Made by a program: the position numbers and the translations under genes. Below the pieces are notes generated by a model, which made no database searches, was not told where the DNA came from, and saw nothing but the letters and a program-made list of their open reading frames with translations. A stretch of DNA of 64,000 nt. Origin: an uncultured virus (IMG/VR IMGVR_UViG_3300010348_001764) (Duplodnaviria; Heunggongvirae; Uroviricota; Caudoviricetes). The stretch lies in the IMG/VR virus record IMGVR_UViG_3300010348_001764. One strand, 5' to 3'. Below are positions 1-64,000 of this stretch, one piece after another (within the stretch, counting starts at the first letter, position 1; every line of letters begins with the position of its first letter).

Positions 1-438
1 CTGATCGTCAACATGCGCTCGAACGACGTCATCCTCGGCTTCACGAACGACGTGTTCCAGTTCACGATGCTGCAGGAGATCATGGCCGTCCAGCTGCGCG
101 AGTTCTACCCGAACCTGGACGTCGGCTACTACTTCCACAACGCCGGCTCGATGCACATCTACGATCGCCACTTCGAGATGGCCGGCAAGATCATCAAGGA
201 CGAGCGCGCCGTGGACGTGTCCATGATCAAGATGGACGTCTTCGATGAGAAGACCCTTCTCAACCTGCTGGGCGTCAACGCTGTGTGGGTGACCGAGGGC
301 ATGAACCCCGAGTTTGACTTCGACAACCTCGAGCCCTTCAAGCAGCTGTCGCCGTACTGGCAGACGCTCATCAAGTTCTGCTTCGCTGAGGACCACGACG
401 CGTCGCACGACATCTTCGGCCTGCCGCACGACGACTGA
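1..438 (+). CDS. Thymidylate-synthase-fold dCMP-modifying enzyme (dCMP hydroxymethylase/hydroxylase, T4 gp42-like), 5'-truncated by the window edge
   Basis: VNMRSNDVILGFTNDVFQF...AGSMHIYDRHF matches the TS-family RSxD and HxY motifs. It has Asp (NDVF) at the specificity position where dUMP-specific ThyA has Asn (compare PFNIASY in the 20569 gene). Confidence 0.8.
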   Translation: MIVNMRSNDVILGFTNDVFQFTMLQEIMAVQLREFYPNLDVGYYFHNAGSMHIYDRHFEMAGKIIKDERAVDVSMIKMDVFDEKTLLNLLGVNAVWVTEGMNPEFDFDNLEPFKQLSPYWQTLIKFCFAEDHDASHDIFGLPHDD

Positions 439-441
439 CAG

Positions 442-783
442 ATGGCAGAGCTTCGCACCGTTGGAAAGCACCACTGGTGCGAGCGCTGCCGAACGTTTCA
501 CAAGCACGCCGACTTCGATCAGCAGGAGCTGATCGACCGGGCCGTCGAGGACCTCGCAGCCCAGATTGATGCGGAGATTCTAGCGGACCTCCTGAAGGAA
601 CCAAATGCGCTACGAGAAGCAGATCAACGAGGCGTACGAGCGCCTGGGGTTCAAGCCCCGCGACAACCAGGTCGAGCACTGCAACCAGGTGATCGAGGCC
701 TTCCTCGACGAGGGGTTCACCAACGTGGTGCTCTCAGCACCAACTGGTACGGGCAAGTCGATCATCGGGGCCGTCGTCGCTGA
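442..783 (+). CDS. Small hypothetical protein with CxxC motif; 3' part overlaps the helicase gene
   Basis: ATG follows the upstream stop directly; HWCERCRTFH motif. The long overlap with 605..2350 lowers confidence. Confidence 0.35.
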   Translation: MAELRTVGKHHWCERCRTFHKHADFDQQELIDRAVEDLAAQIDAEILADLLKEPNALREADQRGVRAPGVQAPRQPGRALQPGDRGLPRRGVHQRGALSTNWYGQVDHRGRRR

Positions 784-2350
784 CGTCATTCACTCGATCA
801 AGTACCCAGACGACCCAGCGCACGCCTCCTTCATGCTGACCGCCACGAACGTGCTGGCGCAGCAGTACGACGACGCCTTCGGCCAGGAGGATGGCCAGCC
901 GTGGGACGGCCGCTTCCTTGTTGTGAAGGGCGCATCCAACTACGACTGCGCGGCCCTCTCCACCGACGAGGAGCCGGCACGGGCTGACAGCTGCGCGATC
1001 ATGCTCTTCAAGAAGCAGGGCATGCAGGACATCCTCGACAAGTACTGCGAGAAGTGCGAGTACAAGTGGTCGCGGGCAATGCGCAACCGCACGCGCCACC
1101 TCATCACGAACTACTCGTACTACTTCATCGACCGCATGTACGCGACGCACCCGATGGAGAAGCGCTCGGTGTGCATCTTCGACGAGGCGCACCTGCTGAA
1201 CGACCTGTTCGTGGAGCACAACGCCATCTACTTCTCCGAGAAGCGGCTGACGCAGTTCGAGATGGAAACGGCTGAGCTGCTGGACGGGCAGGGCGGCTTT
1301 CACGTGATCAAGCGCGACCTGGTGCAGGGCAAGATCAACGAGAAGACGTACCAGGACTACCTCAAGAAGCTGCAGGACCTGTACAACGGCGTGTCAGATG
1401 CGCTCAAGGCCCGAGCCGACCGCAACGTGCGCAACCACTCCAAGTACCTGAAGCTGAACCGCGCCTCCAAGAAGTACCACGACCTCGCGTGCAAGATCGA
1501 CGACCTGTTCCTCTTCGAGTACCCACACGTCTTCGAGTACAAGCCGAAGGACCTCAAGAAGCAGCAGAACGAGCACGAGGTCACCGTCAAGCCCATCTTC
1601 GTGGGTGAGATGTTCGAGTGCCTCCACAACGCCGAGCACAACCTCTTCATGTCCGCCACCGTCACCGAGAGCTACATGAAGCGGACGATGACGCTGCCTG
1701 GCACCACGAAGCACATTCGCCTTGCCCCGCAGTTTCCGCCCGAGAACAAGAAGGTGGTGTTCCTGAAGCCGCAGACGCTCAACTACACCACAATGAAAGA
1801 CCCTGAGGTGGTCAAGCGGCTCTGCGCCAACGTCTGGCAGATCGTGGAGCACCACACCAAGGCCGGCGAGCGCGGCATCGTGCTCTGCCCCTCCTTCAAC
1901 GTCGTGCAGTCCATCGCTGAGACGCTGCGAGGAGTGAAGATCCCTGGCCTCCGCGTCTTCGAGCAGGTGCGTGGACAGAAGCTGGCTGAGCTTCTCGATG
2001 ACTTCAAGGACTACGAGGGCGGACCTGCGGTCATCCTCACGCCGTCCGGCTTCGAGGGCATCGACCTGCCTGGTGACCTGAGCCGGTACCAGGTCATCGT
2101 GAAGGCGCCGTTCGGTTCCCTCGGAGACCGAAGGATTGAGCACATCCTCAACGTCTACCCAGACATCTACTCGCTCATCACGCTCATGAAGGTCGTGCAG
2201 GGTGCAGGTCGATCGGTCAGGTCGAAAGAGGACCACGCCGTGACGTACATGCTGGACACGGCGATCCAGCGGCTCTGGACGAAGAACAACGAATGGGCCG
2301 ATGAGTTTCTAACCTCCTTCAAGTCATCCCTGAAGGACCTGGTAGAGTAA
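605..2350 (+). CDS. DinG/XPD-like superfamily 2 helicase
   Basis: Walker A APTGTGKS, DEAH box, MSAT motif III, EGIDLPGD, QGAGRSVRS motif VI, and four Cys consistent with an FeS cluster. Confidence 0.85.
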   Translation: MRYEKQINEAYERLGFKPRDNQVEHCNQVIEAFLDEGFTNVVLSAPTGTGKSIIGAVVADVIHSIKYPDDPAHASFMLTATNVLAQQYDDAFGQEDGQPWDGRFLVVKGASNYDCAALSTDEEPARADSCAIMLFKKQGMQDILDKYCEKCEYKWSRAMRNRTRHLITNYSYYFIDRMYATHPMEKRSVCIFDEAHLLNDLFVEHNAIYFSEKRLTQFEMETAELLDGQGGFHVIKRDLVQGKINEKTYQDYLKKLQDLYNGVSDALKARADRNVRNHSKYLKLNRASKKYHDLACKIDDLFLFEYPHVFEYKPKDLKKQQNEHEVTVKPIFVGEMFECLHNAEHNLFMSATVTESYMKRTMTLPGTTKHIRLAPQFPPENKKVVFLKPQTLNYTTMKDPEVVKRLCANVWQIVEHHTKAGERGIVLCPSFNVVQSIAETLRGVKIPGLRVFEQVRGQKLAELLDDFKDYEGGPAVILTPSGFEGIDLPGDLSRYQVIVKAPFGSLGDRRIEHILNVYPDIYSLITLMKVVQGAGRSVRSKEDHAVTYMLDTAIQRLWTKNNEWADEFLTSFKSSLKDLVE

Positions 2351-2351
2351 A

Positions 2352-3467
2352 ATGGGACTATCGATCTTCGCTCCAAGGCCTCGAAAGCCGAAGCGGCACA
2401 GACGAAAGCGAAGCAACGCAGTGAAAATCCGACGTCCCTACGAAAACGCAATGGAAGATCTCGAGAAGTTCTGCCCTCCCGAGGTGCCTCGGAATGAGGT
2501 GGTGTTCGGCACCTACGGCACCGAGGAGTGGATCTACGCCGACTTCCTGCGCAAGCGCCACCTCGACGGCAAGCGCACCCTTGAGAGCGAGACCACGTGG
2601 CTGACGCCAGTCAGTTTCAACCTCGCGGACTGGGTGCGCGAGCGCAGCTTCCCCTCCTTCTCGTTCCTGACCTCGCGCCTCGTTCTGATCCCGACCGAGT
2701 TCGGCTTCATGAAGATCGCGTCGTCGAACAAGAAGATCACCGTCACCCTTACCGGCAATCCCGAGTGGGTCGACGACGAGCTCAAGCTGCTGGCCTCCCG
2801 TTTCTCCAAGGCCGAGAACCTCGTGCAATGGGTGTACAACGTCAACGGCCACACCATCGACGTGCCGCTCAACTACAGGGCCGGCATCAACGCGGCCTAC
2901 CCATGGATCGGAGAGCCGTACACCGAGTACATCGACAAGTACCTTGACAGCGAGGCCTGCGTGCTGATCCTCATCGGTCCGCCTGGAACGGGCAAGAGCA
3001 CGCTCATCAAGAACATCATCAAGCGGTCCGGCGGCGACGCGATGGTGGCCTTCGATGAGAAGGTGCTGGGCGGCGACGACTTCTTCGCCACCTTCATGGA
3101 CAGCGACAAGGACATCCTCGTGATGGAGGACGCCGACGCGTTCCTCGAAAGCCGCGAGGACGGCAACACGATGATGCACCGCTTCCTGAACCTCTCCGAC
3201 GGTCTCATCTCCACCACCGGCAAGAAGATCATCTTCTCGACCAACCTTCCCAGCATCGCGTCAATCGACGAGGCGCTGCTTCGACCAGGCCGCTGCTTCG
3301 ACGTGCTGCAGTTCCGCGCGCTCACGCGCAAGGAGGCTCAGGCCGTCCTCGATGAGGTCGGTGACAAGCGCGAGCTGGTTGATGGTGCTGAGCTCACGCT
3401 CGCCCAGATCTTCGCTTCACAGCCGCACGGCGGCAGCCCACGACGAAAGGTAGGGTTCACAGCATGA
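2352..3467 (+). CDS. AAA+ ATPase (start uncertain)
   Basis: GPPGTGKS Walker A, VMEDAD Walker B, STN sensor, ALLRPGRCFD second region of homology. Confidence 0.85.
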   Translation: MGLSIFAPRPRKPKRHRRKRSNAVKIRRPYENAMEDLEKFCPPEVPRNEVVFGTYGTEEWIYADFLRKRHLDGKRTLESETTWLTPVSFNLADWVRERSFPSFSFLTSRLVLIPTEFGFMKIASSNKKITVTLTGNPEWVDDELKLLASRFSKAENLVQWVYNVNGHTIDVPLNYRAGINAAYPWIGEPYTEYIDKYLDSEACVLILIGPPGTGKSTLIKNIIKRSGGDAMVAFDEKVLGGDDFFATFMDSDKDILVMEDADAFLESREDGNTMMHRFLNLSDGLISTTGKKIIFSTNLPSIASIDEALLRPGRCFDVLQFRALTRKEAQAVLDEVGDKRELVDGAELTLAQIFASQPHGGSPRRKVGFTA

Positions 3468-3775
3468 CCATCGTAAGCCGCCCACAGCCAAGCGCACCGA
3501 GCACGAACGGTCTCGGAACCGGCTCCAACACGCTCAACCTCACCGACGAGCAGCTCGAGCTGGTGATGGCTCTCGTCTACAACTGCCGGCTCGGTACAGG
3601 CACTCCCTACTCGCAGGCGGCCTTCGAGCTCATCGGGTTGATCGAGGATGAGTTCGGCGACGACTTCATGCAGGATGCCTCCGACAACGTCAACCTCCAG
3701 GTGACGATCGAAGACGAGCACGGGTTGGTAGAATACGAGACAGACGGCTCGCAGTTCATCACGTTGGAGGTCTGA
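3464..3775 (+). CDS. Small highly acidic hypothetical protein
   Basis: Overlapping start/stop coupling on both sides; 18 Asp/Glu versus 2 Arg and no Lys in 103 aa. Confidence 0.65.
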   Translation: MTIVSRPQPSAPSTNGLGTGSNTLNLTDEQLELVMALVYNCRLGTGTPYSQAAFELIGLIEDEFGDDFMQDASDNVNLQVTIEDEHGLVEYETDGSQFITLEV

Positions 3776-4353
3776 TGTCGAAGTACGTGTACGCAATCGA
3801 GGGGCTTGACCGCCTCGGCAAGTCGACCCTCATCGAGGGCATCCGCAACCGCCTCGGCTACTACGAGGTGATCCACTTCAGCAAGCCGCAGCGCCTCGCT
3901 GCCTACGAGGGCGCCGCTGCCGTGAGCGGCGTTCCACCGCAGTCGCTGCAGTCGTTCCACTACCAGCGCGCCGGCTTTCTGAACTCGATGCTGCTCGCCA
4001 AAAGCGGCGCACGCCTCATCTTCGATCGCTGGCACATCGGCGAGGCCGTGTACGCGCCCATGTACCGTGGCTACAGCGGTGACTACGTCTTTCAGCAGGA
4101 GCTGGACACGGGACTGGCTGACACGGACAACGTGCGCCTCATCCTTCTGTGGGAGGACTTCGACGTTTCAACCCACTTCGTCGACGACGGCGAGAGCCTG
4201 GGTCCAATCCAGAAGCGGGCTGAGGAGCAGATGCGCTTCATGGAGGCCTTCGCGAAGTCCAACATCCGCGACAAGCGCATGATCTGCGTCACCGACCAGG
4301 CGGTCGGCGGCTTCAAGCCCAAGGACTGGATCCTTCACGAAGCACTGGCATGA
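3775..4353 (+). CDS. Thymidylate-kinase-like dNMP kinase
   Basis: IEGLDRLGKST P-loop and IFDRW motif typical of the TMK family. Confidence 0.85.
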   Translation: MSKYVYAIEGLDRLGKSTLIEGIRNRLGYYEVIHFSKPQRLAAYEGAAAVSGVPPQSLQSFHYQRAGFLNSMLLAKSGARLIFDRWHIGEAVYAPMYRGYSGDYVFQQELDTGLADTDNVRLILLWEDFDVSTHFVDDGESLGPIQKRAEEQMRFMEAFAKSNIRDKRMICVTDQAVGGFKPKDWILHEALA

Positions 4354-4568
4354 AGGTGGTGGTGATCAGCAACCCGAGCTCGCCAGCTACGGCGTTTGCG
4401 CGAGCTCGCGCGTTTGGCTACATCACCTTCATCTACGAGCACGCAGATCCCGATCACGTTCTCTCACCTAACAAGTTCACGTATGTGAACGACGATGAAG
4501 AGCTGAAGGAGAAGCTGCACCTCCTCCAGCTTGACCCGTCGGTCCAAGAGGAGATCATTCGATGGTAG
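4350..4568 (+). CDS. Small protein resembling the C-terminal segment of T4 beta-glucosyltransferase
   Basis: FIYEHADPDHVL..FTYVNDDEELKEKLHLLQ resembles the BGT C-terminus as recalled (LIDEEFDTKHRII..RFYVNNRAELIDRVNELK); translationally coupled to neighbours. Confidence 0.5.
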   Translation: MKVVVISNPSSPATAFARARAFGYITFIYEHADPDHVLSPNKFTYVNDDEELKEKLHLLQLDPSVQEEIIRW

Positions 4569-5065
4569 CATCTACCTTTGGCGCGGCCTTTGACAAGCTG
4601 CCGCACAAGCTGCAGCAAGGCATCTGTCGCTCTCTCGTGCTGCGCAAGCAGAACTACCTGGCCGCGCAGGCCGGAAAGCGCTGGAAGCAGATGCGCGTGA
4701 TCCTGGTGGGTGACCGACCAGGCAACGGCGCCAAGAAGCTGCCAGCCAACCATCACCACACGCCGTTCTACAGCACGAAGAACTCCAGCCTCTGGCTAAA
4801 CAAGCAGCTGGAAGAGCTGGGGGTGCATGAGAACGACGTTCTCTGGCTCAACAGCGCCGACCTAAACGGCGTGCCCACCGACCCAAAGCTGCTTGAGGGT
4901 TGGGGAAAGCACACCATCATCGCGCTGGGCGGCAATGCCTCGAAGTGGCTGGAGGAGCACGGAAAGCCGCACCTAAAGGTCTTCCACCCACAGGCGTGGA
5001 AGCGCTTTCACTCGAAGGAGCCCTACCCGCTCCTTGGTCACCTGCAACAGCTGCTCGACCTATAA
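4562..5065 (+). CDS. Uracil-DNA-glycosylase superfamily protein
   Basis: VILVGDRPG (motif A-like), PF, WLN, IIALGGNA and HP (motif B-like) follow the UDG-fold pattern. Confidence 0.65.
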   Translation: MVASTFGAAFDKLPHKLQQGICRSLVLRKQNYLAAQAGKRWKQMRVILVGDRPGNGAKKLPANHHHTPFYSTKNSSLWLNKQLEELGVHENDVLWLNSADLNGVPTDPKLLEGWGKHTIIALGGNASKWLEEHGKPHLKVFHPQAWKRFHSKEPYPLLGHLQQLLDL

Positions 5066-5144
5066 AAAGTCCGGCCAAAGCCGGCCACTTCCGGGTACAA
5101 TGGCATAAGTAACTCGGGCCCGGGTTTCGGGTGAAGGAGACAGC

Positions 5145-6038
5145 ATGAAGAACGTGATGGTGACGGGCGGGTTGGGCTACATCGGCGCCCACCTCGTAGA
5201 TGAGCTGAAGGAGCGAGGACACAAGGTCTTCGTGATCGATCAGAATGAAAAGAGTCCCAACCTCGACTACGTGTCGAAGCGGGCGATGGTGCGGTTGAGC
5301 TCGCTGCAGGACTACCAGCTGCGTCTGCCGGGCGAAGAGCGCATGTTTGACGCGATCGTGCACCTCGCGGCCTACATCGACGTGGCCGAGAGCGTGCGCA
5401 AGCCGCTCAGCTACTGGGACAACAACATCAACAGCACCACCGCGGTGATCGAGAAGTTCGAGACGCCACACTTCATCCTGGCATCGACCGGCACCGCCTT
5501 CGATCCTGCCAACGCCTACGCGCACTCGAAGGTCGCCTGCGAGACGATCGTGCGCGAGGCGGCTGACGCGGACCACGCCACCATCGGCGGCTACACGATC
5601 TTCCGCTACTTCAACGTGAGCGGCCTGAAGAAGGGCATCAACCCGACCGGTGTCCCAACCCACCTCATTCGCCGCGCCGCGATGGCCGCCGCCGGAAAGA
5701 TTCCAGAGCTCACCGTTATGGGCTCGGACTGGGAAACTCGGGACGGCACGGCGATTCGTGACTACATTCACGTTGAGGACCTGGCTGCCTCCATCGCGAA
5801 TGCGATTGATGTAGGTCCAGCAAACACGCCCCATGAGGGACTTGGGTCAGGAAGCGGCTCGACCGTCCTCGAGGTAGTCCAATCAATGAAACGCGTCACG
5901 GGGGTCGACTTTCGAGTTACAATGGCTTCACGTAGACCCGGTGACGTTGCCTCCATGGTATGCGCCAACCAGTATCCTCACATCCGATTGACCAAGACGC
6001 TTGACGACATGTGTCTTTCCGCCTACGAGAACGTATGA
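5145..6038 (+). CDS. galE: UDP-glucose 4-epimerase-like extended SDR
   Basis: TGGLGYIG NAD-binding motif, HLAA, YAHSK (YxxxK), RYFNVSG, DGTAIRDYIHVEDLA, RRPGD. Confidence 0.88.
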   Translation: MKNVMVTGGLGYIGAHLVDELKERGHKVFVIDQNEKSPNLDYVSKRAMVRLSSLQDYQLRLPGEERMFDAIVHLAAYIDVAESVRKPLSYWDNNINSTTAVIEKFETPHFILASTGTAFDPANAYAHSKVACETIVREAADADHATIGGYTIFRYFNVSGLKKGINPTGVPTHLIRRAAMAAAGKIPELTVMGSDWETRDGTAIRDYIHVEDLAASIANAIDVGPANTPHEGLGSGSGSTVLEVVQSMKRVTGVDFRVTMASRRPGDVASMVCANQYPHIRLTKTLDDMCLSAYENV

Positions 6039-7198
6039 AGATCCTCATTACCGGCTTCAATAAAAATCAATGCACGCGCAAGTTCTACCTTCGGCAGCAG
6101 CTGAAGGTTGTGCCGTCGCACTACTCGCTTGTCAACTGCCTGATGGACATGGGCTACGAGGTGGACCAGCGACAGGTCACCATCGGAGAGGACCTGAGCG
6201 GCTACGACGAGATCATCGTGTTCATCGCCGGCCCGCGCCAGCTGGTGGCGACGACCGTCTACGAGGGCCTGTGGGCCATCTCGCAGCGCCCCGACTGCAT
6301 CCTCGCCTTCGACGACTGGCAGGTGCCCGACCTCTTCAAGGGCGTGGCCAAGTGCGATGGCAAACCTGACGAGCTGTTCGCGCAGTTCATTCTCGACGTC
6401 AACAAGAAGACGCTCGAGGAAGTCAAGCCGTACGAGAAGCAGTTCATGCAGGCGCTGAGTGTGATCACCGCCAAGAAGAACCGCATGCTCATCAGCGCCT
6501 TCCGCACCGAGCACCTCGGTGACAATGAGACGTATGGTCCGCACCTGCTGTTCGACAAGATCGACTACCCACGCAACCGCCTGTTCGTGTACAACCCGAA
6601 CCCCTACCACCGCAACCGCATGTGGGGCGATATCGGCCACGAGGGCGATGAAGATCCGACATGGAAGCCGTCGCCGCTCTCCTACACAGTCGGTCCTCGT
6701 CCTGAGAAGGAGCGCCGCTTCAACTTCGCCAGCCTCGTGCAGTCGAAGACGCAGAAGTGGCTCAAGAAGCAGGGCTACACCGGCAACCCGAAGGACGATG
6801 AGCAGGGCACGATCGGTGGCTGGGCAGTGGACCTCTACGGCTCAAAGGCCGAGACGCAGAAGCGCCTGACAGAGGATCAGATGGTCGAGGTCATCACCCG
6901 CGACTGGGGCTGCCTGATGCCGGGCTACGAGCACGCTGGCTCGGGTTGGTGGCGGGCTCGCCCGCTGCAGTGCGCCGCCGCCAGCTCGATCCTGCTGGGC
7001 GACGACAAGGAGCTGCGCGTCTACTACGGCAACGACTACCCGTTCTACGGTCTGAAGGCTGCCGATATCGTCGAGGCCACTGACATGGAGCTACGTGAGA
7101 TCGCTCAGGCGCAGACCGACTTCCTGCACACCATTCATCCGCTCGACAAGAGCGTGCAGGAAGCAGAGCTGCTCGCTGCACTGGTGGCGCCGAAATGA
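6035..7198 (+). CDS. GT-B fold glycosyltransferase, T4 beta-glucosyltransferase-like
   Basis: N-terminal MKILITG strand, LMDMGYEVD, DLSGYDEIIVF, ILAFDDW (candidate catalytic Asp), and C-terminal GWWRARPLQCAAASSILL similar to the BGT sugar-donor region. Coupled to galE. Confidence 0.65.
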   Translation: MKILITGFNKNQCTRKFYLRQQLKVVPSHYSLVNCLMDMGYEVDQRQVTIGEDLSGYDEIIVFIAGPRQLVATTVYEGLWAISQRPDCILAFDDWQVPDLFKGVAKCDGKPDELFAQFILDVNKKTLEEVKPYEKQFMQALSVITAKKNRMLISAFRTEHLGDNETYGPHLLFDKIDYPRNRLFVYNPNPYHRNRMWGDIGHEGDEDPTWKPSPLSYTVGPRPEKERRFNFASLVQSKTQKWLKKQGYTGNPKDDEQGTIGGWAVDLYGSKAETQKRLTEDQMVEVITRDWGCLMPGYEHAGSGWWRARPLQCAAASSILLGDDKELRVYYGNDYPFYGLKAADIVEATDMELREIAQAQTDFLHTIHPLDKSVQEAELLAALVAPK

Positions 7199-7497
7199 TC
7201 GGCTACAAGCTCTTCACGCAGCGGGCTGACGGCTCGCTCGGTCCCCTCTTCATCAACCGCTCGCAGCGGCTGGAGGTCGGCGTTGAGTACCAGGCCGAGG
7301 ATCACCCGACGAAGGGCTACGCGCACCGCCCGGGCTGGCACATCTGCTCGAAGCAGGAAGCGCCGCACCTGAGCAAGAAGGGGCGGGTCTGGGCAAAGGT
7401 GAAGTTCAGCGGCTACACGTCGCACCAGCGGCCGGCGAGCCAGGGTGGGCTGTGGTACACCGCCAACAAGATGAAGATCATGGAGGTTCTCCAATGA
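7195..7497 (+). CDS. Hypothetical protein inside the sugar operon
   Basis: ATGA overlaps on both sides; codon usage like neighbouring genes. Confidence 0.7.
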   Translation: MIGYKLFTQRADGSLGPLFINRSQRLEVGVEYQAEDHPTKGYAHRPGWHICSKQEAPHLSKKGRVWAKVKFSGYTSHQRPASQGGLWYTANKMKIMEVLQ

Positions 7498-8729
7498 GGG
7501 TGCTCGTTGTAGGAGCCGGCTTCGCCGGCGCAGTGGTTGCTCGTGAGTTGGCTGAGGCCGGCCATGAGGTCACGGTCATCGACAAGCGCAACCACGTTGG
7601 TGGCAACGCGTACGACTACGTGAACGAGCACGGTATCCGCGTGCACAAGTACGGTCCCCACATCTGGCACACGTCGAACGACGAGGTGCACGAGTGGGTG
7701 TCGCGCTTCACCGACTGGGTGCCGTACCAGCACTACGTTCGCGCGCAGCTGGGCGATGACTTCAACGACGTGACCGTGCCACTGCCCATCAACCCAGCCA
7801 CCATCGAGGAGGTCTTCGACATGGAGTTCGAGGACTGGCTGGAGGAGAACGAGAAGTGGGTCGACGTCGATGACGAGTACCAGCCCTACGTGAAGCGGGG
7901 CGCACATGCGGCCTTCCTCGAGACGAAGGTGGAACACCACGACCCGGTGACCAACAGCCGCGAGCACGTCGAAAACAGCGTCGGCAAGGAGCTGTGCGAC
8001 CTCTTCTTCGCTCCCTACACCCGCAAGATGTGGGGCCTGGAGCTGGAGCAGCTGCCGGCATCGGTCGCCGCCCGCATTCCGACGAACGTGGAGAGCGGCA
8101 GCCACCTGTACTTTCCGAAGGACAAGCACCAGTACATGCCGGCCGACGGCTACACCGCCATCTTCAACCGCATCTTCGACCACCCCAACATCACGGTGCG
8201 GCTTGACAGCGTGTATGAGGACGGTCGGGTGTGGCGCAACGGCTACGTGCTGGGTAAGGAGTTCGACCACGTCTTCACCGCTCAGCCGATCGACGAGTAC
8301 TTCAAGTGCGAGCTGGGTGAGCTGCCATGGCGCTCGGTAAAGATGCATGTCGTTTCGCTGCCGATGCCGAGCGTGCTGCCCTCGCCGGTGCTGAACTTCA
8401 CTCACTCAGGTCCGCACACGCGCGTCACCGAGTGGAAGAAGTTCCCAGCCCATGGCGGCAACGAGTTCTGGACGACGCTGACGTTTGAGGAGCCCTGCGA
8501 CTACCGCCTCAACGACATGGAGCGCTACTACCCGGTGAAGAGCGCTGACGTCAACGACCCGAACCGTGAGCTCTACAAGCAGTACAAGGAGAAGGCCGAC
8601 GCGCTTCCTGACGTCACCTTCATCGGCCGTTGCGGCCAGTACGCCTACCTCGACATGCACGCCGCCATTTCATCCGCCCTGGCCTCAGTCCGCAAGTTCC
8701 TCAAGGAGAAGAGCGATGCTCAAGTTTGA
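7494..8729 (+). CDS. glf: UDP-galactopyranose mutase (FAD-dependent)
   Basis: GAGFAG dinucleotide fold, GGNAYD, HKYGPHIWHT, YTRKMWG, YFPKDKHQYMP, RYYPV, GRCGQYAYLDMH. Confidence 0.93.
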   Translation: MRVLVVGAGFAGAVVARELAEAGHEVTVIDKRNHVGGNAYDYVNEHGIRVHKYGPHIWHTSNDEVHEWVSRFTDWVPYQHYVRAQLGDDFNDVTVPLPINPATIEEVFDMEFEDWLEENEKWVDVDDEYQPYVKRGAHAAFLETKVEHHDPVTNSREHVENSVGKELCDLFFAPYTRKMWGLELEQLPASVAARIPTNVESGSHLYFPKDKHQYMPADGYTAIFNRIFDHPNITVRLDSVYEDGRVWRNGYVLGKEFDHVFTAQPIDEYFKCELGELPWRSVKMHVVSLPMPSVLPSPVLNFTHSGPHTRVTEWKKFPAHGGNEFWTTLTFEEPCDYRLNDMERYYPVKSADVNDPNRELYKQYKEKADALPDVTFIGRCGQYAYLDMHAAISSALASVRKFLKEKSDAQV

Positions 8730-9423
8730 ACGACCAACCCTCATCACGCTCACGGCACCGACGTGCAGCGGCAAGTCCTACCTGCTCAACGCGCTGGAGG
8801 AGCGCGGTCTCGTCGACCGCATCGTTAGCACGACCACTCGCCCAATGCGTGAAGGCGAGCGCGAAGGCGTCGACTACTACTTCATCTCGCAGGAGCACTC
8901 GCAGAAGCTGGAGGCCGACGAGAACTTCTTCGAGCTGATCACCTTTCGCGGCACCCGCTACGGTGTGACCAACCTGGAGATGGAAGGCAAGATGCGCGCT
9001 GAGCGGCCGCCGATCATCGTGCTCGAGCCACAGGGGCTCGCCATCTACGAGCAGAAGTGCCGCGAGAACGGCTGGGACGTCTTCAAGGTCTACGTGCACG
9101 TCATCGAGAGCCTGCGCATCCAGCGCCTGAACGCGCGCACCGAGAAGGACGTGATGCAGCTGGTCAATGGCGCCTCGGTTCCGAACGGCATTCACTCACG
9201 CACGTTCAGCCAGCTCGCCCTCGAGAAGGCAGCGCAGCAGCTGCCGAAGATCATCGCGGCGCACACCGACCGCCTGCTCTCCATCACCGGTGAGGAGCGC
9301 CACTGGTCCAACGTGACCACCTTCGACGCGCAGGTGCCAGGCGACAACCTCGAGAAGGCGATCGAAACGCTGACCGCCGGCGTTGAGTGGCGCAACAAAC
9401 GCGTGCGGCAGGGCCTCGTATGA
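8716..9423 (+). CDS. gmk: Guanylate-kinase-like nucleotide kinase
   Basis: APTCSGKS P-loop, STTTRPMREGEREGVDYYFIS, RYG. Confidence 0.85.
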   Translation: MLKFERPTLITLTAPTCSGKSYLLNALEERGLVDRIVSTTTRPMREGEREGVDYYFISQEHSQKLEADENFFELITFRGTRYGVTNLEMEGKMRAERPPIIVLEPQGLAIYEQKCRENGWDVFKVYVHVIESLRIQRLNARTEKDVMQLVNGASVPNGIHSRTFSQLALEKAAQQLPKIIAAHTDRLLSITGEERHWSNVTTFDAQVPGDNLEKAIETLTAGVEWRNKRVRQGLV

Positions 9424-9926
9424 GCGACAAGAGCAAGGGCCGCATCGGCTTCACCTGCTCGACCTTCGACCTCTTCCACGCAGGACACATCCTGATGCTG
9501 GAGGAGGCGAAGCGCCAGTGCGACTACCTCATCGTCGGCCTGCAGACCGACCCAACGATCGACCGCCCGTTCAAGAACAAGCCGGTCCAGTCGGTCTTCG
9601 AGCGCTACACGCAGGTGAAGTCGTGTCGGTTCGTGGACGAGATCGTCGTCTACGCCACCGAGGCGGAGCTGCGCGACGTTCTGCTCGCGTACCCGATCGA
9701 CGTGCGCATTCTCGGTGAGGAGTACCAGGGCAAGGACTTCACCGGTCACGACATCGACAGCATGGAGTTCTACTTCAACCGTCGGCGCCACTCCTTCTCA
9801 TCGAGCAGCCTGCGTGATCGCGTGTACCAGATGGAGCTGGCAAAGAGCCGCCCCGTCCAGATCACCGAGCCTGGCGACGGCGGCCACGACTGCCCTGTCT
9901 GCAACGCCACTGGTCGCCTGACCTAA
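9420..9926 (+). CDS. Glycerol-3-phosphate cytidylyltransferase-like (TagD family)
   Basis: FDLFHAGH (HxGH), LIVGLQTD, ERY..V.SCRFVDEI, RRHSFSSSSLR; extra C-terminal CPVC motif. Confidence 0.85.
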   Translation: MSDKSKGRIGFTCSTFDLFHAGHILMLEEAKRQCDYLIVGLQTDPTIDRPFKNKPVQSVFERYTQVKSCRFVDEIVVYATEAELRDVLLAYPIDVRILGEEYQGKDFTGHDIDSMEFYFNRRRHSFSSSSLRDRVYQMELAKSRPVQITEPGDGGHDCPVCNATGRLT

Positions 9927-9943
9927 ACCACCTGGTGACATGT

Positions 9944-9972
9944 AACCCCTCAACCTGCGTTGAGGGGTTTAC
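9944..9972 (+). terminator. Hairpin after the sugar operon, overlapping a -35-like GTTTAC
   Basis: 11-bp inverted repeat aacccctcaac/gttgaggggtt. Confidence 0.55.
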
Positions 9973-9996
9973 TCCTGCGCGTCCCTAGGCTACAAT
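9967..9996 (+). promoter_or_regulatory. Early sigma70-type promoter GTTTAC-N18-TACAAT
   Basis: Matches T4-like early promoter consensus; intergenic, upstream of 10054. Confidence 0.6.
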
Positions 9997-10053
9997 GGCA
10001 TACGAGCGCGCCGCTGCGCGCTATCTTCGTACTAATGCCTGATTGGAGCGCGC

Positions 10054-10572
10054 ATGTCATCTTCTCGTGAGTACCGCCTCTACACGTTCGTCGCCGGTCT
10101 GTACCTGAACCACCTGCAGAAGGGGTTGCAGACTGCCCACGTCGTGAGCGAGCTGTCCCAGTTCAAGATCAACACGATGGAGCGCGTGGCCTTCGATGCC
10201 TGGGCCATGTTCGACAAGACGATCATCATCTGCGACGCCGGCAACCACAAGGGCGTGGTCGACTGCTGGGCGGAGCTGTCCCGCATCAACTCAGCGCTGA
10301 ACCTGCCGGCGGCCATCTTCTACGAGGACGAGCAGTCGATGAACGGCATGGCCACGGCCTGCGGTGTCATCGTCCCGCGCGAGTACTGGGACGTGAAGTT
10401 CGTGGACAACTTCGTGCCACCGGGCGAGTACGGCGTGGAAGCCCGGCCTGCCTACTGGGTGCACACCTACGAGGGCGCCTCAGGTGCGATGCGCGAGTGC
10501 CGCTACGACGTCACCCACCCTGAGGGCCAGTTCTGCTCGCACATCAAGCAGTACCGCCTGACCTCCGCGTAA
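10054..10572 (+). CDS. Peptidyl-tRNA hydrolase Pth2-like protein
   Basis: LY.FV...L...QKGLQTAH, W...DKTIII, IFYED, TACG follow the Pth2 fold pattern. Confidence 0.55.
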   Translation: MSSSREYRLYTFVAGLYLNHLQKGLQTAHVVSELSQFKINTMERVAFDAWAMFDKTIIICDAGNHKGVVDCWAELSRINSALNLPAAIFYEDEQSMNGMATACGVIVPREYWDVKFVDNFVPPGEYGVEARPAYWVHTYEGASGAMRECRYDVTHPEGQFCSHIKQYRLTSA

Positions 10573-10638
10573 CATTTCACCTGGTGGTACAGGCTGTTAC
10601 ATCTTCGCTGTGTACATCCTGGCCCACCTGTGTAGAAT
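10569..10638 (+). promoter_or_regulatory. Early promoter GTAAC-N22-GTTACA-N8-GTGTAC-N17-TAGAAT
   Basis: Read directly; same architecture as the promoters at 37492, 46148, 46774 and 59903. Confidence 0.75.
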
Positions 10639-10644
10639 GCCAAC

Positions 10645-10872
10645 ATGCGCAACAAAAACCCTCCTCCCCGTCGGTGCTGGCTTTCCACCTTCTGGAAGAA
10701 CTCGCAGGCTGAAGACACCGCGTACTACGAGTTGGCTCACCGCGCGATGGACGCCATGGTGAAGGGTGGCATGACGGAAGAAGAAGCGCGCTCGCACGTT
10801 CAGCTGCTGTGGTCTGGCGGCTACGAGAACGGCGCGTGGGAAGAAGCGTACAACCTCAACGAAAACAGCTGA
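10645..10872 (+). CDS. Hypothetical early protein
   Basis: ATG 6 nt after the -10 box (probably leaderless). Confidence 0.55.
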   Translation: MRNKNPPPRRCWLSTFWKNSQAEDTAYYELAHRAMDAMVKGGMTEEEARSHVQLLWSGGYENGAWEEAYNLNENS

Positions 10873-10882
10873 AGGAAACACC

Positions 10883-11407
10883 ATGCAATTCGGTTCGCAA
10901 CACCTGTTCCCGCTGGAACGCGTCGAGACCCTGATGAAGGGCTACTACATGGATGGCAAGGGCGAGGTCTACTCGACCAAGCGCTCGGGCACGCCGCAGC
11001 GCATGCATGGCTCGGCGACCACGTCGGGCACGTACCTGACGCTGAACGGCCGCTCGTTCAGCAAGACGCAGCTGCAGCGCCAGGCCATGGCCCACCCGTA
11101 CTTCAAGATGGAAACGTCGGTCGCCCCGTACGTTGCAGCCACGCCGGCTGCTCCGGCTGCGGTGACGCAGCGCTCGCACGCCTCGACGCTGGCGGACGGC
11201 ATCCGTGCCCGCGGCTGGGTGATCGCGAAGGTCGCGGTGGTGCAGGGCGAGGAAGCGCTGCTGTTCGGCTCGAAGCCGGCCGTGCACACCACGCAGGCCT
11301 CGGTGGACGCCGAGCTGACGCGCCTGGCCACGCTGAACCCGGGCACGAAGTACGTCAAGCTGAAGATCGACGGCGGCCTGCTGCTCGGCGGCCTGACGCG
11401 CCTGTGA
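10883..11407 (+). CDS. Hypothetical protein with a NUMOD4-like N-terminus
   Basis: RBS aagga; GYYMDGKGEVYS resembles NUMOD4 motifs. Confidence 0.6.
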   Translation: MQFGSQHLFPLERVETLMKGYYMDGKGEVYSTKRSGTPQRMHGSATTSGTYLTLNGRSFSKTQLQRQAMAHPYFKMETSVAPYVAATPAAPAAVTQRSHASTLADGIRARGWVIAKVAVVQGEEALLFGSKPAVHTTQASVDAELTRLATLNPGTKYVKLKIDGGLLLGGLTRL

Positions 11408-11634
11408 TGAGCTACCCTCGCCTGCACACCGAGGCGTACTCGTTCTCGATCGAGCACGGCGAGGGAACCACCATCACCCTCACTCAGACTGCCACGGGGA
11501 AGACGAAGGTCTTCTTCCTGGCAGGTGTTCGGCCAGTCGAGCCGCTGACGGACCACCTGAACTCGCTCACCGACGACCTCTGCTCGCAGTGGTTCAACGA
11601 GCGAGAACGCAAGCCCAAGAAGGAGAAGCAGTGA
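11407..11634 (+). CDS. Hypothetical protein
   Basis: Coupled ORF with typical codon usage. Confidence 0.6.
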   Translation: MSYPRLHTEAYSFSIEHGEGTTITLTQTATGKTKVFFLAGVRPVEPLTDHLNSLTDDLCSQWFNERERKPKKEKQ

Positions 11635-11816
11635 ACGCGTTCATTTTGACGATGGTCATCACGCTGTCCACCACGACGCAGAACCGCGCGATGGTCTCCA
11701 TCGTGACCGAGTACGGCACGCAGAAGGCCTGCGAGGAAGCGAAGGAGCTGAACCGTGCTGCTCTGGCCGACGGTCGCATCATCCTTGCCACCTGCACGCG
11801 CAAGGTGATCATGTAG
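11631..11816 (+). CDS. Small protein with hydrophobic N-terminus
   Basis: GTG start overlapping the upstream TGA, RBS aggag. Confidence 0.55.
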   Translation: MNAFILTMVITLSTTTQNRAMVSIVTEYGTQKACEEAKELNRAALADGRIILATCTRKVIM

Positions 11817-12492
11817 ATCTTGCTGCTATAGTGGCAGCAAATTTTGCTCGCCTCTCAGGTGTCCAAGTGGGCCGCTTCTTACCAATCTGCGCTTCGCTGA
11901 TCTTCTTGCGATGCTGCTCTGACTTGGGCTTTCCTGCATGCACCGCGCTGATCTTTGCCTTCGTCTCGTCAGTGTGAACACCCCATGATCCCCTCTTTTG
12001 GCCCCGCTGGGCATCGGCATGCTTCTTCACCGCAGCAGGATCCTTCTTGATACCTCGCAATGCTGAAGCCCTCTTCTCGTTGGCCTCAGGCGTCTGTTTC
12101 CTTGTTGCAGGATCCCGCCTCTTCGCGGCCTCACTGATCTTGCGACGGTGCTCGTCACTGAACTTCGCTGTTTTCCAGAAGCGACTTGCGTCATAGCGGC
12201 GATTGGTTACATGTGCTCGGCCTAGTCTCTTGTTTGTGTTCCTGATCATGAGGTTCAGGGCGGCGATCATCTTGCCTCGTGCCACGCCTGAATGCATCTT
12301 CACGAGCAGCAGGTGCAGCAGGAAGTGCTCTCGAGGTGTTACACTCACGAGGTTCTCAGCAGCGTTTGTTCCTCCAAGGGAGGCAGGGATAATGTGGTGC
12401 TTCTCCAACCTACCCGTGTAACTGTCACCGTTTGTTACATACCGAGCACGGGCTTGTGATACAATAGCATCATAGCATCTGTGGTAGTTCAT
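11809..12492 (-). mobile_element. Free-standing HNH homing endonuclease with NUMOD3-like repeats (copy 1)
   Basis: EKHHIIPASLGGTN..NLV.VTPREHFLLHLLL, repeats SEQHRKKISEA; RBS GGAGG; antisense; more A/T-rich than its neighbours. Confidence 0.88.
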
Positions 12493-12520
12493 CTCTGCTA
12501 CACCTCCGATAACTTACGGA

Positions 12521-12526
12521 TATTTA
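12521..12526 (-). promoter_or_regulatory. Late promoter TAAATA for HNH copy 1
   Basis: TATTTA on the + strand, 1 nt before the topoisomerase ATG. Confidence 0.65.
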
Positions 12527-12527
12527 C

Positions 12528-14516
12528 ATGGCAAAAACGATCGAACAGCGTTTCGTGAAGTTGAGTGAGGTAGATCATGTCCTCCTCCGCCCCGGTCGCT
12601 ACATCGGTTCCATCAAGCCCCACACCGCCGTCGAGTTCGTGCCGAACGTCAAGTCCGCCACGGACGTGTCGATGGTCAAGGGCCAGTACACGTACAACCC
12701 CGGCTTCCTCAAGCTCTTCGACGAGGTCATCAGCAACTCGGCTGACCACTCGAAGCGGCCCGAAGGCAAGCACCTCGACACCATCCGCGTCGAGGTGGAC
12801 CAGGCCAAGGGCGAGATCACGGTCTACGACAACGGCGGCATCCCCGTCGTGAAGCACAAGGAGTACGACCAGTGGGTGCCGGAGATGATCTTCGAGCTCC
12901 GCGCTGGCACGAACTTCGACGACAGCGAGGAGCAGACCCTCACCGGCCAGAACGGTGAAGGTGCCGCGCTCACCTGCATCTTCTCGACCAAGTTCCGCGT
13001 CGAGACCTGCGACGGCAAGAACCGCTTCCTGATGACGTTCAGCGAGAACTCGCAGCACCGTCCCGCAGCGAAGGTCGAGCCGGCCAAGGGCGACAAGGGC
13101 TACACCCGCATCACGTACATTCCCGACTTCGAGAAGCTGGGCATGTCCGGCATCGACGGCGACAACATGAACATGCTGCTCGCTCGGGTCTACGAGGTGG
13201 CAGCCACCAACACGCACCTCAAGGTCTACTTCAACGGCACCCGCGTGATGACGCGGTCGTTCAAGGACTACATCGAGATGTTCACCGGCCCGAACGGTGA
13301 GTACGTCTTCGACGACGGCGACAGCTTCAAGGTCGGCGTGGCCAAGTCCGACGACGGCTTCATCCACACCAGCTTCGTGAACACGAGCCGCACCAAGACC
13401 GGTGGTTCGCACATCACCTACGTGGTGAACCAGATCGTCGACGCGGTTCGCGAGCACATCAAGAAGAAGCACAAGGTCGAGGTCAAGCCAGCCGACGTTC
13501 GCAACCACATGCACCTCTTCGTGGACGCGACGATCGTCAACCCGCGCTACTCGAGCCAGACCAAGGACGAGCTCATCACCGAGCCCAGCGCCTTCGGCCG
13601 CACCTGGACGGTGCCTGAGAAGTTCATCGCCAAGCTGCTCAAGACCGAGATCGTCAAGGCGATCCTCGACTGGGTCGCTGCGAAGGAGCAGGCCGCGCTG
13701 ATGGCCGACCTCCGCAAGGCGAACAAGGACGTCGTGCAGACGAACTACCGTCGCGTGGACAAGTTCGCCGACGCTCTCGAGAAGCACAAGCGCCATGAGT
13801 GCATCCTCTTCCTCGCCGAGGGTGACTCCGCTGCCAAGTCCCTCTTCGCGGCCCGCGGCAAGAACCCGCTCATCGGCACCTTCCCGCTGAAGGGCAAGCC
13901 GCTGAACGTTCGCGAGAAGGACATCGCTCGAGTGCTCGGTCTGGACAAGAAGAAGGAGCGCGAGAAGGAAGGCAAGAAGACGGAGCCGAACGAGATCCAG
14001 AAGATCCTCACGATCCTGGGCCTGCAGATCGGCGTGCCGGTCAAGTCCCTCCACGACCTCAACTTCGGCAAGGTCGCCTTCGCGAACGACGCCGACGTGG
14101 ACGGCTCGCACATCGCCGGCCTGCTCATGAACCTCTTCGACACCTTCTGGCCGGAGCTGTTCAAGATGGGCTTCGTCCACATCCTCCGCACGCCGACCGT
14201 GAAGGTCTACCTCAAGGACAAGACCGTCCTCGAGTTCTTCACCGAGCGCGAGTTCAAGGAATGGGCCAAGTCCGAAGGTGCTCGCACCAAGGGCTGGAGC
14301 CACCGCTACTTCAAGGGCCTCGGCACTACCAAGACCCCCGACTTCGTGCCGTACATGGAGAACCTGGACAAGTACCTGTTCCAGGTGACCGTTGACGGTG
14401 ACGAGGACAAGCAGGCCATCGACCTCGCCTTCAACGGTGAACGCGCCGACGACCGCAAGAAGTGGCTGGAGACGCCGGCCGGCAACTTCGAGGACTTCAT
14501 CGCCGAGGCGGTGTAA
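12528..14516 (+). CDS. DNA topoisomerase II large (ATPase + TOPRIM) subunit, uninterrupted T4 gp39+gp60 equivalent
   Basis: HVLLRPGRYIGS, EVISNSAD, DNGGIP, GQNGEGA, EGDSA, PLKGK, DADVDGSHI, YFKGLGT. Confidence 0.95.
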   Translation: MAKTIEQRFVKLSEVDHVLLRPGRYIGSIKPHTAVEFVPNVKSATDVSMVKGQYTYNPGFLKLFDEVISNSADHSKRPEGKHLDTIRVEVDQAKGEITVYDNGGIPVVKHKEYDQWVPEMIFELRAGTNFDDSEEQTLTGQNGEGAALTCIFSTKFRVETCDGKNRFLMTFSENSQHRPAAKVEPAKGDKGYTRITYIPDFEKLGMSGIDGDNMNMLLARVYEVAATNTHLKVYFNGTRVMTRSFKDYIEMFTGPNGEYVFDDGDSFKVGVAKSDDGFIHTSFVNTSRTKTGGSHITYVVNQIVDAVREHIKKKHKVEVKPADVRNHMHLFVDATIVNPRYSSQTKDELITEPSAFGRTWTVPEKFIAKLLKTEIVKAILDWVAAKEQAALMADLRKANKDVVQTNYRRVDKFADALEKHKRHECILFLAEGDSAAKSLFAARGKNPLIGTFPLKGKPLNVREKDIARVLGLDKKKEREKEGKKTEPNEIQKILTILGLQIGVPVKSLHDLNFGKVAFANDADVDGSHIAGLLMNLFDTFWPELFKMGFVHILRTPTVKVYLKDKTVLEFFTEREFKEWAKSEGARTKGWSHRYFKGLGTTKTPDFVPYMENLDKYLFQVTVDGDEDKQAIDLAFNGERADDRKKWLETPAGNFEDFIAEAV

Positions 14517-14538
14517 GCCACAACCAAGAGAGGAACAC

Positions 14539-14874
14539 ATGGTCGAACTCGATCCTAACAAGGACACTGGGCTTCAGCTGGCTCAACAGGCACTCAAGTC
14601 CGCCGAGCTACAGCTTCACGAGGCTAAGGATCAATTGGAGAAGGCGTTTAAGGCGCTCGATCTGGCTCAAGGCCGCGTGTACTACGAGACGTTCAAGCCA
14701 AAGCGGCACGAGGTCCTCAACCCGACCACGCAGCAGACGGCGGACCACCTCTACACGCTGTGCATGCAGCTGGGCTACCGCTTCGCGGTGCTCAACGACA
14801 CGGTGCACTTCGCTGGCCGGCCGGGCGAGCAGCTCGTCAACACCGGCAAGAAGCTCTCCGAGCTGCCTGCATGA
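14539..14874 (+). CDS. Hypothetical protein
   Basis: RBS gagga; lies between the topoisomerase subunits. Confidence 0.6.
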   Translation: MVELDPNKDTGLQLAQQALKSAELQLHEAKDQLEKAFKALDLAQGRVYYETFKPKRHEVLNPTTQQTADHLYTLCMQLGYRFAVLNDTVHFAGRPGEQLVNTGKKLSELPA

Positions 14875-15095
14875 GCAACGTCAACCCCGATGACTTCTTC
14901 CTCCTCGCGAGCTCTGAGGAGCGGGCAGTCATCGAGTGGCTCAAGTCCCGGAAGGTGCAGCGCCTCGTCAAGAAGGGTGCTGACTTCGCCATCGTCTTCA
15001 GCCGGAAGTCCGGCATCGGCGTGACTGTGACCGCCACCGTGAAGCTCGGAGACGAGATCCTCTCCGAGGATGTAACGAGCTACGAGAGCTGGTAA
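14871..15095 (+). CDS. Hypothetical protein
   Basis: ATGA-coupled ORF. Confidence 0.6.
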   Translation: MSNVNPDDFFLLASSEERAVIEWLKSRKVQRLVKKGADFAIVFSRKSGIGVTVTATVKLGDEILSEDVTSYESW

Positions 15096-15139
15096 CAGCC
15101 CGCTCATGTTACACACTTCCGCTCAGGATGTGATACAAT
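15092..15139 (+). promoter_or_regulatory. Promoter variant GTAAC-N11-GTTACA ... TGATACAAT (extended -10) upstream of the topo II breakage-reunion subunit
   Basis: Read directly from the sequence. Confidence 0.6.
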
Positions 15140-15145
15140 AGCCAC

Positions 15146-16513
15146 ATGAAGAAACCTACCGCCCCTGCAGTCTCTGGTCCCGTGAACGCCCGCCGCATTC
15201 CCATGCGGTACTTCTTCGACACGGCGTTCAAGGAGTTCTCGCTGTACGACAACGTACGGTCGATCCCGAAGCTGACCGACGGCCTCAAGCCCGCGCACCG
15301 CAAGGCCATCTACGGCACGCTGACCCGCGGCGAGAACGCCGGCCTGATCCAGGTGGAGCGCCTCGCCTCAGTCGTCGCTGCCGCCACCGACTACCACCAC
15401 GGCACCGGCTCCATGGCCTCGACGATCGTCGGCATGGCCAACAACTACCCCGGCTCCAACAACCTCAACCTCTTCGTGCCGGAAGGCCAGTTCGGTTCGC
15501 GCCTGACGGCGGAGTCCGCTGCCCATCGCTACATCGAGACGAAGCTCTCGCCCTGGTTCCGCGCCCTCTTCCCGAAGGCCGACGACGCCGTCCTCGAGTA
15601 CAACGAGGTGGATGGCGACCGCATCGAGCCGAAGACCTACGCCCCGCTGCTGCCGCTGGTTCTCGTGAACGGCGCGCAGGGCACCGGCACCGGCCACGCG
15701 TGCCTGATCATGAGCTACAACCCTGACGAGGTCCGCGAGGCCTGCCTTCAGGTGCTCAACGGCAAGAAGCTCAAGGACGGCGGTCTGACGCCGTGGTTCA
15801 ACGGCTTCAGCGGCACCGTCGTGCGCAACTCCGAGACCGGCCAGGTCGTGATCACGGGCAAGCTCGAGGTGGTCAACAGTACCACCATCAAGATCACCGA
15901 GCTGCCGATCGGCACCTACCTCGACCAGTACAAGGCCCGCCTCAACAAGCTCGAGGACGACGGCTTCATCAAGGACTACGAGGACCGCTCTACCGAGGCC
16001 GGCTTCGACTTCACCATCACGGCACCGCGCTCGACGACGGCTCTCTCCGAGGAGGAGCTCTACAAGAAGTTCGGTCTGATCTCGCGCGACACTGAGAACT
16101 ACACCGTGTGGAACATCGAGGGCGTTCTCCAGCGGTTCGAGTCCGCCGAGGACCTCATTCGCGCCTTCGTGCCGTGGCGGACGGCCATGATGGAGAAGCG
16201 CCGGCAGCACATCATCGCCGACCTCAAGGAGCAGGTTCGCTTCCAGTCCGAGGTGGTGCGCTTCATCAAGTTCTACCTGTCCAACGTCAACACGTTCAAG
16301 AACACCGGCAAGAAGGAGCTCGTAGAGCTGCTGCTCGCCAACAAGTTCGTGGACTACGAGCGCCTCCTCTCGATGGCCATCTGGTCGCTGACGAAGGACC
16401 GCATCGCTGAGCTGGAGAAGAAGCTGGCCGAGCTCAAGTCCGAGCTGGCCAAGGTCGAGGCCGACAACGCCGTCGACATGTACAAGCGCGAGCTCAAGGC
16501 GCTGGAGGTCTGA
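15146..16513 (+). CDS. DNA topoisomerase II breakage-reunion subunit (T4 gp52-like)
   Basis: RSIP...DGLKPAHRK, YHHG, GQFGSR, AAHRY (catalytic Tyr), ITELP. Confidence 0.95.
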   Translation: MKKPTAPAVSGPVNARRIPMRYFFDTAFKEFSLYDNVRSIPKLTDGLKPAHRKAIYGTLTRGENAGLIQVERLASVVAAATDYHHGTGSMASTIVGMANNYPGSNNLNLFVPEGQFGSRLTAESAAHRYIETKLSPWFRALFPKADDAVLEYNEVDGDRIEPKTYAPLLPLVLVNGAQGTGTGHACLIMSYNPDEVREACLQVLNGKKLKDGGLTPWFNGFSGTVVRNSETGQVVITGKLEVVNSTTIKITELPIGTYLDQYKARLNKLEDDGFIKDYEDRSTEAGFDFTITAPRSTTALSEEELYKKFGLISRDTENYTVWNIEGVLQRFESAEDLIRAFVPWRTAMMEKRRQHIIADLKEQVRFQSEVVRFIKFYLSNVNTFKNTGKKELVELLLANKFVDYERLLSMAIWSLTKDRIAELEKKLAELKSELAKVEADNAVDMYKRELKALEV

Positions 16514-16514
16514 A

Positions 16515-16814
16515 GTGGCAGAGGGGCCGATGACCTACCCGAAGCGGTGGTATTTCTACAACCGCCGGGTCTTCTTCACGTATCGCTACAACTACGAAGT
16601 CTACGACAACTCGTACCTTGGTGGTCTGTGGCACTGCATGGAGCAGTGGGCCATCTCCTTCGGCTTCAAGGTCAAGACGGGCAAGTGGTTCTGCAACGAG
16701 ACGTGGTACTACGACGGCCACACCTACCGCGAGATCACCTTCGCTGGTCTGACGTTCGGCAAGATGTTCACCTACGACGCGCGCCCGTACGACGGGCACC
16801 CAGTTCTGCCATGA
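16515..16814 (+). CDS. Aromatic-rich hypothetical protein
   Basis: ORF fills the gap after the topoisomerase gene; Tyr/Trp/Phe-rich. Confidence 0.55.
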   Translation: MAEGPMTYPKRWYFYNRRVFFTYRYNYEVYDNSYLGGLWHCMEQWAISFGFKVKTGKWFCNETWYYDGHTYREITFAGLTFGKMFTYDARPYDGHPVLP

Positions 16815-16848
16815 GCGCGAAGTCCGCCCACTGGACGCCGTCCCTCGC

Positions 16849-17292
16849 ATGAGCCCGCTCTACACCTCCAAGGTTCTCGGCCTGACGCTGGCTCTGGACG
16901 CGCTGACGTCAGTCAGCAAGCCGCTCTTCCTCACCGGCAACTGGGAGGTTGAGGACACGGACGAACCGCAGGACAGGTTCCTTGGTGTGTGCTTCTTCTA
17001 CACGCTCGCTGGCCAGCAGCACCGCTACCACCGCCTTCTGCGCTACGGCCCTACGCGTGCCGTAGGAGAAGCACCTGATCCTCTGCTCAGCATCGGTGAA
17101 GAGGTCTACCGGCAGAAGGTCATCAACAGCGAGTTTCGCAGCACCGACGTGGTGTTCGTGATGCAGGGAGGTCGTCCTGCTGCGCTCGTAAACCTGCAGC
17201 GTGACATCGACCAACTCGTGGCTGCCTGGCAGGCATGGAAGGTGATACAATACAACCTGGAGACCAAGCAGGAGCCGGTCTCCAGCTCCTAA
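16849..17292 (+). CDS. Hypothetical protein
   Basis: ORF in operon orientation. Confidence 0.55.
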   Translation: MSPLYTSKVLGLTLALDALTSVSKPLFLTGNWEVEDTDEPQDRFLGVCFFYTLAGQQHRYHRLLRYGPTRAVGEAPDPLLSIGEEVYRQKVINSEFRSTDVVFVMQGGRPAALVNLQRDIDQLVAAWQAWKVIQYNLETKQEPVSSS

Positions 17293-17384
17293 CCACGGAT
17301 GGTCCGTGGATCTAACCTCGTGAGAGGCTGACGCATTGTGCAGGCGACCGAAGGCTGCTAACCTAGAACCGCAGCAACAGAAAG
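17257..17384 (+). ncRNA. Candidate structured leader or ncRNA
   Basis: Follows TGATACAAT (TACAAT at 17246-17251); three to four consecutive hairpins and a possible pseudoknot. Confidence 0.35.
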
Positions 17385-17885
17385 ATGAACATGCGCGTTC
17401 AACTCCTTGATACCACTCCCTTCTGGACCGGCGCACTGGCCGAGAAAACGCAGGGCCTCGCGGCCAAGCACATGTCCACCGTCGTCACCGACGACAGCTT
17501 CCTGGACAAGCTGCTTCTCGAGACGCTCGAGGGTGTCGGCCCCACCAGGCTGGACGCGATGATCTGTCTCGGCGCCCTCGGCGACGTGTGGCTGCAGGAC
17601 CCCGCCAAGCTGCTGAAGAAGTACGACCTCAAGAGCGTCGACGCTCAGGGCTGGATGCAGTTTACACCGAAGCCCGAGAACCAGGTCGAGTTCTTTGAGA
17701 TCACCGACGCGCACGTTGCCGGCGGCGCCAACTTTCTCCAGGGAACCTGGGGCAAGGAGATCGACGGCATCAAGAACCTGCAGGCCTTCAAGGTCGGTGA
17801 CTTCGTGGCCCGCCAGACCTACGATCACTCGGACCAGTGGGTCGTGGCCCGCAAGATCTGGCTCAACAGCTACACGGCAAAGTGA
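17385..17885 (+). CDS. Hypothetical protein with a PGDYG-like C-terminal motif
   Basis: VGDFVARQ...DQWVVARKIWLNSY. Confidence 0.65.
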   Translation: MNMRVQLLDTTPFWTGALAEKTQGLAAKHMSTVVTDDSFLDKLLLETLEGVGPTRLDAMICLGALGDVWLQDPAKLLKKYDLKSVDAQGWMQFTPKPENQVEFFEITDAHVAGGANFLQGTWGKEIDGIKNLQAFKVGDFVARQTYDHSDQWVVARKIWLNSYTAK

Positions 17886-18223
17886 TGAAAGATCGACGTT
17901 CAGCTCGCCCCTTCGGCTACCGCAGCACCGTCTACGGCGATGAGAGCACGCCTCTCATCAAGGTGCAGCTGCACGAGCTGGACGTCGATGAGCAGCTCGC
18001 CCTCGAGCTGGTTCCACGGTACGAGGACGAGCGCTCCACGCTGGAGCTGAAGAAGCACCGTGACGGGCTGAAGCCCTCAGAAATCGGTCGCCTAGCTGAG
18101 CTTGACGCGCTGATCAACGAGGTTCGGTCAAACTGCCGCCACCGCGTCTTCTATGATGAGGCCGGTTTTCTCTACGGCATGCGCTACTGCGCCTGCTGCG
18201 GCGACTACAGGGGGCTTGTGTGA
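17885..18223 (+). CDS. Hypothetical protein with a C-terminal zinc-binding-like motif
   Basis: CRH...CACCG. Confidence 0.55.
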   Translation: MKDRRSARPFGYRSTVYGDESTPLIKVQLHELDVDEQLALELVPRYEDERSTLELKKHRDGLKPSEIGRLAELDALINEVRSNCRHRVFYDEAGFLYGMRYCACCGDYRGLV

Positions 18224-18374
18224 TCCGCCGCCTGGCCCACTTCCTCGCGTACGCCTCCTACTGGCCTGAGAGCTGGAAGCCACGGGTCGAGCAGCTCCTG
18301 TACTTCTGCCTGTGGTTTGAAATCGTCGGAGCCGCCGCCATTCTCTTCATTCAACTCTTCTTCGCTAAAGCAGC

Positions 18375-19250
18375 ATGAGCAAGCGTGACTACTACGAGGT
18401 TCTCGGTGTAGCCAAGAGCGCCACCGAGGAAGACATCAAGAAGGCCTACCGCAAGCTGGCCATGAAGTACCACCCTGACCGCAACCAGGGCGAAGGCTCC
18501 AAGGAAGCTGAGGAGAAGTTCAAGGAGGTCAAGGAGGCGTACGAGCAGCTGTCTGACGCGCAGAAGCGAGCCGCCTACGACCAGCACGGCCACAGCGGGC
18601 CGCAGTACGGCCACTCCGAGATGGACGACATCCTCGACCAGCTGCGCCGCGCTCGAGGTGGCATGGGTGGCTTCCGCCACTTCAAGATGACGCACGAGAT
18701 GCAGGCGCCAGTCACGCTGAAGGAGGCGTACGAGGGCTTCGAGGTCGACATCGACGGCAAGAAGTTCAAGATCCAGCCTGGCACTCCGTTCGGCTACCGC
18801 ACGCCGATCGACGTGGATGAGAACCTCACCGTTGTGGTGCAGACCATCATCAACGACCCGAACTTCAAGGTCACCGACCCGCGCACCTGCGGCTTCTCAC
18901 AGAAGCTGTACGACGGCATCAACTGCGCCGTGCTTGAGACCAGCCCAGTCGAGACCACGATCGACGTCGATGCGCTGGACCTGATGCTCGGCGCCTGGGT
19001 GAAGACAACGGACTTCCTCGGTGAAGAGCTTCTCGTGCGCATCCCAGCCGGCTTCCAGCCCGGCCAGCGCCTGAAGGTGAAGGGCAAGGGCTACGTCAAC
19101 TGGATCCACCAGCTGAAGCGGCCTGAGCACTTCCGCGGCGACATGTTCGTACTCGTTCGACCGACCGTGAAGCCCGCCAAGGAGCTCGACCCTGAGAAGG
19201 TGAAGGCCCTCTACACCCTCGTCTGTGGACAACCGGAGACCAAAGCATGA
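18375..19250 (+). CDS. dnaJ: DnaJ-class co-chaperone (J domain + C-terminal domain, no zinc finger)
   Basis: [10 protein letters not shown]...[17 protein letters not shown] (HPD); LKVKGKG..GDMFV. Confidence 0.9.
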
Positions 19251-19462
19251 ACCTCATCCAAACTCTCGTCAACGCCGTCTTTGCTACGATCATGACGCTG
19301 GTCATGACGTACCTCGCCAAGGTCACCGCCGACACCGCCTTCATCATCGGCGTGGTGGTCTTCATCGGCCTGGAGATCCGCGCTGACCTGCGCCGCGTCG
19401 AGCAGCGCCTGAAGGAAAACCACTTCTTCCTCGACACCGAGCGCGATGAAGAAGAGGCGTGA
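19247..19462 (+). CDS. Small membrane protein (two hydrophobic segments)
   Basis: Two hydrophobic stretches and a charged C-terminus. Confidence 0.6.
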
Positions 19463-20016
19463 TGCTGAAGATAGAAACCAAGCTGGTCAAGGTCATTTCA
19501 GGTGGCCAGTGCGGCGTTGACCAGGGCGCGCTTGCTGCCGCGAGAGAGGTGGGCCTCCTGACCGGTGGCACAGCGCCGAGGGGCTACCGCACCACGCACG
19601 GCCCCTGTCACCTGCTCCGCCACTTCGGGCTGGAGGAGCACGACAGCCCGGACTACCCACCGCGCACTGAGGAGAACGTCAAGAACAGCGACGCGACCCT
19701 CATCATCGCCTGCGACCTCAGCTCTGCAGGTGAGGTGCTGACGATGAACCTGTGCCGTCGGCATGACAAGCCGTTTCACGTCATCGAGGTGGTGCCGCAG
19801 GAAACTGAGCGCCAGTTCTACGCGTACCTCGACAGCCAGGTTGCCACGGCGGCTGAGGCCTTCTTCAGCGAAGTTCGTCCTCGCATCCTGAACGTGGCAG
19901 GCAACCGCGACCAAGGTGACAGCCCAGCTATGTACCTCGTGACGCAGTACGTCATCGTTCGGCTGGTTCAGGAGCTGAGCAACCTCGACCTGGTATTGCG
20001 CGACACTGACCTCTGA
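19459..20016 (+). CDS. SLOG-superfamily protein (putative molybdenum-carrier/YpsA-like)
   Basis: ISGGQCGVDQGAL, GGTAPRG, YPPRTEENVKNSDATLI, LNVAGNR. Confidence 0.75.
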   Translation: MMLKIETKLVKVISGGQCGVDQGALAAAREVGLLTGGTAPRGYRTTHGPCHLLRHFGLEEHDSPDYPPRTEENVKNSDATLIIACDLSSAGEVLTMNLCRRHDKPFHVIEVVPQETERQFYAYLDSQVATAAEAFFSEVRPRILNVAGNRDQGDSPAMYLVTQYVIVRLVQELSNLDLVLRDTDL

Positions 20017-20035
20017 AGCGGGTTACAATGAAGGC

Positions 20036-20572
20036 ATGACTACCCTCAAAGAGCGTTCCAAGTACCTGTCCTACCTGCTGCGCCACGCCCCTGAGAAGGC
20101 CGGCCTGACCCTCGACAAGGAGGGCTGGTGCTCAACCACGCAGCTGGTCCGCAACACCGACTTCACGCTGATGGAGCTGGATGAGATCGTCCGGCTTGAC
20201 GAGAAGCAGCGCTACTCGTTCGACGATGAGCTGAAGTCCAACATCCGCGCCAACCAAGGCCACAGCACCGAGAAGGTCAAGATCACCTTCAAGCGCGCAG
20301 TTCCACCAACCGTGCTGTACCACGGCACCAGCGATGAAGCTGCAGCGAAGATCTGGGCCGAAGGACTGAAGCCGATGAGCCGACACCATGTCCACCTCTC
20401 AGCCGACCTGGAGACAGCCCAGGCAGTTGGTGGCCGGCGCAAGCGCGACCTTGCCATCTTCCACGTCGACGCGAAGTGGATGCTGGCAGATGGTCACCAG
20501 TTCTACATCTCTGACAACGGAGTGTGGCTTGTTGATGCCGTTCCGCCCAAGTACCTTAGGCTCGTCAAATGA
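20036..20572 (+). CDS. kptA: RNA 2'-phosphotransferase (Tpt1/KptA)
   Basis: SYLLRH, KQRY, IRANQGHS, LYHGT, HVHLS, NGVWL. Confidence 0.92.
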   Translation: MTTLKERSKYLSYLLRHAPEKAGLTLDKEGWCSTTQLVRNTDFTLMELDEIVRLDEKQRYSFDDELKSNIRANQGHSTEKVKITFKRAVPPTVLYHGTSDEAAAKIWAEGLKPMSRHHVHLSADLETAQAVGGRRKRDLAIFHVDAKWMLADGHQFYISDNGVWLVDAVPPKYLRLVK

Positions 20573-21534
20573 TCGACCACAACCCTGACCATCTCGAGTT
20601 CCACATGAACGCTGAGTACGACTACCTCGACCTGCTGCGCTACATCCTCGAGAAGGGTGAGGACCGCGGCGACCGCACGGGTACCGGCACCCGCGCTACC
20701 TTCGCGCACACGCTGAACATCGACCTCAGCAAGAAGTTTCCGCTCCTGACCACGAAGTCGGTGCCGTTCAAGTCGGTACTGAGCGAGCTGCTGTGGTTCA
20801 TTGAGGGCAGCGGCGACGAGCGCCGCCTCGCCGAGATCCTGCACGGTACCCGCGACCCTTCCAAGAAGACCATCTGGTCACCGAATGCCGAGGGCACGAG
20901 CGGTTCCAAGTTCAAGCCCGCCTACCCAGGAGACCTGGGCCGGGTGTACGGCGTACAGTGGCGCAAGTGGCAGCACGTCAAGCTGAAGGACGCGGCGGAC
21001 CACCTCAGCCACCCCGATGGTGGCATCACGTACTTCGACGCTCGAGTGCTCGTGGAGGAGGTCGACCAGCTCAAGGACGTCATCAACAAGCTGAAGACCA
21101 ATCCCACCGACCGACGCATCATCATGACTGCCTGGAACCCAGGCGAGCTCAGCGAGATGGCCCTCCCGCCGTGCCACATGTTCGTGCAGTTCTACCTGTC
21201 GAACGACCGCAAGCTGAGCGCGCAGATGTACCAGCGCAGCGTCGACACCTTCCTCGGTCTGCCCTTCAACATCGCCTCGTACGCCCTGCTGGTGCACATG
21301 ATCGCGAACGTGATCGACGCGGTTCCTGGCACGCTGACGCTGAACCTCGGCGACACGCACATCTACAGCGACCATCTTGACCAGGTGCGCGAGCAGCTCA
21401 CCCGCGCACCTCGTGGGCTGCCGACGCTGAAGATCAAGCGTAAGGTCGACAGCATCGATGACTTCACGATGGACGACTTTGAGCTGATCGGCTACGATCC
21501 GCACCCGCCGATCAAGGCGCGGATGGCCGCATAA
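20569..21534 (+). CDS. thyA: Thymidylate synthase (canonical, dUMP-specific)
   Basis: DRTGTGT, FPLLTTK, ELLWF, YGVQWR, MALPPCH, QRSVDTFLGLPFNIASY, HIY. Confidence 0.96.
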   Translation: MIDHNPDHLEFHMNAEYDYLDLLRYILEKGEDRGDRTGTGTRATFAHTLNIDLSKKFPLLTTKSVPFKSVLSELLWFIEGSGDERRLAEILHGTRDPSKKTIWSPNAEGTSGSKFKPAYPGDLGRVYGVQWRKWQHVKLKDAADHLSHPDGGITYFDARVLVEEVDQLKDVINKLKTNPTDRRIIMTAWNPGELSEMALPPCHMFVQFYLSNDRKLSAQMYQRSVDTFLGLPFNIASYALLVHMIANVIDAVPGTLTLNLGDTHIYSDHLDQVREQLTRAPRGLPTLKIKRKVDSIDDFTMDDFELIGYDPHPPIKARMAA

Positions 21535-21543
21535 AGGACGGAA

Positions 21544-21864
21544 ATGGGACACTACGCCTCTGAGATGCAGTGCGATCATTGCGGTCGCCTGCGCTGCACC
21601 TGCCCACTACCACCTGACAAGACCGCAAACTACTGGCTCGTGGCAGAGGACTACAGGGTCATGCGCGCCAAGGACTACGCTGACAGCAAAGGACACGGCG
21701 GACTTGCCTACTTGGCACGCATGATGAAGAAGCATCACAAGAAGCGCGAAGACGCTGAAGCTGAAGCGCGTCTCCGCTGCGAGGCTGCAGTCGAAGCTGC
21801 GCGCGAGCAGCTCACCCGCCTGAAGAAGGTGCTCAAGGTCGAGCGTCCTTGGGAGAAGAAGTGA
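21544..21864 (+). CDS. Hypothetical protein with an N-terminal Cys cluster
   Basis: CDHCGRLRCTC; RBS present. Confidence 0.6.
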   Translation: MGHYASEMQCDHCGRLRCTCPLPPDKTANYWLVAEDYRVMRAKDYADSKGHGGLAYLARMMKKHHKKREDAEAEARLRCEAAVEAAREQLTRLKKVLKVERPWEKK

Positions 21865-22355
21865 AGTCATTCTACCGCTACCTCCGCCCGGTTCGCTTCG
21901 ACACGTCGCGGCTGGAGTTCAACACGCTTCCCAACGGTGGCGTCTGCCTGCGCTTCGATGAGAACGAATGGGCGGGTCTGACGTTCTCCGCAGCCCGCTG
22001 CCATGAGGACGACCACTTCAACAAGGGCGTGGCACGCAAGATCGCTGACAGCCGGATGGCTGTCATCAAGAACGATCCCCGTCTGCTTGAGGCCGCCAGC
22101 ATTCCGTACGTCACCGAGGACACCAACGACCTGGCTGCCCTCGTGATCGACCGCTGCGAGCAGTGGCAGCCGTCGCCGGAAACCCACACTCTCGTCTCCC
22201 ACTACCTGTCCATCGAGTGGAAGGGGCTGGCGCAGCAGCTCTTCAAGCTGCTTCTGCAGAACTCCCAGGAGCGGGAGAAGGGCGCCGCCTTCATCACCGC
22301 AGCCCACGCGCTTGAGCTGGCAGCTGCCTATCAGGAGAGAATGCGTGGAGCATAA
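21861..22355 (+). CDS. Hypothetical protein
   Basis: GTGA coupling; C..EDHFNKGVARKIA motif. Confidence 0.6.
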   Translation: MKSFYRYLRPVRFDTSRLEFNTLPNGGVCLRFDENEWAGLTFSAARCHEDDHFNKGVARKIADSRMAVIKNDPRLLEAASIPYVTEDTNDLAALVIDRCEQWQPSPETHTLVSHYLSIEWKGLAQQLFKLLLQNSQEREKGAAFITAAHALELAAAYQERMRGA

Positions 22356-22815
22356 GGTCGGTGATCTGCTGTCCGTGGAGCAGGGCATCATCCTGCACCA
22401 GGTGAACTGCCAGGGCAAGATGAACTCAGGAGTGGCCAAGGCCATTCGTGAGAAGTGGCCGGTCGTGTTTGAGGAGTACCTCGATCACTGCCATTCAGGT
22501 GTTGTCGCCGAGGACGTGCTTGGCACTGCCCAGGTGATCAAGGTAGGCACCGACCTCTGGGTCGCGAACCTCTTCGGTCAGCTGAACTACGGATACGACG
22601 GTCGCCGCTACACCTCCTACGACGCGCTTGACAGCGGGCTGGCAGCTGTGGCGGCATGGATGTTCGAGAACAACTTCACCAGTGCAGATGCGCACCACCC
22701 GCTGCTCGGCAGTGACCGGGGTGGAGCCTGCTGGGGAGTGGTGGCTGCGCTGATCAAGCACCGCATCGGCGATCGAACCACGCTGTGGACGCTTCCCTTC
22801 CAGGAGAGGGTCTAA
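22345..22815 (+). CDS. Macro domain protein (ADP-ribose processing)
   Basis: GDLL..IILHQVNCQGKMNSGVAKAIREKWP, VANLFGQ, PLLGSDRGGACW. Confidence 0.85.
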   Translation: MEHKVGDLLSVEQGIILHQVNCQGKMNSGVAKAIREKWPVVFEEYLDHCHSGVVAEDVLGTAQVIKVGTDLWVANLFGQLNYGYDGRRYTSYDALDSGLAAVAAWMFENNFTSADAHHPLLGSDRGGACWGVVAALIKHRIGDRTTLWTLPFQERV

Positions 22816-22818
22816 ATA
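22813..22818 (+). promoter_or_regulatory. T4-like late promoter TAAATA
   Basis: Hexamer in a GC-rich genome just upstream of an ATG. Further + strand copies at 24466, 25701, 27478, 28988, 36652, 39551, 40471, 42449 and 60789. Confidence 0.75.
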
Positions 22819-22842
22819 GCCGGTCACCCAACCGGTACCGCA

Positions 22843-24468
22843 ATGCAGCTCATCTCTCAGCTTCAGGAAGCCTCCGACCTGCCCCTTGAGCAGGTCGTTC
22901 CGGCCATGAAGAAGGACAAGCGGGTCAACCAGATCTTCAAGAAGCTGGAACCCGACGACGTGGACGACTGGAAGACCCTGATCGCCACGCTCAAGTACTA
23001 CTTCTTCAACAACCAGAACGTTGTCAGGTACCTTGACACCGACAAGGAGCACAGCGAGTACCTGTCGCGTCGGTCGTTCCGCTACCTTCGCGGACGCATC
23101 CACAAGAACGAGGTGCTTGACCGCTACGACCTTGAGCTGATCCGCAACATGGTCAACGCCCTTCCCAAGGAACTGGAGAAGGACGTCAAGCCGCAGGCCC
23201 GTTCAGGCATCAGCAACGCGCTGGATCAGTGGCTCGGTGGCAGCCGGCCGCACATGACCGCCCATGCCGCTGTGCTGTTTGCCTCCTTCCCAAGCGTTCG
23301 TCCCAAGAAGCCGGTAGTCGTCTACCGTGGTGTCATGTTCAACGAGAAGGACCTCAGCGAGGAGCCCGACTACAACGGCACCATGACAGTCGGTAGCGGT
23401 GTCAAGTTCCTGCGCTCGATGCGCGAGGGCAAGCGGATTGCCGACCTGGAATGGGATGAGTACACCAGCTGGACTACGGACCCTAAGCGCGCCAGAAACC
23501 AGGCGATGGGCAACGAGTACAGCTATGTTGACAGCGAGAAAATGAGCTACCGCGGCCGCCTTGGCTTCGTCATCACGATGCTGGCTGATCCAAAGGACAT
23601 CGTCGTTGACAGTCGCCTCGTACCAGCAGAGTACAAGTACGTGCCAGCCGACACCATCGTCGTCAAGCCAGGTAAGTACACGTGCCGCGTGATCCGCCGC
23701 TTCAGCCCCACAGGTGAAGAGGACGTGCTGCACCGCAACAGCGAGCTGGAGGGGGAGCTGGAGAACATGGAGGAGATGCTGACGCTCCTCAACCGCATCA
23801 TCAAGCTGCCGTACCCGTACCCTGAGGTTGCAGGCGACGGCATCAGCGGCCGTACCGATGTCAAGCTCTACGCGCAGCTCATCAAGCCGGAGGCTGCTGA
23901 GAAGATCGACAAGGTCATCGATCAGGTGCACGCCGTCTTCAATGAGCACCTGCAGCACATCGACCGCGCTGAGCTTGAGAAGGCTGCAGGCGGACGGTTC
24001 GGAAAGATTGCTACAGCCATCAAGGGGCTGCAGAAGCAGTTCACTGACTTTGTGACCACGAAAAGAGGCGTGAGCCGCTACGACAGGGGCGAGAGCGCGC
24101 CGCGTCATACGGTTCCAGCTTCCACCGCCCGCCTTTCAAGCGGCTACAGTCACTCGCGCTCCATTCGCAGCATCGGGGCAGCAACCGCCCGCTACCGGGA
24201 CTGGAGCACCGGCTCTGGTCTCATTGCGCTATCGCACCTTCTCGGGGTTCCAATTCTGAAGGACAGCCACCAGCGCGGTCACAAGGACCAGCAGAAGTGG
24301 CTGAGCGACATCATTGCCGCCTACTCGAAGCAGGTGCGCCCAATTCCATCTGACAACAAGGCCGGAGCTGCCGCAATAGCCGCCGACACCGACATCTTCA
24401 TGCAGAACGTCAAGCAGCTGGGCTATCTGAAGGATGCCAAGGAGCTGCTGGCGCAGCTGGAAGGCTAA
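22843..24468 (+). CDS. Late protein with an ADP-ribosyltransferase-like domain (Alt-like candidate)
   Basis: VVYRGV and YTSWTT match R-S-E class ART motifs; late promoter upstream; canonical catalytic Glu not evident. Confidence 0.55.
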   Translation: MQLISQLQEASDLPLEQVVPAMKKDKRVNQIFKKLEPDDVDDWKTLIATLKYYFFNNQNVVRYLDTDKEHSEYLSRRSFRYLRGRIHKNEVLDRYDLELIRNMVNALPKELEKDVKPQARSGISNALDQWLGGSRPHMTAHAAVLFASFPSVRPKKPVVVYRGVMFNEKDLSEEPDYNGTMTVGSGVKFLRSMREGKRIADLEWDEYTSWTTDPKRARNQAMGNEYSYVDSEKMSYRGRLGFVITMLADPKDIVVDSRLVPAEYKYVPADTIVVKPGKYTCRVIRRFSPTGEEDVLHRNSELEGELENMEEMLTLLNRIIKLPYPYPEVAGDGISGRTDVKLYAQLIKPEAAEKIDKVIDQVHAVFNEHLQHIDRAELEKAAGGRFGKIATAIKGLQKQFTDFVTTKRGVSRYDRGESAPRHTVPASTARLSSGYSHSRSIRSIGAATARYRDWSTGSGLIALSHLLGVPILKDSHQRGHKDQQKWLSDIIAAYSKQVRPIPSDNKAGAAAIAADTDIFMQNVKQLGYLKDAKELLAQLEG

Positions 24469-24471
24469 ATA
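24466..24471 (+). promoter_or_regulatory. Late promoter TAAATA
   Basis: Overlaps the upstream stop codon; 23 nt before the ATG at 24495. Confidence 0.75.
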
Positions 24472-24494
24472 GCCAAGCATTTTTCCTGCCGATC

Positions 24495-25493
24495 ATGTCC
24501 CGCACCTTCAAGCAGTTCCTTACGGAAAGCACCATCACCTTCGATACGAAGGACATCTCCTCTACTGGAAAGCAGAAGGGGCGCGAGGCGCTGCTCAAGG
24601 CAGCAGGTCTGTCCGCGCAGGACTACGCGAAGATGAAGTCGTACTTCAAGCCGGCAACAGCAGCGAACTTCGTCTCAGCGTACAACGCGTTCGTCGACGC
24701 CTTCCCGAAGCAGGCAGCAGCCATCAACGCCACGAAGCCAGAAGGCATCGGTCCTGGTGAGATGGTCATGTACTTCGTATTCAACAACGTCGGCATCGGT
24801 GGCAAGAACGCGCCAATTGACATCTACCTGGACGGCAAGGAGTTTGCTGAAACCAAGGGCGGTCGAAAGCGCGGTTCAAGCGAGCTGAACAACTTCAAGA
24901 TTACCAAGGACGGCGACAAGGCAGTCACGCAGCTGCTCAAGGACTTGGCCAAGTTCAACGACAAGTACGAAGAGATCACCGGTGAGGAGCTGGAAGGGTG
25001 GAAGGGCTCAGGCGCCGCCACGACCGACAGCCTACGTGCCTGGAAGGACATCGACCTCAAGGACCTGGCAAAGACCACCAAGGGCGGCTCCAAGAAGAAC
25101 ATCGACCTCGTTCTGAAGAAGGACGGCGACCTCCTCCGCAAGGGTGAGGAAGACCCGCTCATGAACGTCAAGACGGACAAGAGCGTCGCGCCGATCAAGA
25201 AGCTGATCAGCGGTGAGGGCTCGGTCGCCGTCGACGACGCCATCAGCACGATCGACAAGATCATCCAGCGCTGGGTAGACCAGGCGTTCTCGGACTACAT
25301 TGAGGGCAAGCGCTTCGCGCTCGTCGAAACTGGCAACCTGAAGCTGCGCTTCTTTGGGAAGCTCACGAAGGACATGCTCGGACTGGACTACACCAACCGA
25401 AACCAGCCGTACGCAGTGGTCAACTTGGCACCATCTACGAAGTCCAAGGGCAAAGCTAAGGCTGAAAAGCCGGCTGAGGAAGCTGAGGAATGA
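24495..25493 (+). CDS. Putative head-packaged protein with a PD-(D/E)xK nuclease-like motif
   Basis: N-terminus MSRTFKQFLTE resembles the T4 capsid-targeting sequence; GPGE...IDIYLDGKEFAETK. Confidence 0.55.
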   Translation: MSRTFKQFLTESTITFDTKDISSTGKQKGREALLKAAGLSAQDYAKMKSYFKPATAANFVSAYNAFVDAFPKQAAAINATKPEGIGPGEMVMYFVFNNVGIGGKNAPIDIYLDGKEFAETKGGRKRGSSELNNFKITKDGDKAVTQLLKDLAKFNDKYEEITGEELEGWKGSGAATTDSLRAWKDIDLKDLAKTTKGGSKKNIDLVLKKDGDLLRKGEEDPLMNVKTDKSVAPIKKLISGEGSVAVDDAISTIDKIIQRWVDQAFSDYIEGKRFALVETGNLKLRFFGKLTKDMLGLDYTNRNQPYAVVNLAPSTKSKGKAKAEKPAEEAEE

Positions 25494-25678
25494 AGCACTC
25501 AGAGATCTACGACAAGCACACCGATCGTCGAAAGGGCGGCGGCAAGCCGAAAAAGTTTAAGGAAAACAAGGACTTTGACGCCCGTCAACGCCGCGTTTCC
25601 TTCAAGAACTACGTTCGGGAGCTTGAGGAAGAGCTGCTGGAGCAGGACCTGAACGACGATCTACCTCCTCAGGAGTAA
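25490..25678 (+). CDS. Small charged hypothetical protein
   Basis: ATGA-coupled; basic N-terminal half, acidic C-terminal half. Confidence 0.6.
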   Translation: MKHSEIYDKHTDRRKGGGKPKKFKENKDFDARQRRVSFKNYVRELEEELLEQDLNDDLPPQE

Positions 25679-25700
25679 GTCGCCTCAAACCCCGGTCCCG

Positions 25701-25706
25701 TAAATA
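25701..25706 (+). promoter_or_regulatory. Late promoter TAAATA
   Basis: Intergenic, upstream of 25729. Confidence 0.75.
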
Positions 25707-25728
25707 GGGACATCACAAGGGTGCCAGC

Positions 25729-26223
25729 ATGCTCGTAGTACCACTCAAGGGCGACAAGATCGAAACGAAGGACGGCGTGGAGTTCACCGTGCTCTCCTTC
25801 TCCAACTACAAGGACAAGGGACCGGCGGTTTACGTCGAGCACACTCCCTCAGTCCCGTCTGACGCCGTCTACTTCTTCGACATCCACAAGATCAACGGCA
25901 AGGTCGTTGAGTTCGTGCCTGGTCAGAAGGTCTTCCGCGCCACTGGTGAGCTGAAGCGCCGCTACCAGCTGCCGCAGGTGAACGACACCGTCACCTTCCG
26001 CGGCAAGGAAGGCAGCACCGACTTGGTAGTCACCGGCCTGAAGCTGCACAAGAAGAACGAGCTTGCCAAGGGCCTGTTCGTCGTCGGTACCGAGAAGGAC
26101 AGCGACGAGAAGGTCTACGTTCGCCTCGACCAGATCACCGACATCAAGCGCGACATCGGCAACGACATGTTCAAGCGCGACAGCTTCCTGTCGTACTACT
26201 CTGACTACAGGGGCTCTCGGTGA
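25729..26223 (+). CDS. Hypothetical late protein
   Basis: Downstream of a late promoter; typical codon usage. Confidence 0.7.
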   Translation: MLVVPLKGDKIETKDGVEFTVLSFSNYKDKGPAVYVEHTPSVPSDAVYFFDIHKINGKVVEFVPGQKVFRATGELKRRYQLPQVNDTVTFRGKEGSTDLVVTGLKLHKKNELAKGLFVVGTEKDSDEKVYVRLDQITDIKRDIGNDMFKRDSFLSYYSDYRGSR

Positions 26224-26429
26224 CCAAGCTGCTCAACCAAGTGGCGGCTGGTAAGACCAAGACCGCATTTCAAACCTATACCATCCAGCACGGCATCGAG
26301 CGCATTCCGGTGCAGGTGCCTCTCGCTGAAGCTGCAGCGTTCGAGCAGAAGTTTGCTGCGCTTGCAGACAAGTCGAAGGCCAACCTGCTGGAGCTGCTTC
26401 AATCGGTAGGCGGAAAGGTGAGGACCTAA
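26220..26429 (+). CDS. Hypothetical protein
   Basis: GTGA coupling. Confidence 0.55.
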   Translation: MTKLLNQVAAGKTKTAFQTYTIQHGIERIPVQVPLAEAAAFEQKFAALADKSKANLLELLQSVGGKVRT

Positions 26430-26430
26430 C

Positions 26431-27480
26431 GTGGCCGACAAGCAGTTGTTTACCAACAACGCGATCTCCCTGCTCGCGTCAAGCATCTCTGCCTCAGCCA
26501 CCTCGCTGCAGGTGATGGCAGGCTACGGCAACCTCTTCCCGAGCCCTGGCCCTGGTGAGTACTTCCTCATCACGCTTGAAGATGAGAGCGCCACCGTTCG
26601 CGAAATCGTTCGCGTCAACAGCCGAGTTGGTGATGTTCTCGGCGGCCTCGTTCGCGCCCAGGAAGGAACGATCGCACGGGCCTGGACATCAGGTCCTGGT
26701 GTTGACACGCTTGTTGATCACCGCGTCACCGCTGAGACGATGCGCCTGGCGATGGAGCTCCCTGAGCTCTCGCTGAACGGTCTCACAGATGTCAACACGA
26801 CAGGCGCAGTAGCTGGTCAGGTCCTCAAATTCAATGGCACCGACTGGGTGCCAGGCACCGACAACTCAGGCAGCGGTGGTGCAACCGCCCTTGACCAGCT
26901 TACCGACGTTGACACCTCGACCACGCCTCCGGCAGTTGGTCAGACCCTGAAGTGGAACGGTACGAACTGGGTTCCTGGCAACGACAACGACACGATCTTC
27001 ACGCCAGGTTCCATCAACGCGTTCACTGACGTTGATACCGCCACGGTTCCACCCACCGTCGGCCAGTCGCTGGTCTGGAACGGCACCAACTGGGTACCGC
27101 AGACCATCAGCGGCGGCAGCGGAACTGCATGGATCTACGGTGAGAACACCGGCCCCACCCTCATCGATCCGGGCTGGACAGTTCCCATCAGCATCGCCAC
27201 CTACTCAGCCGACAACCGCACCTTCAAGTTCCTGGTCACCGTCACCATGGCATCGAACGGCAACTCAGAAAGCTTTGAGGTGCTGGCGAACGTTGAAGGC
27301 AACATCGTGGCCAACACCGAAACTGTCACGTGGGTTCGGTATGGCCGCATCGGCCACAAGTTCTCGGGTCAGTTTTCCATCATGCTTGTTCCCACAATGA
27401 ACATGCTAGAAGCGGTGTGGCAGAACACCGAAGCGCAGCAGGTGCGCGTAATGTGCACCAGAATTCAACACGCGGCATAA
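26431..27480 (+). CDS. Tail-fibre/virion structural protein with three LTDV..VGQ.L.WNGTNWVP repeats
   Basis: FTNNA..LASSISASATSL N-terminus, RAQEGT, and repeats typical of phage fibres. Confidence 0.75.
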   Translation: MADKQLFTNNAISLLASSISASATSLQVMAGYGNLFPSPGPGEYFLITLEDESATVREIVRVNSRVGDVLGGLVRAQEGTIARAWTSGPGVDTLVDHRVTAETMRLAMELPELSLNGLTDVNTTGAVAGQVLKFNGTDWVPGTDNSGSGGATALDQLTDVDTSTTPPAVGQTLKWNGTNWVPGNDNDTIFTPGSINAFTDVDTATVPPTVGQSLVWNGTNWVPQTISGGSGTAWIYGENTGPTLIDPGWTVPISIATYSADNRTFKFLVTVTMASNGNSESFEVLANVEGNIVANTETVTWVRYGRIGHKFSGQFSIMLVPTMNMLEAVWQNTEAQQVRVMCTRIQHAA

Positions 27481-27483
27481 ATA
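27478..27483 (+). promoter_or_regulatory. Late promoter TAAATA
   Basis: Overlaps the upstream stop; upstream of 27530. Confidence 0.75.
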
Positions 27484-27529
27484 CGCCGTCACAGACCAAC
27501 AACGGTTACCCCTCTAGGAGACACCAAAC

Positions 27530-28933
27530 ATGTCATTCGACTTCTTCCGCATTGAGCGTGGCCTGGACCTCGACGACGGTTCAGTCCAGTATCTGCAAGG
27601 CCTTGGTGCTCCTGGCGCCGCTGGCGATACCGCAGCAGCTCCTGTCGGCTCGGTCTACACCGACAACAGCGACGGCTCGCTCTACACCAAGATCCTCTCC
27701 GGCACTGGCACTGACAAGTGGCAGAAGATGGCCTCGGAGCAGTACGTCAACAACGCCGTTGGCGCAACGATCAGCTGGCGCGAGCCTGCAGTCGTTCGTG
27801 ACAACGTCGCTACGACGCTGCCGACCGGCACCGCCACCCAACCGATCGTCATCGACGGTGTTTCCATCACCCAAGGCCAGCGCGTCCTCTTCAGCGCCCT
27901 GACTGGCGGCGGTGGCAAGAACATCTACGTCTACGACCAAGGCACCGGCACCTTCACGGAAGACGCGAACCAGGAAACCAGCGGCGACGCCGTCTTCATC
28001 CAGTCGGGTACCTCCGCTGGTAAGACGTACGTCTTCAACGGCGCCAACTGGGTCCAGTCTGACCAGGCATCGCTCGACGAAGAAGGCTACATCCGCGCCT
28101 ACATCGGCAAGCCGACCGCCGGCAGCGTTTCGCCGACCTACACGTCGACCAACTTCGTTGTTCAGTCGTCTGACCTGACGGCCGCCGTCTCGGCTCTCGA
28201 CGCTGAGTTCGGTCCGAACGTCTCGCTCGGCAACTTCATCGACCCGGCCTTCAAGGTCAACGCCAACATCCAGGCCCTCGACACCGAGATCGGCCCGAAC
28301 GTCACCAACGGCGGCTGGATCCTGGCTGCCAACAGCGTCAACCAGAACCTCCAGGTTCTTGACACGCACCTCGGCGTTCCGTTCCTCGCTGGCAACTTCA
28401 TCAGCGCTGGTCAGACGGTCTCTGCAGCTGTCACCGCTCTTGACGTTGAGATCGGCCCGAACGTTGTCAACGGCAACTTCATCCTTGCCGCCAACAAGGT
28501 CAACCAGAACATCCAAGCTCTGGACAACGAGATTGGTGCCAACGTCACGACGGCTGGCTACATCTCCTCTGGCAACACCGTCAACCAGAACATCCAGGCC
28601 CTCAACACCGCGCTGACCAACAACAGCACGGAAGTCACCGTCACCAACGTCACGTCGATCCAGACCATCGACACCGTCGCTGGTGCCAAGGCTGCCAAGT
28701 GGCTGGTTCGCGTTGAGCTGGTTGCTGACCCAACCCGCGTGTACGCCACCGAGGTCTACGCTGTTACCGACGGCACGACCAGCGACTACACCCGCTACGC
28801 CACCCTCAAGCTCGGCACCTCGATCCCGGGTCTGGCTGTGACGGTCGACATGAACGGTGCAGACCTGCGCCTCCGTGCTGCAGCTACCGGCGCCGTCAAC
28901 GTCACCGCTCACCGCGTTGGCGTGATCCTCTAA
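27530..28933 (+). CDS. Virion structural (fibre-like) protein with tandem ~27-aa repeats
   Basis: Repeats of NV.NGNFI....VNQNIQALD.EIGP; late promoter, strong RBS aggag, downstream terminator. Confidence 0.75.
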   Translation: MSFDFFRIERGLDLDDGSVQYLQGLGAPGAAGDTAAAPVGSVYTDNSDGSLYTKILSGTGTDKWQKMASEQYVNNAVGATISWREPAVVRDNVATTLPTGTATQPIVIDGVSITQGQRVLFSALTGGGGKNIYVYDQGTGTFTEDANQETSGDAVFIQSGTSAGKTYVFNGANWVQSDQASLDEEGYIRAYIGKPTAGSVSPTYTSTNFVVQSSDLTAAVSALDAEFGPNVSLGNFIDPAFKVNANIQALDTEIGPNVTNGGWILAANSVNQNLQVLDTHLGVPFLAGNFISAGQTVSAAVTALDVEIGPNVVNGNFILAANKVNQNIQALDNEIGANVTTAGYISSGNTVNQNIQALNTALTNNSTEVTVTNVTSIQTIDTVAGAKAAKWLVRVELVADPTRVYATEVYAVTDGTTSDYTRYATLKLGTSIPGLAVTVDMNGADLRLRAAATGAVNVTAHRVGVIL

Positions 28934-28957
28934 ATCACCTTAGGCGGTTTTCCAAAG

Positions 28958-28983
28958 GCAAAGGACCCGTAAGGGTCCTTTGC
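28958..28983 (+). terminator. Rho-independent terminator-like hairpin
   Basis: gcaaaggaccc-GTAA-gggtcctttgc with a GNRA loop. Confidence 0.75.
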
Positions 28984-28987
28984 TGCA

Positions 28988-28993
28988 TAAATA
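28988..28993 (+). promoter_or_regulatory. Late promoter TAAATA
   Basis: Upstream of the long tail fibre gene. Confidence 0.75.
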
Positions 28994-29019
28994 TGCAGTG
29001 ACTTACACGAGGCTTTCAC

Positions 29020-32000
29020 GTGGCTGATCTCTCACTTGCGTTCGATGCTGAAAACGGCATCGTCATCGATGACGCCGTTGCAATCATCTACGGCAGCAAC
29101 AACCCTGCCATCTCAGGTGAGCCTGCGCCCGTCGGTTCCCTGTACATGCGCGTCGGTGTTGGTGAGCTCTACCAGAAGGTAGGACCTAGCGACACGCAGT
29201 GGAACATCTTCACGCAGGGCTTCGACCAGCTGCTGCGCATCTCGGCAACCGACACCACGTCGGACTACCTGAACAACAAGCTGCTCGTCTCATCGAACTT
29301 CACGAAGACCATCAGCAACCCAGCTGGTAATGAAACACTGACGATTGAGCTGAGCTCCACAGGAGTGGGTCCAGGCACCTACCGCTCGGTGACTGTCGAT
29401 GGCTTTGGCCGTGTGACGGCTGGTACCAACCCAACCACCCTCGCTGGCTACGGCATCACCGACGCGCAGCCGCTCGATGCGACGCTCACGTCTCTCGCTG
29501 CCTACAACACGAACGGCCTGTTGACGCAGACGGCTGCTGACACCTTCGTTGGTCGTACCATTGCCGGCACGACCAACCAGATCACGGTGACCAACGGCAA
29601 CGGCGTTGCTGGTAACCCAACGCTGTCGTTTCCATCGACAACGCTTACGTTTCCTGGCACTGCTGGTGTTATTCTTCCGCGTGGCACAACTGCGCAGCGC
29701 GTAGCAACTACTGCGTACACCCGCTTCAACAACGACACGGCTGCCCTGGAATACTACAACGGTACCGTTTGGGTCTCGCTTGTTGCTTCTACTGGCGGCA
29801 CGGTCACGAGCGTCGCCACATCACAACCAGCTCAGGGTTTGACCGTCACGGGCGGCCCTATTACCACGTCTGGCACGCTCACCTTTGCGCTTGCCAATGA
29901 CCTCGCTGCAGTTGAGGGTCTTGCAACGACTGGCCTCGCGGTACGTACCGCCACCGACACATGGACCACTCGATCGGTGGCTGGTACGACGAACCGCACC
30001 ACGGTCACCAACGGAGATGGCGTCGCAGGCAACCCAACTGTGGACATCGCCGCCACCTACGCTGGCCAAACGTCGATCACCACGCTTGGCACGATCACCA
30101 CTGGCGCCTGGCAAGGTACGACCATCGGAACTGCCTTCGGCGGTACTGGTCGTACGACCATCGGCAACGCCAATGAGGTGCTTGCCGTCAACACGACTGC
30201 GACCGGTCTTGAGTATAAGTCAGTCACTGCTGGAACGGGCATCGGCCTGTCCATCACCGCTGGCAACATCAACATCACCAACACTGGTGTAACGTCCATC
30301 ACCGGTACTGCCAACCAGGTGATCGCATCTGGTTCAACTGGCGCTGTCACGCTCTCCCTGCCGCAGAGCATTAACACCGGCGCTACTCCAACGTTCGCGC
30401 AGATCAACGTTGCTGCTGACCCAACGTCGGCGCTGCAGGTAGCAACCAAGCAGTACGTTGACGCGGTCATTCAGGGCATTGACCACAAGCAGTCGGTGAA
30501 GGCCGCCTCGACTGGCAACCTCACCCTCTCAGGCACGCAGACCGTCGACGGCATTGCACTTGTCGCAGGTGACCGCGTTCTGGTCAAGGACCAGGCGACC
30601 ACCTCGCAGAACGGTATCTACGTTGTCGCTGCTGGTGCTTGGACGCGCGCCCTCGACATGGACAGCTGGAGCGAGGTGCCAGGTGCCTACACGTTCGTTG
30701 AGCAGGGCACGACCAATGCCGACCTCGCCTACCTCTGCACGTCCGACCAGGGCGGTACGCTCGATACGACCGCCATCACCTGGGTGCTCTACTCGTCGGC
30801 AACCTCGATTGCTGCAGGTACGGGTCTGACGCGCACCGGCAACACCATCTTCATCAGCAACACGGGTGTCACCGCTGGTTCGGGCTACAACAACTTCACC
30901 GTCAACGCACAGGGGCAGATCACCTCCGCCTCCACCGTTGGCTACATCACCGGCAACCAGACGATCACGCTCTCAGGCGACGTCACTGGTTCTGGCACCA
31001 CCGCCATCACGACCACGCTGTCCAACACGGGTGTCGCTGCTGGTACGTACCGCTCGGTTACGGTGGATGCCAAGGGCCGCGTGACGGCCGGTACCAACCC
31101 AACCACGCTCGCTGGCTACGGCATCACCGATGCTCAGCCGCTGGATGCCGACCTCACTGCAATCGCTGCCTCGACTGGCACGGGCATCCACGTGCGCACC
31201 GCTACTGATACGTGGGCCTTCCGTGCAATCGTAGCTGGTTCAAGCAAGATCAGCCTGTCCTCTGGCAACGGTGTTGCAGGCAACCCGACGATCGACGTTG
31301 TTGAAGCCAACCTCACGCACAACAACATCGGCGGCACCCTCGGCATCTCGAAGGGCGGCACCAACCTCACCACTCTCGGCACTGCCAACCAGGTGCTGGG
31401 TGTCAACGCCGCTGGCACGTCGCTTGAGTACAAGACGGTGACTGCAGGTACCGGCGTCAGCATCACCAACGGCGCTGGCTCCATCACCATCAACAGCACC
31501 GCGGTAACCTCGGTCGCCGTGACTGGTTCTACTGGCCTGACGGTAGGTGGTTCACCCATCACGTCAAGCGGCACCATCACCCTCACGCTGGGCACCGAAC
31601 TTCAGGGCCTCAGCGGTCTTGCTGCGAACGGCGTCGTTGTTCGCACTGGTGCTGGCACGTACGCATCCCGCTCGGTGGTGTCTGGCAACGGCACCATCAC
31701 GATCACCAACCCGCTCGGCACCGCTGGCAACATCGGCCTAGACCTCACCACCACCGGCACGGCAGGTACGTACCGCTCGGTGACCACCGACGTCTACGGT
31801 CGCGTGACGGCTGGTACCAACCCAACCACCCTCGCTGGCTACGGTATCACCGACGCCGTCAACACCTCGCAGCTCGGTGTGGCGAACGGTGTGGCAACGC
31901 TGGACGCAGGCGGCCTAATCCCAACTTCACAGCTGCCTCCGCTCGCCATCAGCGATGTCTTCACGGTTGCCAACCAGACGGCCATGCTGGCGCTTACGGC

Positions 32001-33528
32001 CCAGCGCGGTGACTTCGCCGTTCGCACCGACGTCAACCATACGTTCGTGCTGGCTGCTGAACCAGCTTCCACGCTGGCCAACTGGGTGCAGCTCGCTGAC
32101 GGCCCATCGGGCACCGTCACGTCAGTTGCTGCCACGGCTCCTGCTGCCGGTTTTACCATTGGTGGTTCGCCGATCACGTCAAGTGGTACGCTCACCTTCA
32201 CGCTCGCAGATGACCTCGCTGCGGTCGAAGGCCTCGCCACGACTGGCATCGCGGTTCGCACGGGTACCAGCACCTGGGCAACTCGCACGCTGGTCGCCGG
32301 CTCGGGCATCTCGCTGACGAACGCCAGCGGCGTTGGCGGTGACATCACCATCAACAGCACTGCCGTCACGTCGGTTGGCCTGTCGCTGCCGTCCATCTTC
32401 ACGGTGACCGGCTCTCCAGTGACGTCCTCTGGCACGCTCGCTGCAACGCTCAACACGCAGGCAGCCAACACCTTCTTTGTTGGTCCAGCAAGTGGTGGTG
32501 CCGCCGCACCAACCTTCCGCACTGTCTCGATCGACGAGATGTCGGATGTCGTCATCACCTCGCCTACTGCCTTCCAGGTTCTTGGCTACAACGGCACCAA
32601 CTGGGTCAACACAGGTGCCGTCGGCTCCAATGCTGCTGGTCTGGTGGGTGTGGGTCAGGCTGGTGCTGCTGCCTGGACGCTCATCAGCGGCAACTCGTAC
32701 CGTGCTGACTTCGCCCACAACCTTGGCACAACGAACGTCGTCATCACCGTCTTTGACAGCACCACCCTGGCAGTGGTCATCCCTGACCTCGTCACCTGCA
32801 CGAACGCCAACACCGTTCGCATCCAGGTTACGGGCAACACACGCACCCTCAAGGTCGTGGTCGTTGCCAACGGCCAGTCGATCGTTGCTGGTGGCTCAAC
32901 CCCATCGAGCATCATCGCAGCCAAGGACGGCGTCACGGTCGGTACCACGACCACGAAGCTAAACTTCGTTGGCTCGCTAGTCAGCGTTGCAGATGCTGGA
33001 TCGAATACGACCAACGTCACCGTCGGTCAGCGCTTCACCTTCTTTGCCAACTCGCTCGACAACCCAATCAACGCTGATTGGGCCGTCAATGCGCTTGCAC
33101 CGGTCATCACTGACCCGACGTACAACTCCATCTCGCAGCGCCAGTTCAGCAACACTACCGAACAGGGCGTCGGCTTCATGGTGTCCATCCCGGCTGGTGC
33201 AACTCAGGCAACGTTCAAGCTCCGTGGACGCGCTGCTACGGCCGTTGCTGGTACCAACGTGGTGCAGTTCCGCGTGCGCACTCGCAGCATCGCCAACGGC
33301 GCCGCCCCATCCGTCTGGTCAGGCACCACCGAGCTGAACAACATCAGCATCACCAACACGACCAACTTCCAGTACTTCACGCAGACGGTCGCACTGGCTT
33401 CATTTGCCACCGCCCTCAGCGCGGACAACATGTACCTCTTTGAGCTGACCCGCCGCGTGACTGGCCTGACTGGTACCAACCTTGCTGCCAACTTCCTTCT
33501 GACTGAAGTAACCGTGGAGTTCAGCTGA
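29020..33528 (+). CDS. Long tail fibre protein (1502 aa)
   Basis: Gly/Thr-rich; repeats GTYRSVTVD..GRVTAGTNPTTLAGYGITDA; LSGTQTVDGIALVAGDRVLVKDQ..QNGIYV tail-fibre motif; ATKQYVD. Confidence 0.88.
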   Translation: MADLSLAFDAENGIVIDDAVAIIYGSNNPAISGEPAPVGSLYMRVGVGELYQKVGPSDTQWNIFTQGFDQLLRISATDTTSDYLNNKLLVSSNFTKTISNPAGNETLTIELSSTGVGPGTYRSVTVDGFGRVTAGTNPTTLAGYGITDAQPLDATLTSLAAYNTNGLLTQTAADTFVGRTIAGTTNQITVTNGNGVAGNPTLSFPSTTLTFPGTAGVILPRGTTAQRVATTAYTRFNNDTAALEYYNGTVWVSLVASTGGTVTSVATSQPAQGLTVTGGPITTSGTLTFALANDLAAVEGLATTGLAVRTATDTWTTRSVAGTTNRTTVTNGDGVAGNPTVDIAATYAGQTSITTLGTITTGAWQGTTIGTAFGGTGRTTIGNANEVLAVNTTATGLEYKSVTAGTGIGLSITAGNINITNTGVTSITGTANQVIASGSTGAVTLSLPQSINTGATPTFAQINVAADPTSALQVATKQYVDAVIQGIDHKQSVKAASTGNLTLSGTQTVDGIALVAGDRVLVKDQATTSQNGIYVVAAGAWTRALDMDSWSEVPGAYTFVEQGTTNADLAYLCTSDQGGTLDTTAITWVLYSSATSIAAGTGLTRTGNTIFISNTGVTAGSGYNNFTVNAQGQITSASTVGYITGNQTITLSGDVTGSGTTAITTTLSNTGVAAGTYRSVTVDAKGRVTAGTNPTTLAGYGITDAQPLDADLTAIAASTGTGIHVRTATDTWAFRAIVAGSSKISLSSGNGVAGNPTIDVVEANLTHNNIGGTLGISKGGTNLTTLGTANQVLGVNAAGTSLEYKTVTAGTGVSITNGAGSITINSTAVTSVAVTGSTGLTVGGSPITSSGTITLTLGTELQGLSGLAANGVVVRTGAGTYASRSVVSGNGTITITNPLGTAGNIGLDLTTTGTAGTYRSVTTDVYGRVTAGTNPTTLAGYGITDAVNTSQLGVANGVATLDAGGLIPTSQLPPLAISDVFTVANQTAMLALTAQRGDFAVRTDVNHTFVLAAEPASTLANWVQLADGPSGTVTSVAATAPAAGFTIGGSPITSSGTLTFTLADDLAAVEGLATTGIAVRTGTSTWATRTLVAGSGISLTNASGVGGDITINSTAVTSVGLSLPSIFTVTGSPVTSSGTLAATLNTQAANTFFVGPASGGAAAPTFRTVSIDEMSDVVITSPTAFQVLGYNGTNWVNTGAVGSNAAGLVGVGQAGAAAWTLISGNSYRADFAHNLGTTNVVITVFDSTTLAVVIPDLVTCTNANTVRIQVTGNTRTLKVVVVANGQSIVAGGSTPSSIIAAKDGVTVGTTTTKLNFVGSLVSVADAGSNTTNVTVGQRFTFFANSLDNPINADWAVNALAPVITDPTYNSISQRQFSNTTEQGVGFMVSIPAGATQATFKLRGRAATAVAGTNVVQFRVRTRSIANGAAPSVWSGTTELNNISITNTTNFQYFTQTVALASFATALSADNMYLFELTRRVTGLTGTNLAANFLLTEVTVEFS
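29374..31857 (+). repeat. Three dispersed ~95-110-nt near-identical repeats within the tail fibre gene (about 29374-29481, 31042-31149, 31765-31857)
   Basis: Shared core ggtaccaacccaaccac(c/g)ctcgctggctacgg(c/t)atcaccga. Confidence 0.85.
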
Positions 33529-34262
33529 TGGCTGTGACCCTCACCGTTGCGAACTCGCACCTGTACGGGTCTGGTGGTACGCTGCCAAATACCGCAAGTC
33601 CGTTCAGCATCAACGTGTGGATCAATGCCACATGGAACGGTGGCGCACGGCTGTCCTTTGTCGGTCTCTACAACGGGACACCTGCAACTGGAACACCGAC
33701 CAATGGCTCTGGCCTGCAGATCGGCACAACAGGCGGCGGAGATGTGCTGTGCTGGACATACGGCGGCACCACGATGGTAACATCAGCAGCTGGTATTCTG
33801 ACAGCGTCAAACGGTCAGTGGGTCATGATCACCTACACCTGGGACGGCACCAACCACCGCCTGTACGTGAATGGCGTGCAGACGGCAACCAGCACCACGG
33901 TCCCTGCATCTACCCAGCAGATGACGCAGGTCTACATCAACGGCTATCCACCGACTGGTAACACGAATGAGTGCGCTGCCTTCTCCGTGGACAGCTACGC
34001 TAACTGGTCGCGCGCCCTCTCGGCAAATGAGGTGCTGACGTTGTACAACAACCAGGGCGCCCGGGGCGGAGCAACGTTCGGTCTCGCGGCTCGCTACGAG
34101 TTCGATGATGGGTCGACCGGTGCCACCGTTACCGCCGTGGCAGATGTTTCAGCCGGTGGTAACCCGATCGCACACACTGGCACCGTCAACACTGCCACGT
34201 ATACATACTCTGTAGGCACCGTCAACAACGTTGCCAACTCGAACACCAGGCCCGTCCTATGA
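33528..34262 (+). CDS. Concanavalin A-like/LamG domain protein (candidate receptor-binding)
   Basis: FSINVWIN, GQWVMITYTWDGTNHRLYVNG, WSRALSANEV..LYN. Confidence 0.8.
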   Translation: MAVTLTVANSHLYGSGGTLPNTASPFSINVWINATWNGGARLSFVGLYNGTPATGTPTNGSGLQIGTTGGGDVLCWTYGGTTMVTSAAGILTASNGQWVMITYTWDGTNHRLYVNGVQTATSTTVPASTQQMTQVYINGYPPTGNTNECAAFSVDSYANWSRALSANEVLTLYNNQGARGGATFGLAARYEFDDGSTGATVTAVADVSAGGNPIAHTGTVNTATYTYSVGTVNNVANSNTRPVL

Positions 34263-35125
34263 GCACCGAAGTCCTTGGTTCCCTGACCTTCATCGACAAC
34301 CCTACTGCAGGTGGTATTCAGCTCGTGCTGAACAGCAACGGTGTGCCATCGCTGTACGCCGATGTCACGGCAAACCGTCCTGCCGCCGGGACAACCGGTC
34401 GCCTGTTCGTTGACACGACCTCAAACATCATCCAGCGCGACAACGGTGCTAGCTGGGACACGCTGTCGAACGTCATTACGTACACCGGCACCGCCAATCA
34501 GATCGATGTCGCTGGTGGTGTTATCTCGATTTCGTCAGACCTGATCCTGCCTGGCACCAGCCGCGTTCGCCTGCCGTCTGGAACAACCGCCCAGCGCCCA
34601 GCATCACCAGGTGCCGGCGACATGCGCTTCAACAGCACGCTCGGCTACGCCGAAAAGTACACTGGCTCGTACTGGGGTCCGCTCGGTCTCGTGCTGCAGC
34701 AGGTGACCGGCACGATTGCAGCTTCATCAGGCACTGGCACAATCCCGTACGACAACACCACACCGATGTCGACTGAGGGCTACCAGATCTGGACGCAGTC
34801 GTTCACGCCGCTGTCAGCAACCTCACGAATTCTGATCCAGTTCACCATCACTGCTGCTTCATCCAGCACGGCAAGCATTCTTACCTGTGCGGTGTTTAGC
34901 GGGTCCACCATCATCAGTGCCTCATCCAACCGCGCAGCCCCGACTGCTGGTCAGCCAATCAACGTGTCAATGACGGCACTTTGGGTTCCAGGCTCCACTG
35001 CAACCACTACTCTTTCAGCGCGACTTGGACCAAGCAATGGCGCAACTGCGTACTGCAACCAGGGTTCTGGTGCAACGCTTGGTGGTGCCTACGTATCATC
35101 ATACGTCATCACGGAGATTGAGTAA
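34259..35125 (+). CDS. Tail fibre-associated protein
   Basis: LPSGTTAQRP..GDMRFNS..EKYTG motif shared with the long fibre. Confidence 0.7.
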   Translation: MSTEVLGSLTFIDNPTAGGIQLVLNSNGVPSLYADVTANRPAAGTTGRLFVDTTSNIIQRDNGASWDTLSNVITYTGTANQIDVAGGVISISSDLILPGTSRVRLPSGTTAQRPASPGAGDMRFNSTLGYAEKYTGSYWGPLGLVLQQVTGTIAASSGTGTIPYDNTTPMSTEGYQIWTQSFTPLSATSRILIQFTITAASSSTASILTCAVFSGSTIISASSNRAAPTAGQPINVSMTALWVPGSTATTTLSARLGPSNGATAYCNQGSGATLGGAYVSSYVITEIE

Positions 35126-35664
35126 TGGCGCTGATCACTAAGCCTGTCATTCGCGCGGCTTCATACCTTGATGCCCTGACTGCTGATTTTCCAGATGTCA
35201 GGGCATATGCCGTCGGTGATGGCACGGATTACGAGTACCTTCGCCTAGAAGAAGGGTCGGCACCGCTGCCTGACAAAGCCACGCTCGATGAGCGCAAGGA
35301 CTACTGGACGCGCGTGAACGTATGGAACGCCATCAAGGCCGAGCGCGATGCACGCCAGGCCAATGGCGTGCTTGTTGGTACCCACTGGCTGCATTCCGAT
35401 GTCAGCTCACGCGTTCAGCAGCTCGCGCTGGTGATGTTTGGTGCCTCCCTGCCACCAATCCAATGGAAGTGTCTTGGCGGTGAATTCGTTACGATGACAC
35501 CGACTTTGGCTCAGCAGATCTTCCAAGCTTCAGCTGCATCTGATATCGCGATCTTTACCGTAGCAGAACAACACAAAGTAGCCATGATGGCATCCTCTTC
35601 TCCGCTGACCTACGACTTTTCTGGAGGTTGGCCGCCCACCTACACTGGAAGTCTGCTGCTATGA
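35125..35664 (+). CDS. Tail fibre assembly-type protein (DUF4376-like)
   Basis: IKAERDAR..GV.VG.HW.HSD..SR, IQWK...FV.MT, IF..AEQHK. Confidence 0.7.
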   Translation: MALITKPVIRAASYLDALTADFPDVRAYAVGDGTDYEYLRLEEGSAPLPDKATLDERKDYWTRVNVWNAIKAERDARQANGVLVGTHWLHSDVSSRVQQLALVMFGASLPPIQWKCLGGEFVTMTPTLAQQIFQASAASDIAIFTVAEQHKVAMMASSSPLTYDFSGGWPPTYTGSLLL

Positions 35665-36290
35665 ACTACACCCTTCTCCAAAAGATCCAAATCTTCTTCA
35701 TCAAGCTGATGGCTAAGGTGAGGTGGAAGCAGGATGAGCTGCTGTCTGAGGACGACCTGGCCTACCTGCGCCAGCAGTTCACCGACAACTACTTCATCAT
35801 CGCCTCACGCCGCTCCAACTACCTGTCTACGTTCTTCATTGGCCTTGGCCACTGGTTCCTGACGGGTCGCTGGGGCTACTACACGCACGTGCTGATGAAC
35901 CTTGAAGATGAAGTCAAGACGGATGACGACTTTCGCTTCATTGAGGCAACGGGCACCGGCACCCACTATGACGACCTCAGGGGCATCACCCACGACGTCG
36001 ATGCCATCGCCCTGCTGAAGCCAACGTCGATGACCGTTGAGGAATGGACCGCCTGCCTGGACAAGGCCAAGAACTACCTCGGCGTTCCGTACGACAACCT
36101 CTTCAACCTGAAGAACACGCTCGAGGTCAACTGCGTGGAACTGGTTCGTCTCGCCCTGCAGGCGCTGCCGGACTACGACACCCGCTTCGCCTCGTTCGAG
36201 GCGATGATCCAGCGCCGCCACGGCAAGCTCACGCCGCAGATGTTCCTCGAGTGTGAGGACTTCCACGTGGTGTGGGAAGTTCGCAAGTAA
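35661..36290 (+). CDS. Permuted papain-like (NlpC/P60, YiiX-type) enzyme
   Basis: YTHV, IEA, YLGVPYD..F, NCVELV (His precedes Cys). Confidence 0.75.
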   Translation: MNYTLLQKIQIFFIKLMAKVRWKQDELLSEDDLAYLRQQFTDNYFIIASRRSNYLSTFFIGLGHWFLTGRWGYYTHVLMNLEDEVKTDDDFRFIEATGTGTHYDDLRGITHDVDAIALLKPTSMTVEEWTACLDKAKNYLGVPYDNLFNLKNTLEVNCVELVRLALQALPDYDTRFASFEAMIQRRHGKLTPQMFLECEDFHVVWEVRK

Positions 36291-36293
36291 GCC

Positions 36294-36686
36294 ATGTCCA
36301 TCAACTTCTGCACGCTCACCAACTCCAGCGTTGACACGTTCTGCGGCAACCGCCGCAGCATTGTGCTCAATGGCCTGCTGCAGAAGAAGTACCCACCACC
36401 AGTTCAGGGCGGTGGCCGCCGCGTTCTGCGTGACACGTTTGCCGAGCAGCGCCCTGACCTGATCGTACGTGAGGAGGACCGGCCGCAGCTGGTCTTCGAG
36501 CAGCCGTTCATCACCGTCGAGGTGTCCATGAACGGCATCACCATGGCCCAGACGCTGGACGCACAGCAGCGCCTCGACTTCGTCACCGTCACCGACCTCA
36601 AGGTCAACCCGGTTACCGCCAGCCCTGTGGATGAGGCGCTCGAGGTGGCTGTAAATATCGCTGACATCAGCATTCGGAAGCTATGA
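36294..36686 (+). CDS. Hypothetical protein
   Basis: Adjacent ORF in the late operon. Confidence 0.6.
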   Translation: MSINFCTLTNSSVDTFCGNRRSIVLNGLLQKKYPPPVQGGGRRVLRDTFAEQRPDLIVREEDRPQLVFEQPFITVEVSMNGITMAQTLDAQQRLDFVTVTDLKVNPVTASPVDEALEVAVNIADISIRKL

Positions 36687-37339
36687 ACCTCACCATCGGC
36701 CAGCACGCGGAGATCAGCTTCGCAGTCAACGTGATGGGCACGTCAGCCGACCCCACGGCACGCGTCATCCTTGAAACGAAGCCAGAGCTCTGCTTCCACG
36801 CCACGCGCGTGGGTGACCGCTGGGCCGCGCTTGTCGACCTCGGCGACAGCGTCAAGCCTGGATCGTACGGCCTGCGCGTTGAGGTGGTGCTCAACAACCG
36901 CCTCTTCACTCCGTTCAAGCACCTCGTTGAAGTCGAGGGTGCCCAGGTTGAGGTGCAGCCCGAGCTGCCACCAGTTGAGGTGGTTGAACCAGTGCCTGAG
37001 CAGGTCGAACAGGCCGAGCCACCGAAGGAGACGCCGAAGGTCAAGCTCGACCTCAAGTCCATCTTTGGCCTCACCACGCCAAAGAAGGTGGAGCCCGTCA
37101 TCGAGGCACCGGTCGCCGAGCAGCCCACCCCACCCAAGAAGGTTACCCTCCCTGCCGACTTCTTCAAGTTCACGCCGAAGCCAGTTGAGAAGGTAGAGGT
37201 CAAGCTGCCGACCCTCGATGAAACGCTCAGCAAGGTGCAGAGCGGCATCGCCAAGGCCGGCTCCAAGCCTCTCCAGAAGATCAAGCTGGGCGAGGCCACC
37301 CTCGTGACCCTCGTCCGCGGTGAAGTTATCTACGAGTGA
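36683..37339 (+). CDS. Hypothetical late protein with a Pro/Glu/Lys-rich linker
   Basis: TAAATA at 36652-36657 upstream. Confidence 0.65.
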   Translation: MNLTIGQHAEISFAVNVMGTSADPTARVILETKPELCFHATRVGDRWAALVDLGDSVKPGSYGLRVEVVLNNRLFTPFKHLVEVEGAQVEVQPELPPVEVVEPVPEQVEQAEPPKETPKVKLDLKSIFGLTTPKKVEPVIEAPVAEQPTPPKKVTLPADFFKFTPKPVEKVEVKLPTLDETLSKVQSGIAKAGSKPLQKIKLGEATLVTLVRGEVIYE

Positions 37340-37491
37340 GACCCACATGAAGATCTACAGCGACAACGCCATCTCCAAGACCGACCTGGACGTCATCGAC
37401 GCCAAGCAGGACCGCCAGATCAAGCAGCTCCGTTGGCAGCTGGTTGCCGTCTGCGTCTTCAACGCCCTCCTGGCAGTCGCCCTGCGGTTTC

Positions 37492-37541
37492 TGTAACGGT
37501 TACAACCTAGCTGTGTTCTAACCTGGTCCGTGGTGTATAAT
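37492..37541 (+). promoter_or_regulatory. Early promoter TGTAAC-N1-GTTACA-N8-GTGTTC-N17-TATAAT
   Basis: Read directly from the sequence. Confidence 0.75.
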
Positions 37542-37547
37542 GGCACC

Positions 37548-37778
37548 ATGGACGCAAACACCACCTCCAAGGCCCTCAGCCTGGTCATCCAGCAGCTGAA
37601 CACCCTCTGCGCCATCAAGGCGCAGCACATCGACTTCCTGATGGGTCCGGTCATGAATGCGGCTCGCTCCGCTGGTGAACGCTCCGTCACGGCGAACATG
37701 ATCGAGAACAACAGGGCGGAAATTCTCAAGCTGCGCGACATCACCGACGCCCTGCGCATCATCAAGGAAGCCCAATGA
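37548..37778 (+). CDS. Hypothetical early protein
   Basis: ATG 6 nt after the -10 box. Confidence 0.6.
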   Translation: MDANTTSKALSLVIQQLNTLCAIKAQHIDFLMGPVMNAARSAGERSVTANMIENNRAEILKLRDITDALRIIKEAQ

Positions 37779-38905
37779 CCTTCGCAACCATCGCCCACCT
37801 GGACGACCTGCTGCCGCACGTCCGCGACAACGTCCAGATCCGCGTGAAGACCGAGCCGAACGGCATGACGGTCGTCTGCTACATGATCCAGGACGAGGAC
37901 ACGTTCGATGGCCTGAACCAGGGTCACGAGCGCGAGTGCCGCGGCATCACGTTCCGTCAGGACGGCAAGATCGCTGCCCGCACGCTGCACAAGTTCTTCA
38001 ACATCGGCGAGCGCGAGGACACGCAGCCGCACGCGATCCAGTGGTCGCAGGTGGTTCGCATCATGGACAAGCGTGACGGCTCGATGGTCACGCCGGTGTT
38101 CGTGAACGGCAAGCTCACCTTCAAGACGAAGAAGTCCTTCGAGACGAAGGAGGCCGCCCTCGCCTACGACATCTGCCTGAAGACGAAGGACGGCGTGGCG
38201 TTCTGCCTGAAGATGGCGGAGCTCGGCCTGACGCCGACGTTCGAGGTCACCTCGCCGCGGTTCCCGATCGTGCTCAAGTACGACAAGGACGAGCTCACGC
38301 TGCTGCACGTTCGCGAGAACGAGAGCGGTCGCTACCTGACGGAGGAGGAGCTGTACGACCTCGGTTCGCCGTTCCCGATCGTCGAGAACCTCATCGAGCA
38401 GTTCTACGGTGATGGCCTGCCGGCCAAGCTGGTGTCGTTCGAGAAGCTGAAGGCCGCCGCCGAGACCCGCGAGGGCATCGAGGGCTGGATCATCCAGACG
38501 GCCGACGGCGAGATGTACAAGCTGAAGACGAAGTGGTACGTCGACCTGCACCACAGCGTGACGTTCACGCGCTGGCGCGACATCGCTCGCACAGTGTGCG
38601 AGGACAAGGCTGACGACCTGAAGGGCGCGTTCGCGCTGACGGGCCGCTCGATCGAGCCGATCCTGAAGGTCGAGCGTCAGATCAAGGCACGGCTGGACAG
38701 CGTGAAGCGGTTGGTGGCGACTGCCGTCGAGTACGGCGTCAAGAGCAACTTCGACGCAAAGGCAATGGCTCTGAAGTTCAAGGAGCACAACCTGTTCGGT
38801 CTGATCATGACGCTGTTCCGTGGCAAGGAGCCGGACTACATGGCGTGGTACATCAAGAACCACCTGGAGCAGGACTACGGTCTCGAGGTCGTGGAGGTGC
38901 ACTGA
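37775..38905 (+). CDS. RNA ligase 1 (T4 Rnl1/RnlA-like)
   Basis: ECRGITF, KFFN, KRDGS (motif I), TFE, EGWII (motif IV), KLKTKWY..LH (motif V). Confidence 0.9.
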   Translation: MTFATIAHLDDLLPHVRDNVQIRVKTEPNGMTVVCYMIQDEDTFDGLNQGHERECRGITFRQDGKIAARTLHKFFNIGEREDTQPHAIQWSQVVRIMDKRDGSMVTPVFVNGKLTFKTKKSFETKEAALAYDICLKTKDGVAFCLKMAELGLTPTFEVTSPRFPIVLKYDKDELTLLHVRENESGRYLTEEELYDLGSPFPIVENLIEQFYGDGLPAKLVSFEKLKAAAETREGIEGWIIQTADGEMYKLKTKWYVDLHHSVTFTRWRDIARTVCEDKADDLKGAFALTGRSIEPILKVERQIKARLDSVKRLVATAVEYGVKSNFDAKAMALKFKEHNLFGLIMTLFRGKEPDYMAWYIKNHLEQDYGLEVVEVH

Positions 38906-39162
38906 TGGACTACGCGCTGCGGATCATCAAGCTGGGGTTCTTCGACTTCTCGGGGCACTTCAGCTGGATGAACACGACACTGACGCTGATTGCCCTTGCC
39001 TGCTTCGGGCTGATCCTCTACGTCTTCGGTCGCGTCATCTACGACGCGGTGACCGGCAAGAGCAACGATGAGGGGCTCAGCACGACCTCCCAGATCGCGC
39101 TGCAGGCATCCATCACGAACATGCAGACAACTGTCCGCATCGCGCAGACGATCATCCGATGA
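38905..39162 (+). CDS. Small membrane protein
   Basis: One hydrophobic segment; TGATG coupling. Confidence 0.55.
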   Translation: MDYALRIIKLGFFDFSGHFSWMNTTLTLIALACFGLILYVFGRVIYDAVTGKSNDEGLSTTSQIALQASITNMQTTVRIAQTIIR

Positions 39163-39512
39163 TGCACATCATCGACCAGAAGTACGAGGAGAAGCGCACC
39201 CTCTGGCAGATCTTCGAGGAGGACGGCCCTGAGGCTGCGCTTGAGCGCGCCTTCCAGATCGCCGAGAGCTCAGGCTCCCTGAGCGCCTGGCCTGACAAGG
39301 GTCGGCTCTTCATGTGGACGTCCATGATGGGCAACCACGGCCTGTACGGCTACGGCAGCTTCAAGTACGTCACGCGCGCCGACCTCGTTGGACGCAAGTA
39401 CGAGGTTCAGCTGAGCGACGGCGGCTGCGGCCTTGCCATCTTCTGGACCGACGTCGTGCACGATCCCAAGGCCTACAAAGCCGTGCCAAAGCCCGCACAA
39501 GATTTCACCTGA
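39159..39512 (+). CDS. Hypothetical protein
   Basis: Coupled ORF. Confidence 0.6.
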   Translation: MMHIIDQKYEEKRTLWQIFEEDGPEAALERAFQIAESSGSLSAWPDKGRLFMWTSMMGNHGLYGYGSFKYVTRADLVGRKYEVQLSDGGCGLAIFWTDVVHDPKAYKAVPKPAQDFT

Positions 39513-39587
39513 TGAAATCTGCGTAATCTGGCCCGCAGTCCGTGCCTCCGTAAATACTCGGACGGCAGAAAACTGCCGGAGCAACAG

Positions 39588-40220
39588 ATGCAGCGCAAAG
39601 CGGAAGATCAGACCCCAAGCGAGAACCCCTACGACAACTTCTCGCTGGAGGCTCTGGGTGTTCACCAGTTCTTTGGCGAGGTAGATGAAGACAAGGCGCG
39701 AGACGCCTGTGAGTTCATCCTCAAGTCAAACCTGGTGTCGAAGAACCTGTCAACCCTGACGCTGGTTCTCAACACCGTCGGTGGCGAGTGCGGTGAGGGC
39801 TTTGCCGTCATCGACGTGATGGATACGTCCCGCATCCCAGTTGCGACCGTCGGTATCGGTAACATCATGTCGATGGGTGTCCTGCTTCTCTCAGCAGGGC
39901 AGAAGGGCTACCGCACCATCACGAAGAACACCGAGGTGATGGCGCACCAGTTCGCTGGCTACTTTGCCGGCAAGCAGCACGAGCTTCTTGCAACGCAGGC
40001 CTCCTACAAGATGCTGGAAGAGAAGTTCTTCAAGCACTTCCTGCGGCACAGCAAGATGTCTGAGAAGCAGATCCGCGACGTGCTGTTCTCACCATCCGAC
40101 CGCTACCTGACACCCACTGAGTGCGTGCGCTACGGCCTGGTGGACCGAGTGGTTGACTACGCTCAGTTCCAGCCGGCACCTCTGAAATCCGTCAAGCGCC
40201 GGAGTTCCGCAGCGCGATAA
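39588..40220 (+). CDS. clpP: ClpP-like serine protease subunit
   Basis: LNTVGG, GFAVIDVM, MSMG (Ser), MAHQ (His), DRYLT (Asp), YGLVD; late promoter at 39551. Confidence 0.85.
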   Translation: MQRKAEDQTPSENPYDNFSLEALGVHQFFGEVDEDKARDACEFILKSNLVSKNLSTLTLVLNTVGGECGEGFAVIDVMDTSRIPVATVGIGNIMSMGVLLLSAGQKGYRTITKNTEVMAHQFAGYFAGKQHELLATQASYKMLEEKFFKHFLRHSKMSEKQIRDVLFSPSDRYLTPTECVRYGLVDRVVDYAQFQPAPLKSVKRRSSAAR

Positions 40221-40434
40221 GCGCCTGCACCTTCTGCAGGCCCTCGTTCAGGCGGGCCTGGATGACCGGGTTCTGGCGAAATGCGAACAGCTTGTCGTAC
40301 AGCTGGTTCTGCACGTCGATCAGCTGGTTCACCGACAGGTTGTCCCATGTCTCGGCAGGCGGGATTGGCTTGGTGCCTTCATCAACGAAGTACTCGCCGT
40401 CAGGACGACCGTGGTATTCTCGAGCTGTGGTCAT
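40192..40434 (-). CDS. Hypothetical protein
   Basis: RBS AAGGAGG; converges on clpP. Confidence 0.6.
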   Translation of the reverse strand: MTTAREYHGRPDGEYFVDEGTKPIPPAETWDNLSVNQLIDVQNQLYDKLFAFRQNPVIQARLNEGLQKVQALIALRNSGA

Positions 40435-40504
40435 GTCAACCTCCTTCTTGTATCTATCCACCTCCGGGCGTAAATACAATCGAACCAAGACAAGGAACTC
40501 CACC

Positions 40505-40873
40505 ATGAAGCTCCACCAGCAGATCGCAACCTTCGAAGGCCAGGGACCGGTGCCGGTCAAGCTGACCCTCAATGAGATCATCCGCGCTGGCAAGGTCACG
40601 AACCCGTATCAGACCTTCGTGCTGGGCTGGCTGTCTGAGTTCTTCAAGAATGGCCTCAAGTCGGCTGACCTCGAGCTCGAAACGCCGATCACCTTTGAGA
40701 GCCGCGCCACCACAACTGAGCTCGTCAGCGAGCTCAAGGCCATGTCCCCGGCCGACCACGTCGCCCTCGCCCAGTACCTCATCGACTGCATCGATGCTGG
40801 TGAAAGCGCGCTGCACGATCAGCACATGAAGATCGGCGACTGGATCAAGTTCGTACTGCGCAAGCAGGACTAA
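40505..40873 (+). CDS. Hypothetical late protein
   Basis: TAAATA at 40471-40476; RBS aagga. Confidence 0.7.
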   Translation: MKLHQQIATFEGQGPVPVKLTLNEIIRAGKVTNPYQTFVLGWLSEFFKNGLKSADLELETPITFESRATTTELVSELKAMSPADHVALAQYLIDCIDAGESALHDQHMKIGDWIKFVLRKQD

Positions 40874-41050
40874 GTTCGCGGTGAACAGCTTTGATGCTGC
40901 CACCATGATCAACCAAGGGCCTACTTCCTACACATCGGCTGAGCAAGGCCAACGCGCCCCTCAGAGCACCTACCTTCGCCCCTCTGGTTGCTTTCGCACC
41001 ACGGCACCGTCCGTGGATGTTCTCTACCATGCTCCTGTAGGAGGAAACGC

Positions 41051-41821
41051 ATGGCAAGAAGGCTCGCTAACAAGCAGAAGTACCCACAACCACTGAATGA
41101 TGAAGGAGCAACTAAGGTCATTCGACTGAAGAACGCACCACAACCGAAGACAGAAAGCCAGCGCTACTACATGGACGCGCTGGAGACCGCACGCATCACC
41201 GTTGGAACCGGCCCTGCCGGCGGCGGTAAGTCCTTTCTCGCGATGGCAGTCGCCGTCCAGAAGCTCCTCAATCAGGAGGTGAACAAGGTCATCATCACGC
41301 GACCCGTAGTGGAAGCTGGTGAAAGCCTTGGCTTCCTACCTGGCACCCTTGAGGACAAGATCTCCCCCTACCTTCTCCCGCTGCTCGATGCCCTGACGGA
41401 CCTCGTTGGTCCCACCATGGCAAAGAAGCTGCTCGACGATGGCCGCATCGAGTTCGCTCCGCTGGCCTTCATGCGGGGTCGCACGTTCAAGTACAGCTAC
41501 GTCATTCTTGACGAAGCCCAGAACACGACCCCCGAGCAGATGAAGCTGTTCCTCACCCGCATCGGTGAGGGCACGCAGATGGCGGTCAACGGCGACCCGC
41601 TGCAGAGCGATCTGCGCGGCCTGCCTGAGAATGGGTTGGAGCTCGCAACGAGGAAGCTTCGCGGCGTGGATCCAGACATCATCGTCTGTGAGTTCTACAA
41701 CCGTGACATCGTGCGCGATCCGATCGTCGGAACCGTTCTCCAGTTTCTCGAGTCACCTGATGCCCGTCCGAGCCGCCCATCGAGCGGCCGGTCTGAGGTG
41801 TCGCTTCTTAACCGAGCCTAA
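41051..41821 (+). CDS. phoH: PhoH-family ATPase
   Basis: GPAGGGKS, TRPVVEAGESLGFLPG, PLAFMRGRTF, LDEAQN, FLTRIG, GDPLQSD. Confidence 0.95.
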   Translation: MARRLANKQKYPQPLNDEGATKVIRLKNAPQPKTESQRYYMDALETARITVGTGPAGGGKSFLAMAVAVQKLLNQEVNKVIITRPVVEAGESLGFLPGTLEDKISPYLLPLLDALTDLVGPTMAKKLLDDGRIEFAPLAFMRGRTFKYSYVILDEAQNTTPEQMKLFLTRIGEGTQMAVNGDPLQSDLRGLPENGLELATRKLRGVDPDIIVCEFYNRDIVRDPIVGTVLQFLESPDARPSRPSSGRSEVSLLNRA

Positions 41822-41844
41822 AGAGGAGGGCACTGCAGCCACTC

Positions 41845-41871
41845 AAGGGGACCCACGTGGGTCCCCTTTTT
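41845..41871 (+). terminator. Rho-independent terminator between convergent phoH and HNH genes
   Basis: aaggggaccc-acgt-gggtcccc followed by a T tract. Confidence 0.8.
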
Positions 41872-42464
41872 CATAGGCGCCTGAAGGATGGGTGCCGTGT
41901 GATACGATGGCGAGGTAGAGAAGTTGCAATCTCTGCATCCTTGATGCACGCATACTCAATGCCTTGAAACACGCAGCGCTTTGCAGCAGGGTTACTGCTA
42001 CCGGCATGCTGCTGGGACATCTTGGCTCTCGAAGATGGTGTATGAGGAGAACCAGGTTTCCCCTTGCGTAGGGCTGAAAGCCGTGCTCTGTGTTCAGGCG
42101 AGATAGTTTTCCCACGATGCTGATCTGACGTTGCCTTTGCCTTTAGCTCTCGGGCTATAGCAAATGTCTTTGCAGAAGGTATGTAGCGACTCGCGTTGTG
42201 GAGTTTTGAATGAACACACATTTTCCAAAGGCCATGACACATCTTTGCTTTGGCTTCACCCGTCGTCATGCGCACAAGCAACAGATGTGCGATAAAGTGT
42301 TCCTTTGCAGTTAGAACAACGATATCCTTCTTGTCACCTCCTAGTGCTAGAGGAATGAAGTGATGCTTCTCTACGTAGCCCTTCGGTTTCTCGCGAGTTC
42401 GAGCCCTCTCAATGATGGTAGTGTACCATCTCGCGTACTTGTTCTGGATAAATACGGCGTGCAT
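41871..42464 (-). mobile_element. Free-standing HNH homing endonuclease with NUMOD3-like motifs (copy 2)
   Basis: NKYARWY..II, EKHHFIPLALGG, LTAKEHFIAHLLL, SPEHRARLS; A/T-rich; minus-strand TAAATA at 42491-42496. Confidence 0.88.
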
Positions 42465-42516
42465 CTTGGTAGTCGGGATGAGTGCACGCTTATTTACTTC
42501 ACCGACGGAGAACACT

Positions 42517-44856
42517 ATGTCTTACACCCTCCAGTGGCTGACGCCCTCGATTGACGCCAACAAGGCGACCCCCATCACCGTCGGCGTTGCCTCCACGAAC
42601 TCCACCGCTGCCCCGATCACCTTCACCGGCAAGGGCGCCGCCAACTACGGTCTCATCGAGCAGACCAACCTGATGCGCGTGCTGGAGAACTTCGCAGCTC
42701 CGGTACCTCCAGCCAATCCAACGGTCGGTATGAACTGGTACGACAGCACCAAGAAGGTGCTGAACGTCTGCGTTTCGACTGTGCCGCTCGTGTGGCAGTC
42801 CATGGGTGGCATCACTATTGGCTCAGCTCCACCGGCCTCTCCTCAGCTTGGCGACCTCTGGGTCAACCAGGTGAACGACGTCACCGCGGCGATGTACATG
42901 TACACCGGCGTTGGCCGCTACCCAGCAACCGCCTGGGACGCCTACACGGTTGGCTACTACGGCGCCGCCTCCACGCTGGTGGCCCCGTACCCTGGCATCC
43001 TGCTCAACTACAACACGTTCAGCACCACCAACTACAATGAGGCCTACATTCACGGCTTCTCGGGTGCAACGCCAGCCGACGTCGATCCGCAGATCCTCGT
43101 CAACGGCGTGCTGACCAACATGCCGCGCGGCGTGATGTTCACCGGCGAGAAGGTTGCCCGTGGCTTCATCGTGTGGGACACCACTGCCACCCTCACCTCC
43201 ACTGGCGGTGCCTCGCACTTCTTTGGCGTGCGCGACGTTGGCGCCGGCAAGTGGGAGTACGACACCAACTCCGGTTGGGCGCCCTTCACGCCAGTCAGCG
43301 GCATGTACGTCGTTGGCACCTACTCGTCGGCGGTCGTTGACACCAACACCGCACCTGGCCTTACCGCTGGCGCAGTGTGGCAGGAAACCCGCGACCTCAC
43401 CACTTTCGTTGGCGCTGCCCAGACCTCCGCCAACGGCGCTGGTGGTTGGGAGCAGATCTTCCCGACGGTAGAGTACCACGGCGCCCGCGCCGAGTTCGAT
43501 GAGATGCTGCAGCTCCTGCTCGCCTTCATCGGCTCGCCTGAGACGTGGGGCGGCAACGGCATGATCGAAGGTCTGCCGTTCCCTGACCTCGCGACCCTCG
43601 ATGCAAGCGTCCAGCTGGCGTACGCCAACGCCACCAACAACGGCCTCGACACCGTCACCGAGCCGCTCGCCTCCGCTGCTCTGCGCGTTGAACCGAACTC
43701 GCAGGACTGGGACCTGCTCCTCGCCGCCGCCAAGCTCGCGCTGAACCGCCTCGATGTACCGGTCGGTTACGCCCTCGACGTATCGCCGCAGCCGTTCACG
43801 ATGGACGGCCTGCCACCTGCCGCACCGGTTGTCGCGCTGCCAACCACCGACATCCGCTACCCAACGGCTGCTCGCCTCGCCAAGCGCCGCGTCGGTTCGG
43901 TCACGTCCTCGCGCACGTACACCGAGACGATGAACCTGCTGGCCAATGCCACGGCCCTGCGCTACCAGCTGAAGACGTACTCAGGCAACAACAGCACGAA
44001 CTCCTCACCTCTGCTGACGTCGGCTCCGTACTTCCAGTCGCAGCACCAGGCGCTGTACACCGGCGGTTCGTTCACGACGATGGAGCTGCGCTTCGCCTTC
44101 GCGAACGATCACGACCTGCGCACGTTCTTCGCCGGCGGCAACTGCATCGACGTGCTGCCAAGCTACACGCTGCCTGGCTCGCCGACCGCCAACGACACCA
44201 ACTGGCAGGCCTTCCTCCAGACCTGCGCCCGCATCCGCATCTCGCAGGACATGGTGCGCGTCTTCGACAACGGCGCTCCAGCCAACCTGACGCAGGCCCC
44301 AATTGCCGGCGGCTTCGCGAACACGGGCACCAGCCCAACCTTCGCCACGCTGGCGACCATCACGAGCGGCAGCTACTCGGCAGCCATCAGCACCTCCAAG
44401 GCAGGCGGTGACCTGCGCGTGCGCATCATCCTGAACGCACCAAGCGCCCTGGGTGGTACGTCGCAGGTTCGCTACGCCGTCATCCACGACTGCGTCTCGC
44501 ACGACGCCGATGTGCCGTTCTTCTCTCGTCCTGCGTTCTTCGTCGCAGGTTCCGACGACGCCGCGAAGGACCCGATCTGGACGAACATCGTCATCTCGAC
44601 CCCTCCAACCTCTGCCTTCTCGGCTTCGGCAGTGACTGGTGCAGCTCCGCTGTCGGTCAACTTCAACTGGACAGGTGTCAACCTGGGTGCAGGCACGGTT
44701 GACTGGGACTTCGAGAGCGACGGCACCGTGGACAGCAGCGGTACGAGCGTGTCGCACACGTACACGCAACCTGGCTACTACACCGTCACGATCTACGCAG
44801 GCTCGTCAGGTGCACGCGACGCGCTGCAGCGCGTGTCCTACATTCATGTGACGTAA
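42517..44856 (+). CDS. Virion structural protein (baseplate/tail) with a C-terminal PKD domain
   Basis: N-terminal GKG..NYG..QTNL..LENFA..PPANPTVG..WYD motif; C-terminal GAAPLSVNF..WDF..DG..SHTYTQPGYYTV; late promoter at 42449. Confidence 0.75.
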   Translation: MSYTLQWLTPSIDANKATPITVGVASTNSTAAPITFTGKGAANYGLIEQTNLMRVLENFAAPVPPANPTVGMNWYDSTKKVLNVCVSTVPLVWQSMGGITIGSAPPASPQLGDLWVNQVNDVTAAMYMYTGVGRYPATAWDAYTVGYYGAASTLVAPYPGILLNYNTFSTTNYNEAYIHGFSGATPADVDPQILVNGVLTNMPRGVMFTGEKVARGFIVWDTTATLTSTGGASHFFGVRDVGAGKWEYDTNSGWAPFTPVSGMYVVGTYSSAVVDTNTAPGLTAGAVWQETRDLTTFVGAAQTSANGAGGWEQIFPTVEYHGARAEFDEMLQLLLAFIGSPETWGGNGMIEGLPFPDLATLDASVQLAYANATNNGLDTVTEPLASAALRVEPNSQDWDLLLAAAKLALNRLDVPVGYALDVSPQPFTMDGLPPAAPVVALPTTDIRYPTAARLAKRRVGSVTSSRTYTETMNLLANATALRYQLKTYSGNNSTNSSPLLTSAPYFQSQHQALYTGGSFTTMELRFAFANDHDLRTFFAGGNCIDVLPSYTLPGSPTANDTNWQAFLQTCARIRISQDMVRVFDNGAPANLTQAPIAGGFANTGTSPTFATLATITSGSYSAAISTSKAGGDLRVRIILNAPSALGGTSQVRYAVIHDCVSHDADVPFFSRPAFFVAGSDDAAKDPIWTNIVISTPPTSAFSASAVTGAAPLSVNFNWTGVNLGAGTVDWDFESDGTVDSSGTSVSHTYTQPGYYTVTIYAGSSGARDALQRVSYIHVT

Positions 44857-44869
44857 AGAGGGTTGAGCT

Positions 44870-44899
44870 GTTTACAGGGGGTTCACGGTTGGATAGAAT
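44870..44899 (+). promoter_or_regulatory. Early promoter GTTTAC-N18-TAGAAT
   Basis: Intergenic; T4-like early consensus. Confidence 0.6.
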
Positions 44900-44917
44900 G
44901 GGCTCAGCACGTTAACA

Positions 44918-45196
44918 ATGAGGAGCCCACTCTTGAAGCAGACCAAACCAATCATCGTCCTACCTGGCCAGCTCTACTACGACGAAACGAAGAACGAGTA
45001 CCTCATCGTTAGCCGTCACCAAGGGGACACGACCTCATACGAAGGTCGCGGCTTCCGAGGAATGCTGGAGACCGACGAGTTCCTCGAGCGCTTTCAACCT
45101 GTCGATCCGGCAGACCTGGAGCAGGAGGAGCTTGACGAGCTGGTCAACCTCTGCCGAGTTCCAGTGACCCCGAAGATCGGCTTCATCAAGGACTGA
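44918..45196 (+). CDS. Hypothetical protein
   Basis: Downstream of a promoter. Confidence 0.6.
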   Translation: MRSPLLKQTKPIIVLPGQLYYDETKNEYLIVSRHQGDTTSYEGRGFRGMLETDEFLERFQPVDPADLEQEELDELVNLCRVPVTPKIGFIKD

Positions 45197-45199
45197 GAC

Positions 45200-45682
45200 A
45201 TGGCAAAGATCGTAAGCCGAACCGACACCGACGCAGGTCGCCTCGCTGCCCTCCAGCAGCTCATCATGGACCACTCGCTGGGCAACATCGGCAAGGCCGA
45301 GGACAACCCAAACTTCGTGGTTGCCGACAACTTCGAGGACGGCCTGGACCAGGTCAACCAGCTGTTCATGGGTCTCAAGGCAGCCCTGGTCGCCATGCGC
45401 ACCCGGTACGACGTTCTCGACGCCGCCTTCGTGATGACCCGCACCCGTCTCGAGCTGGTCGAGGACCTGCTGGCCTCCGTCGTGGAGGACATCGACTACG
45501 ACGAGCCGCTCGACCATGCGACCATGGACCTGATGGACTGCATGGCCTCCCGTGGAAGCTGCGGCTTCGACGCCGACGGCCACCTCGTCTTCGACGAGCG
45601 CTCGCGGTTCTCGAAGGAGGACATCAAGCCCATGCTGCGCGAGGCGATCGTGCGCTGGGTCGAGCTGAGGATGTCCAAGTGA
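45200..45682 (+). CDS. Acidic hypothetical protein
   Basis: Operon position and codon usage. Confidence 0.65.
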   Translation: MAKIVSRTDTDAGRLAALQQLIMDHSLGNIGKAEDNPNFVVADNFEDGLDQVNQLFMGLKAALVAMRTRYDVLDAAFVMTRTRLELVEDLLASVVEDIDYDEPLDHATMDLMDCMASRGSCGFDADGHLVFDERSRFSKEDIKPMLREAIVRWVELRMSK

Positions 45683-46152
45683 ACGCGGAGATCGAGGCCC
45701 TCCTGGCCGACGTCCGCGCCTACGGCGACAGCACCCAGCGCTGGGAGCGCCAGCTTCTTCTCGGCCGCATCGAGATTGCTGCCAAGGCCCTCATCGGACA
45801 GGAGCGCGTACCTGACCTGGGCCCATGGCACGCCAACTCCAACGGCACCGTCATCTCCTCGGACAGCTTCGACCATGACGTGCAGCTGCGCGTGTCGGGC
45901 GACTTCTACAGCGACAGCGACCGCGTGGCCTACACGACCGCCCTCGTCAACCACCTCAACGGCAACCAGCCCCTGACCGGTGGCCTGCCGAAGGAACCGC
46001 CTGCCTCGCTGATCCACTCCATGTGCATGCGCTACAGGCACGACTACGGCCTCATCGCGCCTGAGCACCAGGAGGCAACGCGGTCCATCATGCGCCAGCT
46101 CTACAAGGAAGCGGCTGGCCACGGCTTCTTCAAGTGGCCAGGCGACGTGTAA
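45679..46152 (+). CDS. Hypothetical protein
   Basis: GTGA coupling. Confidence 0.65.
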   Translation: MNAEIEALLADVRAYGDSTQRWERQLLLGRIEIAAKALIGQERVPDLGPWHANSNGTVISSDSFDHDVQLRVSGDFYSDSDRVAYTTALVNHLNGNQPLTGGLPKEPPASLIHSMCMRYRHDYGLIAPEHQEATRSIMRQLYKEAAGHGFFKWPGDV

Positions 46153-46207
46153 CAGATCTTCGTGGTTACAACTTGGTTGTGTACTAGACCGGTGGTTGAT
46201 GTACAAT
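46148..46207 (+). promoter_or_regulatory. Early promoter TGTAAC-N11-GTTACA-N8-GTGTAC-N17-TACAAT
   Basis: Read directly from the sequence. Confidence 0.8.
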
Positions 46208-46282
46208 AGCTTCATCGGTTGAGACAAGGTCGAGACCGAGATCGAAAGTCCAACCTCTTTGTCAACCACTGGAGATTTCCAC

Positions 46283-46558
46283 ATGACCGAAGCCACCGTC
46301 GCCACCACCCCGAAGTCCGTCGCCGCCCGTGCCGCCCGCAAGCGCTTCTCGTTCGGCAAGGTCTGGAACGCCGCCGTCGTGGCCGGCAAGGCCACCGACG
46401 TCGCCAAGCTGGTCGAGCAAGGCGTCCGCCTGAAGGCCGGCAGCCGCTCGGACCTGAAGAAGCTGAAGCTGGCCACCCTGCGCGCCAAGGTCGCCGCCAA
46501 GCTGCAGGCCGCCGAAGCCGCTCCGGTTGCCACCGCCACCGAGGCCACCAGCGCCTAA
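46283..46558 (+). CDS. Small basic Ala/Lys-rich early protein
   Basis: Strong promoter and RBS ggag, very biased codons, downstream hairpin at 46582-46598. Confidence 0.75.
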   Translation: MTEATVATTPKSVAARAARKRFSFGKVWNAAVVAGKATDVAKLVEQGVRLKAGSRSDLKKLKLATLRAKVAAKLQAAEAAPVATATEATSA

Positions 46559-46773
46559 GAGCTTTCCGCTCTTCATCTCGCAGGGCCCCTAGGGCCCTTG
46601 AGGCGCTAGGAGAACCCACATGAACGCCTACAAGGTCACCTTCGTCTTCCTCGGCATCATCTACCTGGTGCTGCTGGCTTGGGGAGCAGGCATTCCTTCC
46701 CGGGGCGTCATGACCCTGTCCCTCATGGGAGCCTTCGTCTGCTCTCTTGGTTGGTGGATGGTCGACCGCTACA

Positions 46774-46833
46774 TGTAACCGGCTTCGCCCGTTACAATCT
46801 AGTTGTGTACTAGATGTGGCAGTGGTGTACAAT
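46774..46833 (+). promoter_or_regulatory. Early promoter TGTAAC-N11-GTTACA-N8-GTGTAC-N17-TACAAT
   Basis: Near-copy of the 46148 promoter (gttacaa.....ttgtgtactaga). Confidence 0.8.
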
Positions 46834-46865
46834 ACACCTATCGACCAAGCAACCTCGGAAGCAAA

Positions 46866-47837
46866 ATGACCAAAGTCGCTGAACTCCGCCACAACGCTAC
46901 CACCAACAAGTGGGAAGCTTCCTACGCCGGCCAGGTCTTCCTGAAGTCGACGTCCAAGGACTACGTGGTGGACAAGATCGTCAATCAGATCAGCGAGAAG
47001 GCCAAGAAGCTGGGCATCACCGACTACGTCGAAGTGGGTGCCGCTCCTGCCGGTGCCAAGCGCGAGGTCAACCCCGAGTTGCAGTTCTCTATCGACGAGC
47101 GCTTCGACATCCTGACGGACTTCGTCACGATGGTTGCCAAGCGCAACGTTCCCTCGGCCGTGATCACCGGCTCCGGCGGTCTCGGCAAGACGCACACCGT
47201 GCTGGCAGCTCTCGCTGCCGCGGGTCTGAAGAACATCGACGACCTCGAGGTCGGCGCCGTGATGGACGAAGCTCTCCAGGAAAGCACCTTCCTGATGGTC
47301 AAGGGCTTCTCGACGGCCAAGGCTCTCTACCGCACCCTCTACGAGAACCAGAACCGAGTGATCGTCTTCGACGACTGCGACAGCATCCAGAAGGACGCGG
47401 ACGCGGTGAACATCCTCAAGGCTGCCCTCGACAGCTACGAGAGCCGCACGATCTCGTGGAACTCGGAGAGCCCGTTCGGTAAGGAAGACGCGCTGCCGCG
47501 CTCGTTCAAGTTCTACGGTGGCGTCGTGTTCATCAGCAACCTGCCGATGTACAAGGTGCCGCAGGCCCTGATCAGCCGCTGTCTCGCTGCCGACGTCTCG
47601 ATGACCCGCGAGGAGATCATCCAGCGCATGACGACCATCGTCAAGGCCGGCGAGTTCCTCCCGGCTGTCGACATGGAAGTCAAGCTCGAGTGCCTCGAGT
47701 ACCTGGCGGAAGTCTCGAAGCTGCCGGAAGTGCAGGCCCTGAACCTGCGCTCGCTGATCAAGACTGTCAACATCCGTCTGTCGGTGCCGAGCAACTGGAA
47801 GCGCCGCGCTCTCTACTCGCTGCTGAACGACCGCTGA
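46866..47837 (+). CDS. AAA+-type P-loop ATPase, early
   Basis: GSGGLGKT, IVFDDCD, FISN, ALISRC. Confidence 0.8.
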   Translation: MTKVAELRHNATTNKWEASYAGQVFLKSTSKDYVVDKIVNQISEKAKKLGITDYVEVGAAPAGAKREVNPELQFSIDERFDILTDFVTMVAKRNVPSAVITGSGGLGKTHTVLAALAAAGLKNIDDLEVGAVMDEALQESTFLMVKGFSTAKALYRTLYENQNRVIVFDDCDSIQKDADAVNILKAALDSYESRTISWNSESPFGKEDALPRSFKFYGGVVFISNLPMYKVPQALISRCLAADVSMTREEIIQRMTTIVKAGEFLPAVDMEVKLECLEYLAEVSKLPEVQALNLRSLIKTVNIRLSVPSNWKRRALYSLLNDR

Positions 47838-47861
47838 TCGAAGTCCGCCAAGGAGCCAACC

Positions 47862-48089
47862 ATGAGCCAAGGTCCCTACCCCCGGCCCTTCACCTTCGAG
47901 AAGGCGGTGGCCGAGTCCGCCAAGACGATTGCCGAGAACGCGAGCTGGCCTCGCGGCATCGTGATGGCCGCCATGGCCTTCGCCTTCTCGCTGGCCTACA
48001 ACCGGCCGATCAAGGAGGTGCACGAGGCCATCAAGGCCGCCACCCTGCCGCGCGAGTCTGGCGCCTACTGGTTCGGGAAGCAGCTGTGA
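47862..48089 (+). CDS. Hypothetical protein
   Basis: RBS aggag. Confidence 0.6.
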   Translation: MSQGPYPRPFTFEKAVAESAKTIAENASWPRGIVMAAMAFAFSLAYNRPIKEVHEAIKAATLPRESGAYWFGKQL

Positions 48090-48292
48090 AGCGCCCTCTC
48101 ATCGATCCCTCGCTCGCCTACGTCGACCTCGACGAGGAGGGCTACTTCCGGCTCTGGCTGTCGTACTACCCCGCCGGGTCCGGTCCGCTGGGCGTCATGA
48201 AGACCGTCTGCGCCCTCATCGAATCCATCTGCCACCTGCGCGGCATCGACACCAGCCAGTGGCCCGCCCGCGCCACCAAGGAGCTCTCATGA
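48086..48292 (+). CDS. Hypothetical protein
   Basis: GTGA coupling. Confidence 0.55.
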   Translation: MKRPLIDPSLAYVDLDEEGYFRLWLSYYPAGSGPLGVMKTVCALIESICHLRGIDTSQWPARATKELS

Positions 48293-48453
48293 CCGCCTAC
48301 CTCGCCGTCACCACGGCCATCTTCACCTTCATGTTCATCATCTGGAGCCGCCGCAGCTGGATCGACGTGTTCCTCAAGGTCGCGTTCTTCGGCATGGCCG
48401 GCTGGTCCGGCTTCCTGCTGTTCGAGGCGCTCGGCTACATCCTGAAGGGCTGA
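48289..48453 (+). CDS. Small membrane protein
   Basis: Two hydrophobic segments; RBS aggag. Confidence 0.6.
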   Translation: MTAYLAVTTAIFTFMFIIWSRRSWIDVFLKVAFFGMAGWSGFLLFEALGYILKG

Positions 48454-48455
48454 TC

Positions 48456-49247
48456 ATGGACGACACCGACTTCATCGGCTGGTTCTTCCGGCCCGAGATC
48501 AACCAGGAACGGACCTCGATGGTCGAGGACTCGCTGCACTTCATCCGCGAGGGCCTGCGCGAGGAGTCCGGCCCGCCCAAGCCCAGCGCCATCTACCCGG
48601 CGTTCGAGGCGGTGTGCAAGGCCGCGATGTACGACCACCTCAACGCGCCGTTCGTCATCAAGAAGGGCAAGACCCCGAGGATGGACTACCGCGACGCTGG
48701 CGACTCCATGCTGGTGTTCGCAGCGGCCTTCCTCGACGAGCACCAGTGGTCGAACTCCGGCGGGCCTATCGCGGCGTGGCGCTGCGGTCCCTTCAGCGAC
48801 GAACTGCAGCAGCGACTCAACTCCTTCTGGCACCCGACCATCGACGAGGAGCACACCTCCACCCGCGTCGCGTTCGAGGTGGTCTACTCCAACCTGGCTC
48901 GTGCCAACACGCGCATCACGCTGCTGAGCACCCTGCGCCGGCTGCTGAAGCTGCGCGAGCCGGTGAACTTCATGGAGATCCGCACCGAGCTGTGGATGCG
49001 CAAGGTCCAGTTCCAGCGCGAGCTGATGGTCCTCGGCGCTCTCGGCGGCGAGGAGCTGCTGCGCACGGCGGTGGTCACGGTCGCCCCGCAGACCATCATC
49101 TCGGGCGACAGGATCACCAAGTACTCGCTGATCCAGCTGGTGCAGCGCGACGGCTACATGCCTGGCCGCTGGATGTCGGTGACCGAGGACGGCCTCCGAG
49201 ATGACCTCGAGACCAGCTTCAAGCGCCTGACGGGAGACGCCGCGTGA
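48456..49247 (+). CDS. Hypothetical protein
   Basis: 263-aa ORF with typical codon usage. Confidence 0.65.
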   Translation: MDDTDFIGWFFRPEINQERTSMVEDSLHFIREGLREESGPPKPSAIYPAFEAVCKAAMYDHLNAPFVIKKGKTPRMDYRDAGDSMLVFAAAFLDEHQWSNSGGPIAAWRCGPFSDELQQRLNSFWHPTIDEEHTSTRVAFEVVYSNLARANTRITLLSTLRRLLKLREPVNFMEIRTELWMRKVQFQRELMVLGALGGEELLRTAVVTVAPQTIISGDRITKYSLIQLVQRDGYMPGRWMSVTEDGLRDDLETSFKRLTGDAA

Positions 49248-49699
49248 AGGCCGCGCTCGTCGCGGGTGTCCTGACAGTGGCTGCCGGAGGGGCAGCCGCG
49301 GACGAGCTCCTGTTCCACACCTTCTCGGTGCACGGCCACAAGCGCTTCTTCAACGACGACGGCTCGTCCGGCGTCTACAACAACACGAACCTCGGCGTTG
49401 GCTGGCGCACGGACGGGAGCTACGTGCTGGGCGCGTACTACAACTCGTACCGTCGGCCGACCGTCTACGCCGGCCGCTGGCTGCTGTGGGAGGTGTCCGA
49501 GTCCGTGCAGCTCGGTGGGTGGGCTGCCCTGGCCACCGGCTACAAGGACTACATCACGCGGCGTGAGCTGAACGTCATCGGCGCTCTGACCTTCCGTTAC
49601 TCCCTGGGAGGCGGGTACAGCGCGTACATATCTGGAGTGCCCCGTCTCGGGGCCACGGATGCCGTCGTCAACTTCACCCTCGGAAAGGAGCTCAGATGA
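49244..49699 (+). CDS. PagP-like outer-membrane beta-barrel protein
   Basis: Signal peptide; SVH..YNNTNLGVGW, GAYYNSY.RPTVYAG, LATGY pattern of PagP-related barrels. Confidence 0.6.
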   Translation: MKAALVAGVLTVAAGGAAADELLFHTFSVHGHKRFFNDDGSSGVYNNTNLGVGWRTDGSYVLGAYYNSYRRPTVYAGRWLLWEVSESVQLGGWAALATGYKDYITRRELNVIGALTFRYSLGGGYSAYISGVPRLGATDAVVNFTLGKELR

Positions 49700-50220
49700 A
49701 GCGCTTCCTTCTCTTGCTGCTCCTCGCCTGTGGCGTCGCGCATGCCAACCCTGTCACCGACCTCTACGGGGCTCTCGTCCAAGACGAGGGCCCTTTCTCC
49801 ATTGAGGAGGTCACGGCCCAGACGCCAAGCCCGCTCCTCACTGGCTACCAGGCCAAGACGCGCAAGTGCGAGCTGCTCGTCAACACGAACACGTTCCAGG
49901 CGACGGGTAGCTGGGCCATCTTCCAGGTGGTGCACGAGGTCGGCCACTGCAAGGCCCTCCGCGCCGGCGTGACGATCATCGGTGAGCCGAACCAGAACGA
50001 TGAGGCCATCGCTGACATGTTCGCGGTGGCGTGGATGATGCGCAACATGTCCGAGCTGCTGCCCGACGCGCTCAACCAGCTCATCGAGCACCGCAAGATC
50101 GATCGCATGATCGACCAGCGCTACAACACGTTCACGGCCATCCAGCGCGCGCTGCGCATCTACCCTCAGTTCCCAGGAGCTGACCCATGGGCGTTCACGA
50201 TCAAGCAGTTTCAACAGTGA
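49696..50220 (+). CDS. Secreted zincin-type metallopeptidase
   Basis: Signal peptide (AHA|N), HEVGH, downstream E..AD.FA. Confidence 0.7.
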   Translation: MKRFLLLLLLACGVAHANPVTDLYGALVQDEGPFSIEEVTAQTPSPLLTGYQAKTRKCELLVNTNTFQATGSWAIFQVVHEVGHCKALRAGVTIIGEPNQNDEAIADMFAVAWMMRNMSELLPDALNQLIEHRKIDRMIDQRYNTFTAIQRALRIYPQFPGADPWAFTIKQFQQ

Positions 50221-50453
50221 GCCTGCTCTTCAGCAGCCTCCTCAGCCTGGGCTCCGCTGCCTGGGTGTGGTGGCTTCCCAGCCACCTGAAGGACGTTGAC
50301 GCCTACAGCGGAACGCTCATGATCGCCTTTGGGGCGGTGCTGACGATGGGTTCGCTGGCGCAGGCCAAGGGCGGCCGAGACCGCTTCAACGCGTACTGCG
50401 GTGCCTGTGCGTGGCTGCTGGCCGTCGTGATGACGGCCTACCTGCTGCCTTAG
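50217..50453 (+). CDS. Small membrane protein
   Basis: Three hydrophobic segments. Confidence 0.5.
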   Translation: MSLLFSSLLSLGSAAWVWWLPSHLKDVDAYSGTLMIAFGAVLTMGSLAQAKGGRDRFNAYCGACAWLLAVVMTAYLLP

Positions 50454-52264
50454 AAGTGCGAGATGTTGGCTGAAGCCTGCTTCAGCTCGCGTACCACGTG
50501 CGTGAAGCTCTCACGGCTGTCCAGCAGCATGTAGACCTGGCTGTGGTTGGCGTGGTAGAGGTTCACGAAGTTCTCCTTGTTCGAGCCAGCCACAATGTCG
50601 GTGTCGGTCATGATCACGACGTTGTACTTCTCGCGCAGAAACTCCTGAAGCTTGGCGACCAGGTCCGCATCGAAGTTGGTGCCGCCGCCGACGTGGCGTG
50701 ACATCAGGCTCGAGAGGTCGATATTGGCACCGCCAGCTGAGCCGCGCATTCCCTCAACGCCCTTGATCTCGATTGCCGAGCCCTTGTTGCCGGCCGAGAT
50801 GGTGCAGCGGTAAACATGGAAGTTGCTTGAGAACTCGACGATGGCGAACGTCTTTGAGACTGCAGTGCCGTTCTCCTTGAAGAGCTTGTTCAGCTCAGCG
50901 AACGTCTTTAGGATGGCGTTGTGCATCGAGCCTGAGCTGTCGATGACGAGGCACATCTTCACGAGGTTGGCTGGAACTTCCTTCTCACCAGGACGGATGA
51001 CGCCAGCACCGGTTTGAGCGGCGACGTGCACGCCAGTGATGTTGCGGCGGTGGACCTTCTGGTAGGTAACCTCAGTCGTGTCAGCTGAGCGCACGAGGCG
51101 GTCGAGCAGCTGCTTCCAGTTGAAGCGCGGCTTGATGGACTTCCAGTCAACTGCGGTCGGCGTCAGGTCGTGGCGGCCACCAGGACCGCCCTGGTCGGCC
51201 TTGGCGGACGGCTTGTCGTTCTTGTTGGGGTCGTACTCGGCGCCCTCTTGCTTCTTGCCGGCCTTCTGTGAAGCCTTCTTACCGGCTTCCTCCAGCTCCT
51301 CCTCGGTTGGCTCACCTTGGTGGGCAGGCACCGGCTGCTTGGGGCCGTCGAAGAAGTCGTGGCTGTCGCCCATGCCGCTCATCAGCTTCTTGATAAGCTT
51401 CTGCAGGGGAGGCGTGAGCTTGTCGAACTCGTTCTTCACCAGGTCGTACATCTCCTTGTACGTCTTCTGGCGGTCGTAGTTGATGTGGTCGTTGTAGAGG
51501 CCGTTCTTGTACGGCTCGTGGCCTGCCTTGACGAGGTCGTAGTTCGAGCGGAAGTCGCCGACCCAGTTGATGATGGTCGGATCGCCCTTCAGGATCTTCT
51601 GGTAGTGGAAGTCCGCGTGCGTGTAGTGGAAGAACTCGTGCAGCACCGTGAACTCCACGATGCACCACTCGTCTGGGAACTCGCCGCCGTTGCTCTTGTA
51701 CTTCTTGGACTTGGGCTTGATGCCGGTGACGTAGGCCCAGTTCATGTCCTTCTGCATGCACTTCGTGTTGAAGATGAACTCGCCGGTCGGGGTGGCGGCA
51801 GCGGTCTCAACGCTGTTCCACTTCTCATCGGCCTTGTCCTTGGTTGGAACGAGGATGATGCGAGGTGAGGCAAGCGGCTTCTTGTCGATGAAGTTGCGCA
51901 GCGGGAAGATGGACGGGTTCTCGGCCTTGATGCGACGGATTAGAGCTGAGAACGTGACAGGGTCAAACTCAGCGCAGCCCTTCGGGATGCCCACGTTGAA
52001 GTGCTTGTAGACGGCGTTGGCAGCCGCGTCCTGGGCGATGGTGTCGTACAGGAGCGGTGACTTCTTCTGCAGCTCCGCAACCTCTTCCATCTCCTTCTGG
52101 ATGTCGGCCTGCAGGGTGGCCGCCTTCTTGGCGTCACCATGCTTGGCGAGGTACGCGATAGCCGCCTGAACGGTTGGGTCGGTCAGCTGCGACTTCGGCG
52201 AAACGGTGCCAGCGGCCCGCTTGCGGTTGTCGATCTTGACCGCGTCTACTTCGTGGAGGTCCAT
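50450..52264 (-). CDS. Metallopeptidase-like (HExxH) + vWA domain protein
   Basis: TAAAT, LHEFFH, NWVGD..N, low-complexity linker, WKQLL, IDSSGSM (MIDAS), GGGTNF, MTD. Confidence 0.85.
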   Translation of the reverse strand: MDLHEVDAVKIDNRKRAAGTVSPKSQLTDPTVQAAIAYLAKHGDAKKAATLQADIQKEMEEVAELQKKSPLLYDTIAQDAAANAVYKHFNVGIPKGCAEFDPVTFSALIRRIKAENPSIFPLRNFIDKKPLASPRIILVPTKDKADEKWNSVETAAATPTGEFIFNTKCMQKDMNWAYVTGIKPKSKKYKSNGGEFPDEWCIVEFTVLHEFFHYTHADFHYQKILKGDPTIINWVGDFRSNYDLVKAGHEPYKNGLYNDHINYDRQKTYKEMYDLVKNEFDKLTPPLQKLIKKLMSGMGDSHDFFDGPKQPVPAHQGEPTEEELEEAGKKASQKAGKKQEGAEYDPNKNDKPSAKADQGGPGGRHDLTPTAVDWKSIKPRFNWKQLLDRLVRSADTTEVTYQKVHRRNITGVHVAAQTGAGVIRPGEKEVPANLVKMCLVIDSSGSMHNAILKTFAELNKLFKENGTAVSKTFAIVEFSSNFHVYRCTISAGNKGSAIEIKGVEGMRGSAGGANIDLSSLMSRHVGGGTNFDADLVAKLQEFLREKYNVVIMTDTDIVAGSNKENFVNLYHANHSQVYMLLDSRESFTHVVRELKQASANISHF

Positions 52265-52265
52265 G

Positions 52266-54878
52266 TCAGAGGTTCTTGATGAAGGCGCTCATTGTGCGGC
52301 TGAAAGCCATGACGTCCATGACGGCATCGGAGTTCTTCTCGGTGATCTGGATCAGCGCCTCGCGGAGCGAGAGCTTCACCATCTCGATCATCTTGTTCGA
52401 GATGTCGTGCAGCTTGAGAGCGTGCAGGATTTCGCGAGCGATGAACTCAAGGCGGGCAACTTCCTTTTCGGTGACCTTCGTCTTAGTGCCCTTCAGTTCC
52501 TTCAGCTTGTGGGTCTTGTCGAACGCCTTGTGCGCGTCCTGAACCACCTGCGTCACCAGGAACTCGGTGAGCTGCTCCTTGAACTCGACTGGGTCAACGG
52601 ACTGGATGTAGTTCGTGAACTCGAGGTCGTTGAAGAGGTCGTCATCCATCTTCTCGAACGGCTTGGCCAGCAGGCTCGAGAGCGACTTCACGCTCTCAAC
52701 CTTCTTCTTGAAGGCATCACCCAGCGAGAACTTGTCGGTCACCTTGAACCACTCATCGAGGTCGCCCATCCACTCAGGAGCATCGATGCCGTGCTTGTGG
52801 TGGAGGATGTACTGCAGCGAGTGCTTGTACGAACGGGCGATGGCGTCGCGGACCTTGTCTTCCGACTGGCCAGCATCGTGCTCAGGGTCGTTGATCATCT
52901 TCTCCATCTCGCGCTGGTAGGCGCGGTCGATGGCGACAGCGGTGTTCGTCAGCAGGTCGTGGTACTCACGGCCAGAGATGTAGACCGGGGTGGCAGCAAC
53001 GTTGAGGTAGAAGTGCGGGTCAACGTTGTCAATCTTCTCACCCTTGACACGGAAGTGCTCAGTAAACGCGCGCAGCACGTCCATAGCGATCGCGCGAGCT
53101 TCAGGAGAGACGCCCATCTTCGCCATGGCTGGCTCGACGTTCTTCTCCAGGTGGCCCTTGAACTTCTCATGACGCACACCGACTGGGATGACGTCGAAGA
53201 CGTCGCGCACGTGCTTCGTCAGCTCAACCACGCCCTTGCCGGTCGGGTTGATGGCGGCAACAACGACTGCCTCCTTCGGCAGCTTGTACTCGTGCGTGAA
53301 CTCCTTTTCGAGGAGCACCTTGCGGATGGCGTTGAAGACCTTCGTGTTCGTGCGGTTCAGCTCGTCGAAGAAGATCATGTACTTGACCGGCGACTTCTGC
53401 CAGGCAGCGAACTTCGCCTCGCCTGCTTCCTTGCCGTCGAGCTTGATGAGGCGCTCCTTGAGGTTGGCCTCACCCTTCTTCATCTCGTTCTGGATGTAGT
53501 CGTACAGCGGCGGACGAGCGAACGTTACCTCGATGTTGGTGTCGTCATCGTCGGCTTCCACGATGAGGCTCTCGGCCGTCACCTTCTTGGCAGGTGCAGC
53601 GCCCTTCTTCGTGGTCTTGGCGAGCGGAACGCCGATGACTTCTTCAGGCGACAGGTTCTGAACGTCGATGACGATCGGAACGAGGTTGAGGTCGGTGGCG
53701 ATCTCGTGGATGTAGCGCGTCTTACCGGCACCTGGCTTGCCGCCGATGACCGGGATGTACTTGCGTGCCTCGCCTGCCTTGATGCGCGTTTCGATCTGGT
53801 GCTTGAGGATGTCGCGCCAGTCACCTTCGTCGACGTTGGCCTCCGAGGCGGTGATCTTCGACTTCTCCTTGATCAGCTCCTGCACCGTCTTCAGCACGTC
53901 CTTGGCGATCTCGGCCTTGGCACCGTCCTGGTAGTTCTTGAAGTTGACCTCGACGTTCTTCATCAGCAGGTCGGCGTCGCGCTGGTCCTTGACCGGCAGG
54001 GCGGCGTTGATGTAGACGAGCAGCTGTTCCCAGCGACGCGGAGAGACGCGCACGTCGGCCTCGAGGTCGTCCAGCGACAGCGAGCCCTTGTGCTTCTTCA
54101 TCAGCTCGTAGAAGCGGCTGATGAGGTCGTCATCCATCTTGCCCTTGTACTTCGTGAGGATGTACGCGAACCACTCGTCGAGCGACGGCGTGTCGAAGTT
54201 GATCATGCGAAAGTCCTCGTTCTCGAGGATGTCACCGACACCCTGGTCAACGAGGTTGGAGGCGAACAGCACGTACACGTTCGACGGCAGCTCGTGCGCG
54301 CCGATGCGGCCGTTCAGGATCGAGCGCAGCATGTTGCGGATCGAGGAGCTGGTCTGACGGAAGTACTCGTCAAGGAACAGCACCACGTCGTAGCGCTGGC
54401 GCAGCTTGACGATCTCGCCAGGGATCTTCTTGTCCGTGCCGCCCAGCTTCTCCCAGATCAGCTTGAGGTCTGGGCGCTTTGCGATGCCAGCGAGCAGCTG
54501 CGCGTCTGGGATCTTGGTAGCCTGCGTGAGAGCCGAGTGCAGGTTCGACTTGGCGAACTTGATGTCGAACTCGTGCTGACCACCCTTGGTGTCCACGGTC
54601 ATGTGCTTCGTCTCGGTCGAGTTGGCCTTGACGACGATGAACGGGATGTCGATGATGTGCTCTTCGACGATGTGCGGCGTTTCGATGATGACCATCTCAA
54701 GACCGAGCAGCGCGCAGAAGTCACGCACGAACGACGTCTTGCCGACGCCGGTGTCGCCACCAAGCAGGTAGCCGGCCTGCGAGAGACCCGCTGCCTTCAC
54801 GTGCATGTTGTCGAAGATGTGCTCGATGGTCTGGATCTTGCCATCCAGGTTGAGCGAGGATACGTCCAGCTTCTTCAT
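52266..54878 (-). CDS. MoxR-type ATPase with two tandem AAA+ domains
   Basis: GDTGVGKT/FLDEYFR/ASN/SPRRW and GKPGAGKT/FFDELNR/AAINP/SGREY. Confidence 0.85.
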   Translation of the reverse strand: MKKLDVSSLNLDGKIQTIEHIFDNMHVKAAGLSQAGYLLGGDTGVGKTSFVRDFCALLGLEMVIIETPHIVEEHIIDIPFIVVKANSTETKHMTVDTKGGQHEFDIKFAKSNLHSALTQATKIPDAQLLAGIAKRPDLKLIWEKLGGTDKKIPGEIVKLRQRYDVVLFLDEYFRQTSSSIRNMLRSILNGRIGAHELPSNVYVLFASNLVDQGVGDILENEDFRMINFDTPSLDEWFAYILTKYKGKMDDDLISRFYELMKKHKGSLSLDDLEADVRVSPRRWEQLLVYINAALPVKDQRDADLLMKNVEVNFKNYQDGAKAEIAKDVLKTVQELIKEKSKITASEANVDEGDWRDILKHQIETRIKAGEARKYIPVIGGKPGAGKTRYIHEIATDLNLVPIVIDVQNLSPEEVIGVPLAKTTKKGAAPAKKVTAESLIVEADDDDTNIEVTFARPPLYDYIQNEMKKGEANLKERLIKLDGKEAGEAKFAAWQKSPVKYMIFFDELNRTNTKVFNAIRKVLLEKEFTHEYKLPKEAVVVAAINPTGKGVVELTKHVRDVFDVIPVGVRHEKFKGHLEKNVEPAMAKMGVSPEARAIAMDVLRAFTEHFRVKGEKIDNVDPHFYLNVAATPVYISGREYHDLLTNTAVAIDRAYQREMEKMINDPEHDAGQSEDKVRDAIARSYKHSLQYILHHKHGIDAPEWMGDLDEWFKVTDKFSLGDAFKKKVESVKSLSSLLAKPFEKMDDDLFNDLEFTNYIQSVDPVEFKEQLTEFLVTQVVQDAHKAFDKTHKLKELKGTKTKVTEKEVARLEFIAREILHALKLHDISNKMIEMVKLSLREALIQITEKNSDAVMDVMAFSRTMSAFIKNL

Positions 54879-54886
54879 GAATGGTC

Positions 54887-55165
54887 TCAGTCGTATTGGC
54901 GGATCTTGCGGTGCACGTGCGGGCTGGACTTCTCAACTTGAGCCAGCGCGAAGTCGCGGTGGGCCTGCTCCTTGTCAGAGAGGTCCACCTTGATCTCTGG
55001 ATCTACGACCTTCTTCTTGGCCTCGATCACTGGAGCGGCAGGCTCTTCGAGTGATTGTACCACAGTCGGTGCGGAAGGTACAACCTGTGCCAGCGCTCGG
55101 CCGAGGTCGCGGACTGCGTTTCCTTCCTCGGAGGCGGGCTTGGTAACGAAATGGTGGAGCTTCAT
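54887..55165 (-). CDS. Hypothetical late protein, first gene of the MoxR/vWA operon
   Basis: Minus-strand TAAATA at 55197-55202. Confidence 0.65.
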   Translation of the reverse strand: MKLHHFVTKPASEEGNAVRDLGRALAQVVPSAPTVVQSLEEPAAPVIEAKKKVVDPEIKVDLSDKEQAHRDFALAQVEKSSPHVHRKIRQYD

Positions 55166-55196
55166 GAGCGGTCCCGGTGCGTGAAGTGCTACACCC

Positions 55197-55202
55197 TATT
55201 TA
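55197..55202 (-). promoter_or_regulatory. Late promoter TAAATA
   Basis: TATTTA on the + strand in a divergent intergenic gap. Confidence 0.7.
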
Positions 55203-55226
55203 CGCCACCGGTCGATAGATACCTGC

Positions 55227-55634
55227 ATGGACATCAAGCAGCGTGAGGCTCTCATTGAGCAGGCGGAGTTGGCCTACATCGATCTGATGGGCCAGCTCGA
55301 TCACCTGTTCGAGTGCGCCAACTTCTATCTTCAGCGCTACCCATCCTTCACGCTCTCGGAGGATCGAAAGCAGCTGGAGCTGAAGCGCACCGTAGAGGAG
55401 CTCGGAACCCTTCCAACGCAGCTCGCTGATGTCATCAAGAAGTGGAAGACGGGACAGCCGCAGCTGCTCAGCCCGCACGGCGTTGAGATCCACCTGCTGA
55501 ACGAGATCTGGGTTAACGTGCAGGCGCTCGTCTACTTCTTCATCAGCCACGAGATCGACCTTTACCCCTTCCGCGTCTCTCGTGCCAAGGTTGCCTTCCA
55601 GGCCCTCGTGCAGGCCAACCGGCTGATCGTGTAA
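55227..55634 (+). CDS. Hypothetical protein
   Basis: Divergent ORF with typical codon usage. Confidence 0.6.
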   Translation: MDIKQREALIEQAELAYIDLMGQLDHLFECANFYLQRYPSFTLSEDRKQLELKRTVEELGTLPTQLADVIKKWKTGQPQLLSPHGVEIHLLNEIWVNVQALVYFFISHEIDLYPFRVSRAKVAFQALVQANRLIV

Positions 55635-55677
55635 CCTGCGCCCGCAGGTGTACATTTCCGAGCTCTGGGTGTAAAAT
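55630..55677 (+). promoter_or_regulatory. Early promoter TGTAAC...GTGTAC-N18-TAAAAT
   Basis: Read directly from the sequence. Confidence 0.7.
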
Positions 55678-55727
55678 AGACCTGCCTGCGATGAGTGGGC
55701 AACCATCAACTTCTCGGAGAACGAGCC

Positions 55728-56570
55728 ATGTCAAGCACTGACAAGACGTCCCTTGGGGACCGCATGAAGGCCTACGAGGCCCCATCCACGACGCGCAAGG
55801 CGTTCAAAGGACAACCGCTGGTGGTCCGCCTGGATGGCAAATCCTTCCACACCTGGACCAAGGGCCTGCAGCGCCCCTTCGATGCTCGCCTGCAGGGCAT
55901 CATGAGGAAGGTGACCGAAGCGCTGGTCGAGCGCTTTCAACCGCTGGTCGGCTACACGCAGTCGGACGAGATCACGCTCGTCTGGTACAGCGCGCCGCAT
56001 GAGACGACCGAGTACCCGTTCGACGGTCGGTTCCAGAAGCTGGAGAGCCTGACGGCGGCGTACGCCACGGCCGTGTTCAACCACCTGGTGCCGCAGTTCA
56101 TCCCTGAGAAGGCTCCCTTCCTGGCGATGTTCGACAGCCGCGCCTTCGTGGTGCCGACGCTGAAGGAAGCCTACCATGCCATCCTGTGGCGGCAGCAGGA
56201 CGCGACGAAGAACGCCATCTCGATGGCCGCTCATTCCATGTTCTCGCACTCCAGCCTGCAGGGCCTGCACGGCGCTCAGATGCAGGAGAAGATGTGGGCT
56301 GAGAAGGGCGTGAACTTCAACGACTACCCGGCCGTCTTCAAGCGGGGCATCTTCGTGAAGCGGTTCAAGGTCGAGAAGCAGTTCACGCCTGAGGAGCTGG
56401 CTCGGATCCCCGAGATGCACCGTCCCACTGGCCCGGTCATGCGCACCGTGGTGGAAGCCATGGACGTCTGGCTGAGCAAGGAGGATGACCCGATGGCGGT
56501 TCTCTTCGGCGACGCCATGCCGAAGACGTACACCCAGGAGCTCCTGGAGACCGCGGATACGGGCGAGTGA
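55728..56570 (+). CDS. tRNA(His) guanylyltransferase Thg1-like protein (3'-5' nucleotidyltransferase)
   Basis: LGDRMKAYE, VRLDGKSFH, YTQSDEITL, FDGRFQKL, FDSR, WRQQDATKN, KRG. Confidence 0.9.
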   Translation: MSSTDKTSLGDRMKAYEAPSTTRKAFKGQPLVVRLDGKSFHTWTKGLQRPFDARLQGIMRKVTEALVERFQPLVGYTQSDEITLVWYSAPHETTEYPFDGRFQKLESLTAAYATAVFNHLVPQFIPEKAPFLAMFDSRAFVVPTLKEAYHAILWRQQDATKNAISMAAHSMFSHSSLQGLHGAQMQEKMWAEKGVNFNDYPAVFKRGIFVKRFKVEKQFTPEELARIPEMHRPTGPVMRTVVEAMDVWLSKEDDPMAVLFGDAMPKTYTQELLETADTGE

Positions 56571-56620
56571 TGTGGCCTAAGCCCAGGGACCGGGTGTCCC
56601 TGGGTGTCACCGGCTCGGAG

Positions 56621-56669
56621 TGTAACGGTTACACTTCTGTCAACACGAGATCCGTGCTTGATGTAGAAT
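56621..56669 (+). promoter_or_regulatory. Early promoter variant TGTAAC-N1-GTTACA-N30-TAGAAT
   Basis: Read directly; -35 box degenerate. Confidence 0.6.
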
Positions 56670-56697
56670 GCAATCACGGTCAACAAGAAGCTGCAAC

Positions 56698-56853
56698 ATG
56701 GACCCCTTGTCGAACTTCAGTATCTGGCTCGGCGACAGCATCGTGAACACGGTGACCTTCTGGCGGAAGATGATCCCGCTGAAGATCGAAGCCGCGTGGA
56801 TCGAGTTTCAGCTCATCCTCGTGGACATCGAGCTCGCCTGGCGAACCCGCTGA
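56698..56853 (+). CDS. Small hypothetical protein
   Basis: Downstream of a promoter. Confidence 0.45.
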   Translation: MDPLSNFSIWLGDSIVNTVTFWRKMIPLKIEAAWIEFQLILVDIELAWRTR

Positions 56854-57324
56854 TCAGCTCTTGCGGTAGCGGTCGTCGTTCCAGTTAAAGCCGCCCTTGG
56901 CGTTGAAGTCATGGGTGCCGAGCGTACCGTACGTGCCTTGAGTTCCGCCGCTGCCCTTTGGGGCACGTTTGATGGAACCCTGCTCATCACGCCGTGCCTT
57001 TGACGAACCCTCATCGTCGGCCTGATTGACTGCCTGAGCGTGACGCTCCTTGGAGGTTGCGACCTTCTCACGGTCGGCCTTGATCTTCTGCCAACGGGCC
57101 AGGGCCTGCTGAGCGAGGTTGTTCTTCTTGTCGGCAAGCAGCTTGAGGCCGCGCTCAGCGGTCATGCGAACCTTCGGGTCCTTGGAGGCGAGCAGCTGGT
57201 TGTACTCCTTGGCGCGCTCATCGTCTGACTTGCCGAAGAGGCCTTCCTCGAGGGAGGCAAACTCCTCGTCGCTCAGGTCGGCGGCGCTCTGGAGCTGATG
57301 GAACTGCTTGAATGAGAGGGACAT
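56854..57324 (-). CDS. Late protein with a capsid-targeting-like N-terminus
   Basis: MSLSFKQF; minus-strand TAAATA at 57354-57359; RBS GAGG. Confidence 0.65.
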   Translation of the reverse strand: MSLSFKQFHQLQSAADLSDEEFASLEEGLFGKSDDERAKEYNQLLASKDPKVRMTAERGLKLLADKKNNLAQQALARWQKIKADREKVATSKERHAQAVNQADDEGSSKARRDEQGSIKRAPKGSGGTQGTYGTLGTHDFNAKGGFNWNDDRYRKS

Positions 57325-57443
57325 GTGGAACCTCAGATGGGGTCGTTTCCGGGTATTTACAGGTCCGGGCGATAACCTGAAGCTTCCCGGTGGCTGATAG
57401 ATAGCGTGTTACAATCAGCTCACAACGGTACCTCCATCACCCC

Positions 57444-57800
57444 ATGAAGCAACGACAGTTCATCAAGGTGGTCGGCACCTCCATCACCGGAGTGGATGGA
57501 GGTCGCCTTGAGACCACGCTCGGCCGCGGCATCGTCAACCTGAAACGCGGGCAGACCCTCATCGACTTCGTAACGGAGTTCCTCAACGAGCGCGGCATCA
57601 AGTCGTTCTCGCTGAACGAGCGCGGTGAAGGAACCTGGGCCACCACGCCCATGATGTTCTTGAACGAGGAACCAAAGCGCGTCGTCACCTACAGCTTCAC
57701 CGTGTTCCCGCAGGATGACCTCGGCTTTCACGCCAAGGACCTGTCGGCCGCTGAACTTCAGCGCGACATGAAGAAGCTCATGAAGCTCGTCTATGGCTAA
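57444..57800 (+). CDS. Hypothetical protein
   Basis: ORF following TGTTACAAT. Confidence 0.6.
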   Translation: MKQRQFIKVVGTSITGVDGGRLETTLGRGIVNLKRGQTLIDFVTEFLNERGIKSFSLNERGEGTWATTPMMFLNEEPKRVVTYSFTVFPQDDLGFHAKDLSAAELQRDMKKLMKLVYG

Positions 57801-58407
57801 GTTCCACATCCCCCTCTCAGGCGCCCAGGGCGGCGGTAAGACGTCGCTACTCGCTGAGCTGAAGCTGCGCGGCTACCACGTCGATGACTTCCGCGTTTCC
57901 CGCGCGGTCCAGAAGCAGCTTGGCTGGGAAAGCCTCGACCGCGTCATGGACAGCCCGCGAACGATGATGGAGTTCCAGGACGAGGTCTTCAACCAGAAGT
58001 ACCAGAACGACCATGCCCTGCACGTCCAGTCCAACGTCTACACCCTGATGGAGCGGTCGTTCGCTGACATCGCGGCGTACACCATGACGTGGATGTGGAA
58101 GTTCGTCGACCGCGGCGACATCGAGCTGAGCGAGGCCATCGCGTGGCTGAAGCCGTACTGCAAGCGGTGCGCCGATGCCCAGCGCGAGGTGTACGACGCG
58201 GTGATCATCCTTCCGATGATGTCACACGTCATCTTCGAGGCCGACCCGCACCGCGCCAAGAAGGAGGACGTCGAGGCTGTCTTCGAGAACCTCGAGCGGT
58301 TCATGGAGCAGCGCGACTTCATCAGCTTCCCCAAGCTCACCATCACGGCCAAGTCCATCAGCGAACGCGCTGACCAGGTCGAGGCCTTCCTGAGGGGATT
58401 GAAGTGA
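57793..58407 (+). CDS. P-loop nucleoside/nucleotide kinase-like protein
   Basis: GAQGGGKT, ERSFAD..AY, EAD..R. Confidence 0.75.
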   Translation: MAKFHIPLSGAQGGGKTSLLAELKLRGYHVDDFRVSRAVQKQLGWESLDRVMDSPRTMMEFQDEVFNQKYQNDHALHVQSNVYTLMERSFADIAAYTMTWMWKFVDRGDIELSEAIAWLKPYCKRCADAQREVYDAVIILPMMSHVIFEADPHRAKKEDVEAVFENLERFMEQRDFISFPKLTITAKSISERADQVEAFLRGLK

Positions 58408-58613
58408 CTGATCAACTTTCTACTATCGAAGAAGTTCATGCTTGGCTTCTAGACAATAGGTTGCCCAATGCTGTGGTAAGCTTCTTATATCAATCTGGTA
58501 GAAAGGCAGCATCATGGGAAATTTTGGGAGGCCATGATCCCCTTAGCGTTATACAGGACGCTGAGAATGCAATCGTACCCCGTCGAACCACCGCCCGTCC
58601 CTCCGACAGATAG
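58404..58613 (+). CDS. Short A/T-rich ORF overlapping the HNH 3' end
   Basis: GTGA coupling but atypical composition. Confidence 0.35.
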   Translation: MTDQLSTIEEVHAWLLDNRLPNAVVSFLYQSGRKAASWEILGGHDPLSVIQDAENAIVPRRTTARPSDR

Positions 58614-59262
58614 CGTCGAACGATAGCCCTCTTTCCCTGCACCATGGCTTCAACGCGCGCACTTCAAAGGTGCCGCCATCTTCACGTTCAAGTAGCCACA
58701 CCTTTGCGCGAGGGTTGCTAGAACCAGCAACACCTGCTGAGATCTTCTGTCGAGCCTCTGCGCTCATTACCTTCTTCTGTTGAGCTTCACGCTGGCGCTT
58801 GCGCCACTGCTCATCACGTGGTGGCTGCTTTCGGCCAAGGTTCATCGTGCGCAGTCTCTCTGCGGTTTCTGCTGACACTGGTACGCCAGTCTTTGCTTCA
58901 CTGATCTTCCGGCGCGTCGATGCGCGCAGCTTTCTCTTGTTGGCAGCAGATGACGCTTCCTTCACCAGTTGAAAGATACGTGAAGACACGTGAAGCATCC
59001 CCTTCTTCCGCAGTCTGCCCTCCATGTACATCAGCGCGCACTGCATGCTGCGCAGCTTACTACCACATGTCATCTTGACAAGCAGGAGGTGCGCGATGAA
59101 GTGTTCACGGGCTGTCAACCTGACAATGTTGGACCTCTCATTTGTTCCACCTAGAGAACGCGGAATGATATGATGTCGTTCTAGGTAGCCATCTCGCTGA
59201 AGCAGTTGGCGTGATTGAACAAGTGACCAGTACCAGCGTGTGTACTTGTTGTCCAGAAACAT
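58549..59262 (-). mobile_element. Free-standing HNH homing endonuclease with NUMOD3-like motifs (copy 3)
   Basis: MFLDNKYTRWY, ERHHIIPRSLGGTN..NIV.LTAREHFIAHLLL, TRRKISEA, GSSNPRAK; minus-strand TAAATA at 59286-59291. Confidence 0.88.
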
Positions 59263-59274
59263 GAGGAGCCTTCC

Positions 59275-59907
59275 ATGAAAAAGCCTATTTACAGCCGAGC
59301 ACATCCTGGGTCCCTGATCCTCTGCCTCGACACCGAGACCACAGGTTCCGACCGCAACCTCGACCACGCCGAGATCTTCAAGAAGTTCCAGGCGATCTCG
59401 TTCGGCGCCATCGTCGCTACCTCGGACACCTTCGAGGAGGTCGCCAAGATCGAGTTCAAGGTGAAGTACGACCCGAAGTACACGTGGTCGGAAGAGGCCG
59501 AGAAGATCCACGGCATCACGCGTGAGCAGCTGGAGCAGGAGGGCCTTGAGCCCGAGGAAGCAGCGGTTGAGCTCGCCGAGTTTCTGCTGAACCACTTCGG
59601 CACCGGCAAGATCATGTTCCTCGGCCACAACCCGTGGTTTGACATCCACGCCATGGCGCAGCTGCTCGAGCCGTTCGAGGTGATGCCTGAGCTGCACCAC
59701 GTCGTGCTCGACACGTCAGCCCTCGGCTGGATGGTCGCCAGCAAGTACAAGTCGGACGACCTCTTCGAGCTCTTCCTCGGTGGCCGCAGCGAGAAGCACG
59801 GCGCCCTCAACGACGCCGAGATGACGCTCGCCGTGGCTCGCTCGGTCCGACAGATCATGAACGAAGGCTGGCTCGCCGTGACCGGCGAGGTCCCACAGCT
59901 CGTGTAA
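59275..59907 (+). CDS. DEDDh 3'-5' exonuclease (DnaQ-like)
   Basis: LDTETTG, HGI, GHNPWFD, LDT, HGALND. Confidence 0.9.
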   Translation: MKKPIYSRAHPGSLILCLDTETTGSDRNLDHAEIFKKFQAISFGAIVATSDTFEEVAKIEFKVKYDPKYTWSEEAEKIHGITREQLEQEGLEPEEAAVELAEFLLNHFGTGKIMFLGHNPWFDIHAMAQLLEPFEVMPELHHVVLDTSALGWMVASKYKSDDLFELFLGGRSEKHGALNDAEMTLAVARSVRQIMNEGWLAVTGEVPQLV

Positions 59908-59953
59908 CGCGTTACATCTTCCTGGTGTACAACCGCCAGGAATGGTGTAAAAT
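59903..59953 (+). promoter_or_regulatory. Early promoter TGTAAC-N2-GTTACA-N8-GTGTAC-N17-TAAAAT
   Basis: Read directly from the sequence. Confidence 0.8.
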
Positions 59954-59959
59954 AGCTTC

Positions 59960-60523
59960 ATGACCTACGTTGACGCGGCTGTGCAGGGCATGGCCCTAGC
60001 CGATGCTGTCAAGACAGTTGCTGACCTGCCGGCCTCTGCTGTGACCGGCGAGGTGCGCTTCGTCGTCGACAGCGGCTGCGGCTATCTCTACAACGGCACC
60101 GCGTGGGTGCAGTTCTCGTCCAGTCCAAAGCCTCCGATCTGGCACCTCTTCCTCGACGATGAGCGTTCGCCATACGATGCGCTCTTTGCAGATGGCAACA
60201 CGCAGACGGCGCGCTCCTCGGAAGAGGCAAAGGAGATGGTAGAGAAGTGGGGTCTACCAGAAACGATGTCGCTGGACCACGACCTCGGCGGTGACGACAC
60301 CGGCCACAAGTTCCTGTGGTGGCTGATCAACGGCCACATCGACGAGCTGTGGGACCTCAACAGCGTGGAGCTGGTGCAGGTCCACTCGCGCAACCCGGTT
60401 GGTGCTGAGAACATCATGAAGCTCTGGAATGGGTTCGCTGTCGAGTACCAGATCCTAAACGAAAGCGGAAAGCCGCGCGCCTGCCGCGTGCAACCTGCTC
60501 GGAAGGTGGACAGTGACTGTTGA
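59960..60523 (+). CDS. Cyclic-phosphate-processing receiver-like domain protein with a fibre-like N-terminal segment
   Basis: LFLDDER.P, SLDHDLG..TG, VHSRNPVG..NI. Confidence 0.75.
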   Translation: MTYVDAAVQGMALADAVKTVADLPASAVTGEVRFVVDSGCGYLYNGTAWVQFSSSPKPPIWHLFLDDERSPYDALFADGNTQTARSSEEAKEMVEKWGLPETMSLDHDLGGDDTGHKFLWWLINGHIDELWDLNSVELVQVHSRNPVGAENIMKLWNGFAVEYQILNESGKPRACRVQPARKVDSDC

Positions 60524-60707
60524 GACTTTCGTTCACGGCGACATCGAGGTCAAGAAGACCGGCCGTTCCGCTGAAAAGCCAGCACCTGGTGGTAAGAAGA
60601 TGGTGCTGGTCGAGATCACCCCCGCAAACGAGTATGACGGCACGTGGAAGAAGTGGGTCAATCCCAGCGTTCTCTTCCACATCGTCGATGCGCCCAAGGA
60701 GGAATGA
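60513..60707 (+). CDS. Hypothetical protein
   Basis: Coupled ORF. Confidence 0.55.
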   Translation: MTVETFVHGDIEVKKTGRSAEKPAPGGKKMVLVEITPANEYDGTWKKWVNPSVLFHIVDAPKEE

Positions 60708-60946
60708 TGCGCTACACCACCCTTTCGTCCGTTCAGCTGTTCCTGCTGGCTCTCCTGATGTCGCTTTCCACAGCGGTCCTGGTGTCCATAAATACGTGGT
60801 ACCAGGAAACCCGGCTCCTGCCGGAGGTGCACGTGGACAAGGCTGGCGCCTGCATCAAGGTCGTGAACTTCGAGAACGGTCACGCCTTCAACTGCAACGA
60901 CGTTGACGTGCTTCTTCGGCGATACCGCAAGGTAACGTCTCAATGA
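60704..60946 (+). CDS. Small membrane-anchored protein
   Basis: N-terminal hydrophobic segment, two Cys. Confidence 0.55.
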   Translation: MMRYTTLSSVQLFLLALLMSLSTAVLVSINTWYQETRLLPEVHVDKAGACIKVVNFENGHAFNCNDVDVLLRRYRKVTSQ

Positions 60947-62097
60947 AGAAGTACCAACGACTGATCTGCACCGTCTGCAAGCGAACCAAGGACGCCCCCG
61001 TCGACAACACGCGGGTGGTGCCTGACCGCTGCACCATCACGCTCAACTGCCAAGGTCGGCTTGTTCTGACCGAGTACCGCTCCAACGCGGAGATTGCCGT
61101 TGCACCCGAGGTCGGCATCACCGACTGGTACCCGCGCAACCGCACCGTGACGGCAACGGTCGCTGATACCGAACCGACGCTCGTCAACACCAGCACTGGA
61201 ACCTACCAGCAGCTCGTGCTTGGCCTTGCTCTGGCCTCTCCTCCAACGGATGCCGCCACGGCCGCGCTCCAGCTGACGCTGCGCGACGACACGCCGAAGA
61301 ACTACCGGCAGTACACGTACCGCTTCGACACCACCTTCCAGAACGTGGCTGGTGTCGAAGATGGACTGGAGAAGAAGACGCTCCGCTACACCGCCTACGG
61401 CGTCAACCCAGACCTGGTCGAGGTGTACGTCAACGGTGTAAAGAAGGAGCAGTTCACCGACTACCAGCTGTACGACGGCACGCCCTCGTCAACCGTTCCA
61501 CCCAACATCATCTCGTTCAACGTACCGCAGACCGTAAGCGGCACGGCGCAGGTGGACGTCATCGTGTCGAAGGCAGCGGTGCTCAACACCACCACGCTCA
61601 CCTTCTTCCGCAACACCGACAACGAGGCGCGCCGCGACAAGGGTGCATGGGAGAACGTGTCGTACCTCGACCGCCTGGTGGGTGGAGTATGGAAGCGCTT
61701 CTACCTCTTCACGTACGATGTGTCCACCAGCGTTGACCTGACGCTCAACACGATCATGATCCCGAGCACGCCGATCCTGGTGACCGATGTGGTACCTGCG
61801 TCGGTGCAGCTGTCCGACAGTGAGCTGCTGCTTGCGCGCAAGCCGTACACCCAGCTTGACCGCTACCCCGACATCGCTGCCAAGCTCAGCGACTTCTCGA
61901 TCGAGCGCGACTTCTTCAAGTACCACACCGTCTCGGGCGTTCCAACGCTTGAGCTGACGGACACCACGCTCACCACCTTCTACCCTCCAGCCCGCCTGAC
62001 CAAGTTCCAGACAGAGCTGACCATCAAGACCGCCACCGCTGGGGTCGATGAGCAGGTCGTGAAGGACGGACAGGTGGTCGTAGGACCCGACGAATGA
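60943..62097 (+). CDS. Hypothetical late (probably structural) protein
   Basis: TAAATA at 60789; N-terminal CxxC..C..C; Thr/Val-rich; VEVYVNGV. Confidence 0.65.
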   Translation: MKKYQRLICTVCKRTKDAPVDNTRVVPDRCTITLNCQGRLVLTEYRSNAEIAVAPEVGITDWYPRNRTVTATVADTEPTLVNTSTGTYQQLVLGLALASPPTDAATAALQLTLRDDTPKNYRQYTYRFDTTFQNVAGVEDGLEKKTLRYTAYGVNPDLVEVYVNGVKKEQFTDYQLYDGTPSSTVPPNIISFNVPQTVSGTAQVDVIVSKAAVLNTTTLTFFRNTDNEARRDKGAWENVSYLDRLVGGVWKRFYLFTYDVSTSVDLTLNTIMIPSTPILVTDVVPASVQLSDSELLLARKPYTQLDRYPDIAAKLSDFSIERDFFKYHTVSGVPTLELTDTTLTTFYPPARLTKFQTELTIKTATAGVDEQVVKDGQVVVGPDE

Positions 62098-62558
62098 TCA
62101 GCGCACCAACTTCCTGCTTCTACCTCATGAAGGTGGAGGGCGAGGCGGTTCACTCAGTCGCCGCCGAGCTGTCACCTTCAACCGCTGCCGACATCGAGGT
62201 GGCCATCTTCACGTCAGCCGACTTCGAGAACGACATCGTGGCGGTCAACAGCCTCGCGACTGGCTTCAACCACGTGAAGTCGATCTCCCTGCTGGGCGAC
62301 ACTCTCCAGGTTGACGAGCGCTACAACCCGCTCTACGTTCCATCTCCCATCGAGAAGATCGACGAGATGCTGATACTTGACCCACGCGCCGACGGCGTTC
62401 GCTTCGTCGGCTTCAGCGGCAACCCCTTCACCCTCAAGGCAATGGAGGCCAAGGCCGGCGACGAGACGCTCATCTCCGCCAAGGTTGACTACCGCCCCTT
62501 CGACATGCCTGCCTACTCCGACATCGTCGCTGAGACGCAGGGCCAGGTGCTGAACTGA
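62094..62558 (+). CDS. Hypothetical protein
   Basis: ATGA coupling. Confidence 0.6.
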   Translation: MISAPTSCFYLMKVEGEAVHSVAAELSPSTAADIEVAIFTSADFENDIVAVNSLATGFNHVKSISLLGDTLQVDERYNPLYVPSPIEKIDEMLILDPRADGVRFVGFSGNPFTLKAMEAKAGDETLISAKVDYRPFDMPAYSDIVAETQGQVLN

Positions 62559-62959
62559 TGACCGACGTCCACTACAGCTACCTCGTCAACCTCAAGCTGG
62601 TCGCAGGTGGGCACCTGCGCCTCATGCAGGACACGTACCCTGGGGCGACCGACCTCAGCCTCGCCTCTCGCGACTTCGGCGACTACAACGAGTGCATTAC
62701 CTCGTGCAAGAAGCTGATGGACGACGTGCTGACCAAGCTGAACAGCACCGAGAACGGCATCACCTACATGCTGAACAGCGAGGTGAACCCGCTCCACACA
62801 GGTCAGGAAACCCTGTCCAAGGACTGGGCACCAGGCGAGCTCGCGCGCATCTGGGCCTTCGACAAGCAGATGGACAAGAAGGACCAGCCGATCGTGGCCG
62901 TCGGTCAGGCTCGGATCTTCAAGACCGAAAGCTCAACCTACAGGTTGGGTCGCAGCTAA
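62558..62959 (+). CDS. Hypothetical protein
   Basis: TGATG coupling. Confidence 0.6.
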   Translation: MTDVHYSYLVNLKLVAGGHLRLMQDTYPGATDLSLASRDFGDYNECITSCKKLMDDVLTKLNSTENGITYMLNSEVNPLHTGQETLSKDWAPGELARIWAFDKQMDKKDQPIVAVGQARIFKTESSTYRLGRS

Positions 62960-63037
62960 CCACCCGTTTGTGCAGCTCAGGTTGCAGTTCGTGCTACAAT
63001 GCTAGTAGCAACCCCTCCCTTTCACTACGAGGATCAC

Positions 63038-63248
63038 ATGGCAAAGACGAAGGAACTGGCCCCCAAGGCGAAGAAGCACCGCTCGATCGAGGAGATCATG
63101 CGCGACCCAGGCGCCAAGGCCAAGCTGAACAACCTGGTCGACGAGGCCGTGACGTGCAAGACGAAGATCCTGCACGAGCAGCAGACGATCAAGGCCCTGA
63201 AGGACGCCGCCCTCGAGGACCTCGGCCTGCACCCGAAGCTCTTCGGCA
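63038..63248 (+). CDS. T4 DsbA-like double-stranded DNA-binding protein (3'-truncated by the gap)
   Basis: L..LVDEA..K.KI.....IKA....A.EDLGL..KLF resembles T4 DsbA as recalled; RBS gagga; TGCTACAAT upstream. Confidence 0.6.
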
Positions 63249-63949
63249 NNNNNNNNNNNNNNNNNNNNNNNNNNNNNNNNNNNNNNNNNNNNNNNNNNNN
63301 NNNNNNNNNNNNNNNNNNNNNNNNNNNNNNNNNNNNNNNNNNNNNNNNNNNNNNNNNNNNNNNNNNNNNNNNNNNNNNNNNNNNNNNNNNNNNNNNNNNN
63401 NNNNNNNNNNNNNNNNNNNNNNNNNNNNNNNNNNNNNNNNNNNNNNNNNNNNNNNNNNNNNNNNNNNNNNNNNNNNNNNNNNNNNNNNNNNNNNNNNNNN
63501 NNNNNNNNNNNNNNNNNNNNNNNNNNNNNNNNNNNNNNNNNNNNNNNNNNNNNNNNNNNNNNNNNNNNNNNNNNNNNNNNNNNNNNNNNNNNNNNNNNNN
63601 NNNNNNNNNNNNNNNNNNNNNNNNNNNNNNNNNNNNNNNNNNNNNNNNNNNNNNNNNNNNNNNNNNNNNNNNNNNNNNNNNNNNNNNNNNNNNNNNNNNN
63701 NNNNNNNNNNNNNNNNNNNNNNNNNNNNNNNNNNNNNNNNNNNNNNNNNNNNNNNNNNNNNNNNNNNNNNNNNNNNNNNNNNNNNNNNNNNNNNNNNNNN
63801 NNNNNNNNNNNNNNNNNNNNNNNNNNNNNNNNNNNNNNNNNNNNNNNNNNNNNNNNNNNNNNNNNNNNNNNNNNNNNNNNNNNNNNNNNNNNNNNNNNNN
63901 NNNNNNNNNNNNNNNNNNNNNNNNNNNNNNNNNNNNNNNNNNNNNNNNN
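63249..63949. other. Assembly gap (run of N)
   Basis: Undetermined bases. Confidence 0.99.
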
Positions 63950-64000
63950 GACTAACTACGTCGGTGCCGTCTACGACTGGGACAGCGACAAGGTCCTGGT

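Follow-up and report, generated by a model that had tools for sequence, protein, structure and literature searches.

In the T-even phages, the pathway to glucosylated 5-hydroxymethylcytosine (5hmC) involves the T4 proteins gp42, gp1 and gp56 as well as an alpha- and a beta-glucosyltransferase (BGT), and the glucosyl-hmC of T4 shields its DNA from restriction and from CRISPR and other host nucleases. A second group, comprising RB69 and DLP3, carries arabinofuranosyl-5-hydroxycytosine, for which a phage-encoded nucleotide-sugar pathway (arabinose 5-phosphate isomerase, a phosphatase and a kinase-nucleotidyltransferase) supplies the donor. In Rhizobium phage RL38JI (Pootjesviridae), which encodes a D169N homologue of thymidylate synthase (TS), a TMK-like kinase and a glycosyltransferase, galactose is the base-proximal hexose, linked as an ether at C5 of 5-hydroxycytosine, and the phage UDP-galactopyranose mutase (Glf) is proposed to make UDP-galactofuranose (Lee et al. 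2026, PMC13326640). Finally, MT/TET-dependent clusters generate 5hmC by methylation and oxidation, with post-replicative glycosylation by phage transferases (Burke et al. 2021, PMC8256090; Pyle et al. 2023, bioRxiv 10.1101/2023.12.21.572611); the products named in the abstract of the latter are a hexose, an N-acetylhexosamine and a heptose, and the terms furanos, mutase, galactose and UDP-Gal are absent from its main text.

The locus considered here lies at the start of a 64,000 nt stretch of DNA from an uncultured virus (IMGVR_UViG_3300010348_001764; hereafter the window). From the TS homologue to approximately position 9926 it is most likely an operon with which a large phage hypermodifies the cytosine of its DNA; judging by its relatives, the phage genome measures about 350 kb. 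The relevant genes, together with a second TS gene further downstream, are as follows.

1..438, + strand, 3' part of a gp42-type dCMP hydroxymethylase (TS homologue); PF00303 6.4e-09 on the fragment
605..2350, + strand, XPD/DinG-type DNA helicase; PF13307 4.5e-18, PF06733, phrog_2488 2.3e-83
2352..3467, + strand, AAA ATPase; PF00004 9.6e-12, phrog_14322 2.2e-61
3464..3775, + strand, 103-aa protein, no family
3775..4353, + strand, TMK-like P-loop nucleotide kinase; phrog_761 5.3e-10, PF02223 E 0.001 (below cut-off)
4350..4568, + strand, 72-aa protein, no family
4562..5065, + strand, small family-4-like UDG-fold protein with one Cys only; AlphaFold model, Foldseek
5145..6038, + strand, GalE-like UDP-hexose 4-epimerase; PF01370 2.8e-33
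6035..7198, + strand, GT-B glycosyltransferase of a phage family nearest T4 BGT in structure; model, phrog_14998 5e-29
7195..7497, + strand, 100-aa protein between transferase and Glf; phrog_12224 2.1e-34
7494..8729, + strand, UDP-galactopyranose mutase (Glf); PF03275 1e-47
8716..9423, + strand, guanylate-kinase-like (Gmk-like) nucleotide kinase with a C-terminal extension of ~85 aa; PF00625 8.7e-15, phrog_1815 7e-30
9420..9926, + strand, cytidylyltransferase-like nucleotidyltransferase; PF01467 3.1e-15
20569..21534, + strand, canonical thymidylate synthase of the dUMP class; PF00303 2.5e-100, motif QRSVD...PFN

The eight genes that a sequence-only reading had named in this block are all present in the ORF list at the positions given, on the + strand and with overlapping stops and starts; nine junctions (at 3464, 3775, 4350, 4562, 6035, 7195, 7494, 8716 and 9420) have overlaps of 1 to 14 nt. 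Since the block recurs in related viral loci, the grouping exceeds chance. The UDG-fold gene, the cytidylyltransferase-like gene and the small ORFs are counted as part of the operon.

Based on an overlapping viral record (L002:5315-6304:-), the full TS homologue is 329 aa long and starts 552 nt ahead of the window; at full length it matches PF00303 at 3.3e-28. Alignment places Asp at both E. coli ThyA positions 169 and 177, the latter being the dCMP-type residue claimed earlier. The alignment and motif tables give it the motifs DVPCT and MRSNDVILGFTND, which are the same active-site motifs as in T4 gp42 (DFMCT and MRSNDVVFGFRND), which the T4 record lists as a dCMP hydroxymethylase. It differs from RB69 gp48 and RL38J1 gp216, which have EYPCT and MRSQN and both make 5hodCMP (Lee et al. 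2026, PMC13326640), as well as from the thyA/td class, with PCH and QRS[VA]D...PFN. Because the homologue lacks the D169N mark of published 5-hydroxycytosine synthases, a rule drawn from the enzyme set of one paper, 5hmC rather than 5-hydroxycytosine is the predicted base; of the two bases originally entertained, hydroxymethylcytosine is therefore kept and hydroxycytosine set aside, Asp169 being retained as in T4 gp42. The canonical thyA at 20569 was likewise found as described, making the supply of dTMP a separate matter.

For the sugar donor, the family assignments of GalE and Glf both held. All 33 PDB sequence matches of the GalE-like protein are UDP-glucose/galactose 4-epimerases, and GxxGxxG and YxxxK are present in its alignment. 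All 13 PDB matches of Glf are UDP-galactopyranose mutases, the best being 3hdq (1.9e-70, full length). However, both proteins fall below the NCBIfam equivalog cut-offs (TIGR01179, the best model for GalE, 203.5 bits against 262.3; TIGR00031 for Glf, 286.6 bits against 303.75), which is counted against the main reading.

The predicted structure of the transferase (pLDDT 75.9) has a GT-B fold, bearing out the BGT-like enzyme expected at 6035. In Foldseek the top match is 1qkj (E 6e-07), and T4 BGT makes up four of the first five rows, with TM-scores of ~0.5; in VIA-align T4 BGT (1c3j, Z 14.6) comes first of 48,161 chains, tied with PimA (13.7). T4 BGT is thus the best solved match, albeit with a small lead over other structures in both searches. 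In contrast to the T-even enzyme, the protein has no match in a Pfam search and a marginal sequence kinship with BGT, to which hhalign gives a probability of 11% across 55 N-terminal columns. We infer that it is an hmC-DNA galactofuranosyltransferase.

Gene linkage was assessed in 74 viral loci encoding relatives of the transferase, with up to 10 kb of upstream DNA; two of these (L015 and L022) are identical to the window. A TS homologue lies upstream in 63 loci, the other 11 having at most 405 nt of upstream DNA each, and every one of the 50 loci whose upstream flank extends 2,500 nt or more has a gp42-type TS. The RSND...D motif is present in 63/63 of these homologues and RSQN in none (0/63). 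GalE occurs in 42 of the 74 loci and Glf in 48, with the Glf start no more than 400 nt past the transferase in 41 of those 48; where the downstream flank extends 1,500 nt or more, Glf is present in 46 of 68 loci. The co-occurrence of gp42-like, galE, transferase and glf genes envisaged at the outset is recurrent among these related loci. When the transferases were clustered at 90% identity, 18 of 28 clusters had Glf, nine were without it and one was undetermined. In a tree of 33 rows, two well-supported nine-row clades comprise 17 Glf-linked rows plus L020, whose flank is too short to show Glf presence or absence, and a separate eight-row clade is without Glf. Hence Glf presence tracks the transferase clade, and the existence of an entire clade without Glf means that the family is not intrinsically furanose-specific.

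Cultured carriers bear on the acceptor and on the level at which the sugar is transferred. In phage C48C1, a TET/JBP dioxygenase (PF12851, 3.3e-17) sits directly upstream of the transferase–Glf pair and a search for PF00303 found no gene, joining a TET/JBP gene to a member of the window transferase family and Glf; this arrangement suggests that the sugar is accepted by hmC already in DNA. In DSL-LC01 the pair is near a C5 cytosine methylase. Glf also adjoins the transferase in the cultured T4-like Aeromonas phage 25 and Erwinia phage FBB1, the former having a gp42-type TS as well, and the pair is found in otherwise unrelated phages of the Straboviridae and Kyanoviridae and in an actinophage. 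Glycosylation had been left open between nucleotide and DNA; given that T4 BGT leads the matches among solved structures and that C48C1 pairs the transferase and Glf with a DNA dioxygenase, transfer is most likely at the DNA level.

The reading we favour, at somewhat better than even confidence, is that UDP-glucose is converted to UDP-galactopyranose and then to UDP-galactofuranose, from which galactofuranose is placed on hmC in DNA. Judging from the motifs common to T4 gp42, the TS homologue would convert dCMP to 5-hydroxymethyl-dCMP; the TMK-like kinase, inferred to form 5hm-dCDP from 5hm-dCMP, and possibly the Gmk-like kinase would carry this nucleotide toward the triphosphate, and the phage polymerase would insert 5hmC into DNA, both steps by analogy with T4. 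The GalE-like epimerase would draw on host UDP-glucose to give UDP-galactopyranose, Glf would contract the ring to yield UDP-galactofuranose, and after replication the GT-B enzyme would move galactofuranose onto the hydroxymethyl of 5hmC within duplex DNA, yielding galactofuranosyl-5hmC. The final transfer is argued from the fold, the linkage to two unrelated kinds of hmC-making genes and the clade-wise linkage to Glf. The core of the original proposal, a UDP-Galf-derived sugar put on modified cytosine as armour by the transferase between galE and glf, finds support in the fold, the active-site motifs and the gene context of relatives. If true, galactofuranosyl-5hmC would guard the DNA of the phage against restriction and against CRISPR nucleases, as a variant of T4-style sugar camouflage.

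Compared with the T-even pathway, the presumed logic is alike, with the base changed at the nucleotide level and the sugar added on DNA; the window phage, however, encodes its own donor supply (GalE and Glf), a furanose is predicted, and its kinases are of the TMK-like and Gmk-like kinds, no gp1 homologue having been detected. Searches for a gp56-type dCTPase, MazG and dUTPase were empty or sub-threshold in G001 and relatives (one 97% complete), so that full replacement of cytosine is not assured. Unlike the MT/TET clusters, the window would use a nucleotide route via the TS homologue. With RL38JI it shares a phage Glf proposed as the UDP-galactofuranose source for a cytosine-linked galactose, a precedent which qualifies the earlier statement that no galactofuranosylated DNA base had been described (Lee et al. 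2026, PMC13326640).

Several alternatives use the same genes differently. An ordinary pyranose (glucose or galactopyranose) on 5hmC, with Glf serving, for instance, a second sugar attached by an unrecognised enzyme or the remodelling of host surface glycans, is unlikely but deserves weight, as T4 BGT uses UDP-glucose (title of PDB 1j39), family members in the eight-row clade and in 22 of 68 informative loci can do without Glf, and the Glf of an Agrobacterium phage was taken as a cell-wall-related gene (PMC6630229). Its difficulty is the intimacy of the association: Glf closely follows the transferase in most Glf-bearing loci and overlaps its neighbours in the window, its presence follows the transferase clades, the pair travels together through the phage groups named above, and each of G001–G005 has a single copy of the transferase family. 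It is improbable that the epimerase, mutase and transferase are auxiliary genes for glycans of virion proteins or host envelope polysaccharide, with the adjoining TS incidental. The classical role of Glf is in the cell wall or the O-antigen, and GT-B enzymes for LPS, mycothiol, glycogen and others come near BGT in VIA-align (Z 13.7 to 12); the invariable link to gp42-type TS in informative loci, the dioxygenase at the TS position in C48C1, and an operon otherwise composed of a helicase, a protein of UDG fold and kinases for nucleotides argue against it.

Quite improbable is a furanose other than galactofuranose, e.g. arabinofuranosyl-hmC made through a UDP-xylose 4-epimerase and a UDP-L-arabinopyranose mutase. 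The sub-threshold scores of GalE and Glf would allow it, C48C1 has a UDP-glucose dehydrogenase ~13 kb upstream of the transferase, and a distant family member, gp40 of Morganella phage Rgz1, lies within an arabinose 5-phosphate isomerase cluster. RB69 and DLP3, moreover, have arabinofuranose on cytosine (PMC13326640) and resemble what is predicted for the window, a furanose on a C5-oxygenated cytosine made through a phage-encoded nucleotide-sugar pathway. Yet theirs is a pentose on 5-hydroxycytosine rather than the predicted hexose on 5hmC, Pfam and NCBIfam show no UDP-glucose dehydrogenase or UDP-xylose synthase in the window block, the PDB matches uniformly concern glucose/galactose enzymes, and the known phage route to arabinose goes through other enzymes, an isomerase together with a nucleotidyltransferase-kinase (PMC13326640, Table 1). 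Highly improbable is an RL38JI-type system, with galactose ether-bonded to 5-hydroxycytosine, despite the Glf, TMK-like kinase, TS homologue and base-adjacent galactose of that phage (PMC13326640). The window TS has Asp169 where the RL38J1 and RB69 enzymes have Asn, and by BLASTP the window transferase is not similar to RL38J1 gp215, the first transferase there (best E 4.4). In gene order, too, the two differ: Glf is gene 84 in RL38J1, far by gene numbering from genes 214–216, whereas that of the window overlaps its operon neighbours.

The remaining genes of the putative galactofuranosyl-5hmC operon vary in how firmly they are assigned. The TMK-like kinase keeps its label through phrog_761, the PF02223 miss leaving the evidence weak; with RL38J1 gp214 and RB69 gp45 it has just the P-loop in common, and in L016–L021 and L024 it also precedes the transferase inside the flank that was retrieved. 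The Gmk-like kinase is confirmed by PF00625; of its 28 PDB matches, 26 carry the name guanylate kinase and two are scaffold proteins with a guanylate-kinase-like domain, and its gene follows Glf in L016–L019, L021 and L024. The UDG-fold protein, predicted as such from its translation, had no match in a Pfam search; its model (pLDDT 92.4) nevertheless has 1ui0 as best PDB hit in Foldseek (E 1.8e-05), with the UDG superfamily throughout among the matches listed. It contains GDRPG and HPQ motifs, and PF03167 is found in five of the 120 homologues listed. The last gene, named TagD-like in the sequence-only reading, encodes a cytidylyltransferase-like protein with ethanolamine-phosphate cytidylyltransferase (3elb, 2.2e-23) and TagD (1coz, 1.5e-13) as best PDB matches; in nine marine loci, homologues of 55–60% identity sit between TS and GalE.

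As for the small ORFs, the 103-aa and 72-aa proteins have no match in Pfam, PHROG or NCBIfam searches, and the 100-aa protein has a tblastn match only in L016, besides the window-identical contigs. Two further genes within the block, the helicase and the AAA ATPase, went unnamed in the sequence-only reading; in the close relatives L016–L021 and L024 the helicase likewise separates the TS from the kinase.

A single same-strand gene block makes up the first 10 kb of the window (ORF list), in which ORFs overlap by 1 to 14 nt at almost all junctions from 3464 to 9420 (ORF coordinates). All of the genes named in the sequence-only reading are present in the window, confirming that observation; they are listed here together with the canonical thymidylate synthase (TS) gene, thyA.

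Genes of the proposed modification block, and the separate thyA
1-438: TS-fold fragment
605-2350: XPD-type helicase
2352-3467: AAA ATPase
3464-3775: 103-aa ORF
3775-4353: TMK-like kinase
4350-4568: 72-aa ORF
4562-5065: UDG-fold protein
5145-6038: GalE-like epimerase
6035-7198: 387-aa transferase protein, without a Pfam family
7195-7497: 100-aa ORF
7494-8729: UDP-galactopyranose mutase (Glf)
8716-9423: guanylate-kinase-like (Gmk-like) protein
9420-9926: cytidylyltransferase-like protein
20569-21534: canonical thyA

The window starts within the TS gene of the block, and the full 329-aa protein was obtained from the overlapping viral record G001, which is 100 % identical over window positions 1-3000 (gene at L002:5315-6304, minus strand). 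Because divergent tail-fibre genes lie upstream of the full TS gene in that record, the TS homologue is the first gene of the block. By CheckV estimates, G001 (53 kb) is 15 % complete and a relative, G004 (349,660 bp), 97 % complete, sizes from which the window probably derives from a jumbo phage with a genome near 350 kb. Megablast of window positions 1-10000 against the phage collection gave no match, and a promoter and terminator scan returned terminators that were not above background and only weak promoter-like sites. An ORF at 442-783 overlaps the helicase, recurs only in L015 and L022, two loci identical to the window, and is probably not a gene. Foreign DNA at the low-GC end of the window was also ruled out, as the apparent drop to 39 % GC is an artefact of a 700-N run at 63250-63949; ORFs that span this run (e.g. 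62999-63955) are unreliable.

The base that the block would modify was read from the TS homologue, a PF00303 protein (3.3e-28, residues 13-262), which was aligned with T4 gp42, RB69 gp48, gp216 of the Rhizobium phage RL38J1 and the window thyA before motifs were tabulated.

Table. Motifs of TS-family enzymes (enzyme; Cys region; motif)
Window TS homologue; DVPCT; MRSNDVILGFTND
T4 gp42; DFMCT; MRSNDVVFGFRND
RB69, RL38J1 and Morganella Rgz1 enzymes; EYPCT; MRSQN...D
thyA/td class; PCH; QRS[VA]D...PFN

The catalytic Cys (position C146 of ThyA) is C170, in an invariant alignment column. An Asp takes the place of ThyA Asn177, the window enzyme reading ...GFTND and T4 gp42 ...GFRND as against ...GLPFN in the window thyA, and this points to a cytosine substrate. 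Phage TS homologues that make 5-hydroxy-dCMP carry Asn at the position of Escherichia coli ThyA Asp169, as described in Lee et al. 2026 (PMC13326640), a rule based on that single study. The numbering is secure, since the window thyA has the residues given in section 28 of that paper (PMC13326640) at positions 142, 143, 146, 147, 165, 167, 169, 173 and 177. The D169N signature is absent from the window enzyme, which has RSND where RB69 gp48, RL38J1 gp216 and Morganella Rgz1 gp33 have RSQN, and Asn at this position occurs in none of the 63 TS homologues that neighbour related transferases. Based on these motifs, the window enzyme groups with T4 gp42; with Asp169 it is, by its residues, not of the hydroxylase type, and its predicted product is 5-hydroxymethyl-dCMP. 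Where the earlier reading had allowed hydroxymethyl- or hydroxy-cytosine, the RSND, gp42-type motifs thus favour 5-hydroxymethylcytosine (5hmC), and the lack of Asn169 speaks against 5-hydroxycytosine.

By the established chemistry of their families, GalE and Glf would together suffice to convert UDP-glucose into UDP-galactofuranose (UDP-Galf). The window Glf matches PF03275 (1e-47) and, at its N-terminus, the FAD-binding Rossmann motif PF13450 (1.2e-20), and it aligns end to end with the Deinococcus UDP-galactopyranose mutase (UGM) 3hdq (1.9e-70), with conserved flavin-binding and substrate-region stretches (GAGFAG, GPHI(W/F)HT and YTRK(M/Q)WG) and an insertion of about 40 residues in the window protein. 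All 13 of its PDB matches are UGMs; its TIGR00031 score is 286.6 bits, under the NCBIfam equivalog cut-off of 303.75. The GalE-like protein matches PF01370 (2.8e-33) and shows the NAD motif GGLGYIG and the YxxxK motif (YAHSK) in its alignment to 7k3p, with UDP-Glc/Gal 4-epimerases as 33 of 33 PDB matches. It is short (297 aa) and scores 203.5 bits against TIGR01179, under the equivalog cut-off of 262.3, with GalE the top NCBIfam model by a wide margin. Given the adjacency of Glf and the clade-wise association described below, the transferase would use UDP-Galf. The sugar could instead be L-arabinofuranose, although the block has neither a UDP-glucose dehydrogenase nor a UDP-xylose synthase.

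The transferase itself belongs to a family of 728 database relatives at an E value of 1e-5 or better, nearly all unnamed, that is present in freshwater, marine and cultured phages. It matches no Pfam family at E 0.01, its family profile finds no match among PDB sequences, and BLASTP detects no similarity to RL38J1 gp215 (best E 4.4) or RB69 gp47. Kinship in sequence to T4 beta-glucosyltransferase (BGT), the family of which is presumably CAZy GT63, is marginal, with a BLASTP E value of 0.054 over 64 N-terminal residues and an hhalign probability of 11 % between the transferase family profile and BGT. An AlphaFold model built from 29 relatives (pLDDT 75.9) supports a GT-B fold and the label 'BGT-like' that had been given to the protein beforehand. 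Foldseek against the PDB ranks T4 BGT at the top (1qkj, E 6e-07, TM 0.51/0.55), with BGT filling four of the first five rows, and VIA-align, run all-against-representatives, places T4 BGT 1c3j first of 48,161 chains (Z 14.6, rmsd 3.7, 286 aligned residues). The lead of BGT in these lists is small: PimA (2gej, Z 13.7) ties with it by the rule of the VIA-align tool, and T4 alpha-glucosyltransferase ranks sixth (Z 12.8). One distant member of the family (25 % identity), gp40 of Morganella phage Rgz1 (L008:7001-8068), lies next to an arabinose 5-phosphate isomerase gene; the TS homologue of that cluster bears RSQN, the 5-hydroxycytosine motif, and the transferase family may also include arabinosyltransferases.

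Relatives of the transferase, at 38-100 % identity, were found at 74 viral-contig loci (two of them identical to the window), which were scored by tblastn with the window proteins. A TS homologue lies no more than 10 kb upstream of the transferase in 63/74 loci; it occurs in all 50 whose upstream flank is 2,500 nt or longer, while the 11 loci that lack it have at most 405 nt. Every one of these 63 homologues has the gp42-type RSND...D motif, and RSQN does not occur among them. Glf accompanies the transferase in 48/74 loci (46 of the 68 whose downstream flank is 1,500 nt or longer), starting within 400 nt past the transferase in 41 of the 48, and a GalE-like gene is present in 42/74. The co-occurrence of glf with gp42-like genes in relatives, on which the earlier interpretation depended, is therefore borne out by the gp42-type TS of the 50 informative loci and by Glf in 48/74.

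The link to Glf follows transferase clades. Among 28 transferase clusters (90 % identity), 18 have Glf, nine lack it and one has a status that its locus does not settle. In a maximum-likelihood tree of 33 transferases, two nine-row clades (support 100/99 and 100/100), joined at 92/69, contain 17 Glf-linked rows plus the close relative L020, the downstream flank of which is too short to tell, and a separate eight-row clade (86/99) is without Glf. The distant Glf-linked proteins of Aeromonas phage 25, FBB1, C48C1 and DSL-LC01 sit on long branches and their placement is unsure. Since one whole clade is without Glf, the transferase family is not intrinsically furanose-specific. The two types of locus are exemplified by L045, with the order DUF1599, TS, dCMP deaminase, DUF6552, cytidylyltransferase-like, GalE-like, transferase, Glf, C5 methylase-like, AhpC and UvsX, and by L065 from the Glf-less clade, with the order TS, DUF6445, family-2 glycosyltransferase, transferase, C5 methylase-like, and the gp45 and gp44 clamp genes. 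As a separate observation, a C5 cytosine DNA methylase-like gene (PF00145) lies directly after or near the transferase(-Glf) genes in marine T4-like loci with a gp42-type TS, and in two actinophages (L045:12033-13292, L065:11082-12296, L092:11082-12326, L093:11303-12577).

Cultured phages suggest what the acceptor is. Glf adjoins the transferase in the T4-like Aeromonas phage 25, which also has a gp42-type TS, and in Erwinia phage FBB1, and the same pair occurs in the cultured Aeromonas phages 25, Aes508, phiAS4 and AS-gz, Stenotrophomonas phage IME13 and Erwinia phage FBB1; the actinophage DSL-LC01 has such a pair in the vicinity of a C5 cytosine methylase gene. Phage C48C1, which among cultured phages is the closest relative (37 % identity in the transferase, 44 % in Glf), has no TS-family gene, and a TET/JBP dioxygenase (PF12851, 3.3e-17) lies directly upstream of its transferase-Glf pair. 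Phage TET enzymes are described as converting 5mC in DNA to 5hmC (Burke et al. 2021, PMC8256090; Pyle et al. 2023 bioRxiv). The pair thus accompanies two unrelated routes to 5hmC, one of which operates only on DNA, and this double association is the best evidence here that the acceptor is 5hmC in DNA, as opposed to nucleotides, proteins or host glycans. Transfer at either the nucleotide or the DNA level, as first proposed, is in this way narrowed to, most probably, DNA. Hypothetical proteins beside the DSL-LC01 and Phendrix transferases, considered as TET-like candidates, are related to each other and have no similarity to the C48C1 TET protein.

Complete replacement of cytosine is not assured, because no dCTPase was found with gp56, MazG or dUTPase queries. 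The T4 gp56 query matched none of five records, dUTPase (PF00692) none of three, and MazG (PF03819) gave only a 16-bit sub-threshold match in G004, in an ORF without a window counterpart; these searches covered G001 and relatives including the 97 %-complete G004, and their blanks carry little weight. A 'hydrolase' at 10054-10572 (phrog_3668) was rejected as a pool-clearing enzyme, as its Atlas look-alikes point towards the peptidyl-tRNA hydrolase PTH2 and it is unlike RL38J1 gp218.

The accessory proteins of the block admit looser assignments. Modelling of the 4562-5065 protein gives a compact UDG alpha/beta fold (pLDDT 92.4, pTM 0.87), for which the Foldseek rows shown are all UDG, UdgX or SMUG (best 1ui0, E 1.8e-05), and the protein has GDRPG and HPQ motifs; its family profile has no significant match among PDB sequences. 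Family-4 UDGs have cysteines that bind an iron-sulfur cluster, and these are absent from the window protein, which has a single Cys in 167 aa. This conserved protein might conceivably be a base-flipping partner or a surveillance enzyme. The best PDB matches of the cytidylyltransferase-like protein are ethanolamine-phosphate and glycerol-3-phosphate cytidylyltransferases. Its homologues, at 55-60 % identity, lie between the hydroxymethylase and GalE in nine distant marine loci (L032, L033 and L043-L049), and in L017 and L024, both close relatives, the gene is found downstream of Glf; a Gmk-like kinase also follows Glf in close relatives. That the enzyme supplies a CDP-alcohol for a phospho-alcohol cap (phosphoethanolamine or glycerol phosphate) on galactofuranosyl-5hmC is highly improbable; were it so, the DNA would bear a charged, teichoic-acid-like decoration. 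The L024 locus, which belongs to a 350-kb relative and lacks GalE, has a GGDEF diguanylate cyclase with a MASE11-like N-terminus (PF00990, 1.2e-44) between Glf and the Gmk-like kinase (L024:12680-13813).

The pathway proposed for the window would work like that for glucosyl-hmC in T4, except that the donor differs and is phage-supplied. It also parallels RL38JI (also written RL38J1), in which 5-hydroxycytosine carries galactose and UDP-Galf is the proposed product of a phage Glf (Lee et al. 2026, PMC13326640, section 28); the two systems differ in their predicted base chemistry and in the first transferase (gp215 in RL38J1). A full-text literature search, with most subscription journals outside its coverage, returned no report of galactofuranosyl-5hmC, and the main text of Pyle et al. 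nowhere contains furanos, mutase, galactose or UDP-Gal. The core of the original interpretation is hence supported and narrowed to 5hmC and DNA-level transfer, while its suggestion that no galactofuranosylated DNA base had been described is weakened by the RL38JI precedent. Judged from motifs, gene neighbourhoods and structural models, the full galactofuranosyl-5hmC mechanism leans towards being correct. If so, it would add a furanose hexose to the known 5hmC sugars in phage DNA and define a widespread transferase family in which donor choice appears to switch by clade, with one transferase-Glf cassette serving hmC of either origin, be it from a TET/JBP dioxygenase or from a TS homologue. A new hmC sugar matters for the range of restriction, type IV and CRISPR systems that a phage evades, and its transferase is a possible new enzyme for selective hmC labelling.

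Elsewhere in the window, RNA/tRNA repair-type genes are scattered at 10054-10572, 19459-20572, 22312-22815, 37775-38905, 55695-56570 and 59960-60523. Encompassing a PTH2-like protein (an Atlas lead), a cpYpsA SLOG protein, a Tpt1/KptA RNA 2'-phosphotransferase, a phosphatase PHROG with a weak Macro match, a T4 Rnl1-type RNA ligase, a Thg1-like tRNA-His guanylyltransferase and a cyclic-phosphate cREC_REC domain, this set resembles a toolbox for countering host defences that cleave tRNA. Two genes for homing endonucleases (phrog_655; NUMOD3 motif) lie on the minus strand at 11809-12492 and 58549-59700, the former between the modification block and split topoisomerase II genes (12528-14516 and 15146-16513). 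The window also has host-like auxiliary genes: DnaJ, a ClpP-type protease, PhoH and a PagP-like lipid A acylation PHROG match (18375-19250, 39588-40220, 40988-41821 and 49244-49699).
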